This document shows positions 1-64,000 of a DNA stretch of 64,000 bases, one piece after another (position 1 is the first letter of the stretch; each line of letters starts with the position of its first letter). The notes below the pieces were generated by a model, which searched no databases, had not been told where the DNA came from, and saw nothing but the letters and a program-made list of their open reading frames with translations. The translations under genes were made by a program, and so were the position numbers. This stretch comes from Escherichia coli. Lineage in GTDB: Bacteria; Pseudomonadota; Gammaproteobacteria; Enterobacterales; Enterobacteriaceae. Location of the stretch: the NCBI RefSeq assembly GCF_030013595.1, contig NZ_CP122768.1; one strand, given 5' to 3'.

Positions 1-958
1 TTCTCTGCGCATTAGTCGCGGGGAGATTTTCCTTGCTTTGCGCGATCTGAGCAGCAAACTGGTAGTGGAGGAGTTGCAGGAACTGGCGTTAAAAGATGAC
101 TCGCCATTGCTGGATCGTATCATTTCCCATATCGATCAGTTTTTTATCCGCCACCAGAAAAAACTTGAGCGTCTGACTTCGATTGCCATTACCTTGCCGG
201 GAATTATTGATACGGAAAATGGTATTGTACATCGCATGCCGTTCTACGAGGATGTAAAAGAGATGCCGCTCGGCGAGGCGCTGGAGCAGCATACCGGCGT
301 ACCGGTTTATATTCAGCATGATATCAGCGCATGGACGATGGCAGAGGCCTTGTTTGGTGCCTCACGCGGGGCGCGCGATGTGATTCAGGTGGTTATCGAT
401 CACAACGTGGGGGCGGGCGTCATTACCGATGGTCATCTGCTACACGCAGGCAGCAGTAGCCTCGTGGAAATAGGTCACACGCAGGTCGACCCGTATGGGA
501 AACGCTGTTATTGCGGGAATCACGGCTGCCTCGAAACCATCGCCAGTGTGGACAGTATTCTTGAGCTGGCACAGCTGCGTCTCAATCAATCCATGAGCTC
601 GATGTTACATGGACAGCCGTTAACCGTGGATTCATTGTGTCAGGCGGCATTGCGCGGCGATCTGCTGGCAAAAGACATCATTACCGGGGTGGGCGCGCAT
701 GTCGGGCGCATTCTTGCCATCATGGTGAATTTATTTAACCCACAAAAAATACTGATTGGCTCACCGTTAAGTAAAGCGGCAGATATCCTCTTCCCGGTCA
801 TCTCAGATAGCATCCGTCAGCAGGCCCTTCCTGCGTATAGTCAGCACATTAGCGTTGAGAGTACTCAGTTTTCTAACCAGGGCACGATGGCAGGCGCTGC
901 GCTGGTAAAAGACGCGATGTATAACGGTTCTTTGTTGATTCGTCTGTTGCAGGGTTAA
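1..958 (+). CDS. mlc: Mlc (DgsA) ROK-family glucose-responsive repressor, 5' end cut by window edge
   Basis: Frame of ORF 38..958 stays open to the window start. Translation matches my memory of E. coli Mlc, including the ROK zinc motif HTQVDPYGKRCYCGNHGCLE. Confidence 0.9.
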   Translation, partial: SLRISRGEIFLALRDLSSKLVVEELQELALKDDSPLLDRIISHIDQFFIRHQKKLERLTSIAITLPGIIDTENGIVHRMPFYEDVKEMPLGEALEQHTGVPVYIQHDISAWTMAEALFGASRGARDVIQVVIDHNVGAGVITDGHLLHAGSSSLVEIGHTQVDPYGKRCYCGNHGCLETIASVDSILELAQLRLNQSMSSMLHGQPLTVDSLCQAALRGDLLAKDIITGVGAHVGRILAIMVNLFNPQKILIGSPLSKAADILFPVISDSIRQQALPAYSQHISVESTQFSNQGTMAGAALVKDAMYNGSLLIRLLQG

Positions 959-1082
959 CATTTTTTAACTGTTCTACCAAAATTTGCGCTATCTCAATTT
1001 GGGCCAGGAAAGCATAACTTAGACTTTCAAGGTTAATTATTTTCCTGGTTTATATTTGTGAAGCATAACGGTGGAGTTAGTG

Positions 1083-1778
1083 ATGCTGAAGCGTTTCTTT
1101 ATTACCGGTACAGACACTTCTGTAGGGAAAACGGTGGTTTCCCGCGCATTGCTACAAGCGTTAGCCTCCCAGGGAAAAACGGTTGCGGGATATAAACCCG
1201 TAGCAAAGGGGAGCAAAGAGACACCCGAAGGGCTGCGTAATAAAGATGCCCTGGTGTTGCAGAGTGTTTCAACCATCGAACTGCCTTATGAAGCAGTTAA
1301 TCCTATCGCGTTAAGCGAAGAAGAAAGTAGCGTGGCGCACAGTTGCCCAATCAATTACACCCTCATTTCAAACGGCCTGGCAAACCTGACCGATAAAGTC
1401 GATCATGTCGTGGTAGAAGGGACTGGCGGCTGGCGCAGTCTGATGAATGATTTACGTCCGCTCTCTGAATGGGTGGTGCAGGAACAACTGCCGGTGTTGA
1501 TGGTTGTCGGTATTCAGGAAGGTTGCATTAATCATGCACTACTAACAGCTCAGGCGATTGCCAACGACGGGCTGCCGCTCATTGGCTGGGTGGCTAACCG
1601 AATCAATCCAGGACTTGCGCATTATGCGGAAATCATTGATGTGCTGGGTAAAAAACTTCCGGCACCGCTCATTGGTGAACTGCCTTATCTGCCGCGCGCC
1701 GAACAGCGTGAACTGGGGCAATACATCCGCCTAGCTATGCTGCGCAGTGTGCTGGCGGTAGATAGAGTCACGGTGTAA
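1083..1778 (+). CDS. ynfK: Dethiobiotin synthetase paralogue YnfK (BioD2)
   Basis: ATG at 1083 gives [17 protein letters not shown] (BioD-type P-loop). Synteny between mlc and clcB as in K-12. Confidence 0.9.
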
Positions 1779-2987
1779 CGTCCGCGAAATTACCGACGCA
1801 ATTACGCAGGCAATCAATAAACCGGGGAGTAGCTGATACTCCCCGGTCATTTCACATATCATCAACGTCGACATAATCGGCGCGTGCGTGGTCGCCGCCA
1901 ACAGTGTCGCCATTCCGGTTAATCCGAGTAAAAGCGTAATTTCTTCGCCATCAGGGAACCATAATCCCAGGCTACGACCATACAACATGCCAATGGCAAG
2001 ACCGATAAATAGCGTCGGTGTAAAGACACCACCGGGCGCGCCAGAACCACTACTCGCCAGCACGGCAAACAGTTTACAGAGGAAGATCCCGGCAATGATC
2101 ATTAACAGTGGCGGAGCGGTTAAAAAGGATTGTACGGTGCTATAGCCGTTGCCCCACACTGCAGGTGTGAACAGGGAAAGCAGACCCACGATCAACCCGC
2201 CCAGTGCCAGTTGCCAGGGCGGCGCAAGCTTGAGACTTACAAATTCACGATGACAGGCGTTCATCAACGTTAACAACAGTGGTCCGCACAGACCTGCCAG
2301 CACACCTGTACTGATAATCAGCGCATAGTCACGAGCCTGAACCGTCACTGAGAGTTGTACACTGTAGAGTAACGCGTCGCTATGATTAATCAGATTGCTA
2401 ACCAGCAACGCCACGACGGCGGAAATAATCACCGGGCCGAGAGAGGCCAACATCATAGTGCCAAACAGCACTTCGGCTATAAATAAACTGCCAGCAAGCG
2501 GGGCGCGATAGGCCGCAGCCATTCCCGCCGCAGCTCCACAGGCGATCCATAATTTCCACTCCTGGCGTGGCGTAAAACGTTGGGCAAAACAGGAGGCGGC
2601 AAGGGCAGCTAAAAGAATCATCGCACCTTCGCGACCAATTGCACTGCCGCTGGTTACTACCAGCAGAGAGGCAAGGGATTTAACCAGGCTTGCTGCGTAA
2701 TCAAACTGCCCATCGGTTTGCAACGCTTCCATGTAATCGGTCGGCGCATGAGGGCGTTGCTGGGTAAATTTCTGCCAGCCCATCAGCAACAAACCCGCCG
2801 CCAGTCCGCCGAGCGCCGGAGTTAGCAGCCGTCGCCAGGGGGAAAGATTTGTCGCTGCATTGACCAGACTGCCCGAGTCATTATTGAGGAACAACCACTC
2901 CAGTAGCAGCATCGCATGACGAAACCCGGCAACGGCAAAGGCCGCAAGAATACCGACGACTGTTGCGATAAGCAGACGGCGGAACAT
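1731..2987 (-). CDS. clcB: ClC-family voltage-gated chloride channel ClcB
   Basis: ORF 1731..3023. K-12-like start [11 protein letters not shown] at 2987. ClC motifs GSAIGREGA and GGVFTPTLF. Polytopic membrane protein. Confidence 0.9.
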
Positions 2988-3180
2988 AGTGCGCAGATCC
3001 GGATAGATGTGTAGATGATGCATGAGCAGAAATGGGCAATGAAATACGGGCGACTATTTTGCGGCAAAAGAAGCCAGACGCAAAAGCAGTGCGTGCTTTA
3101 AGAGATAAAAAACGTGACACTGTAACCTATTATTGCCGAATTGCGCCTAATCGACACCATCCGGCAATATTACGGTGATC

Positions 3181-3795
3181 CTATCGAAAGAGTGGTTTAA
3201 CCGCGACAGGAATTAACAGTTGTGATTGCCATTGCGCCAGCGTTAAGCGAGCCAGTTCACCCAGTGCACGGTAGAAAGGGTGTTCTGCTTTTTCGATAAA
3301 AACGTCAAGAAAACGTGTTGACCACGGAAAAAGGTGCCATGCCAGCAATTCTTCGCATTCTGTCTGGCGACCATTCTCCGCCAACCACGCAGCCATCAAC
3401 AGCAGTGAACCAAAATGATCTTCCGGTTCGTTTTGCTTCATTTCAAACTGAATGCCTTTCTCGCGCATCCACTGACGAAGTGCCAATGTTGAATCGCCAA
3501 ACAGCACAGATTCGCGATCCAGCCAGACCGACCCCCACGGCGGTGATGGCAGAGCCCACGGACCGACAAACAAACGCTGCCAGGCCTGGGCGCGAGTCTC
3601 TTCACTCTGTGCCTGAAAAGCCGTCACCAGCGGCGCTAATGACGCTTCTGGTAGAGGCCACTGAGTTTCCCAGCCGTCACGGGTGAGTACCGCAACCAGA
3701 GGTGCGGCTTCCGCACTCTCTGGAGCGTAATAAAACAGCGCGCCCAACACGCGCGCCGCGACAGAAAAATTATCTTGCTGTGAAAAATGGGTCAT
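3181..3795 (-). CDS. dmsD: Tat proofreading chaperone DmsD
   Basis: Start MTHFSQQDNFSV at 3795. Translation recognisable as DmsD (TorD family). Last gene of the ynfEFGH-dmsD operon. Confidence 0.9.
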   Translation of the reverse strand: MTHFSQQDNFSVAARVLGALFYYAPESAEAAPLVAVLTRDGWETQWPLPEASLAPLVTAFQAQSEETRAQAWQRLFVGPWALPSPPWGSVWLDRESVLFGDSTLALRQWMREKGIQFEMKQNEPEDHFGSLLLMAAWLAENGRQTECEELLAWHLFPWSTRFLDVFIEKAEHPFYRALGELARLTLAQWQSQLLIPVAVKPLFR

Positions 3796-3837
3796 TCCTA
3801 ACATCCTGAAATGTGCGGGTTGCCCCGCACCAATTTG

Positions 3838-4692
3838 TTAACCTGCAATAGCCATTCCTACCGTCATGTGCAGGCCATAAAAGAGCACACGCCCGATCAT
3901 CTCACCGCCAAGTATGAGGATTAGCCCCAGAACAAGTCCGGCAACGTGAGGTTCACGGCGACGAATGAGCGGACAAAGCCAGCATCCTAGACCTGCGCAT
4001 AACAATACCACACGCCAGACCTGTAAGGAGGCGTAATCTGGTACCAGTGCGCTGGCTTGTTGTACGGATGAGTGAATAGACGCCAGAGACAAACCTTGCA
4101 GCACAATCACCCCGGCACAAGCGATCAGCGCCAGAACGCTAATGATGGCAAAGGGTGTGGTATTAAATGTAATGCGGGCTGCCCGCAGAATTGCGGCAGC
4201 AAGTATTGGACCGCTCAACAATACTGTCAGGAAGAAAGCCAGCGTAGTGTAACCGTTATGCCAGGTTGGCACTGTGTCGATTTGATACACGCAGGTCATC
4301 ATCCAGACGAAAATGACGCCGAGCGCCATGCTGACAAGTAACCAGAGTTTCCCCAACGCTTGCGGCATTTTACCGATGATCGCCACCAGCCACCATAATC
4401 CGCCAACGGCAAAAAATATGGAACCGGCAGCAATCTCGTTACTCAGACCAGAAGCTCCGATTCGATTCAGCGAGTTAAACGCTCGCAGTGGCGATCCCAG
4501 GTGCATGACAGAGGCAATAAACCCGATGCCCATCAACAGCCAGAGGAAAAACATGCCACGGACAATACGCTGACGGTCTGCGTCATTATTGGCGGCGAAC
4601 CAGCCAATTCCGCTAACAATCAGCGCGCCTACTACGCATTGACCCAATACGGTAAAGATAACCAGTGGCCATTCATGCCATCCATTTCCCAT
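3838..4692 (-). CDS. ynfH: DmsC-type membrane anchor subunit YnfH
   Basis: Start MGNGWHEWPLV at 4692, immediately after the ynfG stop. 284 aa hydrophobic protein. Confidence 0.9.
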   Translation of the reverse strand: MGNGWHEWPLVIFTVLGQCVVGALIVSGIGWFAANNDADRQRIVRGMFFLWLLMGIGFIASVMHLGSPLRAFNSLNRIGASGLSNEIAAGSIFFAVGGLWWLVAIIGKMPQALGKLWLLVSMALGVIFVWMMTCVYQIDTVPTWHNGYTTLAFFLTVLLSGPILAAAILRAARITFNTTPFAIISVLALIACAGVIVLQGLSLASIHSSVQQASALVPDYASLQVWRVVLLCAGLGCWLCPLIRRREPHVAGLVLGLILILGGEMIGRVLFYGLHMTVGMAIAG

Positions 4693-4693
4693 T

Positions 4694-5290
4694 TTACACT
4701 TCCTCCGGATTAGCCAGATAACCAGTGGTATCGCCGGTCGGGCGGCTGTTGGCGTTAGGTTTGATAACGATATTGGGTTTTGTGAAATGCGCGCGCGGTA
4801 GTGGCGCGACGGCAGCCAGAGTGCCGTGCTTCTGGCGCAGCTCTTCAATTGGACCGAACTCAAGTGCACGCAGCGGGCAGGATTCGACACATATGGGTTG
4901 TTTCCCCTCGGCGACGCGCGAATAACAACCATCGCACTTCGTCATGTGTCCTTTTTCAGCATTGTACTGTGGCGCGCCGTACGGACAAGCCATGTGGCAG
5001 TAGCGGCAGCCGATACAAACATCTTCATCAACCACCACAAAGCCATCTTCACGCTTATGCATTGCGCCGCTGGGGCAGACTTTTGTACATGCGGGGTCAT
5101 CGCAATGGTTACAGGAGATGGAGAGATAATAAGCGAACACGTTCTGGTGCCAGACGCCGCCAGCATATTCATAAATACGGCGGAAACTGACTTCCGGGCC
5201 AAGATCTTTAAAATCTTTGCACGCCAGTTCGCAGGTTTTACAGCCAGTACAGCGGCTGGAATCGATAAAAAATCCATATTGTGTGGTCAT
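4694..5290 (-). CDS. ynfG: DmsB-type 4x[4Fe-4S] electron-transfer subunit YnfG (198 aa here)
   Basis: MTTQYGFFIDSSRCTGCKTCELACK plus further Cys clusters. Appears 7 codons shorter than the 205-aa K-12 protein as I remember it (see findings). Confidence 0.88.
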   Translation of the reverse strand: MTTQYGFFIDSSRCTGCKTCELACKDFKDLGPEVSFRRIYEYAGGVWHQNVFAYYLSISCNHCDDPACTKVCPSGAMHKREDGFVVVDEDVCIGCRYCHMACPYGAPQYNAEKGHMTKCDGCYSRVAEGKQPICVESCPLRALEFGPIEELRQKHGTLAAVAPLPRAHFTKPNIVIKPNANSRPTGDTTGYLANPEEV

Positions 5291-5300
5291 GGGCTACTCC

Positions 5301-7727
5301 TTAAACCTTTTCGATCTGGACAAGATTGCTGTGCGACGGGTTTCCCTTTGCCAGCGGTGAAGGGCGGTGAGAGGTCAGAATATTGATACTGCCGCCGTGA
5401 TCGACCCGGTCACCAAACATATCCGCTTTAAGCCACGCACCTTGCCCGATGGCGGTAACGCCAGGCAGAATACGCGGAGTCACTTTTGCGGCAATCAGCA
5501 TTTCTCCATTATTGTTAAATACCCGCACGGTATCGCCATGACGGATACCGCGTGCCTGAGCATCAATAGGGTTGATCCACACCTCTTGTGGGCAGGCCTG
5601 CTGTAACACATCAATATTGCCGTAGCTGGAGTGGGTACGCGCTTTGTAGTGGAAGCCCGTTAACTGCAGTGGATAGGTTTTCCGCAGGGGATCGTCCCAG
5701 CCATCAAAACCTGGGGTATACGCAGGAAGGGGATGAATAATTTCATCTTTTTTCAATTCCCAGGTATCCGCAATCGTCGCCAGTCGTTCAGAATAAATTT
5801 CGATTTTCCCCGAAGGTGTTTTCAACGGGTTTGCCTGTGGATCTTCACGGAATGCGCGGAAAGCGACGTAGTGTTCTTCCGGGCATTTTTTCTTAAAGAT
5901 CCCGGTCGTTTTCATCTCCTCGTAGTCGGGCATCTCAGGGTTACGTTCCTTCGTTTTCGCATGGAGATATTTGATCCATTCATGCTGACTGCGACCTTCA
6001 GTAAAGGTTTGATAAACGTCTGGTCCTAAGCGTTTGGCAACTTCACTCAGCATCCAGTAGATGGGTTTGCGTTCAAATTTTGCTGAGGTTGCGGGTTGGG
6101 CGAGGATCACATAGCCCATATTCCCGGCAGATTCGTGAGAGATAAGGTCTTCTTGCTCTGTTGGCATCAGGTCGGGCAACAGGATATCGCAATACTTAGC
6201 CGAGGCAGTCATGAAGTGGTCAATGCCAACAATCATCTCGCACTTGCTGTCATCCTGAAGCACCTCATGGGTGTGATTGATGTCGCCATGTTGATTGATC
6301 AATGTGTTACTGGCGTAGCACCATAAAAACTTGATGGGGACATCCAGTTTTTCTTTTCCACGAACACCATCACGGGTCGCGGTCATTTCCGTACCGTGGT
6401 CGATGGCATCTGTCCATGTAAAGACGGAAATCTGCGTTTTAACAGGATTCTCAAGCATCGGGAACCATTCTACCCCCAGATCCCAGCTACCTTCGCGTAC
6501 ACCTGAGTTGCCGCCGTTTATGCCGACGTTACCGGTGAGAACGGAAAGCATGGCAATAGCGCGGGACGTTTGTTCGCCGTTGGAGTGTCGTTGTGGCCCC
6601 CAACCCTGACAAATATAAGCAGGTTTTGCTGAACCGATCTCTCGTGCCAACTGGATAATTTTTTCTGCCGGGATGCTGGTGATTTTTGCTGCCCATTCCG
6701 GCGTTTTAGCTATGCCGTCAGGCCCTTCGCCCAGAATATAGGCTTTATAATGCGCGTTACGTGGTGCGTTGGCGGGCAGCGTTTTTTCATCGTAACCAAC
6801 ACAATATTTGTCGAGAAATGGCTGATCGACCATGTTTTCAGTAATCAGTACCCAGGCAATCGCACAGGCCAGTGCGCCATCGGTGCCTGGGCGAATTGGC
6901 AGCCATTCATCTTCACGCCCGGCAGCAGTGTCGTTATAACGTGGATCGATGACGATCATGCGTGCGTTTGAACGTTCTCGGGCTTGCTCGACGTAGTAAG
7001 TGACACCACCGCCGCTCATCCGGGTTTCTGCCGGGTTATTTCCGAACATAACGACCAGTTTCGTATTGGCTATATCATCCGGGCTGTTGCCATCATTGGC
7101 ACCGAACATATAACTCATTGCGGCACTGATTTGAGCGGTACTGTAGCTGCCATAGCGACTGAGAAAACCACCGCAAGAGTTCATCAGACGGTACGGGACG
7201 TTCGAGTTGGTGATGTTTCCGCCATCTACGCCTGTTCCGTACAGGACATGTACAGCCTCATTGCCGTAATCTTTAAGGATCCGCCGAAGATTATCACTGA
7301 TGGTATCCAGGGCTTCATCCCAACTTATCCGTTCAAATTTACCTTCACCGCGCTTGCCGACGCGCTTCATGGGATATTTCAACCTGTCAGGATGATTCAT
7401 CCGTCGGCGGATAGAGCGCCCGCGTAAACATGCCCGAACCTGATGATTACCGTAGACGTCGTCACCTGTCGTATCAGACTCCACCCAGTACACGGTGTCA
7501 TCTTTCACATGCAAACGTAACAGACAGCGGCTCCCGCAGTTAACGGTGCAGGAACTCCAGACCGCTTTCTCTTCTACCGGTGTCTCTGCCGCTCGGACCA
7601 TTTGGGAAAATGGCAGAGTGAAAGCACTGCTTGCCAGCGCAAGACTGCCAAGTGCGGAGGTTTTCATCAGACTTCTACGGCTGATTTCAGCCTTCATGAG
7701 CGCCTCTGTGGTATGGATTTTCATCAT
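5301..7727 (-). CDS. ynfF: Molybdopterin oxidoreductase catalytic subunit YnfF (DmsA paralogue, Tat-exported)
   Basis: 808-aa ORF. Twin-arginine signal SRRSLMKTSALGSLALA, N-terminal Cys cluster CTVNCGSRC, DmsA-like throughout. Confidence 0.92.
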   Translation of the reverse strand: MMKIHTTEALMKAEISRRSLMKTSALGSLALASSAFTLPFSQMVRAAETPVEEKAVWSSCTVNCGSRCLLRLHVKDDTVYWVESDTTGDDVYGNHQVRACLRGRSIRRRMNHPDRLKYPMKRVGKRGEGKFERISWDEALDTISDNLRRILKDYGNEAVHVLYGTGVDGGNITNSNVPYRLMNSCGGFLSRYGSYSTAQISAAMSYMFGANDGNSPDDIANTKLVVMFGNNPAETRMSGGGVTYYVEQARERSNARMIVIDPRYNDTAAGREDEWLPIRPGTDGALACAIAWVLITENMVDQPFLDKYCVGYDEKTLPANAPRNAHYKAYILGEGPDGIAKTPEWAAKITSIPAEKIIQLAREIGSAKPAYICQGWGPQRHSNGEQTSRAIAMLSVLTGNVGINGGNSGVREGSWDLGVEWFPMLENPVKTQISVFTWTDAIDHGTEMTATRDGVRGKEKLDVPIKFLWCYASNTLINQHGDINHTHEVLQDDSKCEMIVGIDHFMTASAKYCDILLPDLMPTEQEDLISHESAGNMGYVILAQPATSAKFERKPIYWMLSEVAKRLGPDVYQTFTEGRSQHEWIKYLHAKTKERNPEMPDYEEMKTTGIFKKKCPEEHYVAFRAFREDPQANPLKTPSGKIEIYSERLATIADTWELKKDEIIHPLPAYTPGFDGWDDPLRKTYPLQLTGFHYKARTHSSYGNIDVLQQACPQEVWINPIDAQARGIRHGDTVRVFNNNGEMLIAAKVTPRILPGVTAIGQGAWLKADMFGDRVDHGGSINILTSHRPSPLAKGNPSHSNLVQIEKV

Positions 7728-7784
7728 TACTCACTTATTGCTTTTCAAACAAAATGTCATGCCAGAATTTATGGTTGTAGTGGG

Positions 7785-8811
7785 TTATATTTTTTCGATC
7801 TCGACCAGATTAGTGTGCTGCGGGTTTCCCTTCGCCAGTGGTGAAGGGCGCAGAGTGGTTAGCGTATTCACACAGCCGCCATGGTCGATTTTATCGCCAG
7901 ACATATTGGCCTCGTGCCAGGCTCCCTGGCCCATAGCGCTAACCCCAGGGAGAATGCGTGGTGTTACTTTGGCTGGTAGCCGAACTTCGCCACGATGGTT
8001 AAACACCCGCACCATATCGCCGTTGGCAATCCCACGTTTCTGTGCATCTATAGGGTTGATCCACACCTCCTGACGGCAGGCTTCCTTCAGGACATCAATA
8101 TTGCCGTAGGTCGAGTGGGTACGGGATTTGTAATGGAAACCAAACAGTTGCAGTGGGAAGGTTCTACGTTCAGGGGAGTCCCAGCCTTCAAAGGTTGAGG
8201 CATAAACTGGCAGTGGGCTTATCACTTCATCTTTTTCCAGTTCCCAGGTACGGGCAATTTCCGCCAGCTTGCTGGAATAAATTTCAATCTTACCGGAAGG
8301 CGTTTTAAGTGGATTTGCCTCGGGGTCGTCACGAAATGCTTTGTAGGCGACAAAATGACCATTGGGATCTTTACGCTTATAGATACCCATTTTTTTCAGT
8401 TCGTCGTAAGACGGTAACGCCGGATCTTTGGCAAGCATTTTGGCGTACAGATGTTGTAACCATTGTTCCTGCGTGCGACCTTCTGTGAACTTTTGATAGA
8501 CGTCAGGTCCAAGACGTTTCGCGACTTCACTCAGGATCCAGTAAATCGGTTTGCGTTCGAATTTTTCGCTGGTGACTGGCTGAAGGAAAATGAGATATCC
8601 CATGTTACCTGCGTAGTCGTTAGGAATAATATCTTCCTGCTCAACGGTCATCAGGTCTGGCAGCAGAATGTCGGCATATTTTGCCGATGAGGTCATAAAG
8701 TTTTCGATGACCACAATCATTTCGCATTTCGATTCGTCCTGCAGAATTTCATGCGTTTTGTTGATGTCAGAATGCTGATTAACCAGGGTATTTCCCGCGT
8801 AGTTCCAGATG
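7785..8811 (-). pseudogene. ynfE: ynfE 3' fragment (codons after ...KFIWN), separated from its 5' part by the island
   Basis: The translation from NYAGNTLVNQHSDIN to the C-terminus EIEKI is YnfE-like. The N-terminal 49 aa of track ORF 7785..8951 are read-through into island DNA. Confidence 0.9.
8801..8811. repeat. Left copy of 11-bp direct repeat AGTTCCAGATG (att core / target duplication of the island)
   Basis: An identical 11-mer occurs at 18242..18252. Host ynfE sequence continues on the outer side of each copy. Confidence 0.85.
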
Positions 8812-8876
8812 GACTCCACTGTCAGACGGATGGACGGACTTGAAGTAGTTGACTCAACGCTACTTAAGGTCCTGAT

Positions 8877-10485
8877 ATGACTGACATTAACTATGATAAT
8901 ACTGTATATCCATCCAGCTCTTTCTCTGGGTCTCCCTATCTGTATGGGCAAGTCTACACCTCAAGTCCTGACACAAGGCTGACACAAATCAATCTACTCA
9001 GCGTAGCTAAGCCTCAGTTAGTCCGTAGAGCCAATGGTCGATATACTATCCGCTTCAGACTCAAGGGACAGACCACACCGTTTCTTTCAGTATCGACCCG
9101 AAGCACAGACAGGAGAGTAGCCACAATGCGTCAGAGAGAGCTTGCAGCCACAGCTAAGGCCTTCATGTTGGATAGGCCTGAAGTCTCACTACAGGAGCTT
9201 ACAGAGCATCTCCGGTCTATGGCTGAGCAGTTCCTGACAGACGCTAGTGACGATTACTGGAATGGACTTGAGGTCGCTACTTTGGTGGACGAGAAGTCCA
9301 ACCTGAAGGAGCTAGCCGCTACGCAAGCCTTGAGTCTGGACCAGCAGAAGGGCATAAGGTTAGCGCTTGAAGTCCTGACCGCAGCACAGCAGAGGGTAGA
9401 TACTGGTGATACGTCCAGTCTAATCAAGCTGATTGGTGGTGGCGTAAGCCAGCTTACTGATGGAGATGACAATAACCTTACTAATAACTCAACTATATGC
9501 GACTCTACGTTGATTCTGAGGAACGAGCAGGGGGTCAGCCCGCAAGTATTCACGAGAGAGCGCCAACCATCTGTAGTTTTTTCAAGCCTAGTGTCCTCAC
9601 TGCTGGCTGAGAAGGTCCAGACCCTGAAGTCCTCCAGCTACAAGGACCTGTCGTCCTCACTGAATACCGTCTCTCGGTTTCTGCCTGAAGATATGGACCT
9701 GATGTCCCGCTCTGAGTGGCTGGCAGTGAGGGACGCTATGCTGGCTGCTGAGGTGAGACCATCGACAATCAACAAGCTGCTGACCAAAGCGAAGATGTGT
9801 CTCGATTATGGCCTGATGAATGGGCAACTTGAGGGCCGCAACCCTATTGAACGGATGAAGCTGACCAAGGATACCGACTCCAAGCGCAGAGCGTTCACAG
9901 ACGAGGAGCTGGAGAGACTTCTGGTCCGTGTTGAGGCTGAGTATCAGTTCACACGACACACGGCTCACACGACCTCTGAGGCCCGTAGATGGGCGTCTCT
10001 GGTGTCTGTGGTCACTGGCGCGAGGTCTGCTGAGGTCTGCCACCTGACTAAACGTGACGTTGTAACCTTGGACAATGGACTGGTCTGTATCGACATCAAT
10101 GAAGATGGGGACGGGAAGTCTGTGAAGAACAAACATTCAGTCCGACTTGTGCCGTTAACCGATGGGGCCTGTGGTTTCAGCCTGAAGTCCTTCCTCAAAT
10201 GGGTAGACACTCAGCCTGCTGATGGTCCCCTCTTTGGTATGACTCCGAGTGCCTACTCTAGTTGGTTTAACTCTAGGGTCCTGACTGAGGCCCTAGGAGA
10301 CGCTGAGAACGTTTCTCCACAGTCTGAGACATTGGCTGGCGACCCGAATGAAAGAGCGTGGAGTCAATCTGGTGGACGCTCAAGGCATCTTAGGTCACAG
10401 CAGTCAGTCCATTACGTATGACCTGTACGGGAAAGGACACGCTGTTGGTAGGCTGGCTGAGGTGCTGAAGACAGCTTTACTTTAA
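8877..10485 (+). pseudogene. Tyrosine recombinase (integrase) interrupted by a frameshift; ~535 aa if repaired
   Basis: Frame 1 (8877..10421) carries VTGARSAEV (box I Arg) and KNKHSVRLVPL. The catalytic LHSLRHWLATRMKERGVNLVDAQGILGHSSQSITYDLYGKGH is in the +1 frame and ends at 10485. The shift must lie in 10297..10317, probably the TTT run at 10312-10314. Confidence 0.8.
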
Positions 10486-10581
10486 GTAGGAAGACCCAAG
10501 GTGGAGACCATATACGGCTTGATGGTTGAGACCTTGGGTCACTGAAGTCTGACTGAAGTTAGGGAGGGTGATAATAATCAT

Positions 10582-10604
10582 AATCCCTCCTGACTATAGG
10601 CCCA
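10582..10604 (+). promoter_or_regulatory. Phage single-subunit RNAP promoter look-alike AATCCCTCCTGACTATAGGCCCA
   Basis: A GACTATAGG core resembling the T7 CACTATAGG, directly after the hairpin GGAGGGTGAT..ATCATAATCCCTCC downstream of int. Confidence 0.35.
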
Positions 10605-10645
10605 CTGGTTCGCCTTCGGCTGTCCGACTCTAAGTCTGTCTGTGG

Positions 10646-10777
10646 TCTTATTTAAACTGGTTCCCTAACTCAGGTCCTCCAACTTGGTGTCTTATTTAAA
10701 CTGGTTCCCTAACTCAGGTCCTCCAACTTGGTGTCTTATTTAAACTGGTTCCCTAACTCAGGCCCCTCCAAATTTCG
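10646..10777. repeat. Three tandem 44-bp repeats (TCTTATTTAAACTGGTTCCCTAACTCAGGTCCTCCAACTTGGTG; third copy diverges at its 3' end)
   Basis: Units start at 10646, 10690 and 10734. The first two are identical by eye. Confidence 0.9.
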
Positions 10778-10795
10778 TTGTCTGTCAGCGACTTA

Positions 10796-10818
10796 AATAT
10801 CCCCTCACCTTAGAAGAG
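10796..10818 (+). promoter_or_regulatory. Phage-RNAP-type promoter look-alike ATATCCCCTCACCTTAGAAGAGT (type 1, copy 1)
   Basis: Shares ATAyCCCCTCACywTAG with 11426..11448. Predicted +1 at 10813, followed by GAAGAG as at the SP6 promoter start. Confidence 0.5.
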
Positions 10819-10832
10819 TTTAGGGTTCAGAC

Positions 10833-10855
10833 CCTTAACTATCACCTTAGGAGAG
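10833..10855 (+). promoter_or_regulatory. Phage-RNAP-type promoter look-alike CCTTAACTATCACCTTAGGAGAG (type 2, copy 1)
   Basis: Shares CCCTwAACTATCACywTAGGrGrGA with 11452..11474. Predicted +1 at 10850, 52 nt upstream of the ATG at 10902. Confidence 0.5.
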
Positions 10856-10901
10856 ACGGGCCGTCCTCCACCCAATCAAAACCTTAAGAGGAGGACCATA
10901 C

Positions 10902-11402
10902 ATGGCTATTAAAATTCAGTGCTACACCGAGTCCGACAATGCGGCTTTCTTCGGTGACGATTCCGACCTCCAGCACCAGCTACCAGCACCGACATATGAC
11001 GAACCTAAGGCCCGCACAGGTAAGCCTCCTGTGGTCATCGACAACCGGGCTGTCCGTGCGTGGCTGATTGAGACTGGGTGTCTCTCCTATACGCAGCTTG
11101 TTGAGGCGTACCCGTGGGCTGACGATGTGTTCACAGGACTCTCACGGGCTACCAGTGGCGCTGTCGGTGCTGGACTCCCGGTATCTAAGGCGTACCTGTT
11201 CTCTGCCTTATATGGCACCAACGACATCTTCTCCCGTAACACAGCCAAATCCTACGCTGACATCACTGGGCGTTCACCGTCTCCTCGCTACCTGCGCCAC
11301 GTCAATAGCGTGCTTCAGGCTACGGCTGTGAATCTGGCTAAGGTTCTGAAGGACCGAGGGGATTTCACATGGTGGGATTACAACGATCAGTGCCTGTCCT
11401 GA
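10902..11402 (+). CDS. Hypothetical 166-aa protein, first gene downstream of the tandem promoter-like pair
   Basis: ATG preceded by AAGAGGAGGA. No domain I can recognise. Confidence 0.6.
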   Translation: MAIKIQCYTESDNAAFFGDDSDLQHQLPAPTYDEPKARTGKPPVVIDNRAVRAWLIETGCLSYTQLVEAYPWADDVFTGLSRATSGAVGAGLPVSKAYLFSALYGTNDIFSRNTAKSYADITGRSPSPRYLRHVNSVLQATAVNLAKVLKDRGDFTWWDYNDQCLS

Positions 11403-11425
11403 GAGCCGCGCCAGCTCTGGGCTGG

Positions 11426-11448
11426 AATACCCCCTCACTATAGGGACA
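11426..11448 (+). promoter_or_regulatory. Phage-RNAP-type promoter look-alike AATACCCCCTCACTATAGGGACA (type 1, copy 2)
   Basis: By hand alignment, 18 of 23 positions equal the T3 consensus AATTAACCCTCACTAAAGGGAGA and 16 of 23 equal the T7 consensus TAATACGACTCACTATAGGGAGA. Confidence 0.6.
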
Positions 11449-11451
11449 CCC

Positions 11452-11474
11452 CCTAAACTATCACTATAGGGGGG
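11452..11474 (+). promoter_or_regulatory. Phage-RNAP-type promoter look-alike CCTAAACTATCACTATAGGGGGG (type 2, copy 2)
   Basis: CACTATAGGG core. Its +1 lies 26 bp downstream of that of the previous site, forming a tandem pair like 10796/10833. Confidence 0.55.
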
Positions 11475-11712
11475 ACCAACCTTGCCTCTGCTTCTGATGC
11501 GTCAGAACACGCGAGGTCCTCCCGACATTAAGTATTCTCCTAAGTAATCAAGGCCCGTGACCGCCTCTGACAGACCTCCTGTATCGACCTCCAGCTCGTT
11601 AGCGTTCTTTAGTCGTCTCGGTTAGTAGGTAACCGGCTCATTTAAACCGTCTGGTCTGTTTCCTCCGGCTCTACAAAAATAATGTCCATCATTTTTTAAT
11701 GGACACTATCGT

Positions 11713-12360
11713 ATGAAACACCGGACCTGGATCACTGAAGCTTTACGTCTTCACTTTGAAGAACATTTACCCCGGGTTGTGGCCGGGCGTCGCCTGGGTG
11801 TACCAAAATCAACAGTTTGTAGTATGTTCGTGCGCTTTCGGAGAGCTGGCCTTTCGTGGCCTTTGCCCGCAGGCATGTCGGAGCAGGAACTTGATGCCTG
11901 CCTTTACGGACAATTTTCCACGGTACCAGTCGTACGTCCTGAAAGCACCGTTATATCCGAAGCCCCCGTGGTAAAAAAACGTCCCCGGCGGCCCAACTTC
12001 CCTTATGAGTTTAAAATCGCCTTAGTGGAGCAGTCACTGCAGCCCGGAGCCTGTGTGGCGCAGATCGCCCGGGAAAACGGAATCAACGATAACCTGCTCT
12101 TCAACTGGCGCCATCAATACCGGAAAGGTGGCCTGCTGCCTTCCGGAAAAAATATGCCGGCACTGCTTCCCGTGACGTTAACGCCGGAGCCGGATAATAA
12201 AATCCCGGCCCCCGCACAGGAACCAGAGCAGATAAATACACCGTCCGACAGTCTGTGTTGTGAGCTGGTTCTGCCGGCCGGAACTCTCAGGCTTAAAGGT
12301 AAACTGACGCCGGCGTTATTACAGACACTTATCCGCGAAATAAAAGGGAGCAGCCACTGA
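11713..12360 (+). CDS. tnpA: IS66-family accessory protein TnpA (HTH)
   Basis: 215-aa ORF, first of three. Its stop overlaps the tnpB start (ATGA at 12357-12362). Confidence 0.8.
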   Translation: MKHRTWITEALRLHFEEHLPRVVAGRRLGVPKSTVCSMFVRFRRAGLSWPLPAGMSEQELDACLYGQFSTVPVVRPESTVISEAPVVKKRPRRPNFPYEFKIALVEQSLQPGACVAQIARENGINDNLLFNWRHQYRKGGLLPSGKNMPALLPVTLTPEPDNKIPAPAQEPEQINTPSDSLCCELVLPAGTLRLKGKLTPALLQTLIREIKGSSH

Positions 12361-12707
12361 TGATATCTCTCCCTGCAGGTTCGCGTATCTGGCTGGTTGC
12401 AGGTATCACCGATATGCGAAATGGCTTTAACGGCCTGGCATCAAAAGTTCAGAACGTCCTGAAGGATGACCCGTTCTCCGGACACCTGTTCATCTTCCGC
12501 GGACGCCGGGGTGACCAGATAAAAGTGTTGTGGGCTGACAGTGACGGACTGTGCCTCTTCACCAAACGCCTGGAGCGGGGCCGCTTCGTCTGGCCAGTCA
12601 CCCGTGACGGCAAGGTGCACCTTACTCCGGCTCAGTTATCCATGCTTCTTGAAGGTATCAACTGGAAGCACCCGAAACGAACGGAACGCGCTGGAATCCG
12701 CATATAA
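12360..12707 (+). CDS. tnpB: IS66-family TnpB (Orf2)
   Basis: 115 aa, MISLPAGSRIWLVAGITDMRNGFNGLA..., typical IS66 Orf2. Confidence 0.88.
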   Translation: MISLPAGSRIWLVAGITDMRNGFNGLASKVQNVLKDDPFSGHLFIFRGRRGDQIKVLWADSDGLCLFTKRLERGRFVWPVTRDGKVHLTPAQLSMLLEGINWKHPKRTERAGIRI

Positions 12708-12726
12708 CCCGTTGTAAAGTGAGGAT

Positions 12727-14298
12727 ATGGACACCTCACTTGCTCATGAGAACGCCCGCCTGCGGGCACTGTTGCAGACGCAACAGGACACCATCCGCCA
12801 GATGGCTGAATACAACCGCCTGCTCTCACAGCGGGTGGCGGCTTATGCTTCCGAAATCAACCGGCTGAAGGCGCTGGTTGCGAAACTGCAACGTATGCAG
12901 TTCGGTAAAAGCTCAGAAAAACTTCGTGCAAAAACCGAACGGCAGATACAGGAAGCACAGGAGCGAATCAGCGCACTTCAGGAAGAAATGGCGGAAACGC
13001 TGGGTGAGCAATATGACCCGGTACTGCCATCCGCCCTGCGCCAGTCTTCAGCCCGTAAACCGTTACCGGCCTCACTTCCCCGTGAAACCCGGGTTATCCG
13101 GCCGGAAGAGGAATGCTGTCCTGCCTGTGGTGGTGAACTCAGTTCTCTGGGATGTGATGTGTCAGAGCAACTGGAGCTTATCAGCAGCGCCTTTAAGGTT
13201 ATCGAAACACAACGTCCGAAACAGGCCTGTTGCCGGTGCGACCATATCGTACAGGCACCAGTACCTTCAAAACCCATTGCACGCAGTTATGCCGGAGCGG
13301 GGCTTCTGGCCCATGTTGTCACCGGGAAATATGCAGACCATCTGCCGTTATACCGCCAGTCAGAAATATACCGTCGTCAGGGAGTGGAGCTGAGCCGTGC
13401 CACACTGGGGCGCTGGACAGGTGCTGTTGCTGAACTGCTGGAGCCGCTGTATGACGTCCTGCGCCAGTATGTGCTGATGCCCGGTAAAGTCCATGCTGAT
13501 GATATCCCCGTCCCGGTCCAGGAGCCGGGCAGCGGTAAAACCCGGACAGCCCGGCTGTGGGTCTACGTCCGTGATGACCGTAACGCCGGTTCACAGATGC
13601 CCCCGGCGGTCTGGTTCGCGTACAGTCCGGACCGGAAAGGTATCCATCCACAAAATCACCTGGCCGGTTACAGCGGTGTGCTTCAGGCCGATGCTTACGG
13701 TGGTTACCGGGCGTTATACGAATCCGGCAGAATAACGGAAGCCGCGTGTATGGCTCATGCCCGGAGAAAAATCCACGATGTGCATGCAAGAGCGCCCACC
13801 TACATCACCACGGAAGCCCTGCAGCGTATCGGTGAACTGTATGCCATCGAGGCAGAGGTCCGGGGCTGTTCAGCAGAACAGCGTCTGGCGGCAAGAAAAG
13901 CCAGAGCCGCGCCACTGATGCAGTCACTGTATGACTGGATACAGCAACAGATGAAAACACTGTCGCGTCACTCAGATACGGCAAAAGCGTTCGCATACCT
14001 GCTGAAACAGTGGGATGCACTGAACGTGTACTGCAGTAATGGCTGGGTGGAAATCGACAACAACATCGCAGAGAACGCCTTACGGGGAGTGGCCGTAGGC
14101 CGGAAAAACTGGATGTTCGCGGGTTCCGACAGCGGTGGTGAACATGCGGCGGTGTTGTACTCGCTGATCGGCACATGCCGTCTGAACAATGTGGAGCCAG
14201 AAAAGTGGCTGCGTTACGTCATTGAACATATCCAGGACTGGCCGGCAAACCGGGTACGCGATCTGTTGCCCTGGAAAGTTGATCTGAGCTCTCAGTAA
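12727..14298 (+). CDS. tnpC: IS66-family DDE transposase TnpC
   Basis: 523 aa with N-terminal leucine-zipper-like region, CxxC zinc motif ([12 protein letters not shown]) and DDE core, typical of IS66 transposases. Confidence 0.9.
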
Positions 14299-14582
14299 AT
14301 ATCAATACGGTTCTGACGAGTCGCTTACGTTAGTAGCTCGTCTACTCACTACATTGGCTTAAGTCTATCACCGCTCACCATCTGGAGTCCTTACAGCTCG
14401 TCCTGACATGCGGTCTCACCTTATATGCACATGGAGAACATGGCCACTCCAGACCAACACTAATCAACATTAACCCTATTCACTTTCGTTAAGCATTTTT
14501 TGGTGGGTCCGTTTGGATGCATTGAATAGGTGCGGACTCCACGTGGAGACAGAAAGTGCTTTACTAAAGGAGCATCCTTTAT

Positions 14583-14972
14583 ATGACTATTAAATCCATC
14601 GTTATCAACGGTAAGACCATCCTGTCTACACCTAACGCCATCAATGAGGGTGTCTGGTTCGACATGCTTGAGGTCCATCAAGCTGCTGGCTTGCCTGCTA
14701 ACAAGACGTTCTCACAGTGGCGCAGCCGACAGTCTCGTGCATTAGAAGAGGCTGGAGAGGTGTCGTTTGACAGTGTACAGAAGACCCTGTGTGGCAGCTT
14801 TGTGGCAGTGCTGGCCTACCTTATGTGGGCGGACCTTACTCTCTGGCTGGCGGTGGTTCGTTACGTTGCGTCTGAGACTATCGGCGTCCTGCCTGACCGC
14901 TTCAAGTCTATCGACGGTGATAACCCCGAGTTAGAAATGTCAGAGGATAACAGCGAGTGGGAGGACTTCTAA
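14583..14972 (+). CDS. KilA-N-like domain protein (129 aa) with acidic C-terminal tail ending ...SEDNSEWEDF
   Basis: SD TAAAGGAG. The N-terminus is paralogous to the next ORF (both have GLPA[NS]K..S[QE]W). See finding on the tail. Confidence 0.6.
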   Translation: MTIKSIVINGKTILSTPNAINEGVWFDMLEVHQAAGLPANKTFSQWRSRQSRALEEAGEVSFDSVQKTLCGSFVAVLAYLMWADLTLWLAVVRYVASETIGVLPDRFKSIDGDNPELEMSEDNSEWEDF

Positions 14973-14973
14973 G

Positions 14974-15714
14974 ATGACCATGAGCCAGCTTGAAGCATTA
15001 CCTATCGTCATCGAGGGTCATTCATTCATCTGCAACGACCAGCGCATGTGGAACCTGAACGAGATTCACCGAGTGTTAGGTCTTCCAGCAAGCAAGATGC
15101 CGTCTGAGTGGAATAACAAGATTCGCACACAACTTGACCGCTCCGGAAATTTCCGGACCGTGAATGGTGACGGCGGTGGTACATGGGCGACCGAGGCTGG
15201 GACCGTGGCTTATGCTATGTGGGTCTCTACAGATTTCTACCTGATGGTCATCAATGCTTTCATCTTTATGCGTAACGACGCAATCGTCCGAGAGCGTGTA
15301 GCGGTCAAACAGGCTGACGAGGCTAACGCTAACCTCTCCATCGCAGCACCTAAGGCAGACATCTTTGACGGTCGTCTGACCAATGGTGGCTCTGTTCCGT
15401 GGAACTGGGCGTGTAAATCTTTGGGTCTTGCCCCGATGAAACTGAAAGAGGGCTTGAAGCGCTCCGGTAAGTTCGTCCAGAAGTGGAACCCTGACAGTTA
15501 CGCCGACGAGCTTCGACCTCAGGAGAAGGCGTTCAGTATTGGACTATTCGTCACTAAGTCAGTCATGGGTAAAGACACATGGCAGGTGACAGCTAAAGGC
15601 TACGCATGGATGCAGGGGAACGCCCAGAAGTGGAGAGAGCTAATAGCTGATGGTGACCGCTTAAAGGCTGCTGAGCGTCGAGCACAGAAGCGTCTTAACC
15701 GTGGAGGTAAGTAG
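14974..15714 (+). CDS. KilA-N N-terminal / ANT-like C-terminal (antirepressor-type) DNA-binding protein, 246 aa
   Basis: N-terminal pattern IEGHSF..MWNLNEIHRVLGLPASK..GGGTWATEAGTVAYAMWVS fits KilA-N. The C-terminal LGLAPMKLKEGLKRSGKF...QVTAKGYAWM fits the ANT C-terminal pattern as I remember it. Starts 1 nt after the previous stop. Confidence 0.6.
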   Translation: MTMSQLEALPIVIEGHSFICNDQRMWNLNEIHRVLGLPASKMPSEWNNKIRTQLDRSGNFRTVNGDGGGTWATEAGTVAYAMWVSTDFYLMVINAFIFMRNDAIVRERVAVKQADEANANLSIAAPKADIFDGRLTNGGSVPWNWACKSLGLAPMKLKEGLKRSGKFVQKWNPDSYADELRPQEKAFSIGLFVTKSVMGKDTWQVTAKGYAWMQGNAQKWRELIADGDRLKAAERRAQKRLNRGGK

Positions 15715-15716
15715 TC

Positions 15717-15941
15717 ATGGCTATGATTGACCCTCGTACACCTATCGGCAAAGCGACCCTTCGTTACCGTGGTCTGCCTACACGTCATCTGCTGTCCCTG
15801 CTGAGACTTGGAGTCGAAGACCCCGAACGCCCGTACTACAGTCGAGACGAGCTAATAGCTATGTTGGTGGACCGTGATTTAGACAATCAGTTACGCCGAG
15901 CCTTTGCGAAGTCTAGCGCAGCTAGGGAACTGGAGTCCTGA
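15717..15941 (+). CDS. Hypothetical 74-aa protein
   Basis: ATG 2 nt after the previous stop, SD GGAGGTAAG. No recognisable domain. Confidence 0.5.
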   Translation: MAMIDPRTPIGKATLRYRGLPTRHLLSLLRLGVEDPERPYYSRDELIAMLVDRDLDNQLRRAFAKSSAARELES

Positions 15942-16146
15942 ACCTTATGGGGCAGAAAAACCGCCGCATAAACCTATCGTCTGCTGACCGAAGTTTCGAC
16001 GCATTGAGCCAGACGGAAAAGTTTTCCTGCTGGTAAACCACCTTAATTTAAACACCTTTTGAGAATGACCGATGCGGGGAGACCCGTAGGCATAACTGTG
16101 TCTGCGATACCGATAGTTCTCACCTTCTCAATAGGAGTACTACCTT

Positions 16147-16638
16147 ATGTTATTCAACAACAACGACTGGAAACTATCAGTCACCGACATCAATCCCTAT
16201 GAAAATACTGTGAGTCTGGACGGTCAGTCCTATCCGCTGTCTCTGGCGATTAAGACCCTGATTCCGGGCTACCTGTCAGGCTTACCGTCCACCAGCCGCG
16301 AGGCGATGGAGTTACTGGAAGCTCTGGCTGAAGCTGGCGTGTCCATTGGCAACTTCTTCAGTAATGACCTGATGACCGCCTATGGTCGCCGCCAGCAGAA
16401 CAAGCGAGCCGAAGCTGAGCGTATTGCTAAAGAGCAGCGCATTCAGGCTGAGCGTATGCGTGAAGAGAACATGACTGATGCAGAGTGGCAGAAAGAGCTA
16501 CAGCGCCGTGAACAGGTCAAAGCTGAACGCCGGACCTATGGTGAGCACCTCCGCAGTGCTACCCATTCCGCTGGGCGCTCCCGTGCTTCTATGGTCGCTG
16601 ACATTGAGTCCACGGACAACTGGATGGACAGCCTCTAA
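16147..16638 (+). CDS. Scaffold-like coiled-coil protein (163 aa)
   Basis: SD AGGAG. The charged heptad-like stretch RRQQNKRAEAERIAKEQRIQAERMREENMTDAEWQKELQRREQVKAERR sits immediately upstream of the capsid-like gene. Function is inferred from position and composition only. Confidence 0.4.
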   Translation: MLFNNNDWKLSVTDINPYENTVSLDGQSYPLSLAIKTLIPGYLSGLPSTSREAMELLEALAEAGVSIGNFFSNDLMTAYGRRQQNKRAEAERIAKEQRIQAERMREENMTDAEWQKELQRREQVKAERRTYGEHLRSATHSAGRSRASMVADIESTDNWMDSL

Positions 16639-16713
16639 GACACAGACACACAAGTGGTCCTGACCTGATGTCGGGACCCACAGTATCCAAACTAATTTAG
16701 GAGATTGATTATT

Positions 16714-17700
16714 ATGACGATTAAAGACGCTTTCCAGTTCGGCATTGAGCCAGTACGTATCAGCGACACCGACAACATTCAGATTAACGAAGGTTTGCCA
16801 ACTAACGCAGACCCGCAGGTCTATGCCCTCCAGTTAGCTAAGACGGTTAAGGCTATGCTGAACGGTGTACTTAAAGACGCTCAAGAGAACATCCCGTTCC
16901 CTGTAGAAGTCCTGCCGACCCGCAATAGCCTGCCTACTCCAATCATTGCTCACACTCTGGCTGATCGCTCTGTGGTCGTTCCTGTCCGTGGTGGTAAGCG
17001 ACCTGAAGTCGTGACCGTTCCGTCTGGACAAGAAATCGTGGTCGAACCAATCGAGCAGGCTATTCTCATCTCTGAGCAGACCAAGCTCTGGGACGCCAAG
17101 TCATCCACCGGATTCACTCAGGGCACACTTCAGCAGGACGCTATGAACATCTGTGAGAATGTGGTCCGTACCATCAACGCTCGCATGGTCGACGTTCTGG
17201 AGTCCTCCAAACTGTTGAAGACCGTAGAGCTGCCAGTCCTGACTGGAAGCCTGACCACTAAGGCAGACGCTATCATGGACGCTCTGTTTGAGAACACCGA
17301 GTCCTCTTTCGGCTCTGAAGTGTCTGATTACGGCATCATCGCCCATGAGTCCCAACTGAAAGCGCTGTCCCGTCTGGCAGCTAAACAGGGCTTCTCTGGT
17401 GGAGACGCTATCGTGGATATGCTGGGTACCGACATCGCCTATTACAACGGTGAAGACAAGGGTGTATTCATGCTGGCTAAACGCTTCACGGCCCTGAGCT
17501 TCGGCTGCTTCCGTCACGACGGTGAGAATATTACGGTCGTCCTTTCACGTGATGGCGACTCTCAGTCCCACGACTTGGAAATCCTCGGTAAAGTGTTCGT
17601 TGTCGCTGAAGCTGCTACGACCATCAAGATGGGCACTGGCTCAGCTACTGCCGTCCTGCCTGTAGTCAAACGCCTGAAGTTCACCAAGACCGAAGCGTAA
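16714..17700 (+). CDS. Putative HK97-fold major capsid protein (328 aa)
   Basis: ATG at 16714 after TAGGAG. Size and the C-terminal pattern (GIIAHESQLKAL...MLGTDIAYYNGEDKGVFMLAKRFTALSF...ITVVLSRDGDSQSHDLEILGKVFVVAEAA) resemble HK97-type coat proteins. No obvious similarity to T7 gp10 by eye. Confidence 0.45.
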   Translation: MTIKDAFQFGIEPVRISDTDNIQINEGLPTNADPQVYALQLAKTVKAMLNGVLKDAQENIPFPVEVLPTRNSLPTPIIAHTLADRSVVVPVRGGKRPEVVTVPSGQEIVVEPIEQAILISEQTKLWDAKSSTGFTQGTLQQDAMNICENVVRTINARMVDVLESSKLLKTVELPVLTGSLTTKADAIMDALFENTESSFGSEVSDYGIIAHESQLKALSRLAAKQGFSGGDAIVDMLGTDIAYYNGEDKGVFMLAKRFTALSFGCFRHDGENITVVLSRDGDSQSHDLEILGKVFVVAEAATTIKMGTGSATAVLPVVKRLKFTKTEA

Positions 17701-17844
17701 GACCAATGGGTAAGAGGTAAGTCTGGACTGAATATCAGCAGGACTTCAGGTGGTGGCCTGTCACTGTGATTAACTAACTACGGTCTGGACCAATGGTCTG
17801 GGCCTTATTACTGGTATGGTAGTATACAGGCGAAGGAGGACCCA

Positions 17845-18000
17845 ATGTCTATGACTTCCGCAGACCTAAGGTCCCTCCTGACTCTGGTCTATAAACTCGT
17901 GTTCCTCTCTGTGGGTCTCTACATGGTTCTCTCTGGTCGACTCGGTGTGGATGTGTTCGACACTCTGTCTAAGGCTGTGGGTGGACTTCTAGGTCCTTAG
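17845..18000 (+). CDS. 51-aa hydrophobic peptide (one or two TM segments)
   Basis: Not in the ORF track (<60 aa). ATG at 17845 preceded by GAAGGAGGA. MSMTSADLRSLLTLVYKLVFLSVGLYMVLSGRLGVDVFDTLSKAVGGLLGP. Confidence 0.45.
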   Translation: MSMTSADLRSLLTLVYKLVFLSVGLYMVLSGRLGVDVFDTLSKAVGGLLGP

Positions 18001-18241
18001 GTTTGGACTCACAGTGGGACCGATGATTTCTGACAGAAAAATGTGAATGACCATCTAATACATTAAGCCAGCAGACTTCCCCCCATAGTCCCGCCTCAAG
18101 TCCAGACCGAGGCCACCGGGGGTCCTGACCAGCCGTCTAGACATCCCGTCTAATGACACAAGTCTGGCACAAAGCCTGACACAAAGTCCTTGACTCAATG
18201 CAGGACCTCAGGCCTACTAAGGGTCCGCTTCAAGTCCTTGA

Positions 18242-18252
18242 AGTTCCAGATG
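18242..18252. repeat. Right copy of 11-bp direct repeat AGTTCCAGATG
   Basis: Identical to 8801..8811. Confidence 0.85.
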
Positions 18253-19652
18253 AACTTAATGGGCACATCCAGTTTATCTTTGCCGCGGACGCCGTCGCGG
18301 ATTGCCGTCATTTGCGGGCCATGATCGATAGCATCCGTCCAGCTGAAGCAGGAGATTGACGTTTTGACCGGATTATCCAGCACCGGTAGGCGTTCTATGG
18401 TAATGGTATAGGTCGATTCACGCGCGCCACTATTCCCGCCGCTGATGCCGACATTGCCCGTCAAAATAGGCAACATAGCAATAGCGCGTGCGGTCAGCTC
18501 ACCGTTTGCCTGGCGTTGCGGCCCCCAGCCCTGGCAGATATAAGCGGGTTTTGCTGTGCCAATTTCACGCGCCAGTTTGATGATACGGTCCACCGGGATA
18601 CCGGTAATTTGCGAAGCCCACTGCGGCGTTTTCGCTGTTTTATCGTCACCTTCACCAAGAATATAGGCTTTATAGTGACCATTTTTTGGTGCATCTGCGG
18701 GTAAGGTTTTTTCGTCATAGCCGACGCAGTATTTATCAAGAAAAGGTTGATCAACGAGATTTTCGTTAATCAATACCCAGGCAATACCCGCAACCAGCGC
18801 GGCATCGGTGCCCGGGCGAATAGGAAGCCATTCGTCTTCACGACCGGCAGCCGTATCGGTATATCGCGGATCGATAACAATCATTTTTGCGTTCGATTTC
18901 TCGCGCGCTTTTTCAAGAAGATAAGTGATGCCACCACCGCTCATGCGGGTTTCTGCCGGGTTGTTACCAAACATCACGACCAGCTTGCTGTTTTCAATAT
19001 CCGTGGTGCTGTTGCCATCATTACTGCCGTAGGTGTAGGGCATGGCACAGGAAATTTGCGCGGTGCTGTAGGAGCCATACTGGTTGAGTGAGCCGCCGTA
19101 GCAGTTCATCAGGCGTTTGACCGCCGAGGCGGATGGCGAAGAGCGGGTCATATTGCCGCCAACAATCCCCGAAGAGTACTGAATATATACAGCCTCATTG
19201 TCATATTGTTCGACGGTTTTTTTCAGGCTACTGGCGATAGTATCCAGGGCTTCATCCCAGCTAATCCGTTCGAATTTGCCTTCGCCGCGTTTGCCCACGC
19301 GTTTCATTGGGTAATTCAAGCGGTCGGGATGATTAATACGCCGACGGATGGAGCGACCGCGCAAACAGGCGCGTACTTGATGATTGCCATACTCATCGCT
19401 GCCGGTGTTGTCAGTTTCCACCCAGGTCACTTCATTATCTTTAACATGCAGACGAAGTGCACAGCGGCTACCACAGTTGACGGAACAGGCACCCCAGACC
19501 ACTTTCTCGCTGGCCTGTTGTACTGCTGCCGCTGCACTGCGCAGGGTGAACGGTAAAGAAAAACCGCCTGCAGCCAGCGCCAGAGAACCTATCGCGGTAG
19601 ATTTAACGAGTGTTCTGCGGCTGATGCCCACCATTTGTTCATTTTTGGACAT
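18242..19652 (-). pseudogene. ynfE: ynfE 5' fragment (Tat signal through ...KLDVPIKFIWN)
   Basis: MSKNEQMVGISRRTLVKSTAIGSLALAAGG..., DmsA/YnfF paralogue. Track ORF 18195..19652 ends with 16 island-encoded residues. Confidence 0.9.
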
Positions 19653-19751
19653 AACTCACTCCCTGTTCTTTATCGTTATATAAAAGTTTATATATTGAAT
19701 ATTTAGCGCGCTAACAATAGAGGGAGTCTACCTATTTTGGGTTAAGAATTA

Positions 19752-19765
19752 TTAATCCATATCAA
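19752..19765. promoter_or_regulatory. Possible FNR box TTAATccatATCAA upstream of ynfE
   Basis: One mismatch to TTGAT-N4-ATCAA, ~100 bp upstream of the ynfE start. The ynfEFGH operon is known to be anaerobically induced. Confidence 0.3.
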
Positions 19766-19850
19766 TAGAAGGGTATGAGTAATAAAGTGGGATTATGTTG
19801 TATGTTCAAATCGCCGGATGTGTCGTATCCGGCGTGCTGTCGATAATGTG

Positions 19851-20159
19851 TTACTGCGGTTCGGCAGGCGCGCCATCCTGGGTAGACTGCGCGGGAGCAG
19901 AGACGTTACCGCTGGTGGTGCGGGTGTAGAGAATTTTATGCGTATCATTAGCGCAATGCCCGACGACCTGGGAATCAGGCTGATCAACCTGGTCATTGGG
20001 TACAATACTTAACGTGAAGCTGCTTTCGGGAACGCCATTATTGATAATGCGCTGTGATATATCGCTCTGTATGCGCTCACAGGATCCCGGCGCGGCGAGT
20101 ACCGCGGGTGAGGCGAGGGCGAGCAGAAGCGCGGCACAGCAGGTTGAGAGTTTCATCAT
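19851..20159 (-). CDS. ynfD: YnfD, small secreted protein (DUF1161)
   Basis: Start MMKLSTCCAALLLALASPAVLA (signal peptide) at 20159. Confidence 0.85.
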   Translation of the reverse strand: MMKLSTCCAALLLALASPAVLAAPGSCERIQSDISQRIINNGVPESSFTLSIVPNDQVDQPDSQVVGHCANDTHKILYTRTTSGNVSAPAQSTQDGAPAEPQ

Positions 20160-20263
20160 AAGCTCCTTACGCGAAGATAACTTCTTTAAGCATAGCATTT
20201 AACGTGTAAAGTACTGTATTTGCTACTATGATTGAGAATCATCTCTACTCTCTGGTGACTGTT

Positions 20264-20974
20264 GTGAAATACAAATTACTGCCATGCTTACTCGCGATAT
20301 TCCTCACAGGATGTGACCGCACAGAGGTAACACTTTCATTTACCCCTGAGATGGCCAGTTTCTCTAATGAATTCGATTTTGATCCGCTGCGTGGTCCGGT
20401 AAAAGATTTCACTCAGACATTAATGGATGAGCAAGGTGAAGTGACGAAACGTGTTTCTGGGACTTTGTCGGAAGAAGGCTGTTTTGATTCACTCGAATTA
20501 CTGGATCTGGAAAATAATACCGTGGTCGCTCTGGTACTGGACGCCAATTATTACCGTGATGCCGAGACGCTGGAGAAGAGAGTACGTTTACAGGGAAAAT
20601 GCCAGCTAGCAGAATTACCTTCTGCCGGGGTGAGTTGGGAAACCGATGATAATGGCTTCGTGATTAAAGCCAGCAGCAAACAGATGCAGATGGAATATCG
20701 CTATGATGATCAGGGGTATCCGCTGGGTAAAACCACGAAAAGTAACGACAAAACATTATCTGTCAGCGCCACGCCATCAACGGATCCGATCAAAAAATTA
20801 GATTACACAGCGGTTACTTTACTGAATAATCAACGGGTTGGTAATGTAAAACAGAGCTGTGAATATGACAGTCACGCCAATCCGGTGGACTGTCAGCTAA
20901 TCATTGTTGATGAAGGAGTAAAACCCGCCGTCGAACGGATTTACACCATCAAAAATACTATCGATTATTATTAA
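20264..20974 (+). CDS. ynfC: YnfC lipoprotein (UPF0257)
   Basis: GTG at 20264 gives (M)KYKLLPCLLAIFLTGC with lipobox LTGC. 236 aa as in K-12. Confidence 0.85.
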   Translation: MKYKLLPCLLAIFLTGCDRTEVTLSFTPEMASFSNEFDFDPLRGPVKDFTQTLMDEQGEVTKRVSGTLSEEGCFDSLELLDLENNTVVALVLDANYYRDAETLEKRVRLQGKCQLAELPSAGVSWETDDNGFVIKASSKQMQMEYRYDDQGYPLGKTTKSNDKTLSVSATPSTDPIKKLDYTAVTLLNNQRVGNVKQSCEYDSHANPVDCQLIIVDEGVKPAVERIYTIKNTIDYY

Positions 20975-20976
20975 TG

Positions 20977-21537
20977 CTATTGTGCGGTCGGCTTCAGGAG
21001 AGTCTGACCCGGTGTTTTGTGCTCTGCCAGATACTGATGCTGGAATATACACATGCGAATAGCATTACGATATTGACCATTAATAAAAAACTCATGCATC
21101 AATTCACCTTCAACCGTAAAGCCAAGCTTGCGGTAAATGTGAATCGCTTTTTCATTCTCTTTATCAACGATCAGATACAGCTTATAGAGATTGAGAACGG
21201 TGAAGCCATAGTCCATTGCTAATTTGGCGGCACGGGTTGCCAGACCTTTCCCTTGATACTCCGGGGAGATAATTATCTGAAATTCTGCGCGGCGATGAAC
21301 ATGGTTAATTTCCACCAGCTCCACCAGACCGGCTTTTTCGCCGTCACATTCCACCACAAAGCGCCGTTCGCTCTGATCGTGAATATGCTTATCGTACAGA
21401 TCAGAGAGTTCAACAAAGGCTTCGTAGGGTTCCTCAAACCAGTAACGCATCACACTGGCGTTATTGTCGAGTTGATGTACATAGCGTAAATCTTCACGCT
21501 CCAGCGGGCGTAGCTTAACACTGTGGGCGCTTGGCAT
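20977..21537 (-). CDS. speG: Spermidine N1-acetyltransferase SpeG
   Basis: 186 aa, [39 protein letters not shown]..., GNAT fold. Confidence 0.93.
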
Positions 21538-21571
21538 AACGTGTCCTTACATTCCTTAAATCAATAACAGG

Positions 21572-21913
21572 TTAGGGGGTAATAACGCGGCCAGTTCGAC
21601 GGTCCAGGCAGCGCAAAGTATTTGGCTCCCAGTAGGCATTGATGTTGGCGCTTTGCTCACATTTATCGCGGTTATCAAAAGCGGCGTCGGCTTTATCCCA
21701 CTCTTTTTCAGTGCGTTTATTCACTTTCTGGCGCAGATTGCGCGTGTCATTCCATTGCTCTTTTTCCATAGCGGCGTGCTGGCGGCTTTGTGCACTGTCG
21801 CCAGACTCAATCACCAGTTTGTTAGTTTCGGCATGAACAGTTGTGCTCAATGCCAGTGCGCAAGGCAGCAGAAAAGCGAGCAGGCCAATTCGTTTGCTGA
21901 GAGTAATTTTCAT
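21572..21913 (-). CDS. ynfB: YnfB (UPF0482), secreted small protein
   Basis: 113 aa with signal peptide [28 protein letters not shown]. Confidence 0.88.
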
Positions 21914-22047
21914 AATTCATTCCCTGTATGAATGATTAAAGGTGATTCTACACCATCCACTGCGAACGCAAAACGTACCAGGAGGATGTTTATATTGATG
22001 ATATTATGTCGTCCTATAACTATACATGATGTCAATAAGTGACAAAG

Positions 22048-22374
22048 ATGATTAAAACAACGTTACTATTTTTTGCTACTGCGCTGTGTGAAATTATTGG
22101 ATGCTTTCTGCCCTGGTTGTGGTTAAAACGAAACGCCAGTATCTGGCTGTTACTTCCGACGGGGATTTCTCTGGCACTGTTTGTCTGGTTGTTAACGTTG
22201 CATCCTGCGGCGAGTGGGCGTGTTTACGCGGCTTATGGTGGCGTTTATGTCTGCACGGCGTTGATGTGGCTGCGCGTTGTGGATGGCGTGAAACTGAGTC
22301 TTTATGACTGGACGGGGGCATTGATTGCGCTTTGCGGCATGTTGATCATTGTTGCGGGCTGGGGGCGCGCGTAA
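22048..22374 (+). CDS. ynfA: YnfA (UPF0060) small membrane protein
   Basis: ATG at 22048, [27 protein letters not shown], 108 aa. Confidence 0.88.
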
Positions 22375-22579
22375 GGACATAAATCCATTTTATCAATAAG
22401 ATACAAGGAAGTGTCAGCTGACAAAAGGTATTCTATTTCATCTTTTGTCAACCATTCACGGCGCAAATATACGCCTTTTTTTGTGATCACTCCGGCTTTT
22501 TTCGATCTTCATACTTGTATGGTAGTAGCTCAGTTGCGTAGATTTCATGCATCACGACAAGCGATGCAAGGAATCGAAC

Positions 22580-23794
22580 ATGAAGATCGTAAAGGCTGAA
22601 GTTTTTGTTACCTGTCCGGGGCGTAATTTCGTCACATTAAAAATCACCACTGAGGACGGTATTACGGGCCTTGGGGATGCCACCCTCAATGGACGTGAGC
22701 TTTCCGTGGCCTCTTATTTGCAGGATCACCTTTGTCCGCAGCTTATTGGTCGCGATGCGCACCGTATCGAAGATATCTGGCAGTTTTTCTATAAAGGTGC
22801 TTACTGGCGTCGCGGCCCGGTGACGATGTCGGCCATTTCAGCGGTTGATATGGCGCTGTGGGATATTAAAGCCAAAGCTGCCAACATGCCGCTTTACCAG
22901 TTACTAGGCGGCGCGTCTCGTGAAGGGGTGATGGTTTATTGCCATACCACCGGTCACAGTATTGATGAAGCTCTGGATGATTATGCTCGTCATCAGGAGC
23001 TGGGATTCAAAGCCATCCGCGTGCAGTGCGGAATCCCTGGTATGAAAACCACCTACGGCATGTCGAAAGGTAAAGGTCTGGCTTATGAACCCGCAACTAA
23101 AGGACAGTGGCCGGAAGAGCAGCTGTGGTCGACGGAGAAATACCTCGATTTCATGCCGAAATTGTTTGACGCGGTACGTAACAAGTTTGGTTTTAATGAA
23201 CATTTGCTGCATGACATGCACCATCGCTTAACGCCTATTGAAGCGGCGCGCTTTGGTAAAAGCATTGAAGATTATCGCATGTTCTGGATGGAAGACCCGA
23301 CGCCTGCGGAAAACCAGGAATGCTTCCGTCTCATTCGCCAACATACCGTCACACCCATCGCGGTGGGTGAAGTCTTCAACAGCATCTGGGACTGCAAGCA
23401 ACTGATTGAAGAGCAACTTATCGATTATATCCGCACTACGCTGACCCACGCGGGTGGTATTACCGGTATGCGCCGGATTGCCGATTTTGCTTCGCTGTAT
23501 CAGGTACGTACTGGCTCACACGGTCCTTCCGATTTGTCACCAGTCTGCATGGCTGCGGCGCTGCACTTTGATCTGTGGGTCCCCAATTTCGGTGTCCAGG
23601 AATACATGGGTTATTCCGAACAAATGCTCGAAGTCTTCCCGCACAACTGGACTTTCGATAACGGCTATATGCATCCGGGAGACAAACCGGGTCTTGGCAT
23701 CGAATTCGATGAAAAGCTGGCGGCGAAATATCCCTATGAACCTGCTTATCTGCCAGTCGCACGTCTGGAAGATGGCACGCTGTGGAACTGGTAA
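22580..23794 (+). CDS. rspA: Starvation-sensing protein RspA (enolase-superfamily dehydratase)
   Basis: ATG at 22580, [40 protein letters not shown], 404 aa. Confidence 0.92.
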
Positions 23795-23805
23795 GGAGTA
23801 AGATA

Positions 23806-24825
23806 ATGAAAAGCATTTTAATTGAAAAACCGAATCAACTGGCAATTATCGAACGCGAAATACCCATCCCGTCAGCGGGTGAAGTACGAGTAAAAGTGAA
23901 ACTTGCCGGAATTTGTGGTTCAGATAGCCATATTTATCGTGGGCATAATCCTTTTGCGAAATATCCGCGCGTCATTGGTCATGAATTCTTTGGCGTCATT
24001 GATGCAGTGGGTGAAGGCGTGGAAAGCGCCAGAGTCGGTGAACGCGTTGCTGTCGATCCGGTGGTCAGCTGTGGGCATTGCTATCCGTGCTCTATAGGTA
24101 AGCCGAACGTTTGTACGACACTGGCTGTATTAGGTGTGCACGCTGACGGTGGTTTCAGTGAATATGCCGTGGTGCCGGCAAAAAATGCGTGGAAAATTCC
24201 TGAAGCAGTGGCCGATCAATATGCGGTGATGATCGAACCTTTTACCATTGCGGCTAACGTTTCCGGTCATGGTCAACCGACTGAAAATGATACCGTTCTG
24301 GTTTACGGTGCCGGTCCAATCGGCCTGACGATCGTTCAGGTATTAAAAGGCGTCTATAACGTTAAAAATGTGATTGTTGCCGATCGCATTGATGAACGAC
24401 TGGAAAAAGCGAAAGAGAGCGGGGCAGACTGGGCGATTAATAACAGCCAGACACCGCTTGGCGAGATTTTCGCTGAAAAAGGCATAAAGCCGACATTAAT
24501 TATCGATGCGGCTTGTCATCCTTCTATCCTGAAAGAGGCTGTAACGCTGGCTTCTCCGGCGGCACGTATTGTATTGATGGGGTTCTCCAGTGAACCGTCT
24601 GAAGTGATTCAGCAAGGAATTACCGGAAAAGAACTCTCTATTTTTTCTTCACGCTTAAATGCAAATAAATTCCCGGTCGTTATCGACTGGTTAAGTAAAG
24701 GGTTAATTAAACCAGAAAAATTAATTACCCATATGTTTGATTTCCAGCATGTTGCTGATGCCATTAGTTTATTTGAACAGGATCAAAAACATTGCTGCAA
24801 AGTCTTACTCACTTTTTCTGAATAA
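23806..24825 (+). CDS. rspB: Starvation-sensing protein RspB (Zn-dependent dehydrogenase)
   Basis: ATG at 23806, MKSILIEKPNQL..GICGSDSHIY..GHEFFG, 339 aa. Confidence 0.92.
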   Translation: MKSILIEKPNQLAIIEREIPIPSAGEVRVKVKLAGICGSDSHIYRGHNPFAKYPRVIGHEFFGVIDAVGEGVESARVGERVAVDPVVSCGHCYPCSIGKPNVCTTLAVLGVHADGGFSEYAVVPAKNAWKIPEAVADQYAVMIEPFTIAANVSGHGQPTENDTVLVYGAGPIGLTIVQVLKGVYNVKNVIVADRIDERLEKAKESGADWAINNSQTPLGEIFAEKGIKPTLIIDAACHPSILKEAVTLASPAARIVLMGFSSEPSEVIQQGITGKELSIFSSRLNANKFPVVIDWLSKGLIKPEKLITHMFDFQHVADAISLFEQDQKHCCKVLLTFSE

Positions 24826-24882
24826 TACCAATAACGGCGAGTAAGTAGTACGCATCTTACCTCTTTTTTAGAGATAACCATT

Positions 24883-25011
24883 ATGACAATAGAAAAACAC
24901 GAAAGAAGCACTAAGGATTTGGTGAAAGCAGCAGTATCGGGATGGCTGGGCACAGCGCTTGAATTTATGGATTTCAAGAGTCATACGTGTCAACTATTTG
25001 ATAAATATTAA
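24883..25011 (+). pseudogene. ydfJ: ydfJ' N-terminal remnant of an MFS transporter truncated by prophage insertion
   Basis: MTIEKHERSTKDLVKAAVSGWLGTALEFMDF, then unrelated KSHTCQLFDKY-stop. The MFS E-F-x-D-F motif is cut at ~24976. Confidence 0.7.
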
Positions 25012-25831
25012 ATTAATTTTTCATTGCTTCGTTATGGGGCATGGTTGGGGCAAACTCGCTTAACTGTGTATTTAACAAAGCTACCTGTGCATTATTGTTT
25101 TCAGACATCCATTTTCCGTATACCTGAAATACCATTTGCGCATCTGCATGGCCCATCTGGTTTGCTATAAATGCCGGGTTAGCACCAGCTGTCAGCGACC
25201 AGCAGGCATAAGTATGTCTCGACTGATATGATTTTCGATGGCGGAGTCCGGCACGTTTTATCGCTGCGTCCCACATCTGCCTTATTGAGTCAACGGTAAA
25301 ATGGTCACCATAATTTTTTACTCTCGCTGACACTTCAGGTTGAAAAACAAAGGTGCATTTATGTTTTTCTGTTCTGCCATACTCTCTGAGGTGAACATCA
25401 ATGATATGCTCTTTGCTCAGTCTCGTTAATGTCATCTGACTCCGGAGAGCGTCGATTGCTGGCTTAATAAGATGAATGACCCGATTGGTTCCCGCCTGTG
25501 TTTTTGGTACCGTGAAACGGTCTTTTGCTAAATTTCTCCTGATCATCATTGTTCCATTTTTCAGATCTATGTCCTCCCATCCAAGTGCACACAGCTCACC
25601 AGGGCGAACGCCAGTATAAACAGAAACACACCATAAATTTTTGGCTTGCTGATTTCTGCACGCATCGATAAGACGGATGAATTCCTCCCGCGAAAGAGGA
25701 TCCGGAATGGTTCTTGATTCCTTTAATGGCGAGATCCCCTTAAACGGGTTATCTGCCAGGTAACCGTTATCAACACCAAACTGGAACACGGCGTTAAGAT
25801 TGTAAGCGACTCGTCAGAACCGTATTGATAT

Positions 25832-27403
25832 TTACTGAGAGCTCAGATCAACTTTCCAGGGCAACAGATCGCGTACCCGGTTTGCCGGCCAGTCCTGGAT
25901 ATGTTCAATGACGTAACGCAGCCACTTTTCTGGCTCCACATTGTTCAGACGGCATGTGCCGATCAGCGAGTACAACACCGCCGCATGTTCACCACCGCTG
26001 TCGGAACCCGCGAACATCCAGTTTTTCCGGCCTACGGCCACTCCCCGTAAGGCGTTCTCTGCGATGTTGTTGTCGATTTCCACCCAGCCATTACTGCAGT
26101 ACACGTTCAGTGCATCCCACTGTTTCAGCAGGTATGCGAACGCTTTTGCCGTATCTGAGTGACGCGACAGTGTTTTCATCTGTTGCTGTATCCAGTCATA
26201 CAGTGACTGCATCAGTGGCGCGGCTCTGGCTTTTCTTGCCGCCAGACGCTGTTCTGCTGAACAGCCCCGGACCTCTGCCTCGATGGCATACAGTTCACCG
26301 ATACGCTGCAGGGCTTCCGTGGTGATGTAGGTGGGCGCTCTTGCATGCACATCGTGGATTTTTCTCCGGGCATGAGCCATACACGCGGCTTCCGTTATTC
26401 TGCCGGATTCGTATAACGCCCGGTAACCACCGTAAGCATCGGCCTGAAGCACACCGCTGTAACCGGCCAGGTGATTTTGTGGATGGATACCTTTCCGGTC
26501 CGGACTGTACGCGAACCAGACCGCCGGGGGCATCTGTGAACCGGCGTTACGGTCATCACGGACGTAGACCCACAGCCGGGCTGTCCGGGTTTTACCGCTG
26601 CCCGGCTCCTGGACCGGGACGGGGATATCATCAGCATGGACTTTACCGGGCATCAGCACATACTGGCGCAGGACGTCATACAGCGGCTCCAGCAGTTCAG
26701 CAACAGCACCTGTCCAGCGCCCCAGTGTGGCACGGCTCAGCTCCACTCCCTGACGACGGTATATTTCTGACTGGCGGTATAACGGCAGATGGTCTGCATA
26801 TTTCCCGGTGACAACATGGGCCAGAAGCCCCGCTCCGGCATAACTGCGTGCAATGGGTTTTGAAGGTACTGGTGCCTGTACGATATGGTCGCACCGGCAA
26901 CAGGCCTGTTTCGGACGTTGTGTTTCGATAACCTTAAAGGCGCTGCTGATAAGCTCCAGTTGCTCTGACACATCACATCCCAGAGAACTGAGTTCACCAC
27001 CACAGGCAGGACAGCATTCCTCTTCCGGCCGGATAACCCGGGTTTCACGGGGAAGTGAGGCCGGTAACGGTTTACGGGCTGAAGACTGGCGCAGGGCGGA
27101 TGGCAGTACCGGGTCATATTGCTCACCCAGCGTTTCCGCCATTTCTTCCTGAAGTGCGCTGATTCGCTCCTGTGCTTCCTGTATCTGCCGTTCGGTTTTT
27201 GCACGAAGTTTTTCTGAGCTTTTACCGAACTGCATACGTTGCAGTTTCGCAACCAGCGCCTTCAGCCGGTTGATTTCGGAAGCATAAGCCGCCACCCGCT
27301 GTGAGAGCAGGCGGTTGTATTCAGCCATCTGGCGGATGGTGTCCTGTTGCGTCTGCAACAGTGCCCGCAGGCGGGCGTTCTCATGAGCAAGTGAGGTGTC
27401 CAT
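25832..27403 (-). CDS. tnpC: IS66-family DDE transposase TnpC (copy 2)
   Basis: 523 aa, identical to 12727..14298. Confidence 0.9.
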
Positions 27404-27422
27404 ATCCTCACTTTACAACGGG

Positions 27423-27770
27423 TTATATGCGGATTCCAGCGCGTTCCGTTCGTTTCGGGTGCTTCCAGTTGATACCTTCAAGAAGCATGGATAACTGAGC
27501 CGGAGTAAGGTGCACCTTGCCGTCACGGGTGACTGGCCAGACGAAGCGGCCCCGCTCCAGGCGTTTGGTGAAGAGGCACAGTCCGTCACTGTCAGCCCAC
27601 AACACTTTTATCTGGTCACCCCGGCGTCCGCGGAAGATGAACAGGTGTCCGGAGAACGGGTCATCCTTCAGGACGTTCTGAACTTTTGATGCCAGGCCGT
27701 TAAAGCCATTTCGCATATCGGTGATACCTGCAACCAGCCAGATACGCGAACCTGCAGGGAGAGATATCAT
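27423..27770 (-). CDS. tnpB: IS66-family TnpB (copy 2)
   Basis: 115 aa, identical to 12360..12707. Confidence 0.88.
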   Translation of the reverse strand: MISLPAGSRIWLVAGITDMRNGFNGLASKVQNVLKDDPFSGHLFIFRGRRGDQIKVLWADSDGLCLFTKRLERGRFVWPVTRDGKVHLTPAQLSMLLEGINWKHPKRTERAGIRI

Positions 27771-28417
27771 CAGTGGCTGCTCCCTTTTATTTCGCGGATA
27801 AGTGTCTGTAATAACGCCGGCGTCAGTTTACCTTTAAGCCTGAGAGTTCCGGCCGGCAGAACCAGCTCACAACACAGACTGTCGGACGGTGTATTTATCT
27901 GCTCTGGTTCCTGTGCGGGGGCCGGGATTTTATTATCCGGCTCCGGCGTTAACGTCACGGGAAGCAGTGCCGGCATATTTTTTCCGGAAGGCAGCAGGCC
28001 ACCTTTCCGGTATTGATGGCGCCAGTTGAAGAGCAGGTTATCGTTGATTCCGTTTTCCCGGGCGATCTGCGCCACACAGGCTCCGGGCTGCAGTGACTGC
28101 TCCACTAAGGCGATTTTAAACTCATAAGGGAAGTTGGGCCGCCGGGGACGTTTTTTTACCACGGGGGCTTCGGATATAACGGTGCTTTCAGGACGTACGA
28201 CTGGTACCGTGGAAAATTGTCCGTAAAGGCAGGCATCAAGTTCCTGCTCCGACATGCCTGCGGGCAAAGGCCACGAAAGGCCAGCTCTCCGAAAGCGCAC
28301 GAACATACTACAAACTGTTGATTTTGGTACACCCAGGCGACGCCCGGCCACAACCCGGGGTAAATGTTCTTCAAAGTGAAGACGTAAAGCTTCAGTGATC
28401 CAGGTCCGGTGTTTCAT
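27770..28417 (-). CDS. tnpA: IS66-family TnpA (copy 2)
   Basis: 215 aa, identical to 11713..12360. Confidence 0.8.
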   Translation of the reverse strand: MKHRTWITEALRLHFEEHLPRVVAGRRLGVPKSTVCSMFVRFRRAGLSWPLPAGMSEQELDACLYGQFSTVPVVRPESTVISEAPVVKKRPRRPNFPYEFKIALVEQSLQPGACVAQIARENGINDNLLFNWRHQYRKGGLLPSGKNMPALLPVTLTPEPDNKIPAPAQEPEQINTPSDSLCCELVLPAGTLRLKGKLTPALLQTLIREIKGSSH

Positions 28418-29035
28418 ACGATAGTGTCCATTAAAAAATGATGGACATTATTTTTGTAGAGCCGGAGGAAACAGACCAGACGGTTTAAATGAGCCGGTTA
28501 CTTAAGATTTGTCATGTAATTATTTACAGTTACAGCCGATCTACCTGGTTGTGTAACAATATAGTTACTTTTGGGGCTCTGGTATCCAGTCAGTAGCTCT
28601 TTACGAACCTCCAGTAATTTTTCTTTATTAATCGATGAGGCAAGATTTTTTTCACCGATTATGCTCAGGATATTTTTGATGACGGCACGGTATGTGTTGA
28701 GTGATGTTTTTGCGACTTCAGTTTCTTTCAGTGCCAGAAATTTTTCAGCCAGTTCTTTTATGGTTAAATCTTGTCGGGTCTCACCAAATTTTTCCAGATT
28801 GCGTGAGGAGGGAAACTGTTTTGCATAGTCGAAAACACCAGTTTTTATTGCGTAACAAACAGAGGCGCGTAGCTCACCTGCAACGCGCCTGTTTTTTGCT
28901 GTGTCAGGAACCCCCAGGTTTTCCCTGACTCTTACGCCTTTATAAACAAACCAGATACGTAATTTCCCTCCATGGTTTTCCACGCCTGTCGGATATTTCA
29001 TTTCAACTTCTCTCATTAGTTAGTGTGGCTTTTAG

Positions 29036-29287
29036 TCAAGTAAGATGACGTCTTGGTCTTGCTGATGCCTGGCGCTCAATCCAGCGATCAATTTCTTCCA
29101 GGTTGTAAAAGCATGGACTGTTATCCCATGGCATACCGTCATGAGCGACATGCTTATATTCCCTTCCTTCCATAAACGATTTTTCCCGGGCCTTTTTTAA
29201 CGTACCTTTTTTTATTCCTTTCAGCGCAATTAACTGCTCTTCGGATACCCATTTGCCGGGAGAGACAATCATGATTACTTCGCTCAT
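29036..29287 (-). CDS. Putative excisionase
   Basis: Small basic protein directly upstream of int on the same strand. The start could be the internal MIVSPGKW. Confidence 0.55.
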   Translation of the reverse strand: MSEVIMIVSPGKWVSEEQLIALKGIKKGTLKKAREKSFMEGREYKHVAHDGMPWDNSPCFYNLEEIDRWIERQASARPRRHLT

Positions 29288-29359
29288 CGATTTCTTTATC
29301 TCTTACATCAGACGAGCGCCGGTTGCAGAATACCAGTCACAACCGGCGACAGTTGAACA

Positions 29360-31831
29360 TTAAGAATCAGCCTGACTCGGGATCAGTTTTTGCCAGATAA
29401 CTGAAACGTATTTTGCTTGGTAACGGGCGTCATCAAGTGCATTATGGCGCTCACCTTCGAATGGAATAGCCGTTCTGGCATCGAAATCTATGGCTTTCCC
29501 CAGCTCAACGATTGTGCGTACATCGCGATCGTTGTAGTAACGCCACGGGCAGGGGATCCCCTGCCGTTCGTATGAACGGCGCAAAATCGTGTTGTCGAAG
29601 TTGGCTCCATTTCCCCAAACCTGAACAAAAAATTCACCGGAGTTTTCGTCGATAAATTCCCGCAATTGTAACAGTGCATCATCTAACGGGATTTCATCGG
29701 TCATAATGGCAGATTGTGCTTCGCGTGATTGCTTAAGCCACCATTTAATGGTGTCCCGATCAATGACTCCGCCAGCAGTTTCCAGATCGATAGTCTTACT
29801 AAATTCCGGTCCTATATCTCCGGTTTGCGGATCGAAAAATATTGCACCTATTGAGATGATCGGTGCATCAGGATTTTTTCCCATGGTTTCAAGGTCGATC
29901 ATTAGATGGTCACACGTCCTGCTGGTGGATGTGATTTTGTGATGACCGTTCACCTTAATTGAGTGATCTGCCGTCTCGCCAGTTTCATTATCGCTATTGT
30001 GATGCTGATTGCCGCCAGTGTTCTCCTTGTGTGGATGTTCAGCGCCTTCCATTTCCTCCGGATCATCTTCCTGAACTTCAACCTGATACTCTTCATCGAA
30101 TGTTTCTTGGTATGTTGCGTCGCCCATCACCGCGCCACAATCAGGGCAGTTGCCGCCGCCGGTCTGACCGCAGGCGGTGCAGACTTTTTCCACTTCCTGT
30201 TGCGCCACTGGTTCAGGCTGTTTCGTTTCTGGCTCGTTTTGTAACGCATTTGGGCTGTTTTGTTCCGCTTTTTGGTAGTTCCGTTCCGATTCATGCTGGT
30301 TCTGGTTCACAGAATCGCGGGTCTGGATCCCCTTAACCCATTTCGGATCATTCGGGTCACTAATCCCTTCAACAAATTCACCATGTGATGCAGCAAGCAA
30401 CTTATCGGCGTCAGGCTGGCTGATATTGGCTGCCTGCATAATTTTGTTTACTTCGTCAGCGGTAACTTTTATCGGCTCTGGTTGTTCTGAATCTTCAGCG
30501 GTATCTACATTTTGCGGTAAGCCCGTGTATGTGCCATTTTTTCGGGCAAAATATTCTTCTTTTGTGATTTCAGTGGCGCCAGCAGCCAGTGCCTTATCTA
30601 GACCAGAAAGTTTGTTTGCGCGACCGTATTTTTCTCCGTCCTTATCTGCGAAGAGGAAATAGAACGGCCCCTCACGCTCTACAGATGGTTCAGCTTCCGG
30701 CGCGGTTTCATTTTTTGGGATATCAGATACCTCAGTTTCCACTGCATCAGTTTGTGTTTCTGATGACTGGAGAACATCAACAGTGCCCAGGTCTGTTTCT
30801 TCATTCTCAAACACGCCCTTTGTCGTCAGGTATTCGCAGATATATTTGTTCAGTGCTACGGGATCTTTGTGAATGTCGATCGGACGCTCACGGACAAGGC
30901 CAAAAATAGTTTGGCGGTCGTAGCGAAGGGCATCAGGCTGTTTGCGCATTGATGCCGAGATACGCTTCCAGTCTTCGCGGTCGTTGTCGATAACTTCTTT
31001 TTTTGCCCAGCGATGGATGCTGCCGTCAATGTTTCCGGCATCCACATCACCAGGCCAGAGAGCGTAGGCCAGTTCGTCATCCAGTGTTTTCCATGTCTGC
31101 TTGTATTCGCGATGAATGGCAGCAATGACCGGGCTGATTTTTCCTGTTGAATTTTCAGTGTACTGTTGATTGGCTCTGGCGCGGGCGAGATCAACAACAG
31201 ACGTGTATTTTCCGGTTTCCTTGCGTTCACCTTCGCGACGTTTTTTCCAGATGCGCATCTCTGCCTGAATTTCGGGCCATTTAGCACCAGGAATACATTT
31301 ATGCTTAACCCACCCAATGGCGTGCAACTTAAGCTCCGGATACATGGCGTTAACTTCTGGCATTTTCATCAACGCTTCAACGATATGTCCGTCGAATGTT
31401 GCCATGTCTTCCTGCAACAATTCCTGTGCGCTAATAACCATATCAACGGTGATGTTTTCACATGTGTCGAACTTAACCATGACAGCGTTCTGTACTTCAG
31501 GGGCCAGCTTGTCAAAAGTGACGTTCATCGGATCGGATTCAGTCTCAACCGGGACAAAAGAAGCAGACTCCTCATCCCAGCGGTTTTCCTGCATATATTC
31601 AGCATCCCATGAATCGAGGGCAGGGCGGGGTATGCCAGGTTTATCCTCGCAGACAATAAATTTATAAGCGCAGTCCTGAGCAGCCGGATAATGTTCCAGG
31701 AACTGCCAGTGAAATTTTGCTCGAGCACGGCGTTCGTCGCCAGCTTCAATGGCTGTGGCTACAGCCACAGCGCCTTCTTCCCTTGTTGCCAGTTCGTCAG
31801 GAATAGCGGCGCAAATAAAGACTTTACTCAT
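29360..31831 (-). CDS. ydfE: Full-length YdfE-like protein with C-terminal DEDD-type 3'-5' exonuclease domain (823 aa)
   Basis: The N-terminus MSKVFICAAIPDELATREEG matches the K-12 Qin YdfE fragment. Zinc ribbon CTACGQTGGGNCPDCG. C-terminus MIDLETMG...GNGANFDNTIL...HNALDDARY is DnaQ-like. Confidence 0.75.
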   Translation of the reverse strand: MSKVFICAAIPDELATREEGAVAVATAIEAGDERRARAKFHWQFLEHYPAAQDCAYKFIVCEDKPGIPRPALDSWDAEYMQENRWDEESASFVPVETESDPMNVTFDKLAPEVQNAVMVKFDTCENITVDMVISAQELLQEDMATFDGHIVEALMKMPEVNAMYPELKLHAIGWVKHKCIPGAKWPEIQAEMRIWKKRREGERKETGKYTSVVDLARARANQQYTENSTGKISPVIAAIHREYKQTWKTLDDELAYALWPGDVDAGNIDGSIHRWAKKEVIDNDREDWKRISASMRKQPDALRYDRQTIFGLVRERPIDIHKDPVALNKYICEYLTTKGVFENEETDLGTVDVLQSSETQTDAVETEVSDIPKNETAPEAEPSVEREGPFYFLFADKDGEKYGRANKLSGLDKALAAGATEITKEEYFARKNGTYTGLPQNVDTAEDSEQPEPIKVTADEVNKIMQAANISQPDADKLLAASHGEFVEGISDPNDPKWVKGIQTRDSVNQNQHESERNYQKAEQNSPNALQNEPETKQPEPVAQQEVEKVCTACGQTGGGNCPDCGAVMGDATYQETFDEEYQVEVQEDDPEEMEGAEHPHKENTGGNQHHNSDNETGETADHSIKVNGHHKITSTSRTCDHLMIDLETMGKNPDAPIISIGAIFFDPQTGDIGPEFSKTIDLETAGGVIDRDTIKWWLKQSREAQSAIMTDEIPLDDALLQLREFIDENSGEFFVQVWGNGANFDNTILRRSYERQGIPCPWRYYNDRDVRTIVELGKAIDFDARTAIPFEGERHNALDDARYQAKYVSVIWQKLIPSQADS

Positions 31832-31924
31832 TTTGTTTTAACCTCATGACAGATTTAAGGATGAACAAATCCCTGCCATTGCTGGCATATAAGAATGAAA
31901 CCGGATATTTATTACGGAACTGTT

Positions 31925-32116
31925 TTAAAGACCTGCCGGGATTTCGATATTATCCTGGTGAATAACTTTATCGACCGGGTAACAGTTACCGGGAATTTTC
32001 TGTTCGGTTGCTGCAGTCATACACTCCTGCATTGTCCTGTGAACACTGTCTGCAATATCAACTGGCTCTCCGGAAACAAGAAAAACTGTCAGAACAAGCG
32101 CAAATGCTGAATTCAT
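31925..32116 (-). CDS. ydfD: YdfD (Qin lysis-associated small protein)
   Basis: MNSAFALVLTVFLVSGEPVDIA... 63 aa. Its ATG overlaps the dicB stop (ATGA). Confidence 0.8.
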   Translation of the reverse strand: MNSAFALVLTVFLVSGEPVDIADSVHRTMQECMTAATEQKIPGNCYPVDKVIHQDNIEIPAGL

Positions 32117-32301
32117 TGTGTACATCCTTTTGGCATCAGACGTAAACGAGCCAGCATTGAAACAATGCATATTTTATTTAATAGCTCCCGTTCTTGTTTT
32201 CTCTTGTTAATGGCATCTTCAGTAAATACAGGGTTACTGATAGTGACACCAATTTCAAAACAACCTTCAGACGTATTAACGTTTGGTAATAACGTTTTCA
32301 T
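32113..32301 (-). CDS. dicB: Cell-division inhibitor DicB
   Basis: MKTLLPNVNTSEGCFEIGVTISNPVFTEDAINKRKQERELLNKICIVSMLARLRLMPKGC.Q, 62 aa, essentially the K-12 sequence. Confidence 0.9.
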   Translation of the reverse strand: MKTLLPNVNTSEGCFEIGVTISNPVFTEDAINKRKQERELLNKICIVSMLARLRLMPKGCTQ

Positions 32302-32470
32302 TATCGCGTCCTCAACAATGAATTTTGTGATGCAGTGCCTGGTGCCTCCAGGTGACGTTAACCAGTTAACAATTAACGCCGGATACAGAGAATCCACCCA
32401 TAACACTGTTTTTGGTTTTAACTGTTCCGCGTGCGCTTAGCCGCATTCACCGCATCACAAAATTCACTTT

Positions 32471-32528
32471 AAAAACGGCGGCAGAGCAGTCACGGAGTAA
32501 AACTGATACCGCCAAACGTCACCAGAAA
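32471..32528 (-). ncRNA. dicF: DicF small RNA (ftsZ-targeting) with its terminator
   Basis: The minus strand reads TTTCTGGTGACGTTTGGCGGTATCAGTTTTACTCCGTGACTGCTCTGCCGCCGTTTTT. This matches the 53-nt K-12 DicF as I remember it, and lies just upstream of dicB. Confidence 0.85.
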
Positions 32529-32803
32529 ATTGATAACAGAGGGCGTTGCAGCGGGGTTGTCACTTAAGCGTATGGTCAACCTGACAACTCGGTGTCCTCA
32601 ACGGGGAAGGAATAACCCCGCCATACTTACCGCCGCGCCATTTCGCGGGTTGCCACAACCGGAAGCGCACGGTCGAATTAAATTTAACGACACCGTACAG
32701 TGAGACGAACTTCGCCGTGCGCTTTCGTGTTGTGTGCCTGCTTTTAACCACGTCAGGCGAGGTGGTATCCTTCTTATCCCGAATAACCAAGAAGGAAATC
32801 TAT

Positions 32804-33004
32804 ATGACTAAAGAAGAATTTGTCTCTTATATTTTTGATAAAAAGGTTGAAATGTATGCCGCTACTTACGGGTCCTGTAATCCTCTGAATAAACCAGAGG
32901 GGAAAGATGATTTCGACAAAATTTACCGCTTCTTGGAGGACCGCTATATCAAAAGGTTAGAGGACGCAGGGATCAAATCCCCAGTGAAGTCACCATTGTC
33001 CTGA
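32804..33004 (+). CDS. Hypothetical 66-aa protein, opposite strand to the dicB operon
   Basis: ATG at 32804 after GAAGGAAATCT. AT-rich, K/E/D-rich product MTKEEFVSYIFDKKVEMYAATYG.... Confidence 0.4.
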   Translation: MTKEEFVSYIFDKKVEMYAATYGSCNPLNKPEGKDDFDKIYRFLEDRYIKRLEDAGIKSPVKSPLS

Positions 33005-33350
33005 GAACTTGCAGGACGTCATGATCGTAACTTCCATCCAAACCGCGACGGCAAATTGCTTCTCGTATTACCGGAAGCAGTTCGCTGGAAATCTCGGTGC
33101 ATATTTCACCTGATAATACGCCTGGCTCAAGTGAGAATATTGGTGAACTTACGGTCTTGGTCTCGACAGTTTCAGAGTCAGTGCCAACATTATAAAGCTC
33201 AACGAAAGCGGTCTTGATTTTCCGGGCCAGATCTTTTGCTGGCTCGCTTGCAATATCTTTCCCGATTTCTCGCAGCACAGAATGCAATGTATGAGCTGCT
33301 GTTTTCTGTACATCAGACGGTAAATCTTTAAATTCCATCGTCAGCCTCAT
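32973..33350 (-). CDS. Hypothetical protein (121-125 aa) in the ydfB/ydfC position of the dicB operon
   Basis: Its start overlaps the ydfA stop (TGATGA). Alternative start MEFKDLPSDV. Confidence 0.5.
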   Translation of the reverse strand: MRLTMEFKDLPSDVQKTAAHTLHSVLREIGKDIASEPAKDLARKIKTAFVELYNVGTDSETVETKTVSSPIFSLEPGVLSGEICTEISSELLPVIREAICRRGLDGSYDHDVLQVLRTMVTSLGI

Positions 33351-33502
33351 CAGTCAGTGTTTCTGGCTAACCAGCAACGCGCGCCAGATTCGGTTTTAAA
33401 CGTTTTGCTTTTGGTATACGTCATCGCGGTGAACGTGCCGTCCTGGTTGGGGAACACGCCACATACCAGAGATTCGCTGTTGCCAAGATCGATAGTATCC
33501 AT
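33350..33502 (-). CDS. ydfA: YdfA (DUF1391)
   Basis: MDTIDLGNSESLVCGVFPNQDGTFTAMTYTKSKTFKTESGARCWLARNTD, 51 aa. Confidence 0.8.
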   Translation of the reverse strand: MDTIDLGNSESLVCGVFPNQDGTFTAMTYTKSKTFKTESGARCWLARNTD

Positions 33503-33670
33503 GCTGACCTCATTTCCCCTTAACGCCGGGGTAGCGGAACTGTTTGCTGAGAACACCGTGCGGTGTCTTGATGGAAAGTAATTTAGAATAACCTAACATA
33601 AGAGGCAAGTGTTTTTTGTTAGATTAGTCTAACAAAAAGAGTGGGCGCAACTAATCACTTGAAAAGAATG

Positions 33671-34078
33671 TTATTTTATTGATTTATTTTTACGCGCTTT
33701 AAGCATTTCTTCGAAGAGTTTGTTGAAGTTTTCTACTCTTGCGCGCATTTCAGACAGCAAGGCTTCCTGCTCGGAAGATGGAAGAGCATCGAATAATTCG
33801 ATCAATTCTTTGTGGTTGGGAGTTAGCTCTGTTTCCACATGAAGTTCTTGTGCCGGCACTGGTGCCTTGTCTTCGTCACCAAACATTAGCCATGTAGGTG
33901 AGCACTTCAGAGCATCCGCTAAAGCAAACAATCGTTTTCCGACTGGCTGGGTTTCGTCTCTTTCCCATTGTGAAATTGTGACGTGAGCAACCCCAGCGAG
34001 GCGCGCAGCTTCTCGTTGTGTTAAGCGTAATTCTTTTCGTCGCGCCAGAACTCGCTGGCCTAGGGTTCTTGTATCCAT
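33671..34078 (-). CDS. DicA-like XRE-family repressor (cI-type immunity repressor)
   Basis: HTH LTQREAARLAGVAHVTISQWERDETQPVGKRLFALADALKCSPTWLMFGDEDK and a C-terminus like DicA (EMRARVENFNKLFEEMLKARK). Divergent from the dicC-like gene. Confidence 0.8.
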   Translation of the reverse strand: MDTRTLGQRVLARRKELRLTQREAARLAGVAHVTISQWERDETQPVGKRLFALADALKCSPTWLMFGDEDKAPVPAQELHVETELTPNHKELIELFDALPSSEQEALLSEMRARVENFNKLFEEMLKARKNKSIK

Positions 34079-34158
34079 AGTTAGGTAATTCTAATTTTTC
34101 TTGACTTAGGTATCCCGCGCACAATAATGTTAGAAAAGTCTAACAATAGGAGGCTTTG

Positions 34159-34386
34159 ATGCTTAAAGCTGACGCAATTACTTTTTTTGGCAGCAAAACA
34201 AAGCTTGCCAATGCCGCAGGAGTGAGACTGGCAAGTGTTGCTGCTTGGGGGATACTGGTTCCTGAAGGTCGCGCGATGCGTCTACAGGAGGCATCTGGCG
34301 GGGAGCTTCAGTATGATCCCAAAGTTTATGACGAATATCGTAAGACGAAGCGGGCGGGGCGGTTGAACAATGAAAATCACTCCTGA
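34159..34386 (+). CDS. dicC: DicC-like Cro-type regulator
   Basis: MLKADAITFFGSKTKLANAAG...VPEGRAMRLQEASGGELQYDPKVYDEYRKTKRAGRLNNENHS. Confidence 0.8.
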   Translation: MLKADAITFFGSKTKLANAAGVRLASVAAWGILVPEGRAMRLQEASGGELQYDPKVYDEYRKTKRAGRLNNENHS

Positions 34387-34891
34387 ACAGGCTCGTGAGG
34401 CTCTGGATGCCTGGATATGTCGACCAGGAATGACACAGGAGCAGGCGACGATATTAATCACTGAAGCATTCTGGGCTTTGAAAGAGCGCCCGAACATCGA
34501 TGTTCAGCGTGTCACAGATGAAGGTGGCGCGGTTGATCAGCGAGCGCTTGGCGTTAATCGAGTGAAGATATTCGAACGCTGGAAGGCTATCGACACTAGG
34601 GATAAGCGTGAAAAGTTCACGGCGCTAGTGCCTGCAATTATGGAGGCTATCCGGATTAATGATTTCAGGTTGTATCGTGAAATTAGTGACGGAAAAAGCA
34701 TCACGTACATGATCGCCGGGTTAAACAAAGAATATGGCGATGTGGTGGAGTCCGGACTGCTTTTTGCTGATCCTGCCGTAGTGGATCGTGAAACTGACGA
34801 ACTTATAGAAAAAGCAATTGCTTTCAAACTTGCGTATCGACTGCAATACCAACAAAAAGCTGGATGGAATTATGAGCCTTCTTTTTGCTGA
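34370..34891 (+). CDS. Hypothetical protein in the cII position (173 aa)
   Basis: Overlaps the dicC end and the next gene's start. No domain recognised. Confidence 0.55.
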   Translation: MKITPEQAREALDAWICRPGMTQEQATILITEAFWALKERPNIDVQRVTDEGGAVDQRALGVNRVKIFERWKAIDTRDKREKFTALVPAIMEAIRINDFRLYREISDGKSITYMIAGLNKEYGDVVESGLLFADPAVVDRETDELIEKAIAFKLAYRLQYQQKAGWNYEPSFC

Positions 34892-35837
34892 ACGCCCACT
34901 GGTTATAAACACACAGCTTGCGATGAAGATTGGCTTAAATGAAGCCATTGTGTTGCAGCAGTTGCATTACTGGTTGAGAGATACCAATTCCGGCATGGAA
35001 TGTGATGGTGTTCGCTGGATTTACAACACAACGGAACAATGGCTGGAACAGTTCCCATTCTGGCCAGAGTCAACGTTAAAGCGCGCGTTTGCAAGTCTGA
35101 AAACGCTGGGGCTTTTGCGTTGTGAAAAGCTCAATAAATCAAAGCGCGATATGACCAATTTCTACACGATCAACTATGGGAGCGAGCTTTTAGATGGTGG
35201 CAAATTGAACGAATCCATCGGTTCAAAATGCGCCGCTCCATCAGGTCAAAATGACACGATGGAAGAGGTCAAAATGAAACGCTCCATTGGTTCAAAACGA
35301 CCCAATGTCATCGGGTCAAAATGGCCTGATGATCTTACAGAGAATACAACAGAGATTACTACAGAGAATAAAAACACTTTTCGTCCGGAAGCTTCGCAAC
35401 CGGACCCGCAGACCGCTGAACAGGATTTTTTAACCCGGAACCCCGACGCGGTTGTGTTTAGTGCGAAAAAACGCCAGTGGGGTAGCAGGGAGGATTTGGC
35501 GTGTGCGCAGTGGATTTGGGGGCGGATCGTGAACCTTTACGAACAGGCTGCCAGCGACGATGGAGAGATCATGCGACCAAAAGAGCCTAACTGGACAGCC
35601 TGGGCCAATGACGTGCGCACAATGCGGATGCTGGATGGCAGAAGCCACAGACAAATTTGCGAAATGTTTGGTCGGGTACAGCGAGATCCATTCTGGGTAA
35701 AAAACATCATGAGCCCGTCAAAACTCCGCGAAAAATGGGACGAACTGGTCATCCGCTTGGGACGTTCACCTGTACAGCGTTGTGTGAATCATATTTCTGA
35801 ACCGGATACAGAAATTCCGCCTGGTTTCAGGGGATAA
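34872..35837 (+). CDS. Replication initiator / replisome-organiser protein (O-like), contains the origin iterons
   Basis: ATG at 34872. N-terminal winged-helix pattern LNEAIVLQQLHYWL...WIYNTTEQWLEQFPFW. Internal SIGSK repeats are encoded by the DNA iterons. Confidence 0.7.
   Translation: MSLLFAERPLVINTQLAMKIGLNEAIVLQQLHYWLRDTNSGMECDGVRWIYNTTEQWLEQFPFWPESTLKRAFASLKTLGLLRCEKLNKSKRDMTNFYTINYGSELLDGGKLNESIGSKCAAPSGQNDTMEEVKMKRSIGSKRPNVIGSKWPDDLTENTTEITTENKNTFRPEASQPDPQTAEQDFLTRNPDAVVFSAKKRQWGSREDLACAQWIWGRIVNLYEQAASDDGEIMRPKEPNWTAWANDVRTMRMLDGRSHRQICEMFGRVQRDPFWVKNIMSPSKLREKWDELVIRLGRSPVQRCVNHISEPDTEIPPGFRG
35214..35323. repeat. Five iterons CCATyGGTyCAAAAyG (phage ori) inside the replication gene
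   Basis: GGT(T)CAAAA cores at 35220, 35244, 35267, 35289 and 35313 (~23-24 bp spacing). Followed by an AT-rich ACAGAGAwTA x3 stretch at 35335-35375. Confidence 0.75.
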
Positions 35838-35877
35838 GTGTTGATTTCAGGTCATGAGGTAATTTTAAGGAGGACTT

Positions 35878-36273
35878 GTGGCAAAAGTTTTTACACAGGA
35901 AGAGCGGGAAAAAATTAAAGAGCAGGTGGTCGAACTTGTGCGCCAGAGCGGTCGCGAGACATTACGACAGTTGGAAGCTAAAACAGGTGCGACAAGATAT
36001 CTGATGAGCATTCTTGCCAGAGAGCTGGTTGCCAGTGGTTATGTATACAACTCCGGCTACGGGTTATTCCCGTCTGAACAGGCACGAAAGGACTGGCAAA
36101 ATGCCCGCAAAAAACTCTCTAGGGCGAAGGTGAAGAAACCCGCTGTGGTTGATCCGGACCTTATCTGGTCACTACCTGATGGAGAAATACGTCGCTACGA
36201 CAGTCGTCTAAACATAATCTGTCGCGAGTGCCGGAAGAGCGAAGTTATGCAGCGCATATTGTCGTTTTATTAG
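35878..36273 (+). CDS. Hypothetical 131-aa protein downstream of the replication gene
   Basis: GTG start after AAGGAGGA. Basic protein with C-terminal CRECRK. Confidence 0.5.
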   Translation: MAKVFTQEEREKIKEQVVELVRQSGRETLRQLEAKTGATRYLMSILARELVASGYVYNSGYGLFPSEQARKDWQNARKKLSRAKVKKPAVVDPDLIWSLPDGEIRRYDSRLNIICRECRKSEVMQRILSFY

Positions 36274-36615
36274 GGAAATGTTCGGTATCTATTTAAGTGA
36301 CGAGATTAAAGTGCATTAGTTAAGATGTAAATTGACATTTTCATGGCATAGGGTAGAGGTAGCGTGGTTGTCTGCTTTGTGCCATGAACTGATGTCGCTT
36401 GTGTGCGTGGCAATTAGTGTATAACGGATATCATCAGACTCCAGCAGTAGCATTGCTTGAGCATACTAACATATGAAATCTTTAGTTAACGTAAGATAAA
36501 TTAGATTTAGTTTTTTTGAGTATGAGCTCATAAATAATCAAAAAAACTTGATACGCCATATGACTTTGATTTATTTTGGGAAAATATAAAGGTAATGTAA
36601 TGTAAAGAGGAAAAT

Positions 36616-38103
36616 GTGGACATTAGAGACTGGCTACCAGAATTTCAAGTTTCAGCAGAAACAGATCGGGACTTACAGACCTATTTTTTTAAGCTACCGG
36701 CGATAAAGGATATTATTGAAAGTAGGGCTTGGTTGGTTCTTGGAAGAAAAGGTACTGGTAAAACAGCCATTTATGAACACCTTAGAAGAGGAAAACCAGC
36801 CAATCTCAACGGGTTTTACTCAGTATGTCTAAATTTTAGTGACTATCCATGGCCAGCCCATCAACTTTACAAGGATGCAATGGCTGGAGAACTTTCCGCT
36901 TATCAAAAAAGTTGGATGTATCTTTTTTATATTAAGGCATTATCTAAACTTATTGAAATAAAAAATGATGCTGGAGAGACTTTAAACAAAGATCTAACGT
37001 GGGCACATAATTATATCAAAACTATCTTTGGTAGTCCCGACCCAACTCTTAGGGAGGTTTTGTTTTCAAAAATAACCAGATTAAAAACCATAAAAGGGCC
37101 CAGTGCTGGTCTTAATGAAGTATCATTGGACGCAGGTGAAATTTCGTTAGAGGAAGTTGCTGAGAATGCTCAGCTAAAGCAAAAGCTAAGAGCTAATGCT
37201 TTCACATTGCTTACGTATTTTGAAAAAATTTTTAAAGATAACATTGGTAATGAAAAAATAATTATCGCCCTTGACCAATTAGACGAAAACTGGCTAGAGG
37301 GGCAAATTGAAGAATATAGTAAGGTTTTAATAAATCTGCTAAATGTCTGTAGAAACATAGCATCTGATGAACGCCTCAATGATAAATTAAAAGTCATTCC
37401 CTTCCTACGAACGGATATTTATCATTCTTTGAAATTCAATGATAAAAACAAATTATTGCAAGATAGTGCTATCATAATCTCATGGAATGAAAATAATCTA
37501 AACGATATGTATTATGAGAGGATAAAGAAATACAAACCTAATGATCTCATATTAGATGACGAAAAGGACAGATCTGGGAAAGTATTTGAGGTTTCATTCG
37601 TTAGGCAGGGGACTCCTCCATTTAAATATATATGTCGCCGTTCTTTCTTTAGGCCTAGGGATATTATTGTCTACTTCAACAAAATTAGGGCATGTCATAA
37701 AAATAATGTCTCAGGTCTTTACACTTCCAATGAGCTTTATGAAGCTGACCGTGAAGCATCTATAAGTGTGTACAATGAGGTGATTGATGAATGGTCCAAC
37801 CAATTCCCTGAAATTGAGAACTTACTAACTGTTCTTCAAACTATCCAAGTAGAAACATTCGATTTTAATGATTTCTCCGAGAAGTGCCGTAATGAATTTG
37901 CAGGTATTTCTGATGGGGTGATACGTCAATATATCAACTTCCTGTTTGATAACTCACTTATCGGACAAAAAAAACAAGGTAGATGGGAATACGTAAGTAG
38001 TTTGCCTAACTTAAAAATTAATCTACAAAATGAGTTTAGGACACATCATGCTTTAAAATACAGGTTGCATTTAATAGAAAGCAGACCGAGCCAAAATATT
38101 TAG
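36616..38103 (+). CDS. P-loop NTPase, 495 aa, AT-rich moron (candidate defence / abortive-infection gene)
   Basis: GTG start after AGAGGA. Walker A LVLGRKGTGKTAIY, Walker B KIIIALDQLDE. Codon composition is much more AT-rich than its neighbours. Confidence 0.7.
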   Translation: MDIRDWLPEFQVSAETDRDLQTYFFKLPAIKDIIESRAWLVLGRKGTGKTAIYEHLRRGKPANLNGFYSVCLNFSDYPWPAHQLYKDAMAGELSAYQKSWMYLFYIKALSKLIEIKNDAGETLNKDLTWAHNYIKTIFGSPDPTLREVLFSKITRLKTIKGPSAGLNEVSLDAGEISLEEVAENAQLKQKLRANAFTLLTYFEKIFKDNIGNEKIIIALDQLDENWLEGQIEEYSKVLINLLNVCRNIASDERLNDKLKVIPFLRTDIYHSLKFNDKNKLLQDSAIIISWNENNLNDMYYERIKKYKPNDLILDDEKDRSGKVFEVSFVRQGTPPFKYICRRSFFRPRDIIVYFNKIRACHKNNVSGLYTSNELYEADREASISVYNEVIDEWSNQFPEIENLLTVLQTIQVETFDFNDFSEKCRNEFAGISDGVIRQYINFLFDNSLIGQKKQGRWEYVSSLPNLKINLQNEFRTHHALKYRLHLIESRPSQNI

Positions 38104-38451
38104 CTTACATCCATCTCCATTAAGAAATCTTGCTATTGTTCTTATGGATCGTCTTTCTGACTGATTTCATATTGGCGAGGTAAAGGTAGTTAAGTAGAAT
38201 GGCTGCGGGTGCTTGAGGCTATCTGCCTCGGGCATGAACACCAAAGGCAGATAGAGAAAAGCCCCAGTTAACATTACGCGTCCTGCAAGACGCTTAACAT
38301 TAATCTGAGGCCAATTTCATGCTAGACACATGTAGGTTAGCCTCTTACGTGCCGAAAGGCAAGGAGAAGCAGGCTAGTGTTAACACCAAGCTGTAATGTC
38401 CCCTTTGAACCATTCTAAAATGTCCCCAGACAATTCTCTGGGGGATTTTTC

Positions 38452-39792
38452 ATGATCAAAGAGACTGTTACGATGAGTCATAAGGAACTCCACCGACTTC
38501 AGATTATTCAGGAGTCAATTAATCGACATATTACTCAGGAACAAGCTGCGGCACGCATTGGCATTTCTATTCGGCAGGTTAAACGTCTGGTGCAACGGTA
38601 TAGAAATGAAGGGCCTTCTGGTCTGGTTTCCCACCGACGTGGAAAGCGTCCTAATAATTCCTTTTCTACTGAATTCAGAGCAACAGTAATTTCACTCCTC
38701 AAAGGCCGTTACGCTGATTTTGGACCTACGTTTGCGTGCGAAAAATTGCGCGAGATACACGGTTTATCTTTATCCGTTGAAACTCTCAGAAAGTGGATGA
38801 TAGAAGAGGGGTTATGGCGTGAACGCCGTCGTAAAATTGCCCGTATATATCAACGCCGCATGCGACGACCATCTTACGGTGAACTGATCCAGATTGATGG
38901 CTCACCTCATGACTGGTTTGAAAATCGAGGCCCCAGATGTACACTGATCGTTTTCATTGATGATGCCACCAGTGCGTTGATGGCGTTGCGTTTTGTGCCT
39001 GCTGAAACAACCCGGGCTTACATGGAAACCCTCCGGGGTTACCTTAATGATCATGGCGTACCGCTCGCTCTCTACTCTGATAGACACAGTATATTCAGGG
39101 TAAATAACCCAGAGCGGGAAGGTGAGCTGACCCAGTTCACTCGTGCGATAAAGACACTGGGCATCGAGCCAATCCATGCCAACAGCCCGCAGGCAAAAGG
39201 GCGGGTAGAGCGCGCCAATCAGACACTACAGGACAGGCTGGTCAAAGAAATGCGGCTTCAGAATATCAGTGATATTGAAACAGCAAATGCATGGTTGCCG
39301 ACCTTTATTGAAGCCTATAACAACCGGTTCGCTACGTCGCCTCGTACTACTGATAATGCTCATCTTGATGAGCACCATTCTGAAGAGGAACTGGGTTATA
39401 TCTTCAGCCTACAGGCGAAGCGCGTTCTGTCTAAAAATCTCACTTTCCAGTACAAAAGCAGTGCGTTTCAGGTACGCAGTGAGGGCCGGGGATATCGACT
39501 TAGGCATTCGGTTGTTACTGTATGCGAGAACTTTGACGGTGAAATTAACGTTCTGTATGACGGGAAAGCGCTGGGCTGGGAAAAGTATGTTGATGGCCCG
39601 GAGCCTATACCACTGGATGATGAAAAGAGTGTCCATGAACGAGTGGATAATGCCCGTATTGATTTACGCTCAAAATACTATGTTAAACCTAAAGCTGACC
39701 ATCCCTGGCTTACGCGCCGAACGCAAAGTCATCAGCAAGTTAAGCCCCCGAAGTTACCTAAAAAGAAGCCTGATCCCGATAAAAAAGATTGA
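38452..39792 (+). CDS. rve (DDE integrase-core) transposase with N-terminal HTH, ISNCY/IS1202-group-like
   Basis: HTH ITQEQAAARIGISIRQVKRLVQRYRNEG, then a core with LIQIDGSPHDWF...LYSDRHSIF...AKGRVERANQTLQDRL. The IS ends are not confidently defined. Confidence 0.75.
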   Translation: MIKETVTMSHKELHRLQIIQESINRHITQEQAAARIGISIRQVKRLVQRYRNEGPSGLVSHRRGKRPNNSFSTEFRATVISLLKGRYADFGPTFACEKLREIHGLSLSVETLRKWMIEEGLWRERRRKIARIYQRRMRRPSYGELIQIDGSPHDWFENRGPRCTLIVFIDDATSALMALRFVPAETTRAYMETLRGYLNDHGVPLALYSDRHSIFRVNNPEREGELTQFTRAIKTLGIEPIHANSPQAKGRVERANQTLQDRLVKEMRLQNISDIETANAWLPTFIEAYNNRFATSPRTTDNAHLDEHHSEEELGYIFSLQAKRVLSKNLTFQYKSSAFQVRSEGRGYRLRHSVVTVCENFDGEINVLYDGKALGWEKYVDGPEPIPLDDEKSVHERVDNARIDLRSKYYVKPKADHPWLTRRTQSHQQVKPPKLPKKKPDPDKKD

Positions 39793-40228
39793 AACCAAGA
39801 TCGATTCGGTTGAGTGCATATCCATTCATAGGGTAGATTCTTAAGTCGCGTTTCTGGTGTTCATTTTCGGGTGGTTTGTTACTTGTTTTACCGGGGATAT
39901 GCCAGAAACGCGCTGAGTCAGTCTGGGCGGTGCGCGTAATGAGGCGTTATGGTAAATAGCCTATGCTAATGTCCGCTAAGAGCAAGAAGCGGAAGTTGGC
40001 AGTTTTGTGGACTGTCCCCACAAAAGTGACTACAGAAATAGTTGCAATTCATAATTGATCATGGGTTGTCAGTTAAACTCGTGGCGATTTAAATAGACTA
40101 ATTGGGAGTGCGTCCATTACTTATATCTTGTAATGTTAACTATCAGAAATGATACAAAGATAATATGTCTTTAAAGAAAAGGCTGATGGCGAAAAGTGGC
40201 CCGATGAGGGCCACAATACGGCTGTCAC

Positions 40229-40561
40229 TTAGACGTAAATATCAATGGTGCCAGCGGTATTTGTATCGTCTTTTTTCTCTTCTTTTTTATCAGGCTGAAC
40301 TGTCGCGTCTTCATTCTTTTTCTCTGCCTGCTGCCTTAACAACTGCTCCAGTTGAGCCCAGAGGCTTTCAATTTGCTTCTGTACCAATGCAGCCATTTCT
40401 TTTTTCTGCTGTGTCGTCATCCCCTCTTCCGATGAGATTTTCCCAAGCTTTTCAGTCAGCACCTGAATTTGTCTTGTGATTTTGGCTATTTCTGATGTTC
40501 CTTCCGGGGCGGAGTTGTTTGAAATAACGGTTGAGGTATTTCCCTGAATTGTGACAGACAT
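40229..40561 (-). CDS. flxA: FlxA (Qin prophage protein)
   Basis: MSVTIQGNTSTVISNNSAPEGTSEIAKITRQIQVLTEKL..., 110 aa. Confidence 0.85.
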   Translation of the reverse strand: MSVTIQGNTSTVISNNSAPEGTSEIAKITRQIQVLTEKLGKISSEEGMTTQQKKEMAALVQKQIESLWAQLEQLLRQQAEKKNEDATVQPDKKEEKKDDTNTAGTIDIYV

Positions 40562-40763
40562 AGATTTCTCCTTTTAAAAAAGCACTATCGGCATGCACAA
40601 AAAAATCTTTAATCGTATTTCTTGTGTCATTAATTGTTTGATGTTCAGATTGTTTTCCTCGCGGGCTGGCGCGCCTCAGAAAGTAAAGCTTGTTGACAGG
40701 GGTAAACGTTCGGCAATAATTTTCTGCCGCATGCGGGTGTTGCATAAAACGTGTTACGTTCCT

Positions 40764-41069
40764 TTATCGACAGGTCAGGTCACCGCTCACCCGCCGACGA
40801 GAAAGCAACACTGACATGCTAAAGCAAAAAATAGATGAATAAGTTGAGTTGTGCATATGTAGCCTGACCGTCACAAAGTATATGGTGTCTGTACCAGTAA
40901 GATGATGGCCGGACTCTTTAAAAACGAGCTGACCTGCACAATACAGGATGGACTTAGCAATGGCTGCTCCTGGCAGAAAGCGGACAGTGATCACCGTTCT
41001 TACGACTACTTTCTGACTTCCTTCGTGACTTGCCCTAAGCATGTTGTAGTGCGATACTTGTAATGACAT
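40764..41069 (-). CDS. Hypothetical 101-aa ORF in the ydfV position
   Basis: Same size and position as K-12 ydfV between flxA and relB. I cannot verify the sequence from memory. Confidence 0.35.
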   Translation of the reverse strand: MSLQVSHYNMLRASHEGSQKVVVRTVITVRFLPGAAIAKSILYCAGQLVFKESGHHLTGTDTIYFVTVRLHMHNSTYSSIFCFSMSVLLSRRRVSGDLTCR

Positions 41070-41093
41070 TTGTAATTACAAGAGGTGTAAGAC

Positions 41094-41333
41094 ATGGGTA
41101 GCATTAACCTGCGTATTGACGATGAACTTAAAGCGCGTTCTTACGCCGCGCTTGAAAAAATGGGTGTAACTCCTTCTGAAGCGCTTCGTCTCATGCTCGA
41201 GTATATCGCTGACAATGAACGCTTGCCGTTCAAACAGACACTCCTGAGTGATGAAGATGCTGAACTTGTGGAGATAGTGAAAGAACGGCTTCGTAATCCT
41301 AAGCCAGTACGTGTGACGCTGGATGAACTCTGA
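41094..41333 (+). CDS. relB: RelB antitoxin
   Basis: MGSINLRIDDELKARSYAALEKMGVTPSEALRLMLEYIADNERLPFKQ..., 79 aa. Confidence 0.93.
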   Translation: MGSINLRIDDELKARSYAALEKMGVTPSEALRLMLEYIADNERLPFKQTLLSDEDAELVEIVKERLRNPKPVRVTLDEL

Positions 41334-41620
41334 TGGCGTATTTTCTGGATTTTGACGAGCGGGCACTAAAGGAATGGCGAAAGCTGGGCTCGACGGTACG
41401 TGAACAGTTGAAAAAGAAGCTGGTTGAAGTAATTGAGTCACCCCGGATTGAAGCAAACAAGCTCCGTGGTATGCCTGATTGTTACAAGATTAAGCTCCGG
41501 TCTTCAGGCTATCGCCTTGTATACCAGGTTATAGACGAGAAAGTTGTCGTTTTCGTGATTTCTGTTGGGAAAAGAGAACGCTCGGAAGTATATAGCGAGG
41601 CGGTCAAACGCATTCTCTGA
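41333..41620 (+). CDS. relE: RelE mRNA-interferase toxin
   Basis: MAYFLDFDERALKEWRKLGSTVREQLKKKL..., 95 aa. Start overlaps the relB stop. Confidence 0.93.
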   Translation: MAYFLDFDERALKEWRKLGSTVREQLKKKLVEVIESPRIEANKLRGMPDCYKIKLRSSGYRLVYQVIDEKVVVFVISVGKRERSEVYSEAVKRIL

Positions 41621-41691
41621 ACCAAAGCATGACATCTCTGTTTCGCACCGAAGGTGACACTTCTGCTTTGCGTTGACAGGAGAAGCAGGCT

Positions 41692-41847
41692 ATGAAGCAG
41701 CAAAAGGCGATGTTAATCGCCCTGATCGTCATCTGTTTAACCGTCATAGTGACGGCACTGGTAACGAGGAAAGACCTCTGCGAGGTACGAATCCGAACCG
41801 GCCAGACGGAGGTCGCTGTCTTCACAGCTTACGAACCTGAGGAGTAA
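41692..41847 (+). CDS. hokD: HokD (RelF) Hok-family membrane toxin
   Basis: Not in the track (<60 aa). MKQQKAMLIALIVICLTVIVTALVTRKDLCEVRIRTGQTEVAVFTAYEPEE, 51 aa. Confidence 0.88.
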   Translation: MKQQKAMLIALIVICLTVIVTALVTRKDLCEVRIRTGQTEVAVFTAYEPEE

Positions 41848-41915
41848 GAGACCCGGCGAGGGAGAAATCCCTCGCCACCTCTGATGTGTCAGGCATCCTC
41901 AACGCACCCGCACTT

Positions 41916-41945
41916 AACCCGCTTCGGCGGGTTTTTGTTTTTATT
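41916..41945 (+). terminator. Rho-independent terminator after relBE-hokD
   Basis: AACCCGC-TTCG-GCGGGTT followed by TTTTGTTTTTATTTT. Confidence 0.75.
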
Positions 41946-42063
41946 TTCAACGCGTTTGAAGTTCTGGACGGTGCCGGAATAGAATCAAAAATACTTAAGT
42001 AGCGCGCAGGGATAAGAGGGATGGTCCCTTAAAGGGGAGAGCTAATTATCCGGAAGGATTCTG

Positions 42064-42315
42064 ATGATGAACATCGAAGAACTGCGTAAAATTTTTTGTG
42101 AAGATGGCCTCTATGCTGTGTGCGTTGAAAATGGAAATCTTGTTAGTCATTACCGCATTATGTGTTTGCGAAAGAATGGGGCTGCGTTAATTAATTTTGT
42201 GGATGGTCGAGTGACAGACAGATTTATCTTGCGCGAAGGTGAGTTTGTCACTTCATTACAGGCACTGAAAGAGATCGGAATAAAAGCAGGCTTTTCAGCT
42301 TTTGCAGAAGAATAA
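42064..42315 (+). CDS. rem: Rem (Qin prophage protein)
   Basis: MMNIEELRKIFCEDGLYAVCVENGNLVSHYRIMCLRKNGAALINF..., 83 aa. Confidence 0.8.
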   Translation: MMNIEELRKIFCEDGLYAVCVENGNLVSHYRIMCLRKNGAALINFVDGRVTDRFILREGEFVTSLQALKEIGIKAGFSAFAEE

Positions 42316-42381
42316 ACTCATCTACAATCTTGCGCGGGGCTGAACTCCCGCTGAGTAACACCGTGCCACCGGAGAAAACCG

Positions 42382-42660
42382 ATGGCACGCAACGTAAAAT
42401 ATTACAATTCTGATAATTCGCCCGTTCTTGCCTGCACGCACGAGCGGTATTCTCACGCATTCAAGTCTGAATGGTTCCAACACCCTCCATGCACTGAAGA
42501 GCAGGCTGAATGGATAATTCAGTGTTACCGCAGGCGCGGATACGAGGTTAAGAAAGCCCTTAGTCTCGACTACCGTCACTGGATAATCTCAGTCAGATTG
42601 CCTTACTCCGAACGCCCACCACGTGCGTCCCGCACTTTCCAGCAACGGATCTGGAGGTAA
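42382..42660 (+). CDS. Hypothetical 92-aa protein
   Basis: The ORF ends right at the ydfU GTG start. No domain recognised. Confidence 0.45.
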   Translation: MARNVKYYNSDNSPVLACTHERYSHAFKSEWFQHPPCTEEQAEWIIQCYRRRGYEVKKALSLDYRHWIISVRLPYSERPPRASRTFQQRIWR

Positions 42661-42661
42661 C

Positions 42662-43711
42662 GTGCGGGTATTACTTAGACCTGTTCTGGTGCCTGAGCTT
42701 GGGCTGGTGGTCCTTAAGCCGGGCCGTGAATCCATACAGATATTTCATAATCCTCGAGTGCTGGTGGAACCGGAACCAAAAAGCATGCGTAATCTGCCAT
42801 CCGGAGTCGTTCCTGCCGTTGGCCAGCCGCTGGCGGAAGACAAAACATTGCTGCCGTTTTTTAGTAACGAACGGGTGATTCGTGCTGCTGGCGGCGTTGG
42901 CTCATTGTCTGACTGGCTATTACGTCATGTTACATCCTGCCAGTGGCCTAATGGCGATTACCATCACACTGAAACAGTCATTCACCGTTATGGTACCGGC
43001 GCAATGGTGTTGTGTTGGCACTGCGACAACCAACTGCGTGACCAGACATCGGAATCACTGGAGCTGCTTGCTCAACAAAATCTGACAGCATGGGTGATTG
43101 ACGTCATCCGTCACGCAATAAGCGGTACGCAGGAGCGGGAATTATCTTTGGCTGAATTATCCTGGTGGGCGGTCTGCAATCAGGTGGTGGATGCACTACC
43201 TGAGGCTGTATCGCGTCGTTCGCTGGGATTACCAGCGGAAAAAATCTGCTCGGTGTACCGCGAAAGCGACATCGTACCGGGAGAGCAGACCGCCACCAGC
43301 ATATTGAAACAACGCACAAAAAATCTTGCACCGTTGCCTTACGCCCACCAGCAACAAAAACTACCACAGGAAAAGACGGTGGTAAGCATCACCGTTGATC
43401 CAGAGTCTCCGGAATCTTTCATGAAGCTGCCTAAACGTCGCCGCTGGGTTAAGGAGAAATACACACGTTGGGTTAAGACACAGCCGTGTGCTTGCTGCGG
43501 TATGCCAGCCGACGATCCGCATCATCTGATTGGTCACGGGCAGGGCGGAATGGGAACAAAAGCACATGATCTCTTTGTGTTGCCTTTGTGCAGAAAGCAT
43601 CACAACGAGCTGCATACGGATACAGTGGCATTTGAAGAGAAGTATGGCTCCCAACTGGAGCTGATATTTCGTTTTATCGATCGCGCGCTGGCAATTGGCG
43701 TACTGGCGTAA
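42662..43711 (+). CDS. ydfU: YdfU (DUF968, HNH-like C-terminal Cys/His motif)
   Basis: GTG at 42662 after GGAGG. 349 aa as in K-12. C-terminus CACCGMPADDPHHL...LCRKHHNELH. Confidence 0.8.
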   Translation: MRVLLRPVLVPELGLVVLKPGRESIQIFHNPRVLVEPEPKSMRNLPSGVVPAVGQPLAEDKTLLPFFSNERVIRAAGGVGSLSDWLLRHVTSCQWPNGDYHHTETVIHRYGTGAMVLCWHCDNQLRDQTSESLELLAQQNLTAWVIDVIRHAISGTQERELSLAELSWWAVCNQVVDALPEAVSRRSLGLPAEKICSVYRESDIVPGEQTATSILKQRTKNLAPLPYAHQQQKLPQEKTVVSITVDPESPESFMKLPKRRRWVKEKYTRWVKTQPCACCGMPADDPHHLIGHGQGGMGTKAHDLFVLPLCRKHHNELHTDTVAFEEKYGSQLELIFRFIDRALAIGVLA

Positions 43712-43724
43712 GTGGAGAACGAGC

Positions 43725-44477
43725 ATGAACCTTGAAGCCTTACCAAAATATTACTCCCCAAAATCTCCAAAATTGAGCGATGACGCTCCAGCGACAGGCA
43801 CCGGTTGTTTAACAATTACGGATGTAATGGCAGCGCAGGGGATGGTGCAGTCGAAAGCACCACTTGGGTTGGCCTTATTTCTGGCAAAAGTTGGTGTTCA
43901 GGACCCTCAGTTTGCGATTGAAGGCCTGCTAAATTACGCGATGGCACTGGATAACCCGACATTGAACAAATTGAGTGAAGAAATCCGGTTACAGATTATT
44001 CCTTACCTCGTGAGTTTTGCCTTTGCTGATTACTCCAGGTCTGCGGCAAGTAAGGCTCGCTGTGAGCATTGTTCAGGTACGGGATTTTATAATGTATTGC
44101 GCGAAGTGGTGAAACACTACAGACGCGGGGAATCTGTAATCAAGGAAGAATGGGTGAAGGAACTATGTCAGCATTGCCATGGTAAGGGCGAAGCCAGCAC
44201 AGCGTGCAGAGGGTGTAAGGGTAAAGGGATTGTTCTGGATGAAAAAAGAACCCGGTTTCATGGCGTACCGGTATATAAGATTTGTGGGCGTTGTAATGGA
44301 AACCGGTTTAGTCGTTTACCGACCACGCTGGCACGACGTCATGTCCAGAAGCTGGTACCAGACCTGACCGATTATCAGTGGTATAAGGGGTATGCGGACG
44401 TCATTGGTAAACTGGTAACAAAGTGCTGGCAGGAAGAAGCATACGCGGAAGCGCAATTGAGGAAGGTGACGAGATAA
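43725..44477 (+). CDS. quuQ: Late-gene antiterminator Q (QuuQ)
   Basis: ATG at 43725, MNLEALPKYYSPKSPKLSDD..., zinc-finger CEHCSGTG..CQHCHGKG..CRGCKGKG, 250 aa. Confidence 0.85.
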   Translation: MNLEALPKYYSPKSPKLSDDAPATGTGCLTITDVMAAQGMVQSKAPLGLALFLAKVGVQDPQFAIEGLLNYAMALDNPTLNKLSEEIRLQIIPYLVSFAFADYSRSAASKARCEHCSGTGFYNVLREVVKHYRRGESVIKEEWVKELCQHCHGKGEASTACRGCKGKGIVLDEKRTRFHGVPVYKICGRCNGNRFSRLPTTLARRHVQKLVPDLTDYQWYKGYADVIGKLVTKCWQEEAYAEAQLRKVTR

Positions 44478-44583
44478 ATGATTTTTGCTGAAGATGGCGA
44501 CATGATGTTTGCATTTTTCAAAAAATATGGATAAAATTTTTTCAACGATGGGCTTTGTATACCCGACGTTAAGAAAAAGTAGA

Positions 44584-44613
44584 AAACCCGCTGATGAGCG
44601 GGTTTTGTGCTTT
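44584..44613 (+). terminator. Rho-independent terminator downstream of Q (tR'-like)
   Basis: AACCCGC-TGATGA-GCGGGTT followed by TTTGTGCTTT, ~110 bp after quuQ, where the lambdoid PR'/qut/tR' elements lie. Confidence 0.6.
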
Positions 44614-44898
44614 AAATGGGGCAATGGTAATGTTGAATCTCATCCCGGGACTCATGTCTGTTAACTTATTATTTAGCTGGTGACTTGGTTATTTGCCTGA
44701 TGTTTAAAATGTTTTCTTCCAGTACAATGTCCCTAAACACAATGAGTCTGCTTATTATATTATTAGCAGAGCTATTACGGCCAAAGTACAGCATAAGCTT
44801 TTAAAGCCAATCAACCAGTCATCAAGACAGACGGGGTTATTCATAAAAACTCTCCATGTGTGATCCGATGGGGCCTGAAATTAAAGCTTTAATATAGC

Positions 44899-45111
44899 TC
44901 ATGAAAGGTAAACATTGGCAGCTGAAGGGCCACGCAGACCATTTATCCGGCAAAATTCCACGCGTAATCCGGTGGTAATTTCTTCTGCATCGCGGAGATT
45001 GAGCGCTGAAACATGAAGCTGGACATCGATACGACCATCGGATGGGGTGATAAGACCCTTGCCGCTTTTGCCGTCAAAGGTTTTGACAATTCCTGTCATT
45101 TTACGGGACAA
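44899..45111 (-). CDS. cspF: Cold-shock-like protein CspF
   Basis: [44 protein letters not shown]..., 70 aa. Confidence 0.9.
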
Positions 45112-45411
45112 AAAAATTCCTTAATACTGATAACTTGGCGCACTATACACACGTTCCTGAAGAAAGCTATAGTTTTTTGATGGGGTTGAAGATGGCTGGA
45201 TGTCTAAAATAAACATTGCTTCATATGTTCAACTATGCGTTAATGATTGCGTCGGTTTGAAGAACAGACGATATACGAAGTAGTTTACTAAAGCAGTTCT
45301 CATTTCAGGTGTTATTCACTTATTCCTTCTTTGAGTCTCTCCAATTAAGTACGAAGTCGTTTCTGTTATGCAAACCATTTATGCCGAAAGGCTCAAGTTA
45401 AGGAATGTAGA

Positions 45412-45627
45412 ATGTCAAATAAAATGACTGGTTTAGTAAAATGGTTTAACGCTGATAAAGGTTTCGGCTTTATTTCTCCTGTTGATGGTAGTAAAGATGT
45501 GTTTGTGCATTTTTCTGCGATTCAGAATGATAATTATCGAACCTTATTTGAAGGTCAAAAGGTTACCTTCTCTATAGAGAGTGGTGCTAAAGGTCCTGCA
45601 GCAGCAAATGTCATCATTACTGATTAA
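45412..45627 (+). CDS. cspB: Cold-shock protein CspB
   Basis: [49 protein letters not shown]..., 71 aa. Confidence 0.92.
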
Positions 45628-45990
45628 AATTCATCGCTCGTCTGTATACGATAACGAAGAAGGCTGATGCCTGAGTAGAGATACGGACAGAGTAGTGAAT
45701 ATTGGATTTCTTTAATAAAAATTAAGGAGGTCCAATACATGAAACAATGGTCAGCATATTTGGCAAAATCTTAATCAGGAAAAGTATGCTAACCATTGTG
45801 GTGAAGTGCAGGTTTGCTGCATGAATAGTTTTACAGCAGAAGCTAACTGCTGGCATGGCAAAACAAAGTGCGTAAGTGGATGACTCCCACAAAAAGCACC
45901 ACAATCTCAAACCCGCTCAGGCGGGTTTTTTATTATCTGCTTTAAATATATTATTAAAATATAAAAAATACTTGTTACTAATAAAATCAA

Positions 45991-46161
45991 TCAGGCTACA
46001 GCTTTAAGATTTGTCTGGAATACTTTGTTGCAATGAGGGCAGATCAAAAGGGCACCTTTTTGTACTCTTGAAAAACTGTGTTCTGACTCTTGGGTGCAGT
46101 TTGGGCAGGAACATTTAACGAGATAATTACGGCGTGATTTTGAGTCTTTACGTTCTGACAT
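45991..46161 (-). CDS. ynfU: Small zinc-ribbon protein (YnfU-like, 56 aa)
   Basis: MSERKDSKSRRNYLVKCSCPNCTQESEHSFSRVQKGALLICPHCNKVFQTNLKAVA, start at 46161. Confidence 0.6.
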   Translation of the reverse strand: MSERKDSKSRRNYLVKCSCPNCTQESEHSFSRVQKGALLICPHCNKVFQTNLKAVA

Positions 46162-46380
46162 AGGCTTTTCCTGTATAAATGGCCGTATACAGTACACTAA
46201 ATATGAAAACATTTCTCGTATTATTATTTTATATATGACTTTCTTTCAAAATAATTACTCACATTTTTAATGTGTATGTTTCTTTAGCGCCGTTGAGAAC
46301 AGCGTGTGCTGTCAAAACTACCCCGTAGACTCCGATCTTTTCAAACATATTGCACCATCCGTGTACATCGGGGTGAGGAT

Positions 46381-46596
46381 ATGAAATCAATGGATAAGTT
46401 AACAACAGGTGTTGCCTATGGCACATCGGCGGGTAATGCTGGTTTCTGGGCATTGCAGTTACTCGATAAAGTAACTCCGTCACAGTGGGCTGCAATCGGT
46501 GTGCTGGGTAGCCTGGTTTTTGGCCTGCTGACGTATCTGACAAATCTTTATTTCAAGATTAAAGAAGACAGGCGTAAGGCTGCGAGAGGAGAATAA
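46381..46596 (+). CDS. essQ: Phage-21-type pinholin (S21-like) EssQ
   Basis: [71 protein letters not shown], 71 aa. Confidence 0.88.
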
Positions 46597-46600
46597 TCCA

Positions 46601-46907
46601 ATGACTCAAGGCTATGAACTGGTTGTGAAAGGAGTCCGTAATTTTGAGAATAAAGTTACGGTAACTGTAGCCTTACAGGACAAAGAACGCTTTGACGGTG
46701 AAATTTTTGGCCTGGATGTCGCCATGGACCGTGTTGAAGGAGCTACGCTGGAGTTTTATGAGGCAGCAGCCAGAATGAGCGTCCGGCAAGTCTTCCTGGA
46801 AGTAGCAGAAAAATTGTCAGAAAAGTTGAGTCTTATCTGCAGCATCAGTACTCCTTTAAGATTGAAAATCCTGCCAATAAGCACGAGCGTCCTCATCATA
46901 AATATCT

Positions 46908-46911
<4 letters not shown>
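46601..46911 (+). pseudogene. ydfR: ydfR with a 1-nt frameshift in an A-run
   Basis: MTQGYELVVKGVRNFENKV...AEKLSEK, then the frame changes at 46821-46824. The -1 nt-corrected frame reads VESYLQHQYSFKIENPANKHERPHHKYL and stops in ATGA overlap with the endolysin start. Confidence 0.65.
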
Positions 46912-47935
<1,024 letters not shown>

Positions 47936-48296
47936 GGTAATATTAAATCGGAACATTTACATCGCGGAATGTAAAATTTAAATAAAAAGGACTCTTCCAT
48001 GAGCCAAAATTCCTGAAATCTTAAGGGTAAGATAAAAGGTCTTAATCAGAATGACACGTTTTATTAATAAATAAAGCTATTCTTTCATTGCTGTGTTTTT
48101 CTTTACAAAAGTAATCCTTGCTATGGGTGGTTAATCATGCGTTAATGGTGTTCTGGTTTGTTACAAATTTATCTGAAGCAGTCATTGTTATAATTTTATT
48201 ATTTGTACCTCTTGAGATTTCCTTGTTGGTTTTTCTCTCTGATATTTTTTTCGGACCATTCTGCCCAAGGGCTAATTTCTTCAAAAGGTAATAATT

Positions 48297-48509
48297 ATGT
48301 CTAACAAAATGACTGGTTTAGTAAAATGGTTTAACCCTGAAAAAGGTTTTGGTTTCATCACGCCGAAAGATGGCAGCAAAGATGTGTTTGTCCATTTCTC
48401 AGCAATTCAGAGCAACGATTTCAAAACATTAACTGAGAATCAGGAAGTTGAATTTGGTATTGAGAACGGACCTAAAGGTCCTGCCGCTGTTCATGTAGTG
48501 GCGCTTTGA
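48297..48509 (+). CDS. cspI: Cold-shock protein CspI
   Basis: [70 protein letters not shown]. Confidence 0.92.
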
Positions 48510-48780
48510 GGTAGACAATATTACAAACCATATTCACTTTAGATGCCCGTGTTGTCATGGTTCCCAGTATAGAACATCATCTTTTGATGTTTCTGACATG
48601 AATCCTTTCGGGGCAAAATGTATCTTTTGTAAATCAATGATGATTACATTTGATAATATTTCACAATACTTAAATGCCAGCCGTCTGTCGTTGGATTTAA
48701 AAAAGTGAAAATGAAGGCTCCTTCGGGAGCTTTTTGGCTTGGTGTCTATTCGATGGATACTCACATACTACGGTAACATC

Positions 48781-49011
48781 ATGAAAAAAATCATAGTTTT
48801 TTTTAACTCTGAACCAGCAGTGGTAGTGCCAGCGATGACTGGAGTTAACACCATCATGCGTGAATATCCAAATGGCGAAAAAACACACCTTACTGTAATG
48901 GCCGCAGGGTTTCCATCTCTGACCGGAGATCATAAAGTCATTTATGTAGCCGCGGATCGACATGTTACTTCAGAAGAAATTCTGGAAGCAGCAATAAGGC
49001 TCTTGAGTTGA
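48781..49011 (+). CDS. ynfN: YnfN-family small protein (76 aa from ATG 48781; the K-12 YnfN equivalent is the last 51 aa)
   Basis: C-terminal MREYPNGEKTHLTVMAAGFPSLTGDHKVIYVAADRHVTSEEILEAAIRLLS. Confidence 0.7.
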   Translation: MKKIIVFFNSEPAVVVPAMTGVNTIMREYPNGEKTHLTVMAAGFPSLTGDHKVIYVAADRHVTSEEILEAAIRLLS

Positions 49012-49179
49012 TTTGATGCTATTGCATTGATAATTCAGGAAAATTCTCTTTGTCTGTTTGTGTAAAATTTAGACTATCGTATGTTGATTATTGCGATGTT
49101 TCATCTTATCTTTTACACGTTTGCACCATATAATCGACTTACTGTGTAACTGGAAAGTCATAACAGACTAAAAGAGGAA

Positions 49180-49356
49180 ATGATGAATATTGAAAACTTA
49201 AAAACAAAAGCAGAAGCAGATATTTCTGAATATATAACAAAAAAAATTATTGAACTTAAGAAAAAGACCGGGAAAGAAGTTACCAGTATTCAGTTTACCG
49301 CACGGGAAAAAATGACGGGTCTTGAAAGCTATGATGTCAAGATTAATTTAATCTGA
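49180..49356 (+). CDS. gnsB: Gns-family protein (GnsB-like)
   Basis: Not in the track. (M)MNIENLKTKAEADISEYITKKIIELKKKTGKEVTSIQFTAREKMTGLESYDVKINLI. Confidence 0.75.
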   Translation: MMNIENLKTKAEADISEYITKKIIELKKKTGKEVTSIQFTAREKMTGLESYDVKINLI

Positions 49357-49507
49357 TGTATTCAATAATAAAATTTATCCATAAACCTCGTTTTTACGGG
49401 GTTTTGTTATATTTGAATGGTTCCGAATATCTAAATCACAATTGTTGATGGTTTTTATTAAACCAATGCAGTCCGGCTCAGGAGTGAGAGAAGCCGGACG
49501 TTATGGT

Positions 49508-49918
49508 TTAGCGTGGTAAGATCTGTGTAGTTTTCTGGATGCTTTCAGTAAATAGTAATGAATTATCAAAGGTATAGTAATATCTTTTTTGTTCGTGGAT
49601 ATTTGTAACCCACCGAAAAACTCCTGCTTTAGCAAGGTTTCTTCTGTATTCCTGAAATGTGATCTCTCTGGATTTCAGCTTATTAGAGGTCGTTTCTATA
49701 AGATGCCTATCCTTTGAAAATTTGACAGACACAATGTTTTTTAGGCCCTTTAATAACACTGTATTATCATTTTTTAATACAATATGAACATTCTCTGTGG
49801 CTAAATAGTAAATGTAATGTGAGACATTGTGACGTTTTAGCTCAGAATAAAACCATTGATAGTTTAAATCGTTTCGAACTTTATCAAATATTTGTTTAAA
49901 AATGACTACCTGATCCAT
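49508..49918 (-). CDS. ydfO: YdfO (DUF1398)
   Basis: [58 protein letters not shown]..., 136 aa. Confidence 0.85.
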
Positions 49919-49975
49919 AGATAAACCTTCCATGTGATATGAGGGGGCGTAGTCTGCACGATTATCTAAATTGCT

Positions 49976-50209
49976 TCAATCTGGTCTGACCTGTTTTCTG
50001 AGCAATTCAGTAATGTCACTCTTTTCTTTGTTTGCTTCAGAAGAAACTCTTTTTTCTGAGCACAGTCTCCGGCGGCAGGCTTCAATGACCCAGGCTGAGA
50101 AATTCCCGGACCCTTTTTGCTCAAGAGCGATGTTAATTTGTTCAATCATTTGGTTAGGAAAGCGGATGTTGCGGGTTGTTGTTCTGCGGGTTCTGTTCTT
50201 CGTTGACAT
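49976..50209 (-). CDS. YlcI-like DUF3950 protein (lambda right-end orf)
   Basis: MSTKNRTRRTTTRNIRFPNQMIEQINIALEQKGSGNFSAWVIEACRRRL.... Confidence 0.75.
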   Translation of the reverse strand: MSTKNRTRRTTTRNIRFPNQMIEQINIALEQKGSGNFSAWVIEACRRRLCSEKRVSSEANKEKSDITELLRKQVRPD

Positions 50210-50408
50210 GAGGTTGTCCCGTATTCAGTGTCGCTGATTTGTATTGTCTGAAGTTGTTTTTACGTTAAGTTGATGCAGATCAATTAATACGATATCTGCG
50301 TCATAATTGATTATTTGACGTGGTTTGATGGCGTAGATGCACGTTGTGACATGCAGATGATAATTATTATCATTTTGCGGGTCCTTTCCGGCGATCCGAC
50401 AGGTTACG

Positions 50409-50420
50409 GGGCGGCGACCT
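50409..50420. other. cosN cohesive-end sequence GGGCGGCGACCT; cosB extends to ~50590
   Basis: The lambda cos region is recognisable: ACGGGGCGGCGACCTCGCGGGTTTTCGCTATTTATGAAAATTTTCCGGTTTAAGGCGTTTCCG.... Confidence 0.9.
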
Positions 50421-50597
50421 CGCGGGTTTTCGCTATTTATGAAAATTTTCCGGTTTAAGGCGTTTCCGTTCTTCTTCGTTGTAACTTAATGTTTTTATTT
50501 AAAATACCCCCTGAAAAGAAAGGAAACGACAGGTGCTGAAAACGAGCTTTTGGGCCTCTGTCGTTTCCTTTCTCTGTTTTTGGCCGTGGAATGAACA

Positions 50598-51117
50598 ATG
50601 GAAGTCAACAAAAAGCAGCTGGCTGACATTTTCGGTGCGAGTATCCGTACCATTCAGAACTGGCAGGAACAGGGAATGCCCGTTCTGCGAGGCGGTGGCA
50701 AGGGTAATGAGGTGCTTTATGACTCTGCCGCCGTCATAAAATGGTATGCCGAAAGGGATGCTGAAATTGAGAACGAAAAGCTGCGCCGGGAAGTTGAAGA
50801 ACTGCGGCTGGCCAGCGAGACAGATCTCCAGCCAGGGACTATTGAGTACGAACGCCATCGACTTACGCGTGCGCAGGCCGACGCACAGGAGCTGAAAAAT
50901 GCCAGAGACTCCGCTGAAGTGGTGGAAACCGCATTCTGTACTTTCGTGCTGTCGCGGATCGCAGGTGAAATTGCCAGTATTCTCGACGGGATCCCCCTGT
51001 CGGTGCAGCGGCGTTTTCCGGAACTGGAAAACCGACATGTTGATTTCCTGAAACGGGATATCATCAAAGCCATGAACAAAGCAGCCGCGCTGGATGAACT
51101 GATACCGGGGTTGCTGA

Positions 51118-51143
<26 letters not shown>
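50598..51143 (+). CDS. nu1: Terminase small subunit Nu1
   Basis: MEVNKKQLADIFGASIRTIQNWQEQGMPVLRGGGKGNEVLYDSAAVIKWYAERDAEIENEKLRRE, near-identical to lambda. Confidence 0.95.
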
Positions 51144-54824
<3,681 letters not shown>

Positions 54825-54844
<20 letters not shown>

Positions 54845-56144
54845 TCTCCCGCATATTGCCAGCATGGCCTTTAATGAGCCGCTGATGCTTGAACCCGCCT
54901 ATGCGCGGGTTTTCTTTTGTGCGCTTGCAGGCCAGCTTGGGATCAGCCGCCTGACGGATGCGGTGTCCGGCGACAGCCTGACTGCCCAGGAGGCACCCGC
55001 GACGCTGGCATTATCCGGTGATGATGACGGACCACGACAGGCCCGCAGTTATCAGGTCATGAACGGCATCGCCGTGCTGCCGGTGTCCGGCACGCTGGTC
55101 AGCCGGACGCGGGCGCTGCAGCCGTACTCGGGGATGACCGGTTACAACGGCATTATCGCCCGTCTGCAACAGGCTGCCAGCGACCCGATGGTGGACGGCA
55201 TTCTGCTCGATATGGACACACCGGGCGGAATGGTGGCGGGAGCATTTGACTGCGCTGACATCATCGCCCGTGTGCGTGACATAAAGCCGGTATGGGCGCT
55301 GGCCAACGACATGAACTGCAGTGCAGGTCAGCTGCTTGCCAGTGCCGCCTCCCGGCGTCTGGTCACGCAGACCGCACGGACAGGCTCCATCGGCGTCATG
55401 ATGGCTCACAGTAATTACGGCGCTGCGCTGGAGAAACAGGGCGTGGAAATCACGCTGATTTACAGCGGCAGCCATAAGGTGGATGGCAACCCCTACAGCC
55501 ATCTTCCGGATGACGTCCGGGAGACACTGCAGTCCCGGATGGATGCAACCCGCCGGATGTTTGCGCAGAAGGTGTCGGCATATACCGGCCTGTCCGTGCA
55601 GGCTGTGCTGGATACCGAGGCTGCAGTGTACAGCGGTCAGGAGGCCATTGATGCCGGACTGGCTGATGAACTTGTCAACAGCACCGATGCGATCACCGTT
55701 ATGCGTGATGCACTGGATGCACGTAAATCCCGTCTCTCAGGAGGGCGAATGACCAAAGAGACTCAATCAACAACTGTTTCAGCCACTGCTTCGCAGGCTG
55801 ACGTTACTGACGTGGTGCCAGCGACGGAGGGCGAAAACGCCAGCGCGGCGCAGCCGGACGTGAACGCGCAGATCACCGCTGCGGTTGCGGCAGAAAACAG
55901 CCGCATTATGGGGATCCTCAACTGTGTGGAGGCTCACGGACGCGAAGAACAGGCCCGCGTGCTGGCAGAAACCCCCGGTATGACCGTGGAAACGGCCCGC
56001 CGCATTCTGGCCGCAGCACCACAGAGTGCACAGGCGCGCAGTGACACTGCGCTGGATCGTCTGATGCAGGGGGCACCGGCACCGCTGGCTGCAGGTAACC
56101 CGGCATCTGATGCCGTTAACGATTTGCTGAACACACCAGTGTAA
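54825..56144 (+). CDS. C: Head maturation protease / scaffold gpC
   Basis: GTG at 54825 gives (M)TAELRNLPHIASMAFNEPLMLEPAYARVFF..., 439 aa as in lambda. Confidence 0.92.
55539..56144 (+). CDS. nu3: Scaffold protein Nu3 (nested in-frame within C)
   Basis: Internal ATG at 55539 gives 201 aa, matching the lambda Nu3 length and nested arrangement. Confidence 0.75.
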   Translation: MDATRRMFAQKVSAYTGLSVQAVLDTEAAVYSGQEAIDAGLADELVNSTDAITVMRDALDARKSRLSGGRMTKETQSTTVSATASQADVTDVVPATEGENASAAQPDVNAQITAAVAAENSRIMGILNCVEAHGREEQARVLAETPGMTVETARRILAAAPQSAQARSDTALDRLMQGAPAPLAAGNPASDAVNDLLNTPV

Positions 56145-56153
56145 GGGATGTTT

Positions 56154-56486
56154 ATGACGAGCAAAGAAACCTTTACCCATTACCAGCCGCTGGGCAACAG
56201 TGACCCGGCTCATACCGCAACCGCGCCCGGCGGATTGAGTGCGAAAGCGCCTGCAATGACCCCGCTGATGCTGGACACCTCCACCCGTAAGCTGGTTGCG
56301 TGGGATGGCACCACCGACGGTGCTGCCGTTGGCATTCTGGCGGTTGCTGCTGACCAGACCAGCACCACACTGATGTTCTACAAGTCCGGCACGTTCCGTT
56401 ATGAGGATGTGCTCTGGCCGGAGGCTGCCAGCGACGAGACGAAAAAACGGACCGCGTTTGCCGGAACGGCAATCAGCATCGTTTAA
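56154..56486 (+). CDS. D: Head decoration protein gpD
   Basis: [43 protein letters not shown]..., 110 aa. Confidence 0.93.
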
Positions 56487-56541
56487 CCTTACCCTTCATC
56501 ACTAAAGGCCGCCTGTGCGGCTTTTTTTATGGGATTTTTTT

Positions 56542-57567
56542 ATGTCGATGTACACAACCGCCCAGCTGCTGGCGGCAAATGAGAAGAAATTTAAGTTTGA
56601 TCCGCTGTTTCTGCGTCTCTTTTTCCGTGAGAGCTATCCCTTCACCACGGAGAAAGTCTATCTCTCACAAATTCCGGGACTGGTAAACATGGCGCTGTAC
56701 GTTTCGCCGATTGTTTCCGGTGAGGTTATCCGCTCCCGTGGCGGCTCCACCTCTGAATTTACACCGGGATATGTCAAGCCGAAGCATGAGGTGAATCCGC
56801 AGATGACCCTGCGTCGCCTGCCGGATGAAGATCCGCAGAATCTGGCGGACCCGGCTTACCGCCGCCGTCGCATCATCATGCAGAACATGCGAGACGAAGA
56901 GCTGGCCATTGCTCAGGTCGAAGAGATGCAGGCAGTTTCTGCTGTGCTTAAGGGCAAATACACCATGACCGGTGAAGCCTTCGATCCGGTTGAGGTGGAT
57001 ATGGGCCGCAGTGCGGCGAACAACATCACACAGTCCGGTGGTACGGAGTGGAGCAAGCGTGACAAGTCCACGTATGACCCGACCGACGATATCGAAGCCT
57101 ATGCGCTGAACGCCAGCGGAGTGGTGAATATCATCGTGTTTGATCCGAAAGGCTGGGCGCTGTTCCGTTCCTTCAAAGCCGTCAGGGAGAAGCTGGATAC
57201 CCGTCGCGGCTCTCATTCCGAGCTGGAGACAGCGGTAAAAGACCTGGGCGAAGCGGTGTCCTATAAGGGGATGTATGGCGATACGGCGATCGTCGTGTAT
57301 TCCGGACAGTACGTGGAAAACGACGTCAAAAAGAACTTCCTTCCGGACAACACGATGGTGCTGGGGAACACTCAGGCACGCGGTCTGCGCACCTATGGCT
57401 GCATTCAGGATGCGGACGCACAGCGCGAAGGTATTAACGCCTCTGCCCGCTACCCGAAAAACTGGGTGACCACCGGCGATCCGGCGCGTGAGTTCACCAT
57501 GATTCAGTCAGCACCGCTGATGCTGCTGGCTGACCCTGATGCGTTCGTGTCCGTACAACTGGCGTAA
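56542..57567 (+). CDS. E: Major capsid protein gpE
   Basis: MSMYTTAQLLAANEKKFKFDPLFLRLFFRESYPFTTEKVYLSQIPGLVNMALYVSPIVSGEVIRSRGG..., 341 aa. Confidence 0.95.
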   Translation: MSMYTTAQLLAANEKKFKFDPLFLRLFFRESYPFTTEKVYLSQIPGLVNMALYVSPIVSGEVIRSRGGSTSEFTPGYVKPKHEVNPQMTLRRLPDEDPQNLADPAYRRRRIIMQNMRDEELAIAQVEEMQAVSAVLKGKYTMTGEAFDPVEVDMGRSAANNITQSGGTEWSKRDKSTYDPTDDIEAYALNASGVVNIIVFDPKGWALFRSFKAVREKLDTRRGSHSELETAVKDLGEAVSYKGMYGDTAIVVYSGQYVENDVKKNFLPDNTMVLGNTQARGLRTYGCIQDADAQREGINASARYPKNWVTTGDPAREFTMIQSAPLMLLADPDAFVSVQLA

Positions 57568-57608
57568 TCATGGCCCTTCGGGGCCATTTTCTCTCTGTGG
57601 AGGAGTCC

Positions 57609-58004
57609 ATGACGAAAGATGAACTGATTGCCCGTCTTCAGGTGCTGGGTGAGCAACTGAACCGTGATGTCAGCCTGACGGGGACGAAAGAAGAACTGGT
57701 GCTCCGTGTGGCAGAGCTGGAAGAGGAGCTTGATGACACGGATGACGCTGCCGGTCAGGACACATCTGTCAGCCCGGAAAATGCGCTGACCGGACATGAA
57801 AATGAGGTGGTATCAGCGCAGCCGGATACCGTGACTGATACGGCTGATCTGGTCACGGTTGTGGCACTGGTGACGCTGCATACTGATGCACTTCACGCCA
57901 CGCGGGATGAGGCTGTGGCATTTGTGCTGCCGGGAACGGCGTTCCGTGTCTCTGCCGGTGTGTCAGCTGAAATGACAGAGCGCGGCCTGGCCAGAATGCA
58001 ATAA
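57609..58004 (+). CDS. fi: DNA-packaging accessory protein FI
   Basis: MTKDELIARLQVLGEQLNRDVSLTGTKEEL..., 132 aa. Confidence 0.9.
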   Translation: MTKDELIARLQVLGEQLNRDVSLTGTKEELVLRVAELEEELDDTDDAAGQDTSVSPENALTGHENEVVSAQPDTVTDTADLVTVVALVTLHTDALHATRDEAVAFVLPGTAFRVSAGVSAEMTERGLARMQ

Positions 58005-58015
58005 CGGGAGGCGCT

Positions 58016-58369
58016 GTGGCTGATTTCGATAACCTGTTCGATGCTGCCATTGCCCGCGCCGATGAAACGATACGCGGGTACATGGGAACGTCAGCCACCA
58101 TGACATCCGGTGAGCAGTCCGGTGCTGTGATACGTGGTGTTTTTGATGACCCTGAAAATATCAGCTATGCCGGACAGGGCGTGCGCGTTGAAGGCTCCAG
58201 CCCGTCCCTGTTTGTCCGGACTGATGATGTGCGGCAGCTGCGGCGCGGCGACACGCTGACCATCGGTGAGGAAAACTTCTGGATAGACCGGATTTCGCCG
58301 GATGATGGCGGAAGCTGTCATCTCTGGCTTGGGCGGGGCGTACCGCCTGCCGTTAACCGTCGCCGCTGA
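58016..58369 (+). CDS. fii: Head-tail connector FII
   Basis: (M)ADFDNLFDAAIARADETIRGYMGTSATMTSGEQSGAVIRGVFDDPENISY..., 117 aa. Confidence 0.92.
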   Translation: MADFDNLFDAAIARADETIRGYMGTSATMTSGEQSGAVIRGVFDDPENISYAGQGVRVEGSSPSLFVRTDDVRQLRRGDTLTIGEENFWIDRISPDDGGSCHLWLGRGVPPAVNRRR

Positions 58370-58380
58370 AAGGGGGATGT

Positions 58381-58959
58381 ATGGCCATAAAAGGTCTTGA
58401 GCAGGCCGTTGAAAACCTCAGCCGTATCAGCAGAACGGCGGTGCCCGGTGCCGCCGCAATGGCCATTAACCGCGTTGCTTCATCCGCGATATCGCAGTCG
58501 GCGTCACAGGTTGCCCGTGAGACAAAGGTACGCCGGAAACTGGTAAAGGAAAGGGCCAGGCTGAAAAGGGCCACGGTCAAAAATCCGCAGGCCAGAATCA
58601 GGGTTAACCGGGGGGATTTGCCCGTAATAAAGCTGGGTAACGCGCGGATTGTCCTGTCCCGACGCAGGCGTCGTAAAAAGGGGCAGCGTTCAGCCCTGAA
58701 AGGTGGCGGCAGCGTGCTTGTGGTGGGAAACCGTCGTATTCCCGGCGCGTTTATTCAGCAACTGAAAAATGGCCGCTGGCATGTCATGCAGCGTGTGGCC
58801 GGGAAAAATCGTTACCCCATTGATGTGGTGAAAATCCCGATGGCGGTGCCGCTGACCACGGCGTTTAAACAGAATATTGAGCGGATACGGCGTGAGCGTC
58901 TTCCGAAAGAGCTGGGCTATGCGCTGCAGCATCAACTGAGGATGGTAATAAAGCGATGA
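58381..58959 (+). CDS. Z: Tail completion protein gpZ
   Basis: 192 aa, MAIKGLEQAVENLSRISRTAVPGAAAMAINRVASSAISQSASQVARETKV.... Confidence 0.92.
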   Translation: MAIKGLEQAVENLSRISRTAVPGAAAMAINRVASSAISQSASQVARETKVRRKLVKERARLKRATVKNPQARIRVNRGDLPVIKLGNARIVLSRRRRRKKGQRSALKGGGSVLVVGNRRIPGAFIQQLKNGRWHVMQRVAGKNRYPIDVVKIPMAVPLTTAFKQNIERIRRERLPKELGYALQHQLRMVIKR

Positions 58960-59351
58960 AACATACTGAACTCCGAGCAGCCGTACTGGATGCACTGGAG
59001 AAGCATGACACCGGGGCGACGCTTTTTGATGGTCGCCCCGCTGTTTTTGATGAGGAAGATTTTCCGGCAATTGCCGTTTATCTCACCGGCGCTGAATACA
59101 CGGGCGAAGAGCTGGACAGCGATACCTGGCAGGCGGAGCTGCATATTGAAGTTTTCCTGCCTGCTCAGGTGCCGGATTCAGAGCTGGATGCGTGGATGGA
59201 GTCCCGGATTTATCCGGTGATGAGTGATATCCCGGCACTGTCAGATTTGATCACCAGTATGGTGACCAGCGGCTATGACTATCGGCGCGACGATGATGCG
59301 GGCCTGTGGAGTTCAGCCGATCTGACTTATGTCATTACCTATGAAATGTGA
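58956..59351 (+). CDS. U: Tail terminator gpU
   Basis: 131 aa, [54 protein letters not shown].... Confidence 0.92.
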
Positions 59352-59358
59352 GGACGCT

Positions 59359-60099
59359 ATGCCTGTACCAAATCCTGTAATGCCGGTGAAAGGGGCCGGG
59401 ACCACCCTGTGGGTTTATAAGGGGAGTGGTGACCCTTATGCGAATCCGCTTTCAGACGTTGACTGGTCGCGTCTGGCAAAAGTTAAAGACCTGACGCCCG
59501 GCGAACTGACCGCTGAGTCTTATGACGACAGCTATCTCGATGATGAAGATGCAGACTGGACTGCGACCGGGCAGGGGCAGAAATCTGCCGGAGATACCAG
59601 CTTCACGCTGGCGTGGATGCCCGGAGAGCAGGGGCAGCAGGCGCTGCTGGCGTGGTTTAATGAAGGCGATACCCGTGCCTATAAAATCCGCTTCCCGAAC
59701 GGCACGGTCGATGTGTTCCGTGGCTGGGTCAGCAGTATCGGTAAGGCGGTGACGGCGAAGGAAGTGATTACCCGCACGGTGAAGGTCACCAATGTGGGAC
59801 GTCCGTCGATGGCAGAAGATCGCAGCACGGTGACGGCGACAACCGGCATGACGGTGACACCCGCCAGTGCTTCCGTAGTGAAAGGGCAGAGCACCACGCT
59901 GACCGTGGCATTCCAGCCGGATGGCGCAACCGACAAGAGCTTCCGTGCGGTGTCTGCGGATAAAACAAAAGCCACCGTGTCGGTCAGTGGTATGACCATC
60001 ACCGTGAAAGGTGTTGCTGCAGGCAAGGTCAACATTCCGGTCGTATCCGGTAATGGTGAGTTTGCTGCGGTTGCAGAAATCAACGTCACCGCCAGTTAA
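59359..60099 (+). CDS. V: Major tail tube protein gpV
   Basis: ATG at 59359, [50 protein letters not shown]..., 246 aa with C-terminal Ig-like domain. Confidence 0.93.
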
Positions 60100-60114
60100 T
60101 CCGGAGAGTCAGCG

Positions 60115-60537
60115 ATGTTCCTGAAAACCGAATCATTTGAACATAACGGTGTGACCGTCACGCTTTCTGAACTGTCAGCCCTGCAGCGTATTGAGCATCT
60201 CGCCCTGATGAAACGGCAGGCAGAACAGGCGGAGTCAGACAGCAACCGGAAGTTTACTGTGGAAGACGCCATCAGAACCGGTGCTTTTGTGGTGGCGATG
60301 TCCCTGTGGCATAACCATCCGCAGAAGACAAAGCTGCCTTCCATGAATGAAGCCGTTAAACAGATTGAGCAGGAAGTGCTTACCACCTGGCCCACAGAGG
60401 CAATTTCTCATGCTGAAAACGTGGTGTACCGGCTGTCCGGTATGTATGAGTTTGTGGTGAATGATGCTCCTGAACAGGCAGAGGACGCCGGGCCTGCAGA
60501 GCCTGTTTCTGCGGGAAAGTGTTCGACGGTGAGCTGA
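60115..60537 (+). CDS. G: Tail assembly chaperone gpG
   Basis: 140 aa, MFLKTESFEHNGVTVTLSELSALQRIEHLALMKRQAEQAESDSNRKFTVEDAIRTGAF.... Confidence 0.92.
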   Translation: MFLKTESFEHNGVTVTLSELSALQRIEHLALMKRQAEQAESDSNRKFTVEDAIRTGAFVVAMSLWHNHPQKTKLPSMNEAVKQIEQEVLTTWPTEAISHAENVVYRLSGMYEFVVNDAPEQAEDAGPAEPVSAGKCSTVS

Positions 60538-60953
60538 GTTTTGCCCTGAAACTGGCGCGTGAGATGGGGCGACCCGACTGGCGCGCCATGCTTGCCGGGA
60601 TGTCATCCACGGAGTATGCCGACTGGCACCGCTTTTACAGTACCCATTATTTTCATGATGTTCTGCTGGATATGCACTTTTCCGGGCTGACGTACACCGT
60701 GCTCAGCCTGTTTTTCAGCGATCCGGAGATGCATCCGCTGGATTTCAGTCTGCTGAACCGGCGCGAGGCTGACGAAGAGCCTGAAGATGATGTGCTGATG
60801 CAGAAAGCGGCAGGGCTTGCCGGAGGCGTTCGTTTTGGCCCGGACGGGAATGAAGTTATCCCCGCTTCCCCGGATGTGGCGGACATGACGGAGGATGACG
60901 TAATGCTGATGACAGTATCAGAAGGGATCGCAGGAGGAGTCCGGTATGGCTGA
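60115..60953 (+). CDS. T: Tail assembly chaperone G-T fusion made by programmed -1 frameshift
   Basis: The T frame (track ORF 60519..60953) has no independent start context. The slippery heptamer lies at 60513-60519, as in lambda. Confidence 0.85.
60513..60519 (+). other. Programmed -1 ribosomal frameshift slippery site GGGAAAG (G/GT)
   Basis: The heptamer G GGA AAG is in the G frame near the G stop, identical to the known lambda site. Confidence 0.85.
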
Positions 60954-63525
60954 ACCGGTAGGCGATCTGGTCGTTGATTTAAGTCTGGATGCGGCCAGAT
61001 TTGACGAGCAGATGGCCAGAGTCAGGCGTCATTTTTCCGGTACGGAAATTGATGCGAAAAAAACAGCGGCAGTCGTTGAACAGTCGCTGAGCCGACAGGC
61101 GCTGGCTGCACAGAAAGCGGGGATTTCCGTCGGGCAGTATAAAGCCGCCATGCGTATGCTGCCTGCACAGTTCACCGACGTGGCCACGCAGCTTGCAGGC
61201 GGGCAAAGCCCGTGGCTGATCCTGCTGCAACAGGGTGGTCAGGTTAAGGACTCCTTCGGCGGGATGATCCCCATGTTCAGGGGGCTTGCCGGTGCGATCA
61301 CCCTGCCGATGGTGGGGGCCACCTCGCTGGCGGTGGCGACCGGTGCGCTGGCGTATGCCTGGTATCAGGGCAACTCAACCCTGTCCGATTTCAACAAAAC
61401 GCTGGTCCTTTCCGGCAATCAGGCGGGACTGACGGCAGATCGTATGCTGGTCCTGTCCAGAGCCGGGCAGGCGGCAGGGCTGACGTTTAACCAGACCAGC
61501 GAGTCACTGACGGCGCTGGTGAATGCCGGTGTGCGTGGTGGTGAGCAGTTTGAGGCGATCAGCCAGAGTGTGGCGCGTTTCTCCTCTGCATCCGGCGTGG
61601 AGGTGGACAAGGTCGCTGAAGCCTTCGGGAAGCTGACCACAGACCCGACGTCGGGACTGACAGCGATGGCACGTCAGTTCCATAACGTGACGGCGGAGCA
61701 GATTGCGTATGTTGCTCAGTTGCAGCGTTCCGGAGATGAAGCCGGGGCATTGCAGGCGGCGAACGAGGCCGCAACGAAAGGGTTTGATGACCAGACCCGC
61801 CGCCTGAAAGAGAACATGGGCACGCTGGAGACCTGGGCAGACAGGACAGCACGGGCATTCAAATCCATGTGGGATTCGGTGCTGGATATTGGTCGCCCGG
61901 ACACTGCCCAGGGAATGCTGGAGAAAGCAGAAAAGGCTTTTGATGAGGCGGACAAAAAATGGCAGTGGTATCAGAGCCGGAGCCACCGGCGCGGTAAAAC
62001 CTCAGCATTTCTTGCCAATCTCCGGGGAGCATGGGAGGACAGAGCGAATGCGCAACTTGGGCTTTCAGCCGCCACGTTGCAGGCCGATCTTGAAAAGGCC
62101 AGAGAGATGGCAGCAAAGGACTGGGCCGAGTCTGAGGCATCACGGCTGAAATATACCGAAGAGGCGCAGAAGGCTTACGAACGCCTGCAGACGCCGCTGG
62201 AGAAATATACCGCCCGTCAGGAAGAACTGAACAAGGCACTGAAGGACGGGAAAATTCTGCAGGCAGATTACAACACGCTGATGGCGGCGGCGAAAAAGGA
62301 CTATGAAGCGACGCTGAAAAAGCCGAAACAGTCCGGCGTGAAGGTGTCTGCGGGCGATCGTCAGGAAGACAGTGCTCATGCTGCCCTGCTGACGCTTCAG
62401 GCAGAACTCCGGACGCTGGAGAAGCATGCCGGAGCAAATGAGAAAATCAGCCAGCAGCGCCGGGATTTGTGGAAGGCGGAGAGTCAGTTCGCGGTACTGG
62501 AGGAGGCGGCGCAACGTCGCCAGCTGTCTGCACAGGAGAAATCCCTGCTGGCGCATAAAGATGAGACGCTGGAGTACAAACGCCAGCTGGCTGCACTTGG
62601 CGACAAGGTTACGTATCAGGAGCGCCTGAACGCGCTGGCGCAGCAGGCGGATAAATTCGCACAGCAGCAACGGGCAAAACGGGCCGCTATTGATGCGAAA
62701 AGCCGGGGGCTGACTGACCGGCAGGCAGAACGGGAAGCCACGGAACAGCGCCTGAAGGAACAGTATGGCGATAATCCTCTGGCGCTGAATAACGTCATGT
62801 CAGAGCAGAAAAAGACCTGGGCGGCTGAAGACCTGCTTCGCGGGAACTGGATGGCAGGCCTCAGGTCCGGCTGGAGCGAGTGGAAAGAGAGTGCCACGGA
62901 CAGTATGTCGCAGGTTAAAAGTGCAGCCACGCAGACCTTTGATGGTATTGCGCAGAATATGGCGGCGATGCTGACCGGCAGTGAACAGAACTGGCGCAGC
63001 TTCACCCGCTCCGTGCTGTCCATGATGACAGAAATTCTGCTTAAGCAGGCAATGGTGGGGATTGTCGGGAGTATCGGCAGCGCTATTGGCGGGGCTGTTG
63101 GTGGCGGCGCATCCGCGTCAGGCGGTACAGCCATTCAGGCCGCTGCGGCGAAATTCCATTTTGCAACCGGAGGATTTACGGGAACCGGCGGCAAATATGA
63201 GCCAGCGGGGATTGTTCACCGTGGTGAATTTGTCTTCACAAAGGAGGCAACCAGCCGGATTGGCGTGGGGAATCTCTACCGGCTGATGCGCGGCTATGCC
63301 ACCGGTGGTTATGTCGGTACACCGGGCAGTCTGGCTGACAGCCGGTCGCAGGCGTCCGGGACGTTTGAGCAGAATAACCATGTGGTGATTAACAACGACG
63401 GCACGAACGGGCAGATAGGTCCGGCTGCTCTGAAGGCGGTGTATGACATGGCCCGCAAGGGTGCCCGTGATGAAATTCAGACACAGATGCGTGATGGTGG
63501 ACTGTTCTCCGGAGGTGGACGATGA
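60946..63525 (+). CDS. H: Tape measure protein gpH
   Basis: 859 aa, MAEPVGDLVVDLSLDAARFDEQMARVRRHFSGTE.... The central segment differs from lambda H as I remember it. Confidence 0.93.
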   Translation: MAEPVGDLVVDLSLDAARFDEQMARVRRHFSGTEIDAKKTAAVVEQSLSRQALAAQKAGISVGQYKAAMRMLPAQFTDVATQLAGGQSPWLILLQQGGQVKDSFGGMIPMFRGLAGAITLPMVGATSLAVATGALAYAWYQGNSTLSDFNKTLVLSGNQAGLTADRMLVLSRAGQAAGLTFNQTSESLTALVNAGVRGGEQFEAISQSVARFSSASGVEVDKVAEAFGKLTTDPTSGLTAMARQFHNVTAEQIAYVAQLQRSGDEAGALQAANEAATKGFDDQTRRLKENMGTLETWADRTARAFKSMWDSVLDIGRPDTAQGMLEKAEKAFDEADKKWQWYQSRSHRRGKTSAFLANLRGAWEDRANAQLGLSAATLQADLEKAREMAAKDWAESEASRLKYTEEAQKAYERLQTPLEKYTARQEELNKALKDGKILQADYNTLMAAAKKDYEATLKKPKQSGVKVSAGDRQEDSAHAALLTLQAELRTLEKHAGANEKISQQRRDLWKAESQFAVLEEAAQRRQLSAQEKSLLAHKDETLEYKRQLAALGDKVTYQERLNALAQQADKFAQQQRAKRAAIDAKSRGLTDRQAEREATEQRLKEQYGDNPLALNNVMSEQKKTWAAEDLLRGNWMAGLRSGWSEWKESATDSMSQVKSAATQTFDGIAQNMAAMLTGSEQNWRSFTRSVLSMMTEILLKQAMVGIVGSIGSAIGGAVGGGASASGGTAIQAAAAKFHFATGGFTGTGGKYEPAGIVHRGEFVFTKEATSRIGVGNLYRLMRGYATGGYVGTPGSLADSRSQASGTFEQNNHVVINNDGTNGQIGPAALKAVYDMARKGARDEIQTQMRDGGLFSGGGR

Positions 63526-63851
63526 AAACCTTCCGCTGGAAAGTGAAACCCGGTATGGATGTGGCTTCGGCCCCTTCTGTAAGAAAGGTGCGCTTTGGTG
63601 ATGGCTATTCCCAGCGAGCGCCTGCCGGGCTGAATGCCAACCTGAAAACGTACAGCGTGACGCTTTCTGTCCCCCGTGAGGAGGCCACGGTACTGGAGTC
63701 GTTTCTGGAAGAGCACGGGGGCTGGAAAGCCTTTCTGTGGACGCCGCCTTATGAGTGGCGGCAGATAAAGGTGACCTGCGCAAAATGGTCGTCGCGGGTC
63801 AGTATGCTGCGTGTTGAGTTCAGCGCAGAGTTTGAACAGGTGGTGAACTGA
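63522..63851 (+). CDS. M: Minor tail protein gpM
   Basis: 109 aa, MKTFRWKVKPGMDVASAPSVRKVRFGDGYSQRAPAGLNANLKTYSVTLSV.... Confidence 0.92.
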   Translation: MKTFRWKVKPGMDVASAPSVRKVRFGDGYSQRAPAGLNANLKTYSVTLSVPREEATVLESFLEEHGGWKAFLWTPPYEWRQIKVTCAKWSSRVSMLRVEFSAEFEQVVN

Positions 63852-64000
63852 TGCAGGATATCCGGCAGGAAACACTGAATGAATGCACCCGTGCGGAGCA
63901 GTCGGCCAGCGTGGTGCTCTGGGAAATCGACCTGACAGAGGTCGGTGGAGAACGTTATTTTTTCTGTAATGAGCAGAACGAAAAAGGTGAGCCGGTCACC
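63851..64000 (+). CDS. L: Minor tail protein gpL, 3' end beyond window
   Basis: ATG at 63851 overlaps the M stop. MQDIRQETLNECTRAEQSASVVLWEIDLTEVGGERYFFCNEQNEKGEPVT. Confidence 0.9.
   Translation, partial: MQDIRQETLNECTRAEQSASVVLWEIDLTEVGGERYFFCNEQNEKGEPVT

Follow-up and report, generated by a model that had tools for sequence, protein, structure and literature searches.

A scaffold-like gene and an HK97-fold capsid-like gene in an integrated Escherichia coli island carrying signals of T7-like phages

Results

The window analysed here is a 64,000-nt stretch of E. coli DNA (GCF_030013595.1, contig NZ_CP122768.1), read 5' to 3' along one strand; positions are those of the window and all of the features described lie on its plus strand. 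Within the window ynfE is split by an integrase-bounded island, the last part of which consists of two genes, orf163 and orf328. The attL core, AGTTCCAGATGGACT, lies within the split ynfE at 8801–8815 and is repeated directly, with one mismatch, at 18242–18256, where the attR core AGTTCCAGATGAACT completes an imperfect 15-bp pair. The same pair of repeats flanks the intact copies L001 and L010, and across the islands the terminal direct repeats are 15–19 bp long. Strain PM4-5 (NZ_CP096834, 329,914–336,560) has an intact island. Repeats of the GACACAAGGCTGACACAAA type at 8962–8988 are probable integrase arm sites, and copies of the same repeat family (D3), of the GACACAAG type, are arm-site-like at 18147–18185.

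The intact copy L001 is 6,646 bp long, close to the 6.7 kb supposed in a preliminary description of the locus, and unit lengths range from 6,372 to 6,646 bp across five divergent members. The window copy is 9,441 bp because it contains an IS66-family insertion (tnpA, tnpB and transposase, 11629–14328), which is bounded by an 8-bp target duplication, is missing from L001 and is not part of the island proper. It separates the phage-type promoters described below from the late operon, and the window copy may be impaired. Many other island copies also have IS insertions. The orf163/orf328 pair is present in 309 of 5426 complete E. coli genomes and is chromosomal every time. We also considered whether island-length Logan contigs (6.4–7.8 kb) are free circles, but the L004 contig stops immediately beyond the att repeats and its two ends do not overlap, and it therefore gives no evidence of an episome.

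The left part of the island is occupied by a tyrosine integrase gene (9060–10421, 453 aa; PHROG 1 integrase, E 6e-24, in agreement with the RefSeq annotation of its L001 homologue), followed by three 44-nt repeats in tandem (10645–10776) and by orf166 (10902–11402), which has no match in Pfam, PHROGs, NCBIfam or PADLOC. This position 3' of the integrase is a variable cargo slot, filled by different genes in other island variants; in L008, a tRNA-Gly variant, it holds the anti-T7 defence gene PD-T7-4 (E 1e-102). The PD-T7-4 system is reported to 'often overlap an integrase gene' (10.1101/2022.05.12.491691). Downstream of IS66 are orf129 (14583–14972), a KilA-N-like gene with 28% identity to the N-domain of orf246 (E 5e-9); orf246 itself (14974–15714), which encodes an antirepressor-type protein of the Bro network with KilA-N and ANT domains (Pfam 1.7e-5 and 2e-4; PHROG 63 Ant, 9e-11); and orf74 (15717–15941), a small conserved gene in whose position the relatives have ORFs of 56–107 aa. 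A small hydrophobic protein is encoded 3' of the pair by orf51 (17845–18000), which is kept in L001, L004 and L010.

Among the island ORFs, Pfam, PHROGs and NCBIfam give no match to a portal, protease or terminase, as the preliminary description had stated, nor to head-tail connectors, AlpA or a primase-replicase; no ORF is large enough to encode a portal, protease or terminase and none has the size of an RNA polymerase gene. The island has no recognisable replication gene or excisionase and no Rfam match. Scans for sigma-70 promoters and intrinsic terminators give chance-level results, and the predicted folds of spacer RNA are not significant (z about -1 to -1.6).

The coordinates given earlier for the pair hold: orf163 occupies 16147–16638, and orf328 ends at 17700 and begins either at the ATG at 16714, giving 328 aa and the 75-nt spacer previously noted, or at a TTG at 16705, giving 331 aa. 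The highly charged segment described in the 163-aa protein is likewise present, at residues 79–135, where 47% of the 57 residues are charged (15 K/R and 12 D/E), and this putatively helical region is kept in the alignment of homologues. It is preceded by an N-domain of the DUF6971 type, the Pfam model for which is matched by some of the homologues, and followed by a short C-terminal tail; no enzyme domain is present. Directly 5' of the coat gene in nine further loci is an orf163 homologue of 127–165 aa, and in L023 the same position is held by a 185-aa protein with no phmmer match. By position, composition and co-conservation with the coat gene orf163 is therefore scaffold-like, as had been proposed, and we refer to it as a putative scaffold.

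To model orf328 with AlphaFold, close homologues alone were insufficient (pLDDT 48, unusable), and the alignment was deepened by an HMM search of 1.8 billion representatives, giving a model with a pLDDT of 85. An N-arm, an E-loop, a P-domain with spine helix and an A-domain are all recognisable in the predicted structure, and the fold search agrees; according to the model, orf328 is an HK97-fold protein, which bears out the earlier suggestion of an HK97-like coat by the structural comparison that had been proposed for it. The strongest structural matches are encapsulins and not phage capsids; the best phage matches by Foldseek include the T7-like capsids of Kp9, HRP29, PhiM1 and phiIBB-PF7A gp10B. 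By sequence it belongs to an undescribed family: neither orf328 nor the core domain of 43 relatives has a match in Pfam, PHROG or NCBIfam or belongs to a described coat family, and Pfam phage-coat and encapsulin models match none of the 43 family members. For orf163 Pfam, PHROGs and NCBIfam are equally without a match, and neither orf163 nor orf328 has one in PADLOC or among PDB sequences, or by tblastn in 50,697 phage genomes. Homology searches, the other check proposed earlier, assign no different function from any library, and the host annotation lists each gene only as 'hypothetical protein'.

Both are genuine genes on which purifying selection acts. Between divergent copies of the island, at dS values up to 1.3, dN/dS ranges over 0.05–0.22 for orf328 and 0.11–0.39 for orf163. 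Relatives with 23–41% coat identity have an integrase, a Bro-N/KilA-N/Rha gene, small ORFs, a 127–185-aa partner and the coat gene, a layout that is shared across E. coli, Aeromonas and other Gammaproteobacteria; a search for related loci with P0070 found none. One coat homologue has a C-terminal Big_2 Ig-like domain, of a kind often found in virion surface proteins, and that of L020 adjoins genes for T7 gp15/gp16-like internal virion proteins. The dissimilarity to T7 gp10 noted previously extends to Kayfunavirus gp10, to which the coat family profile shows no similarity (hhalign probability 0.1%), and orf163 has no sequence similarity to gp9 of the T7 group. Homology of the island coat and scaffold to gp10 and gp9 of a helper was considered as a candidate and is ruled out by these comparisons.

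Two phage-RNA-polymerase promoters stand in tandem 5' of the late operon, which comprises the KilA-N/ANT genes, orf74, orf163 and orf328; no cognate polymerase is encoded. P1 (AATACCCCCTCACTATAGGGACA, 11426–11448) is of the T3/SH4/GW1 type, and its core, ACCCTCACTATAGGGA, is also found in T7-like genomes of 39.7–39.9 kb such as that of Cronobacter phage GW1. P2 (CCTAAACTATCACTATAGGGGGG, 11452–11474) is of the Kayfunavirus type. The 20-mer AAACTATCACTATAGGGAGA of sister islands has exact matches in 17 phage contigs of 39–40.5 kb, and in vB_EcoP_F it is the promoter immediately 5' of gene 10 (the Kayfunavirus phi10 promoter). The sequence TCACTATAGGG occurs twice in the window, where 0.02 occurrences are expected, and 14 islands together contain 27 strict T7-group promoter cores, every one on the gene strand, with none in 162 kb of flanking DNA. 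Other promoter variants are present in L017 and L003. For those of the distant islands L002 and L022, IMG/VR gave no exact match; one of three related loci located in IMG/VR, L011, has both the island promoters and the hairpin described next.

The hairpin, GGAGGG-TGATAATAATCATAAT-CCCTCC (28 nt, 10563–10591), is shared with T7-like phages. Over 28–32 nt it is 96–100% identical to unannotated sequence in about 140 Kayfunavirus-type genomes, and in records that start at the physical end the phage copies lie approximately 0.3–0.7 kb from the right end. It is identical in L004, although that island is only about 82% identical overall.

A further resemblance to T7-group phages is split between the two ends of the island. 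At 18029–18099, 3' of the coat gene, is a mimic of a T7-group concatemer junction, with the predicted left-end cut just before TCTAATACATT at 18054. It is 75% identical over 64 nt to the junction of Dickeya phage JA10, in a segment that itself aligns to T7 base 1, and the alignment score of 33 compares with 10.2 +/- 1.3 for shuffled sequences (z = 17). The left-cut motif is also present in L001, L008, L009, L010 and the distant L003. Just inside attL, at 8924–8947, is the TR-end motif CTCTGGGTCTCCCTATCTGTAT (CTCTG.GTC..TATCTGT), which resembles the right edge of the T7 terminal repeat (class-II pause type) and matches T7 149–167, at the end of the 160-bp terminal repeat, as well as Enterobacter phage vB_EclP_26 and Dickeya phage JA10. 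The 64-kb window contains this motif a single time, and L001, L010 and L011 also have it; it is absent from L008 and L009 and is found only in ynfE-type islands. It takes excision to a circle, or a concatemer, to bring the two halves together as one junction of about 330 bp that spans attP. The island sequence thus has both cognate promoters and a terminase cut/junction sequence of a helper, and this is direct sequence evidence for the helper dependence that the preliminary description had proposed. The likeness to the T7 order of genes 9 and 10, also pointed out there, consequently reflects the probable helper.

A neighbouring lambdoid prophage was rejected as a different helper: its canonical lambda cos (at 50409) has no counterpart in the island, which shares only chance 13–18-mers with the prophage.

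Discussion

Our preferred interpretation, which we regard as probable though well short of secure, is that orf163 and orf328 form the head module of a small satellite that integrates into the chromosome and exploits virulent T7-like podophages (Studiervirinae), with Kayfunavirus-type and T3/SH4-type phages as the helpers of the window copy. The results favour the proposal of the preliminary description in each of its computable parts. We infer that particles form and that they carry island DNA. The RNA polymerase of an infecting T7-like phage would switch on the late operon, and the phage replisome may begin copying the island in the region of the promoters, as happens at T7 origins. The products of orf163 and orf328 would then build a small procapsid on the portal and core of the helper, whose terminase would cut at the junction mimic and package about 7 kb of DNA as a unit-length genome with terminal redundancy before helper tails finish the particle. 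After entry into a new cell, the integrase gene, the first past the left end, would be read by host RNA polymerase, and the element would insert into ynfE or tRNA-Gly.

A more specific form of this proposal, to which we give about an even chance, is that the island is a miniature T7 genome and the first recognised satellite of a T7-like phage. Its terminal repeat and junction would be split by attP and rebuilt upon excision, with an early integrase transcribed by the host polymerase, a late operon transcribed by that of the helper, and a novel HK97-family coat and scaffold forming a small head of the island's own, possibly with T=3, built on the portal and core of the helper. Tandem promoters of differing specificity would allow a single island to exploit several T7-like genera.

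Several points count against the satellite interpretation. Compatibility of the island coat and putative scaffold with a T7-type portal and core is unproven because neither protein has sequence similarity to gp10 or gp9. Scaling from T7, with 40 kb at T=7, gives an estimated capacity of about 2 kb for T=1 and 11–12 kb for T=3, so that a genome of about 7 kb appears to be a poor fit to any standard head size. The strongest structural matches of orf328 are encapsulins, the TR-end motif is confined to ynfE-type islands, and neither a replication gene nor an excisionase can be recognised. T7-like phages destroy host DNA fast, which leaves a short time for excision, and the IS insertions in many copies could reflect decay.

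An alternative explanation is that the pair acts by interference or size redirection, with polymerase-driven orf328 and orf163 co-assembling or competing with helper gp10, gp9 and gp8 to give either poisoned heads, as a population defence, or small helper capsids as with SaPIbov5 Ccm. Ccm resembles orf328 as an HK97-fold satellite protein without the remainder of a head module. It is, however, a recognisable homologue of the helper coat with which it co-assembles, whereas the island coat has no sequence similarity to the helper coat and has a dedicated scaffold-like partner. That partner has co-evolved with the coat even where identity falls to about 23%, which suggests a self-contained shell, and the junction mimic, together with a unit length that stays near 6.5 kb, speaks for packaging of the island rather than for blocking alone. 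Consistent with interference are the PD-T7-4 defence cargo in the island family, the dependence of expression on the polymerase of the infecting phage, and the observation that a lone capsid gene is common in Gram-negative PICIs and dispensable for their transfer (PMC10111431). We consider interference unlikely as the explanation of the pair, and note that it and self-packaging are not mutually exclusive.

[quoted passage not shown] The Aguilar elements of 5–11.6 kb provide the precedent, with a capsid and scaffold, encapsulin-like coats and no portal, terminase or tail (bioRxiv 10.1101/2025.06.18.659913), and the best structural matches of orf328 are likewise encapsulins. They resemble the island further in being small and temperate and in having an integrase; but they are human gut elements with a mean length of 8.9 kb and Pfam-detectable coats, they encode RepA or helicases, and in the sections of the report consulted no helper signals are described. 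The island has no recognisable replication gene, its 43-member coat family is invisible to Pfam phage-coat and encapsulin models, and an autonomous element would have no need of T7-group promoters or a terminase junction.

The structural matches raise the question of whether orf328 forms an encapsulin-type nanocompartment with orf163 as its cargo, as an accessory trait of a mobile island. The fold similarity is high, but there is no shell family signature, with no match to Linocin_M18 or any other Pfam coat model in any member, and no enzymatic cargo: orf163 has no enzyme domain and is scaffold-like, with its charged helix and short tail. The two genes moreover form the unchanging core of an element that is bounded by an integrase, keeps a constant size and is driven by phage-polymerase promoters, and one homologue adjoins the gp15/16-like virion genes; we therefore regard a nanocompartment as highly improbable. 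Least credible of all is a decaying and now functionless remnant of a phage or cfPICI head module, for although many copies contain IS elements, the window copy with its IS66 among them, and the host annotation is limited to 'hypothetical protein', purifying selection is strong at dS of about 1, the minimal architecture and size are maintained as far as Aeromonas, and cis-elements are exactly conserved, as in the hairpin shared by islands with about 82% overall identity.

As a satellite of T7-like phages, the island would differ from each of the established classes. The cfPICIs, such as EcCI2, also encode a portal, protease, head-tail connectors, small terminase, alpA and primase, and take only tails from the helper; the island lacks those genes, is about half the size and would need a helper portal, core, terminase and tail. 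In P4, Sid is an external scaffold that remodels the helper coat. Of the satellites of virulent phages, PLE of ICP1 uses TcaP as an external scaffold in the same manner, and PICMI of the Vibrionaceae has no capsid genes and packages concatemers; PLE, PICMI and P4 share with the island a small size, integration, activation by a phage, defence cargo and packaging by the helper, but none of them is known to have its own coat or helper-polymerase promoters. Of the int, alpA and primase-replicase genes that characterise a Gram-negative PICI of 10–20 kb, the island has the integrase, in a unit of 6.6 kb, and so falls outside that class, although these PICIs also have a Bro-N-network gene zone and a late coat gene (PMC10111431). 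Among coat-encoding satellites, the Mycolicibacterium EPIPs are 11 kb long and have a capsid and a scaffolding protein, with no portal or large terminase listed; MiniFlayer, MulchRoom and Phanie are named beside them (PMC12822802). Unlike the island, EPIPs have a small terminase, head-tail adaptors, a tape measure and a serine integrase, and their helper is a temperate siphovirus; the island lacks genes for packaging and for connectors, and probably depends on a virulent podovirus of the T7-like group.

Few phages are understood as well as T7 and its relatives, which also find wide use in phage therapy and biotechnology, yet we know of no experimentally characterised satellite of any of them. 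If our interpretation is correct, about 6% of complete E. coli genomes, EHEC included, and many other Gammaproteobacteria sense T7-like infection through the phage polymerase, by means of an element that probably lowers phage yield, brings along anti-phage genes such as PD-T7-4 and travels in a capsid of its own. No smaller satellite head module would then be known, with two genes cooperating with a foreign portal, core and terminase, and a new capsid family structurally near the encapsulins would be relevant to the control of capsid size and to the relationship between capsids and encapsulins.

Neither the identification of the capsid and scaffold nor the junction mimic, the hairpin, the defence cargo or the wider host spread could be found in the searchable literature. 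The island class itself matches the 'T7-like promoter islands' of Chen and Schneider (Nucleic Acids Res 2006; 34:1133; PMC1380254). These are said to be enterobacterial islands, 4–13 kb in size, in which a tyrosine integrase lies upstream of two or three tandem T7-like promoters, with terminal direct repeats, no RNA polymerase gene and a few downstream genes of no assigned function, and were reportedly proposed to be satellites switched on by a T7-like phage. Our island agrees with this definition in its upstream integrase, tandem promoters, terminal repeats, lack of a polymerase gene and size, and goes beyond it in having an HK97 coat, a scaffold-like partner, an attP-spanning junction mimic, a hairpin in common with phages and, among its relatives, defence cargo and hosts that extend to Aeromonas and other Gammaproteobacteria. 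Absent from the preliminary description of this locus were its T7-type promoters, its interruption by IS66 and the account of the class in 2006 as putative satellites.

An HK97-fold coat gene and its partner in an island within ynfE

The window is a piece of E. coli chromosome in which the host genes ynfF, the split ynfE, ynfD, ynfC, speG and rspAB surround an insertion. This insertion ends in a pair of imperfect 15-bp direct repeats, one at 8801 and the other at 18242. Every island gene is on the + strand, in the order tyrosine integrase (9060–10421), orf166, an IS66-family element (11629–14328, with tnpA, tnpB and a 523-aa transposase), two KilA-N-type genes (14583–14972, and 14974–15714 with an additional ANT domain), orf74, orf163 (16147–16638), orf328 (16714–17700) and the small hydrophobic orf51. 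The 163- and 328-aa ORFs and their 75-nt spacer are as the preliminary description had them, and the intact unit of 6,646 bp agrees with its estimate of ~6.7 kb; it had also noted the lack of portal, protease and terminase, and none of the island ORFs matches any of these in Pfam, PHROGs or NCBIfam. The island breaks ynfE into two pseudogene fragments (7785–8800 and 18257–19652), leaving its carriers with no intact copy of this gene, which is paralogous to ynfF (a selenate/DMSO reductase subunit gene).

Both orf163 and orf328 are real genes, with dN/dS values of 0.11–0.39 and 0.05–0.22 respectively among seven divergent copies (dS up to ~1.3). Neither has a match in Pfam, PHROGs, NCBIfam or PADLOC, a sequence match in the PDB, or a tblastn match in 50,697 phage genomes, and the orf328 family is described by no library searched. 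Searching 1.8 billion representative proteins with a profile recovered 66 relatives of orf328, about 33 of them full-length at 20–41% identity. AlphaFold gave a pLDDT of 48 with close homologues only, and 85 (pTM 0.79) with a deepened alignment; at a cut-off of E<=1e-3, Foldseek matched this model to 205 viral and 234 PDB entries, coats and encapsulins, and the best phage matches include the T7-like coats phiIBB-PF7A gp10B, Kp9, HRP29 and PhiM1. The HK97-like fold first suggested for the 328-aa protein is thus borne out by the structure prediction and Foldseek comparison proposed as its check, and at the level of the predicted structure orf328 is confirmed as an HK97-fold coat. One relative has a C-terminal Big_2 Ig-like domain, a frequent decoration on virion surface proteins.

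The partner, orf163, includes a 57-residue segment that is 47% charged. Its homologues (127–165 aa) share an N-terminal domain of ~75 residues, which in some members matches the Pfam DUF6971 model, followed by a charged helix and a short tail. In nine other loci the coat gene has such a homologue immediately 5' of it, in keeping with the scaffold-then-coat reading of the preliminary description. There is no similarity between orf163 and T7-group gp9, and a 185-aa protein in the partner position of one distant island (L023) does not match the orf163 family. Position, composition and co-inheritance fit a role for orf163 as a scaffolding protein.

The module is widespread and its architecture conserved

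Of 5426 complete E. coli genomes, 309 carry the orf163/orf328 pair, in every case on the chromosome and at 76–100% nucleotide identity. The islands bearing it use at least two attachment sites, ynfE and a tRNA-Gly beside actS and ETT2; EHEC strains are among those with the tRNA-Gly site. Distant coat relatives (23–41% identity) occur in a single gene order, consisting of integrase, a Bro-N/KilA-N/Rha/ANT gene, one to three small ORFs, partner and coat, with no head gene beyond partner and coat in these neighbourhoods; this architecture is seen in Enterobacterales, Aeromonas hydrophila and metagenomes. In five divergent members the units bounded by direct repeats are 6,372, 6,495, 6,583, 6,617 and 6,646 bp, a steady length although the gene behind the integrase varies.

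The slot after the integrase holds variable cargo: orf166 in the window, orf122 in an intact ynfE-type copy from strain PM4-5 (L001), and orf155 in another ynfE-type island (L010). In the tRNA-Gly variants a DUF4145 gene is directly behind the integrase (L008, 3645–4304, with an 8-nt overlap; L009, 6346–6999). PADLOC identifies that of L008 as PD-T7-4 (E 1e-102), an anti-T7 gene from experimental selection that is reported to 'often overlap an integrase gene' (10.1101/2022.05.12.491691), and the slot may hold further defence genes. An extra ORF for an 80-aa Gly/Pro-rich protein (MGKSISKG...GLNISRTSG), which could be a decoration or internal protein, is directly 3' of the coat gene in L010 (~10569–10810) and in an island ~82% identical overall (L004, 5844–6086), and is missing in the window. 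A contextual exception is the metagenomic contig L020 (3–5298, only 5.3 kb), where the small-ORF/partner/coat module directly follows genes for T7 gp16-like and gp15-like internal virion proteins; here the orf328 coat family may be used by a genuine podophage, or by a satellite of larger size.

T7-group promoters precede the late operon

The cues for a scan for phage-polymerase promoters were the T7-like gene order remarked on in the preliminary description, the context of L020, and the PD-T7-4 cargo. Two tandem promoters, P1 (AATACCCCCTCACTATAGGGACA, 11426–11448) and P2 (CCTAAACTATCACTATAGGGGGG, 11452–11474), are located just 3' of orf166, and the window has two copies of TCACTATAGGG, where 0.02 would be expected. 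The strict core CACTATAG[GA]G has 27 occurrences in 14 islands, on the gene strand every time, and none in 162 kb of flanks. Islands without the strict core have other repeated T7-like variants, with six copies of ...CACTAATGGGAGAC in L017 (6480–8386) and three of TAAACCCCGACTATAGAGAG in L003 (7751–7806 and 11463). L023 has GCCACCAAAATTTGGATGCGCAC three times (5811–6434), a motif not T7-like in look. The promoter-like repeats of these three distant islands are 20–36-mers, and would imply helpers with other polymerase specificities.

The 20-mer AAACTATCACTATAGGGAGA is found exactly in 17 viral contigs of 39–40.5 kb. One of these (L029), when compared with GenBank phages, is Kayfunavirus vB_EcoP_F, in which the matching site is the promoter directly 5' of gene 10, and 17 matching records are named Kayfunavirus. 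Cronobacter phage GW1 also has the P1-type core, and Citrobacter phages SH4 and SH5 are among the matching records; P1 and P2 are predicted to differ in polymerase specificity. Since the island has helper-type promoters and no RNA polymerase gene, its late operon, which ends in the scaffold/coat pair, appears to be built for the polymerase of an infecting T7-like phage.

Candidate packaging signals are split by attP

In relaxed blastn searches against phages, the island DNA matched T7-like genomes only. A hairpin, GGAGGGTGATAATAATCATAATCCCTCC (GGAGGG-N16-CCCTCC, 10563–10591), is 96–100% identical in about 140 Kayfunavirus-type genomes, where it is unannotated and, in records starting at the physical end, lies 0.3–0.7 kb from the right end; in phiYIO1-1 its neighbours are an HNH endonuclease gene on one side and a small ORF on the other. 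The hairpin, which an island just ~82% identical overall has without any change, may function in packaging, replication or RNA processing. Just 3' of it, between the integrase gene and orf166, are three tandem 44-nt repeats (10645–10776; two identical, one 80%) with a possible iteron-like or regulatory role.

A segment in the tail behind the coat gene (18029–18099) can be aligned with the Dickeya phage JA10 concatemer junction at 75% identity over 64 nt (local score 33, against 10.2 ± 1.3 for shuffles; z = 17), and the JA10 segment itself can be aligned to base 1 of T7. For the tRNA-Gly islands, an equally good match (z = 16.5) is to the junction of Enterobacter phage vB_EclP_26, and the motif TGA...|TCT(A/C)A(T/C)A...CCCCCATAG is also present in L001, L010, L008 and the distant L003. 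A second motif, CTCTG.GTC..TATCTGT, closes the 160-bp terminal repeat of T7 and has an equivalent position in vB_EclP_26 and JA10. Its single copy in the window (8924–8947) is just inside attL and 5' of the integrase start; L001, L010 and L011 have the motif too, and in the tRNA-Gly variants it was not found. The two motifs are 9 kb apart at opposite ends of the integrated island and about 330 bp apart in the excised circle, with attP between them. Because they are adjacent only across attP, the island appears to carry a T7-type terminal-repeat/junction module that would be rebuilt only on excision or in concatemers. Repeats of GACACAAG(G/T)CTG(A/G)CACAAA near both ends (8962–8988 and 18147–18185), probably integrase arm sites, fall within the region forming this module after excision.

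A probable satellite of T7-like phages

The replication origins of T7 are T7 promoters, T7 terminase cleaves concatemers at specific junctions, maturation of the DNA requires the RNA polymerase to pause at an 'ATCTGTT' site in the junction, and plasmids with a T7 origin and junction get packaged. Combining this general biology with what is seen in the sequence and model (coat fold, partner, promoters, junction, constant size, defence cargo and no other head genes), we infer that phage polymerase would switch on the late operon and the phage replisome possibly amplify the excised island. A small procapsid of orf163 and orf328 would be built on the helper portal and core, a unit-length genome of ~7 kb packaged by helper terminase, and the particle finished with helper tails. 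The integrase gene, the first past the predicted left end, would be read by host polymerase, paralleling the T7 early region. As 7 kb would fill a T7-size head to only ~17%, a dedicated coat makes sense; by simple scaling from T7, we estimate the capacity of a T=3 head at ~11–12 kb, which would also take IS-bearing copies of 9–9.5 kb. The earlier interpretation, an island capsid pair with the rest supplied by a helper, is supported, and made much more specific, as far as computation goes, capsid formation and transfer being its inferred parts.

It is plausible that orf163 and orf328 instead interfere with the helper coat or co-assemble with it in a Ccm-like manner, which could coexist with self-packaging, but the absence of homology between orf328 and gp10, the dedicated partner and the packaging signals make this a less complete explanation. 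The helper-derived cis signals, and an island gene set with neither a cargo enzyme nor replication genes, count against both an encapsulin and a portal-less autonomous 'mini virus'. The low dN/dS of both genes (0.05–0.39) rules out a dead remnant.

Work by Chen and Schneider in 2006 reportedly described enterobacterial islands of 4–13 kb that have tandem T7-like promoters, an integrase and direct repeats, and suggested that they are satellite phages; the present class matches those reported islands feature for feature. Literature searches found no later work tying T7-like promoter islands to capsid genes or T7-group junctions. Coat-encoding satellites are already known, as EPIPs, MiniFlayer and others (PMC12822802) and likewise cfPICI, as are lone coat genes in Gram-negative PICIs (PMC10111431) and portal-less mini-elements (10.1101/2025.06.18.659913). 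New here are the most reduced head module so far, at two genes, an undescribed HK97 family, the probable use of virulent T7-like phages as helpers, and the apparent wiring to the helper polymerase and splitting of the junction by attP.

State of the window copy and neighbouring elements

The IS66 element sits between P1/P2 and the late operon, enlarging the unit to 9.4 kb; it is missing from L001, which is otherwise 98–99% identical and intact. The window copy may be impaired by this insertion, or T7-type polymerases may read through it. Many other island copies have IS66, IS21 or IS3 insertions, and other strains hold intact copies. Minus-strand ORFs of the same sizes near the island (523 aa, 25832–27403; 215 aa, 27770–28417) point to a further IS66-family copy at ~25.8–28.4 kb.

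The lambdoid prophage in the window (~28,000–64,000) has nothing meaningful in common with the island and is an unlikely helper for it. Its cos site at 50409 is the canonical lambda type, GGGCGGCGACCT, and by size only its ORFs fit the lambda-type head/tail order, with 641 aa (51118–53043) in the place of the large terminase, 533 aa (53243–54844) in that of the portal, and 859 aa (60946–63525) of tape-measure size.

Follow-up and report, generated by a model that had tools for sequence, protein, structure and literature searches.

A solitary, mobile Sll1717-family P-loop ATPase gene in a defence hotspot of Qin-like Escherichia coli prophages is a candidate phage-defence gene

What does a solitary, AT-rich gene for a P-loop ATPase do in the accessory region of an Escherichia coli prophage, and might it protect the lysogen that carries it? 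The gene lies in a 64,000-nucleotide stretch of contig NZ_CP122768.1 (RefSeq assembly GCF_030013595.1), here referred to as “the window,” and an earlier note, made from the letters of this DNA, had read it as a single-gene moron with a candidate role in anti-phage defence or abortive infection. Here, we established the anatomy of the gene, the family and fold class of its product, its solitary and mobile nature, and its location in a hotspot. From that location we infer a defence role, and we regard the gene as a credible new single-gene candidate for phage defence.

The ATPase ORF occupies positions 36616..38103 (+ strand) and encodes 495 aa from a GTG start, which RefSeq annotates identically in relatives; as the earlier note had it, both the Walker A and the Walker B motif are intact. 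It lies in a Qin-like lambdoid prophage between a DUF977 replication-module gene and a hok/sok locus, and the placement previously given, between the replication and antitermination modules, was correct. GC content falls from 0.47 in the flanks to 0.34 to 0.35 across the gene and its AT-rich 5′ leader (36274..36615, + strand), with values of 0.351 for the gene, 0.336 for the leader, 0.471 and 0.473 for the two flanks, and 0.499 for the whole window. This drop had been tied to the end of the upstream ORF at 36273; the drop holds, but that end is peculiar to the window, where a CAG-to-TAG change at 36271 stops the DUF977 ORF that runs to 36300 in relatives.

Qin-like prophages that carry other cargo delimit an accessory cassette of 1.9 kb at 36284..38186 (+ strand; boundaries approximate), consisting of the leader, the ATPase gene, and a tail of ~85 nt. 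On the left, homology to these prophages ends at 36283 (loci L021 and L022) or at 36387 (L023), and on the right, it restarts at 38187-38195. In the same slot, sister Qin-like E. coli prophages carry PD-T7-1 (E=7e-157), cll together with beta protein/PD-Lambda-2_C, or a type II methyltransferase (MTase_II). The interval from DUF977 to hok/sok is thus a real defence hotspot, which bears out the suggestion that genes for accessory and defence functions collect at this position; a literature search combining DUF977 with defence returned nothing relevant.

The leader contains ORFs of chance size only, none of them convincing, and has no Rfam match. When a conserved leader RNA or small ORF was sought, conservation of the leader was found to stop at Proteus and to be absent in distant carriers. 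The promoter-proximal 140 nt (36476..36615, + strand) moves with the gene and is common to the Proteus copy: blastn homology to locus L030 begins at 36476, and a pairwise alignment gives a mean identity of 80%. A sigma-70 promoter-like candidate site at 36548..36577 (+ strand; TTGATA, an 18-nt spacer, and TATTTT) was called by consensus match only, and since the number of sigma-70-like sites in the region is not above shuffle expectation, the promoter call is weak. An inverted repeat at 36509..36548 (no strand assigned), with 15-nt arms that are 93% complementary and separated by a 10-nt gap, abuts the −35 hexamer and may be an operator or a hairpin. The Shine-Dalgarno sequence AAGAGGA (36605..36611, + strand), conserved in Proteus, ends 4 nt 5′ of the GTG, and its GAGG core (36607-36610) lies 5 nt 5′ of it.

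Homologs with 62 to 89% identity are spread from Proteobacteria to Bacteroidota and Patescibacteria; in all 17 loci compared, the GC content of the ATPase gene is below that of its flanks. Within E. coli, the gene is found in 42 genomes with an allele that is at least 99% identical in all of them, and its host prophage is a degraded Qin-like element. All-against-all BLAST of the neighbouring genes at 16 loci from many phyla identified no conserved partner gene; the only families to recur were ClpB-like/PDC-M37B proteins, at 3 loci, and another, without individual annotation, at 4, and integrases were present at 2 of the loci. The gene is therefore a single-gene, horizontally mobile moron cassette, and the earlier description of it as a moron stands, now with mapped boundaries and with no conserved neighbour.

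The contexts of the homologs are diverse. In a Serratia P2-like prophage, the homolog lies between gpA and ogr/portal, in the A-to-Q interval, which is the tin/old hotspot of P2 (Rousset 2022, PMC9122126). In Klebsiella and in IMG/VR contigs, homologs come after tail genes of the P2-like type; in a Proteus prophage, one stands directly after the integrase, and in V. cholerae, one marks the edge of a filamentous prophage. On two viral contigs, the gene is arranged tail-to-tail with a CI-like repressor gene, so the two are convergent and not co-transcribed. Homologs also occur as lone genes in non-phage contexts, and several chromosomal copies sit among housekeeping genes without defence neighbours; among isolated phage genomes, there was one distant match only. 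Co-occurrence with defence islands had been proposed as a check; in distant genomes, the neighbourhoods contain no more than scattered defence genes.

The earlier note could not place the protein in a named family by eye. Profile search assigned it to NCBIfam NF047389 with 250.4 bits against a curated cutoff of 75 (E=3.8e-74) and end-to-end coverage, residues 13-484 aligning to positions 5-454 of the 454-position profile. RefSeq names the identical protein (WP_000354584.1) “P-loop ATPase, Sll1717 family,” a name that carries no functional information, and PHROG 13260 (function unknown) is the same family in PHROGs. In the library that we searched, no paper dealt with the Sll1717 family, NF047389, or WP_000354584, and the accession WP_000354584.1 is absent from the DefensePredictor supplements.

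Walker A (GRKGTGKT; residues 43-50; 36742..36765, + strand), which in its longer form reads LVLGRKGTGKT (residues 40-50), is invariant in alignments of both the close and the wider family. Walker B (IIIALDQLDE; residues 215-224; 37258..37287, + strand) is likewise invariant among close homologs, and its D220 and D223 are so family-wide. Across 51 sequences of 22 to 54% identity, G43, K45, G46, G48, K49, D220, and D223 do not vary, and the two conserved motifs make the protein a P-loop NTPase of the ASCE/AAA+ type. Because the catalytic motifs are invariant throughout the family, the sequence leads us to expect an active ATPase. In the alignment, R265, R302, and R348 are invariant family-wide and are candidates for an arginine finger of the kind that the ORC/Cdc6 clade uses for oligomer-dependent hydrolysis. 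H477 in the winged-helix region is near-invariant family-wide and is a candidate for an MHD-like His, which contacts bound ADP in STAND proteins.

An AlphaFold2 model (pLDDT 77, pTM 0.74) shows an AAA+ core interrupted by a large helical insert, then a lid and, at the C-terminus, a winged helix. We describe the CDS (36616..38103, + strand) as an Sll1717-family P-loop ATPase, an AAA+ protein of ORC/Cdc6-STAND-like type that bears a winged helix. Along the chain, strand 67-73 leads into helices 79-209; after these come the Walker B strand (214-220), lid helices at 292-359, and the strands of the winged helix at 449-476. The layout of the ORC/Cdc6 clade, with an insert after strand 2, a helical lid, and a winged helix, is present. 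The insert (residues 76-210; 36841..37245, + strand), delimited by DSSP and pLDDT of the model, separates strand 2 from the Walker B strand and is predicted to form amphipathic helices with zero net charge, not transmembrane segments; its loop at residues 155-177 is variable in the conservation profile and of low confidence in the model. The C-terminal helical and winged-helix domain (about residues 400-490; 37813..38085, + strand) has a basic wing, GQKKQGRWEY, and includes H477. The lid and winged helix overturn the view that the remaining ~300 residues held no recognisable domain.

The top Foldseek matches of the model are Orc1/Cdc6, SSO1545, ORC4, BrxC, RdrA, and CED-4, and DnaA, clamp loaders, and PAB2304 are also among its structural matches. 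PDB sequence searches, with the single protein or with the 51-sequence profile, gave matches at the level of the P-loop only, and nothing significant was found among BFVD viral structures. Neither Pfam nor the model reveals an effector domain or sensor repeats in the 495-aa protein, the length of which is filled by core, insert, lid, and winged helix, and the same two sources contain no EAD or other adaptor domain. Distant members of the family are fused to an EAD7 adaptor, a “GT4-conflict” glycosyltransferase, or cold-shock domains; EAD domains are described as effector-recruiting adaptors in NTP-dependent conflict systems (PMC7159879), and a literature search on GT4-conflict gave nothing relevant.

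With modest confidence, somewhat better than even, we favour the reading that the prophage-borne gene shields its lysogen from other phages, through exclusion or abortive infection. Of the defence interpretation put forward previously, the hotspot location and the mobile cargo hold up; the protein belongs to no validated defence family. The fusions of distant relatives to conflict-system domains also speak for this reading. Against it count the chromosomal copies in housekeeping surroundings, the single distant match among isolated phage genomes, the sparse defence genes near distant homologs, and the weak, partial PADLOC match described below. What such a protein would respond to, and how it would kill or block, is speculative. 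With neither an effector nor a sensor domain, the ATPase offers no obvious route for sensing or killing. We suggest that a cassette with its own promoter region and one ORF landed in the accessory hotspot of the Qin-like prophage, and that the ATPase may be an ATP-driven switch that is a monomer at rest. An infection cue would cause it to oligomerize on nucleic acid via the helical insert of the ATPase core and the basic winged helix; a nucleic-acid structure, or a component of replication or transcription that is highly conserved, is a more likely cue than a fast-evolving phage protein. With no enzymatic effector to act through, the oligomer might then itself block DNA replication or transcription of the phage (or the cell), or it might recruit a host factor.

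Immune sensors as a rule diversify fast, and a protein so highly conserved from phylum to phylum would be an unusual one; this conservation runs counter to the arms-race pattern and hints at a conserved cellular or nucleic-acid target. A more specific version of the protective reading, which we advance tentatively and consider doubtful, is that the ATPase is a minimal immune NTPase or “poison initiator,” the ATP-dependent oligomer of which arrests replication of the superinfecting phage. Without a dedicated sensor or effector, it would recognise a replication intermediate or component that is universally conserved, for example forked or single-stranded DNA or a surface of the loader or helicase. 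Three odd features would then be explained at once: the missing sensor and effector, the fusion of relatives to cold-shock domains, and an identity that stays at 62 to 72% between Proteobacteria and Bacteroidota or Patescibacteria.

Among other explanations, we weighed a nucleotide-switch regulator, a DNA binder like MalT-type STAND or ORC proteins that acts in transcription or in chromosome or prophage maintenance and is kept for a benefit to its carrier, such as lysogeny stability or addiction. A winged helix without an effector would suit this role, as would the housekeeping surroundings of some copies and a degree of cross-phylum conservation that is expected for conserved cellular targets. 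However, a regulator would normally be linked to its regulon, and neighbour conservation is absent; the lone cassette hops among unrelated phages and phyla, several of the mapped cases are at accessory or defence hotspots, and relatives are fused to adaptors and effectors of conflict systems. We consider this explanation unlikely.

The protein could instead be half of a split system, inactive alone, with an effector or sensor partner that is encoded elsewhere in the genome or provided by the host. The EAD7 adaptors of distant relatives are thought to recruit effectors in trans (PMC7159879), the weak PADLOC match described below involves component C of a candidate with three genes, and Avs7 sets a precedent for the use of a host factor, EF-Tu (PMC13581612). 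The ATPase itself, however, carries no adaptor domain, and its spread as a lone gene across phyla fits a strain-specific partner poorly, so this account seems rather improbable. A universally conserved host partner may exist, and this version overlaps with the protective reading that we favour.

A role in counter-defence, or as another fitness factor that aids the carrier phage against host immunity, appears very unlikely to us. Counter-defence genes are likewise AT-rich morons of phage accessory regions, and temperate phages of several kinds carry this gene. Yet many copies lie outside any recognisable phage, and at 495 aa with a predicted active NTPase, the product is large for an anti-defence protein. 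Furthermore, the CI-like repressor neighbour on the two viral contigs, although convergent, indicates a position in the lysogeny region, and the gene has remained intact in 38 of the 42 E. coli genomes, within an element that is itself degraded.

The earlier note had raised the alternative of a replication accessory ATPase, a helicase loader or initiator that would replace the missing lambda P/DnaC-type loader of the Qin-like prophage. By fold, the protein falls in the initiator/loader branch of AAA+ ATPases, and its structural matches include Orc1/Cdc6, DnaA, and clamp loaders; the gene lies directly 3′ of the replication module, and a DnaC-like gene is absent. Distribution nevertheless all but rules this reading out, and we now give it a very slight probability: 3,990 of 5,426 E. 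coli genomes carry the module of YdaT, a 321-aa protein, and DUF977, and 42 carry the ATPase, the slot holds unrelated cargo in sister prophages, and near-identical genes occur in P2-like tail regions, by integrases, by filamentous prophages, and alone in chromosomes. The gene also comes with an AT-rich leader of its own and stands out sharply in GC content, and the clear homology to a helicase loader that had been named as counting against a defence role was found in none of Pfam, NCBIfam, and PHROGs, where the DnaC, IstB, and P families are all unmatched.

A TnsC/MuB/IstB-like target-selection ATPase of the neighbouring IS or of another transposon is the least probable explanation, with next to no weight, and we reject it, too, on distribution, given that NRG 857C has the ATPase gene but not the IS, that the reverse holds in OkiPb01715, that the two are separated by the 5′ half of the hok/sok locus, and that a transposase is not a conserved neighbour in the 16 other loci. 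The IS does follow the gene, as had been observed, but it does not abut it: the intervening gap is about 350 bp and contains that half of the locus, with sok at 38207-38373 (Rfam match, 111 bits). The ISEsa1/IS1202-family transposase ORF, annotated as partial in relatives, lies beyond it at 38452-39792. The proximity of the IS to the ATPase gene is incidental.

If the gene is protective, it would represent a defence family of wide distribution, with 2,457 clusters at 50% identity, that is invisible to PADLOC v2, and an unusually simple STAND/ORC-like switch, without sensor repeats or effector, and the mechanistic question becomes how a winged-helix ATPase senses and stops a phage. The hotspot between DUF977 and hok/sok, documented here for Qin/Rac-type prophages, which are very common in E. 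coli, can be mined for more systems.

Comparison with characterized proteins places the ATPase near several systems. Among the nearest structures to the model are SSO1545 (2fna) and PAB2304 (2qen), archaeal AAA+ proteins of the Arch_ATPase type, which are only 11 to 16% identical to it with no match at the sequence level; at ~350 aa, they lack the 135-residue helical insert, and their function is also unknown. Similarity to Orc1/Cdc6 is limited to TM-scores of just ~0.3 to 0.36, the TIGR02928 match is not significant (E=0.12), and the PF24389 ORC-CDC6-like profile matched relatives only, under its cutoff. Orc1/Cdc6 is a core gene, whereas the ATPase gene is sporadic, mobile, and unlinked to an origin or replication module.

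Like STAND immune NTPases (Avs/AVAST, bacterial NACHT, CED-4/Apaf-1, and plant NB-ARC), the ATPase has a core of nucleotide-binding, helical, and winged-helix domains and is prophage-borne, and the likeness extends to structural matches with CED-4, NB-ARC, Avs3, and Avs5; the near-invariant His in the winged-helix region may be a further parallel. Unlike Avs/AVAST proteins, it lacks the tripartite architecture of N-terminal effector, NTPase, and C-terminal repeat sensor. The NACHT, NB-ARC, and nSTAND profiles of Pfam do not match it at E≤1, and in one distant relative nSTAND3 scored 2.4e-4, under its cutoff.

Two defence ATPases of the ORC/Cdc6-like type, BrxC (BREX) and RdrA (RADAR), are among the structural matches, and BrxC, like the Sll1717-family protein, has a winged helix after its ATPase (10.1101/2025.10.09.681413). 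BrxC and RdrA are obligate parts of multi-gene systems with lengths of 850 to 1,300 aa, whereas the 495-aa ATPase is solitary, with no BREX or RADAR genes nearby. GiPD474, an ATPase defence protein of Gifsy prophages, was considered and rejected as ParA-like and unrelated.

The PADLOC check that had been proposed gave a limited answer: PADLOC-DB v2.0.0 has no model for the protein and no significant full-length match to any system component. Its sole match is to PDC-M28C, the profile of which is similar in length (480); the match (E=4e-5) covers ~90 residues (212-304) from Walker B to the sensor region, and the same weak result was obtained for ten distant relatives, in most of them in the Walker B-sensor region. 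PDC-M28, for which the searched library yielded no paper, is an unvalidated multi-gene candidate, unlike the solitary ATPase. The ATPase has neither a match to KAP_NTPase (PF07693; Pfam, E≤1) nor a transmembrane insert in its P-loop domain, which sets it apart, by description, from “Reve,” a protein described with a KAP-family domain. Reve, a P-loop ATPase system of one gene that comes from a hotspot in a P4 satellite, has been shown to protect E. coli (NAR 2026, PMC13586616).

The earlier note had described an AT-rich, single-gene P-loop NTPase moron, and its ORF, GC drop, and Walker motifs were borne out by the ORF call, the GC profile of the window, and conservation among homologs. The 495-aa ATPase is encoded on the plus strand (36616-38103) from a GTG start, the same choice as in the RefSeq annotation of near-identical records, with a GAGG ribosome-binding site 5 nt on the 5' side. 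GC content falls from ~0.47-0.50 to 0.29-0.41 across ~36300 to ~38250, with values of 0.351 for the gene, 0.336 for the leader, 0.471 and 0.473 for the flanks, and 0.499 for the entire window. Walker A (GRKGTGKT, residues 43-50) and Walker B (IIIALDQLDE, residues 215-224) are invariant among 34 close homologs, and their key residues are invariant in 51 members of NCBIfam family NF047389 at 22-54% identity. The same 51-member comparison revealed invariant W100, R265, W290, R302, P347-R348, and E392, as well as a near-invariant DKNK motif (276-279) and H477.

The region shares 99.9% identity with E. coli chromosomes that have a Qin-like lambdoid prophage, where the gene order is int, xis, exonuclease, dicB, DicA-like repressor, DicC, YdaT, a 321-aa protein, DUF977, and the ATPase, followed by an ISEsa1 transposase (annotated as partial), ydfW, flxA, ydfV, relBE (missing from some strains), hokD, rem, ydfU, and antiterminator Q. 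Comparison with sister prophages carrying different cargo placed the breakpoints at 36283-36387 and 38187-38195, so that leader and ATPase gene together make up an inserted cassette of ~1.9 kb. The leader lacks conservation, save for a 140-nt promoter-proximal stretch common to the Proteus copy. The DUF977 ORF ends at 36273 in the window, as first reported, but at 36300 in relatives, because a CAG-to-TAG change at 36271-36273, seen against near-identical E. coli records, removes 9 residues (131 versus 140 aa). Just 3' of DUF977, within a stretch common to the A3019 prophage, an inverted repeat (36340-36388; 18 nt, 78% complementary, 13-nt loop) may be a terminator or regulatory hairpin ending the replication operon. 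Immediately 3' of the cassette region, as in K-12 Qin, is a toxin-antitoxin cluster of relB, relE, and hokD (41094-41847) and, with YdaT upstream, the interval is dense in toxin-type genes.

We examined the interval between DUF977 and hok/sok in four other Qin-like prophages (from strains 6409, 2015C-4498, A3019, and OkiPb01715). One carries PD-T7-1 (E = 7e-157), another cll and a beta protein matching PD-Lambda-2_C (2e-28 and 1e-40), a third a type II/orphan methyltransferase (4.5e-45), and the fourth an IS block alone. Given these known defence genes, the premise that this position in lambdoid prophages is a hotspot for accessory and defence genes holds for the Qin-like family. PD-T7-1 is accompanied by an unannotated 314-aa partner, cll and the beta protein by two small ORFs, and the small methyltransferase by DUF7167; several such neighbours match nothing in PADLOC or Pfam and may themselves be defence candidates. 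Among 5,426 complete E. coli genomes, DUF977 occurs in 3,990 and the ATPase coding sequence in 42, always at a minimum of 99% identity. Four of the 42 copies are truncated or split (NZ_CP041433.1, NZ_CP041429.1, NZ_CP069710.1, and NZ_CM142774.1), keeping 38-62% of the gene, in two pieces in both STEC strains, which suggests occasional inactivation.

Close homologs of equal length (62-89% identity) are found in Klebsiella, Proteus, Serratia, Enterobacter, Vibrio, Shewanella, Nitrosomonas, Sulfuricurvum, Arcobacteraceae, Bdellovibrionaceae, Flavobacteriia, Ignavibacteria, and Patescibacteria. Comparison of 16 loci showed no conserved family of neighbouring genes, and in each of 17 loci examined for base composition the AT content of the gene exceeds that of its flanks. 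Mobile or defence genes nearby include DRT2, PDC-S05, PDC-M37, a methyltransferase, integrases, T5orf172, RhuM, and a TacAT toxin-antitoxin pair; some neighbourhoods consist of plain housekeeping genes. Many different temperate phages carry the gene as cargo. A Serratia P2-like prophage carries the homolog between replication gene A and ogr/portal, the tin/old locus, a hotspot of antiviral systems beside cos (Rousset et al., PMC9122126). Elsewhere, it follows the P2-like tail genes U/D (Klebsiella and IMG/VR contigs), directly follows the integrase of a Proteus lambdoid prophage, or, in V. cholerae, lies at the margin of a filamentous prophage (Rep_trans to Zot). Two metagenomic phage contigs (L043, 6001-8218; L044, 6001-8295) have a 69%-identical ATPase tail-to-tail with a CI-like repressor, the two stops one nucleotide apart, and CII-like activator and primase-helicase genes on the other side, an immunity-region position similar to that of lambda rexAB. 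IMG/VR holds 11 contigs with a homolog, and 50,697 deposited phage genomes yielded one distant match (Lactococcus phage CAP, 24% identity).

Pfam gave no significant match to the ATPase, and PADLOC v2, which does not include the family, gave only a weak and partial one to the candidate PDC-M28C. PHROGs assigned it to family 13260, annotated as function unknown, whereas it matches NCBIfam NF047389, "P-loop ATPase, Sll1717 family", along its full length (3.8e-74). A literature search found no mention of the Sll1717-family name or the protein accession, and the ATPase is not among the entries of the DefensePredictor supplements. When 1.84 billion cluster representatives were searched with a profile, 2,457 clusters were recovered at E ≤ 1e-3, 879 of them at E ≤ 1e-10, nearly all the latter 470-500 aa and matched full length. 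In the AlphaFold model (pLDDT 77, pTM 0.74), the P-loop core has a helical insert of 135 residues separating strand 2 from the Walker B strand, and it is followed by a helical lid and then by a C-terminal module of helices and a winged helix. Hallmarks of the ORC/Cdc6-STAND-like clade are an insert that follows strand 2, a helical bundle at the C terminus, and a winged helix (10.1101/2025.10.09.681413); on the basis of these modelled parts, the ATPase is an ORC/Cdc6-STAND-like NTPase, though not close to a characterised member.

Distant family members are fused to an EAD7 adaptor (4e-38), a C-terminal "GT4-conflict" glycosyltransferase (8e-128), or N-terminal cold-shock domains. According to Kaur et al. 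(PMC7159879), EADs are small adaptors without enzymatic activity that bring effectors to NTP-dependent conflict systems, which gives the NTPase core the part of switch in these systems. From the cold-shock fusions, single-stranded nucleic acid is a possible input. One 697-aa relative has two EAD7 copies beyond the Walker A region (from residues ~85-146 onward), and its family match resumes at residue 280; these domains thus seem to have been inserted into the first part of the NTPase domain, or directly behind it, rather than at a terminus.

Location and family context make an anti-phage role for the ATPase, although unproven, on balance probable. We give low to moderate probability to three other readings: a regulator without an immune function, a split system whose partner is encoded in trans or belongs to the host, and a role in phage fitness or counter-defence. 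The replication accessory ATPase, or helicase loader, raised as an alternative in the earlier note is rejected because of distribution: the gene occurs in 42 genomes against 3,990 with the DUF977 replication module, and solitary copies exist elsewhere. No loader family was matched in Pfam, NCBIfam, or PHROGs. An ATPase accessory to the IS is rejected because gene and IS occur independently, the former without the latter in NRG 857C and the IS block without the gene in OkiPb01715.

The IS lies downstream but is not adjacent: the 350 bp between the ATPase gene and the transposase ORF hold the 5' half of hok/sok (Rfam sok, RF01794, 38207-38373, 111 bits). That ORF (ISEsa1, IS1202 family; 38452-39792) encodes 446 aa with HTH and rve_3 domains, and its RefSeq equivalent is marked incomplete, lacking the C terminus. 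A 3.3-kb block of ISEsa1 transposase, ydfW, flxA, ydfV, and relBE parts this half from the hokD ORF, which starts at 41692, and is flanked on both sides by a perfect direct repeat of 15 bp, AGGAGAAGCAGGCTA (38362-38376 and 41678-41692). NRG 857C lacks 38377-41677, so that the ATPase is directly followed by an intact, uninterrupted hok/sok-hokD locus. The presence of the IS is incidental.

The ATPase makes a clean, cheap experimental target. Domain searches, the model, and locus comparison found no effector, sensor, or partner gene. The C-terminal winged helix bears a basic wing, residues 446-495 having a net charge of +5 and the lid one of +6, and the large helical insert occupies the place of the DNA-contacting element in ORC/Cdc6, TnsC, and MuB. 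We propose a nucleotide-driven switch that would oligomerise on nucleic acid and protect the lysogen through a direct block of replication or transcription, or through recruitment of a host factor. Because conservation is unusually high, its cue might be something conserved rather than a fast-evolving phage protein. This specific scheme is speculative and unlikely to be right as drawn.

The ATPase is a minimal STAND/ORC-like NTPase that has neither sensor nor effector and behaves as a portable phage-borne cassette. Reve, a recently validated single-gene system found in P4 hotspots, has been described as a P-loop protein of the ATPase/KAP type (PMC13586616); the ATPase has no KAP match. The tripartite architecture of Avs is absent, as are significant matches to Avs-type and ORC profiles. 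The ATPase would work like ORC/Cdc6 initiators, Avs-type STANDs, BrxC, and RdrA, but it is a member of none of these and belongs to NF047389.
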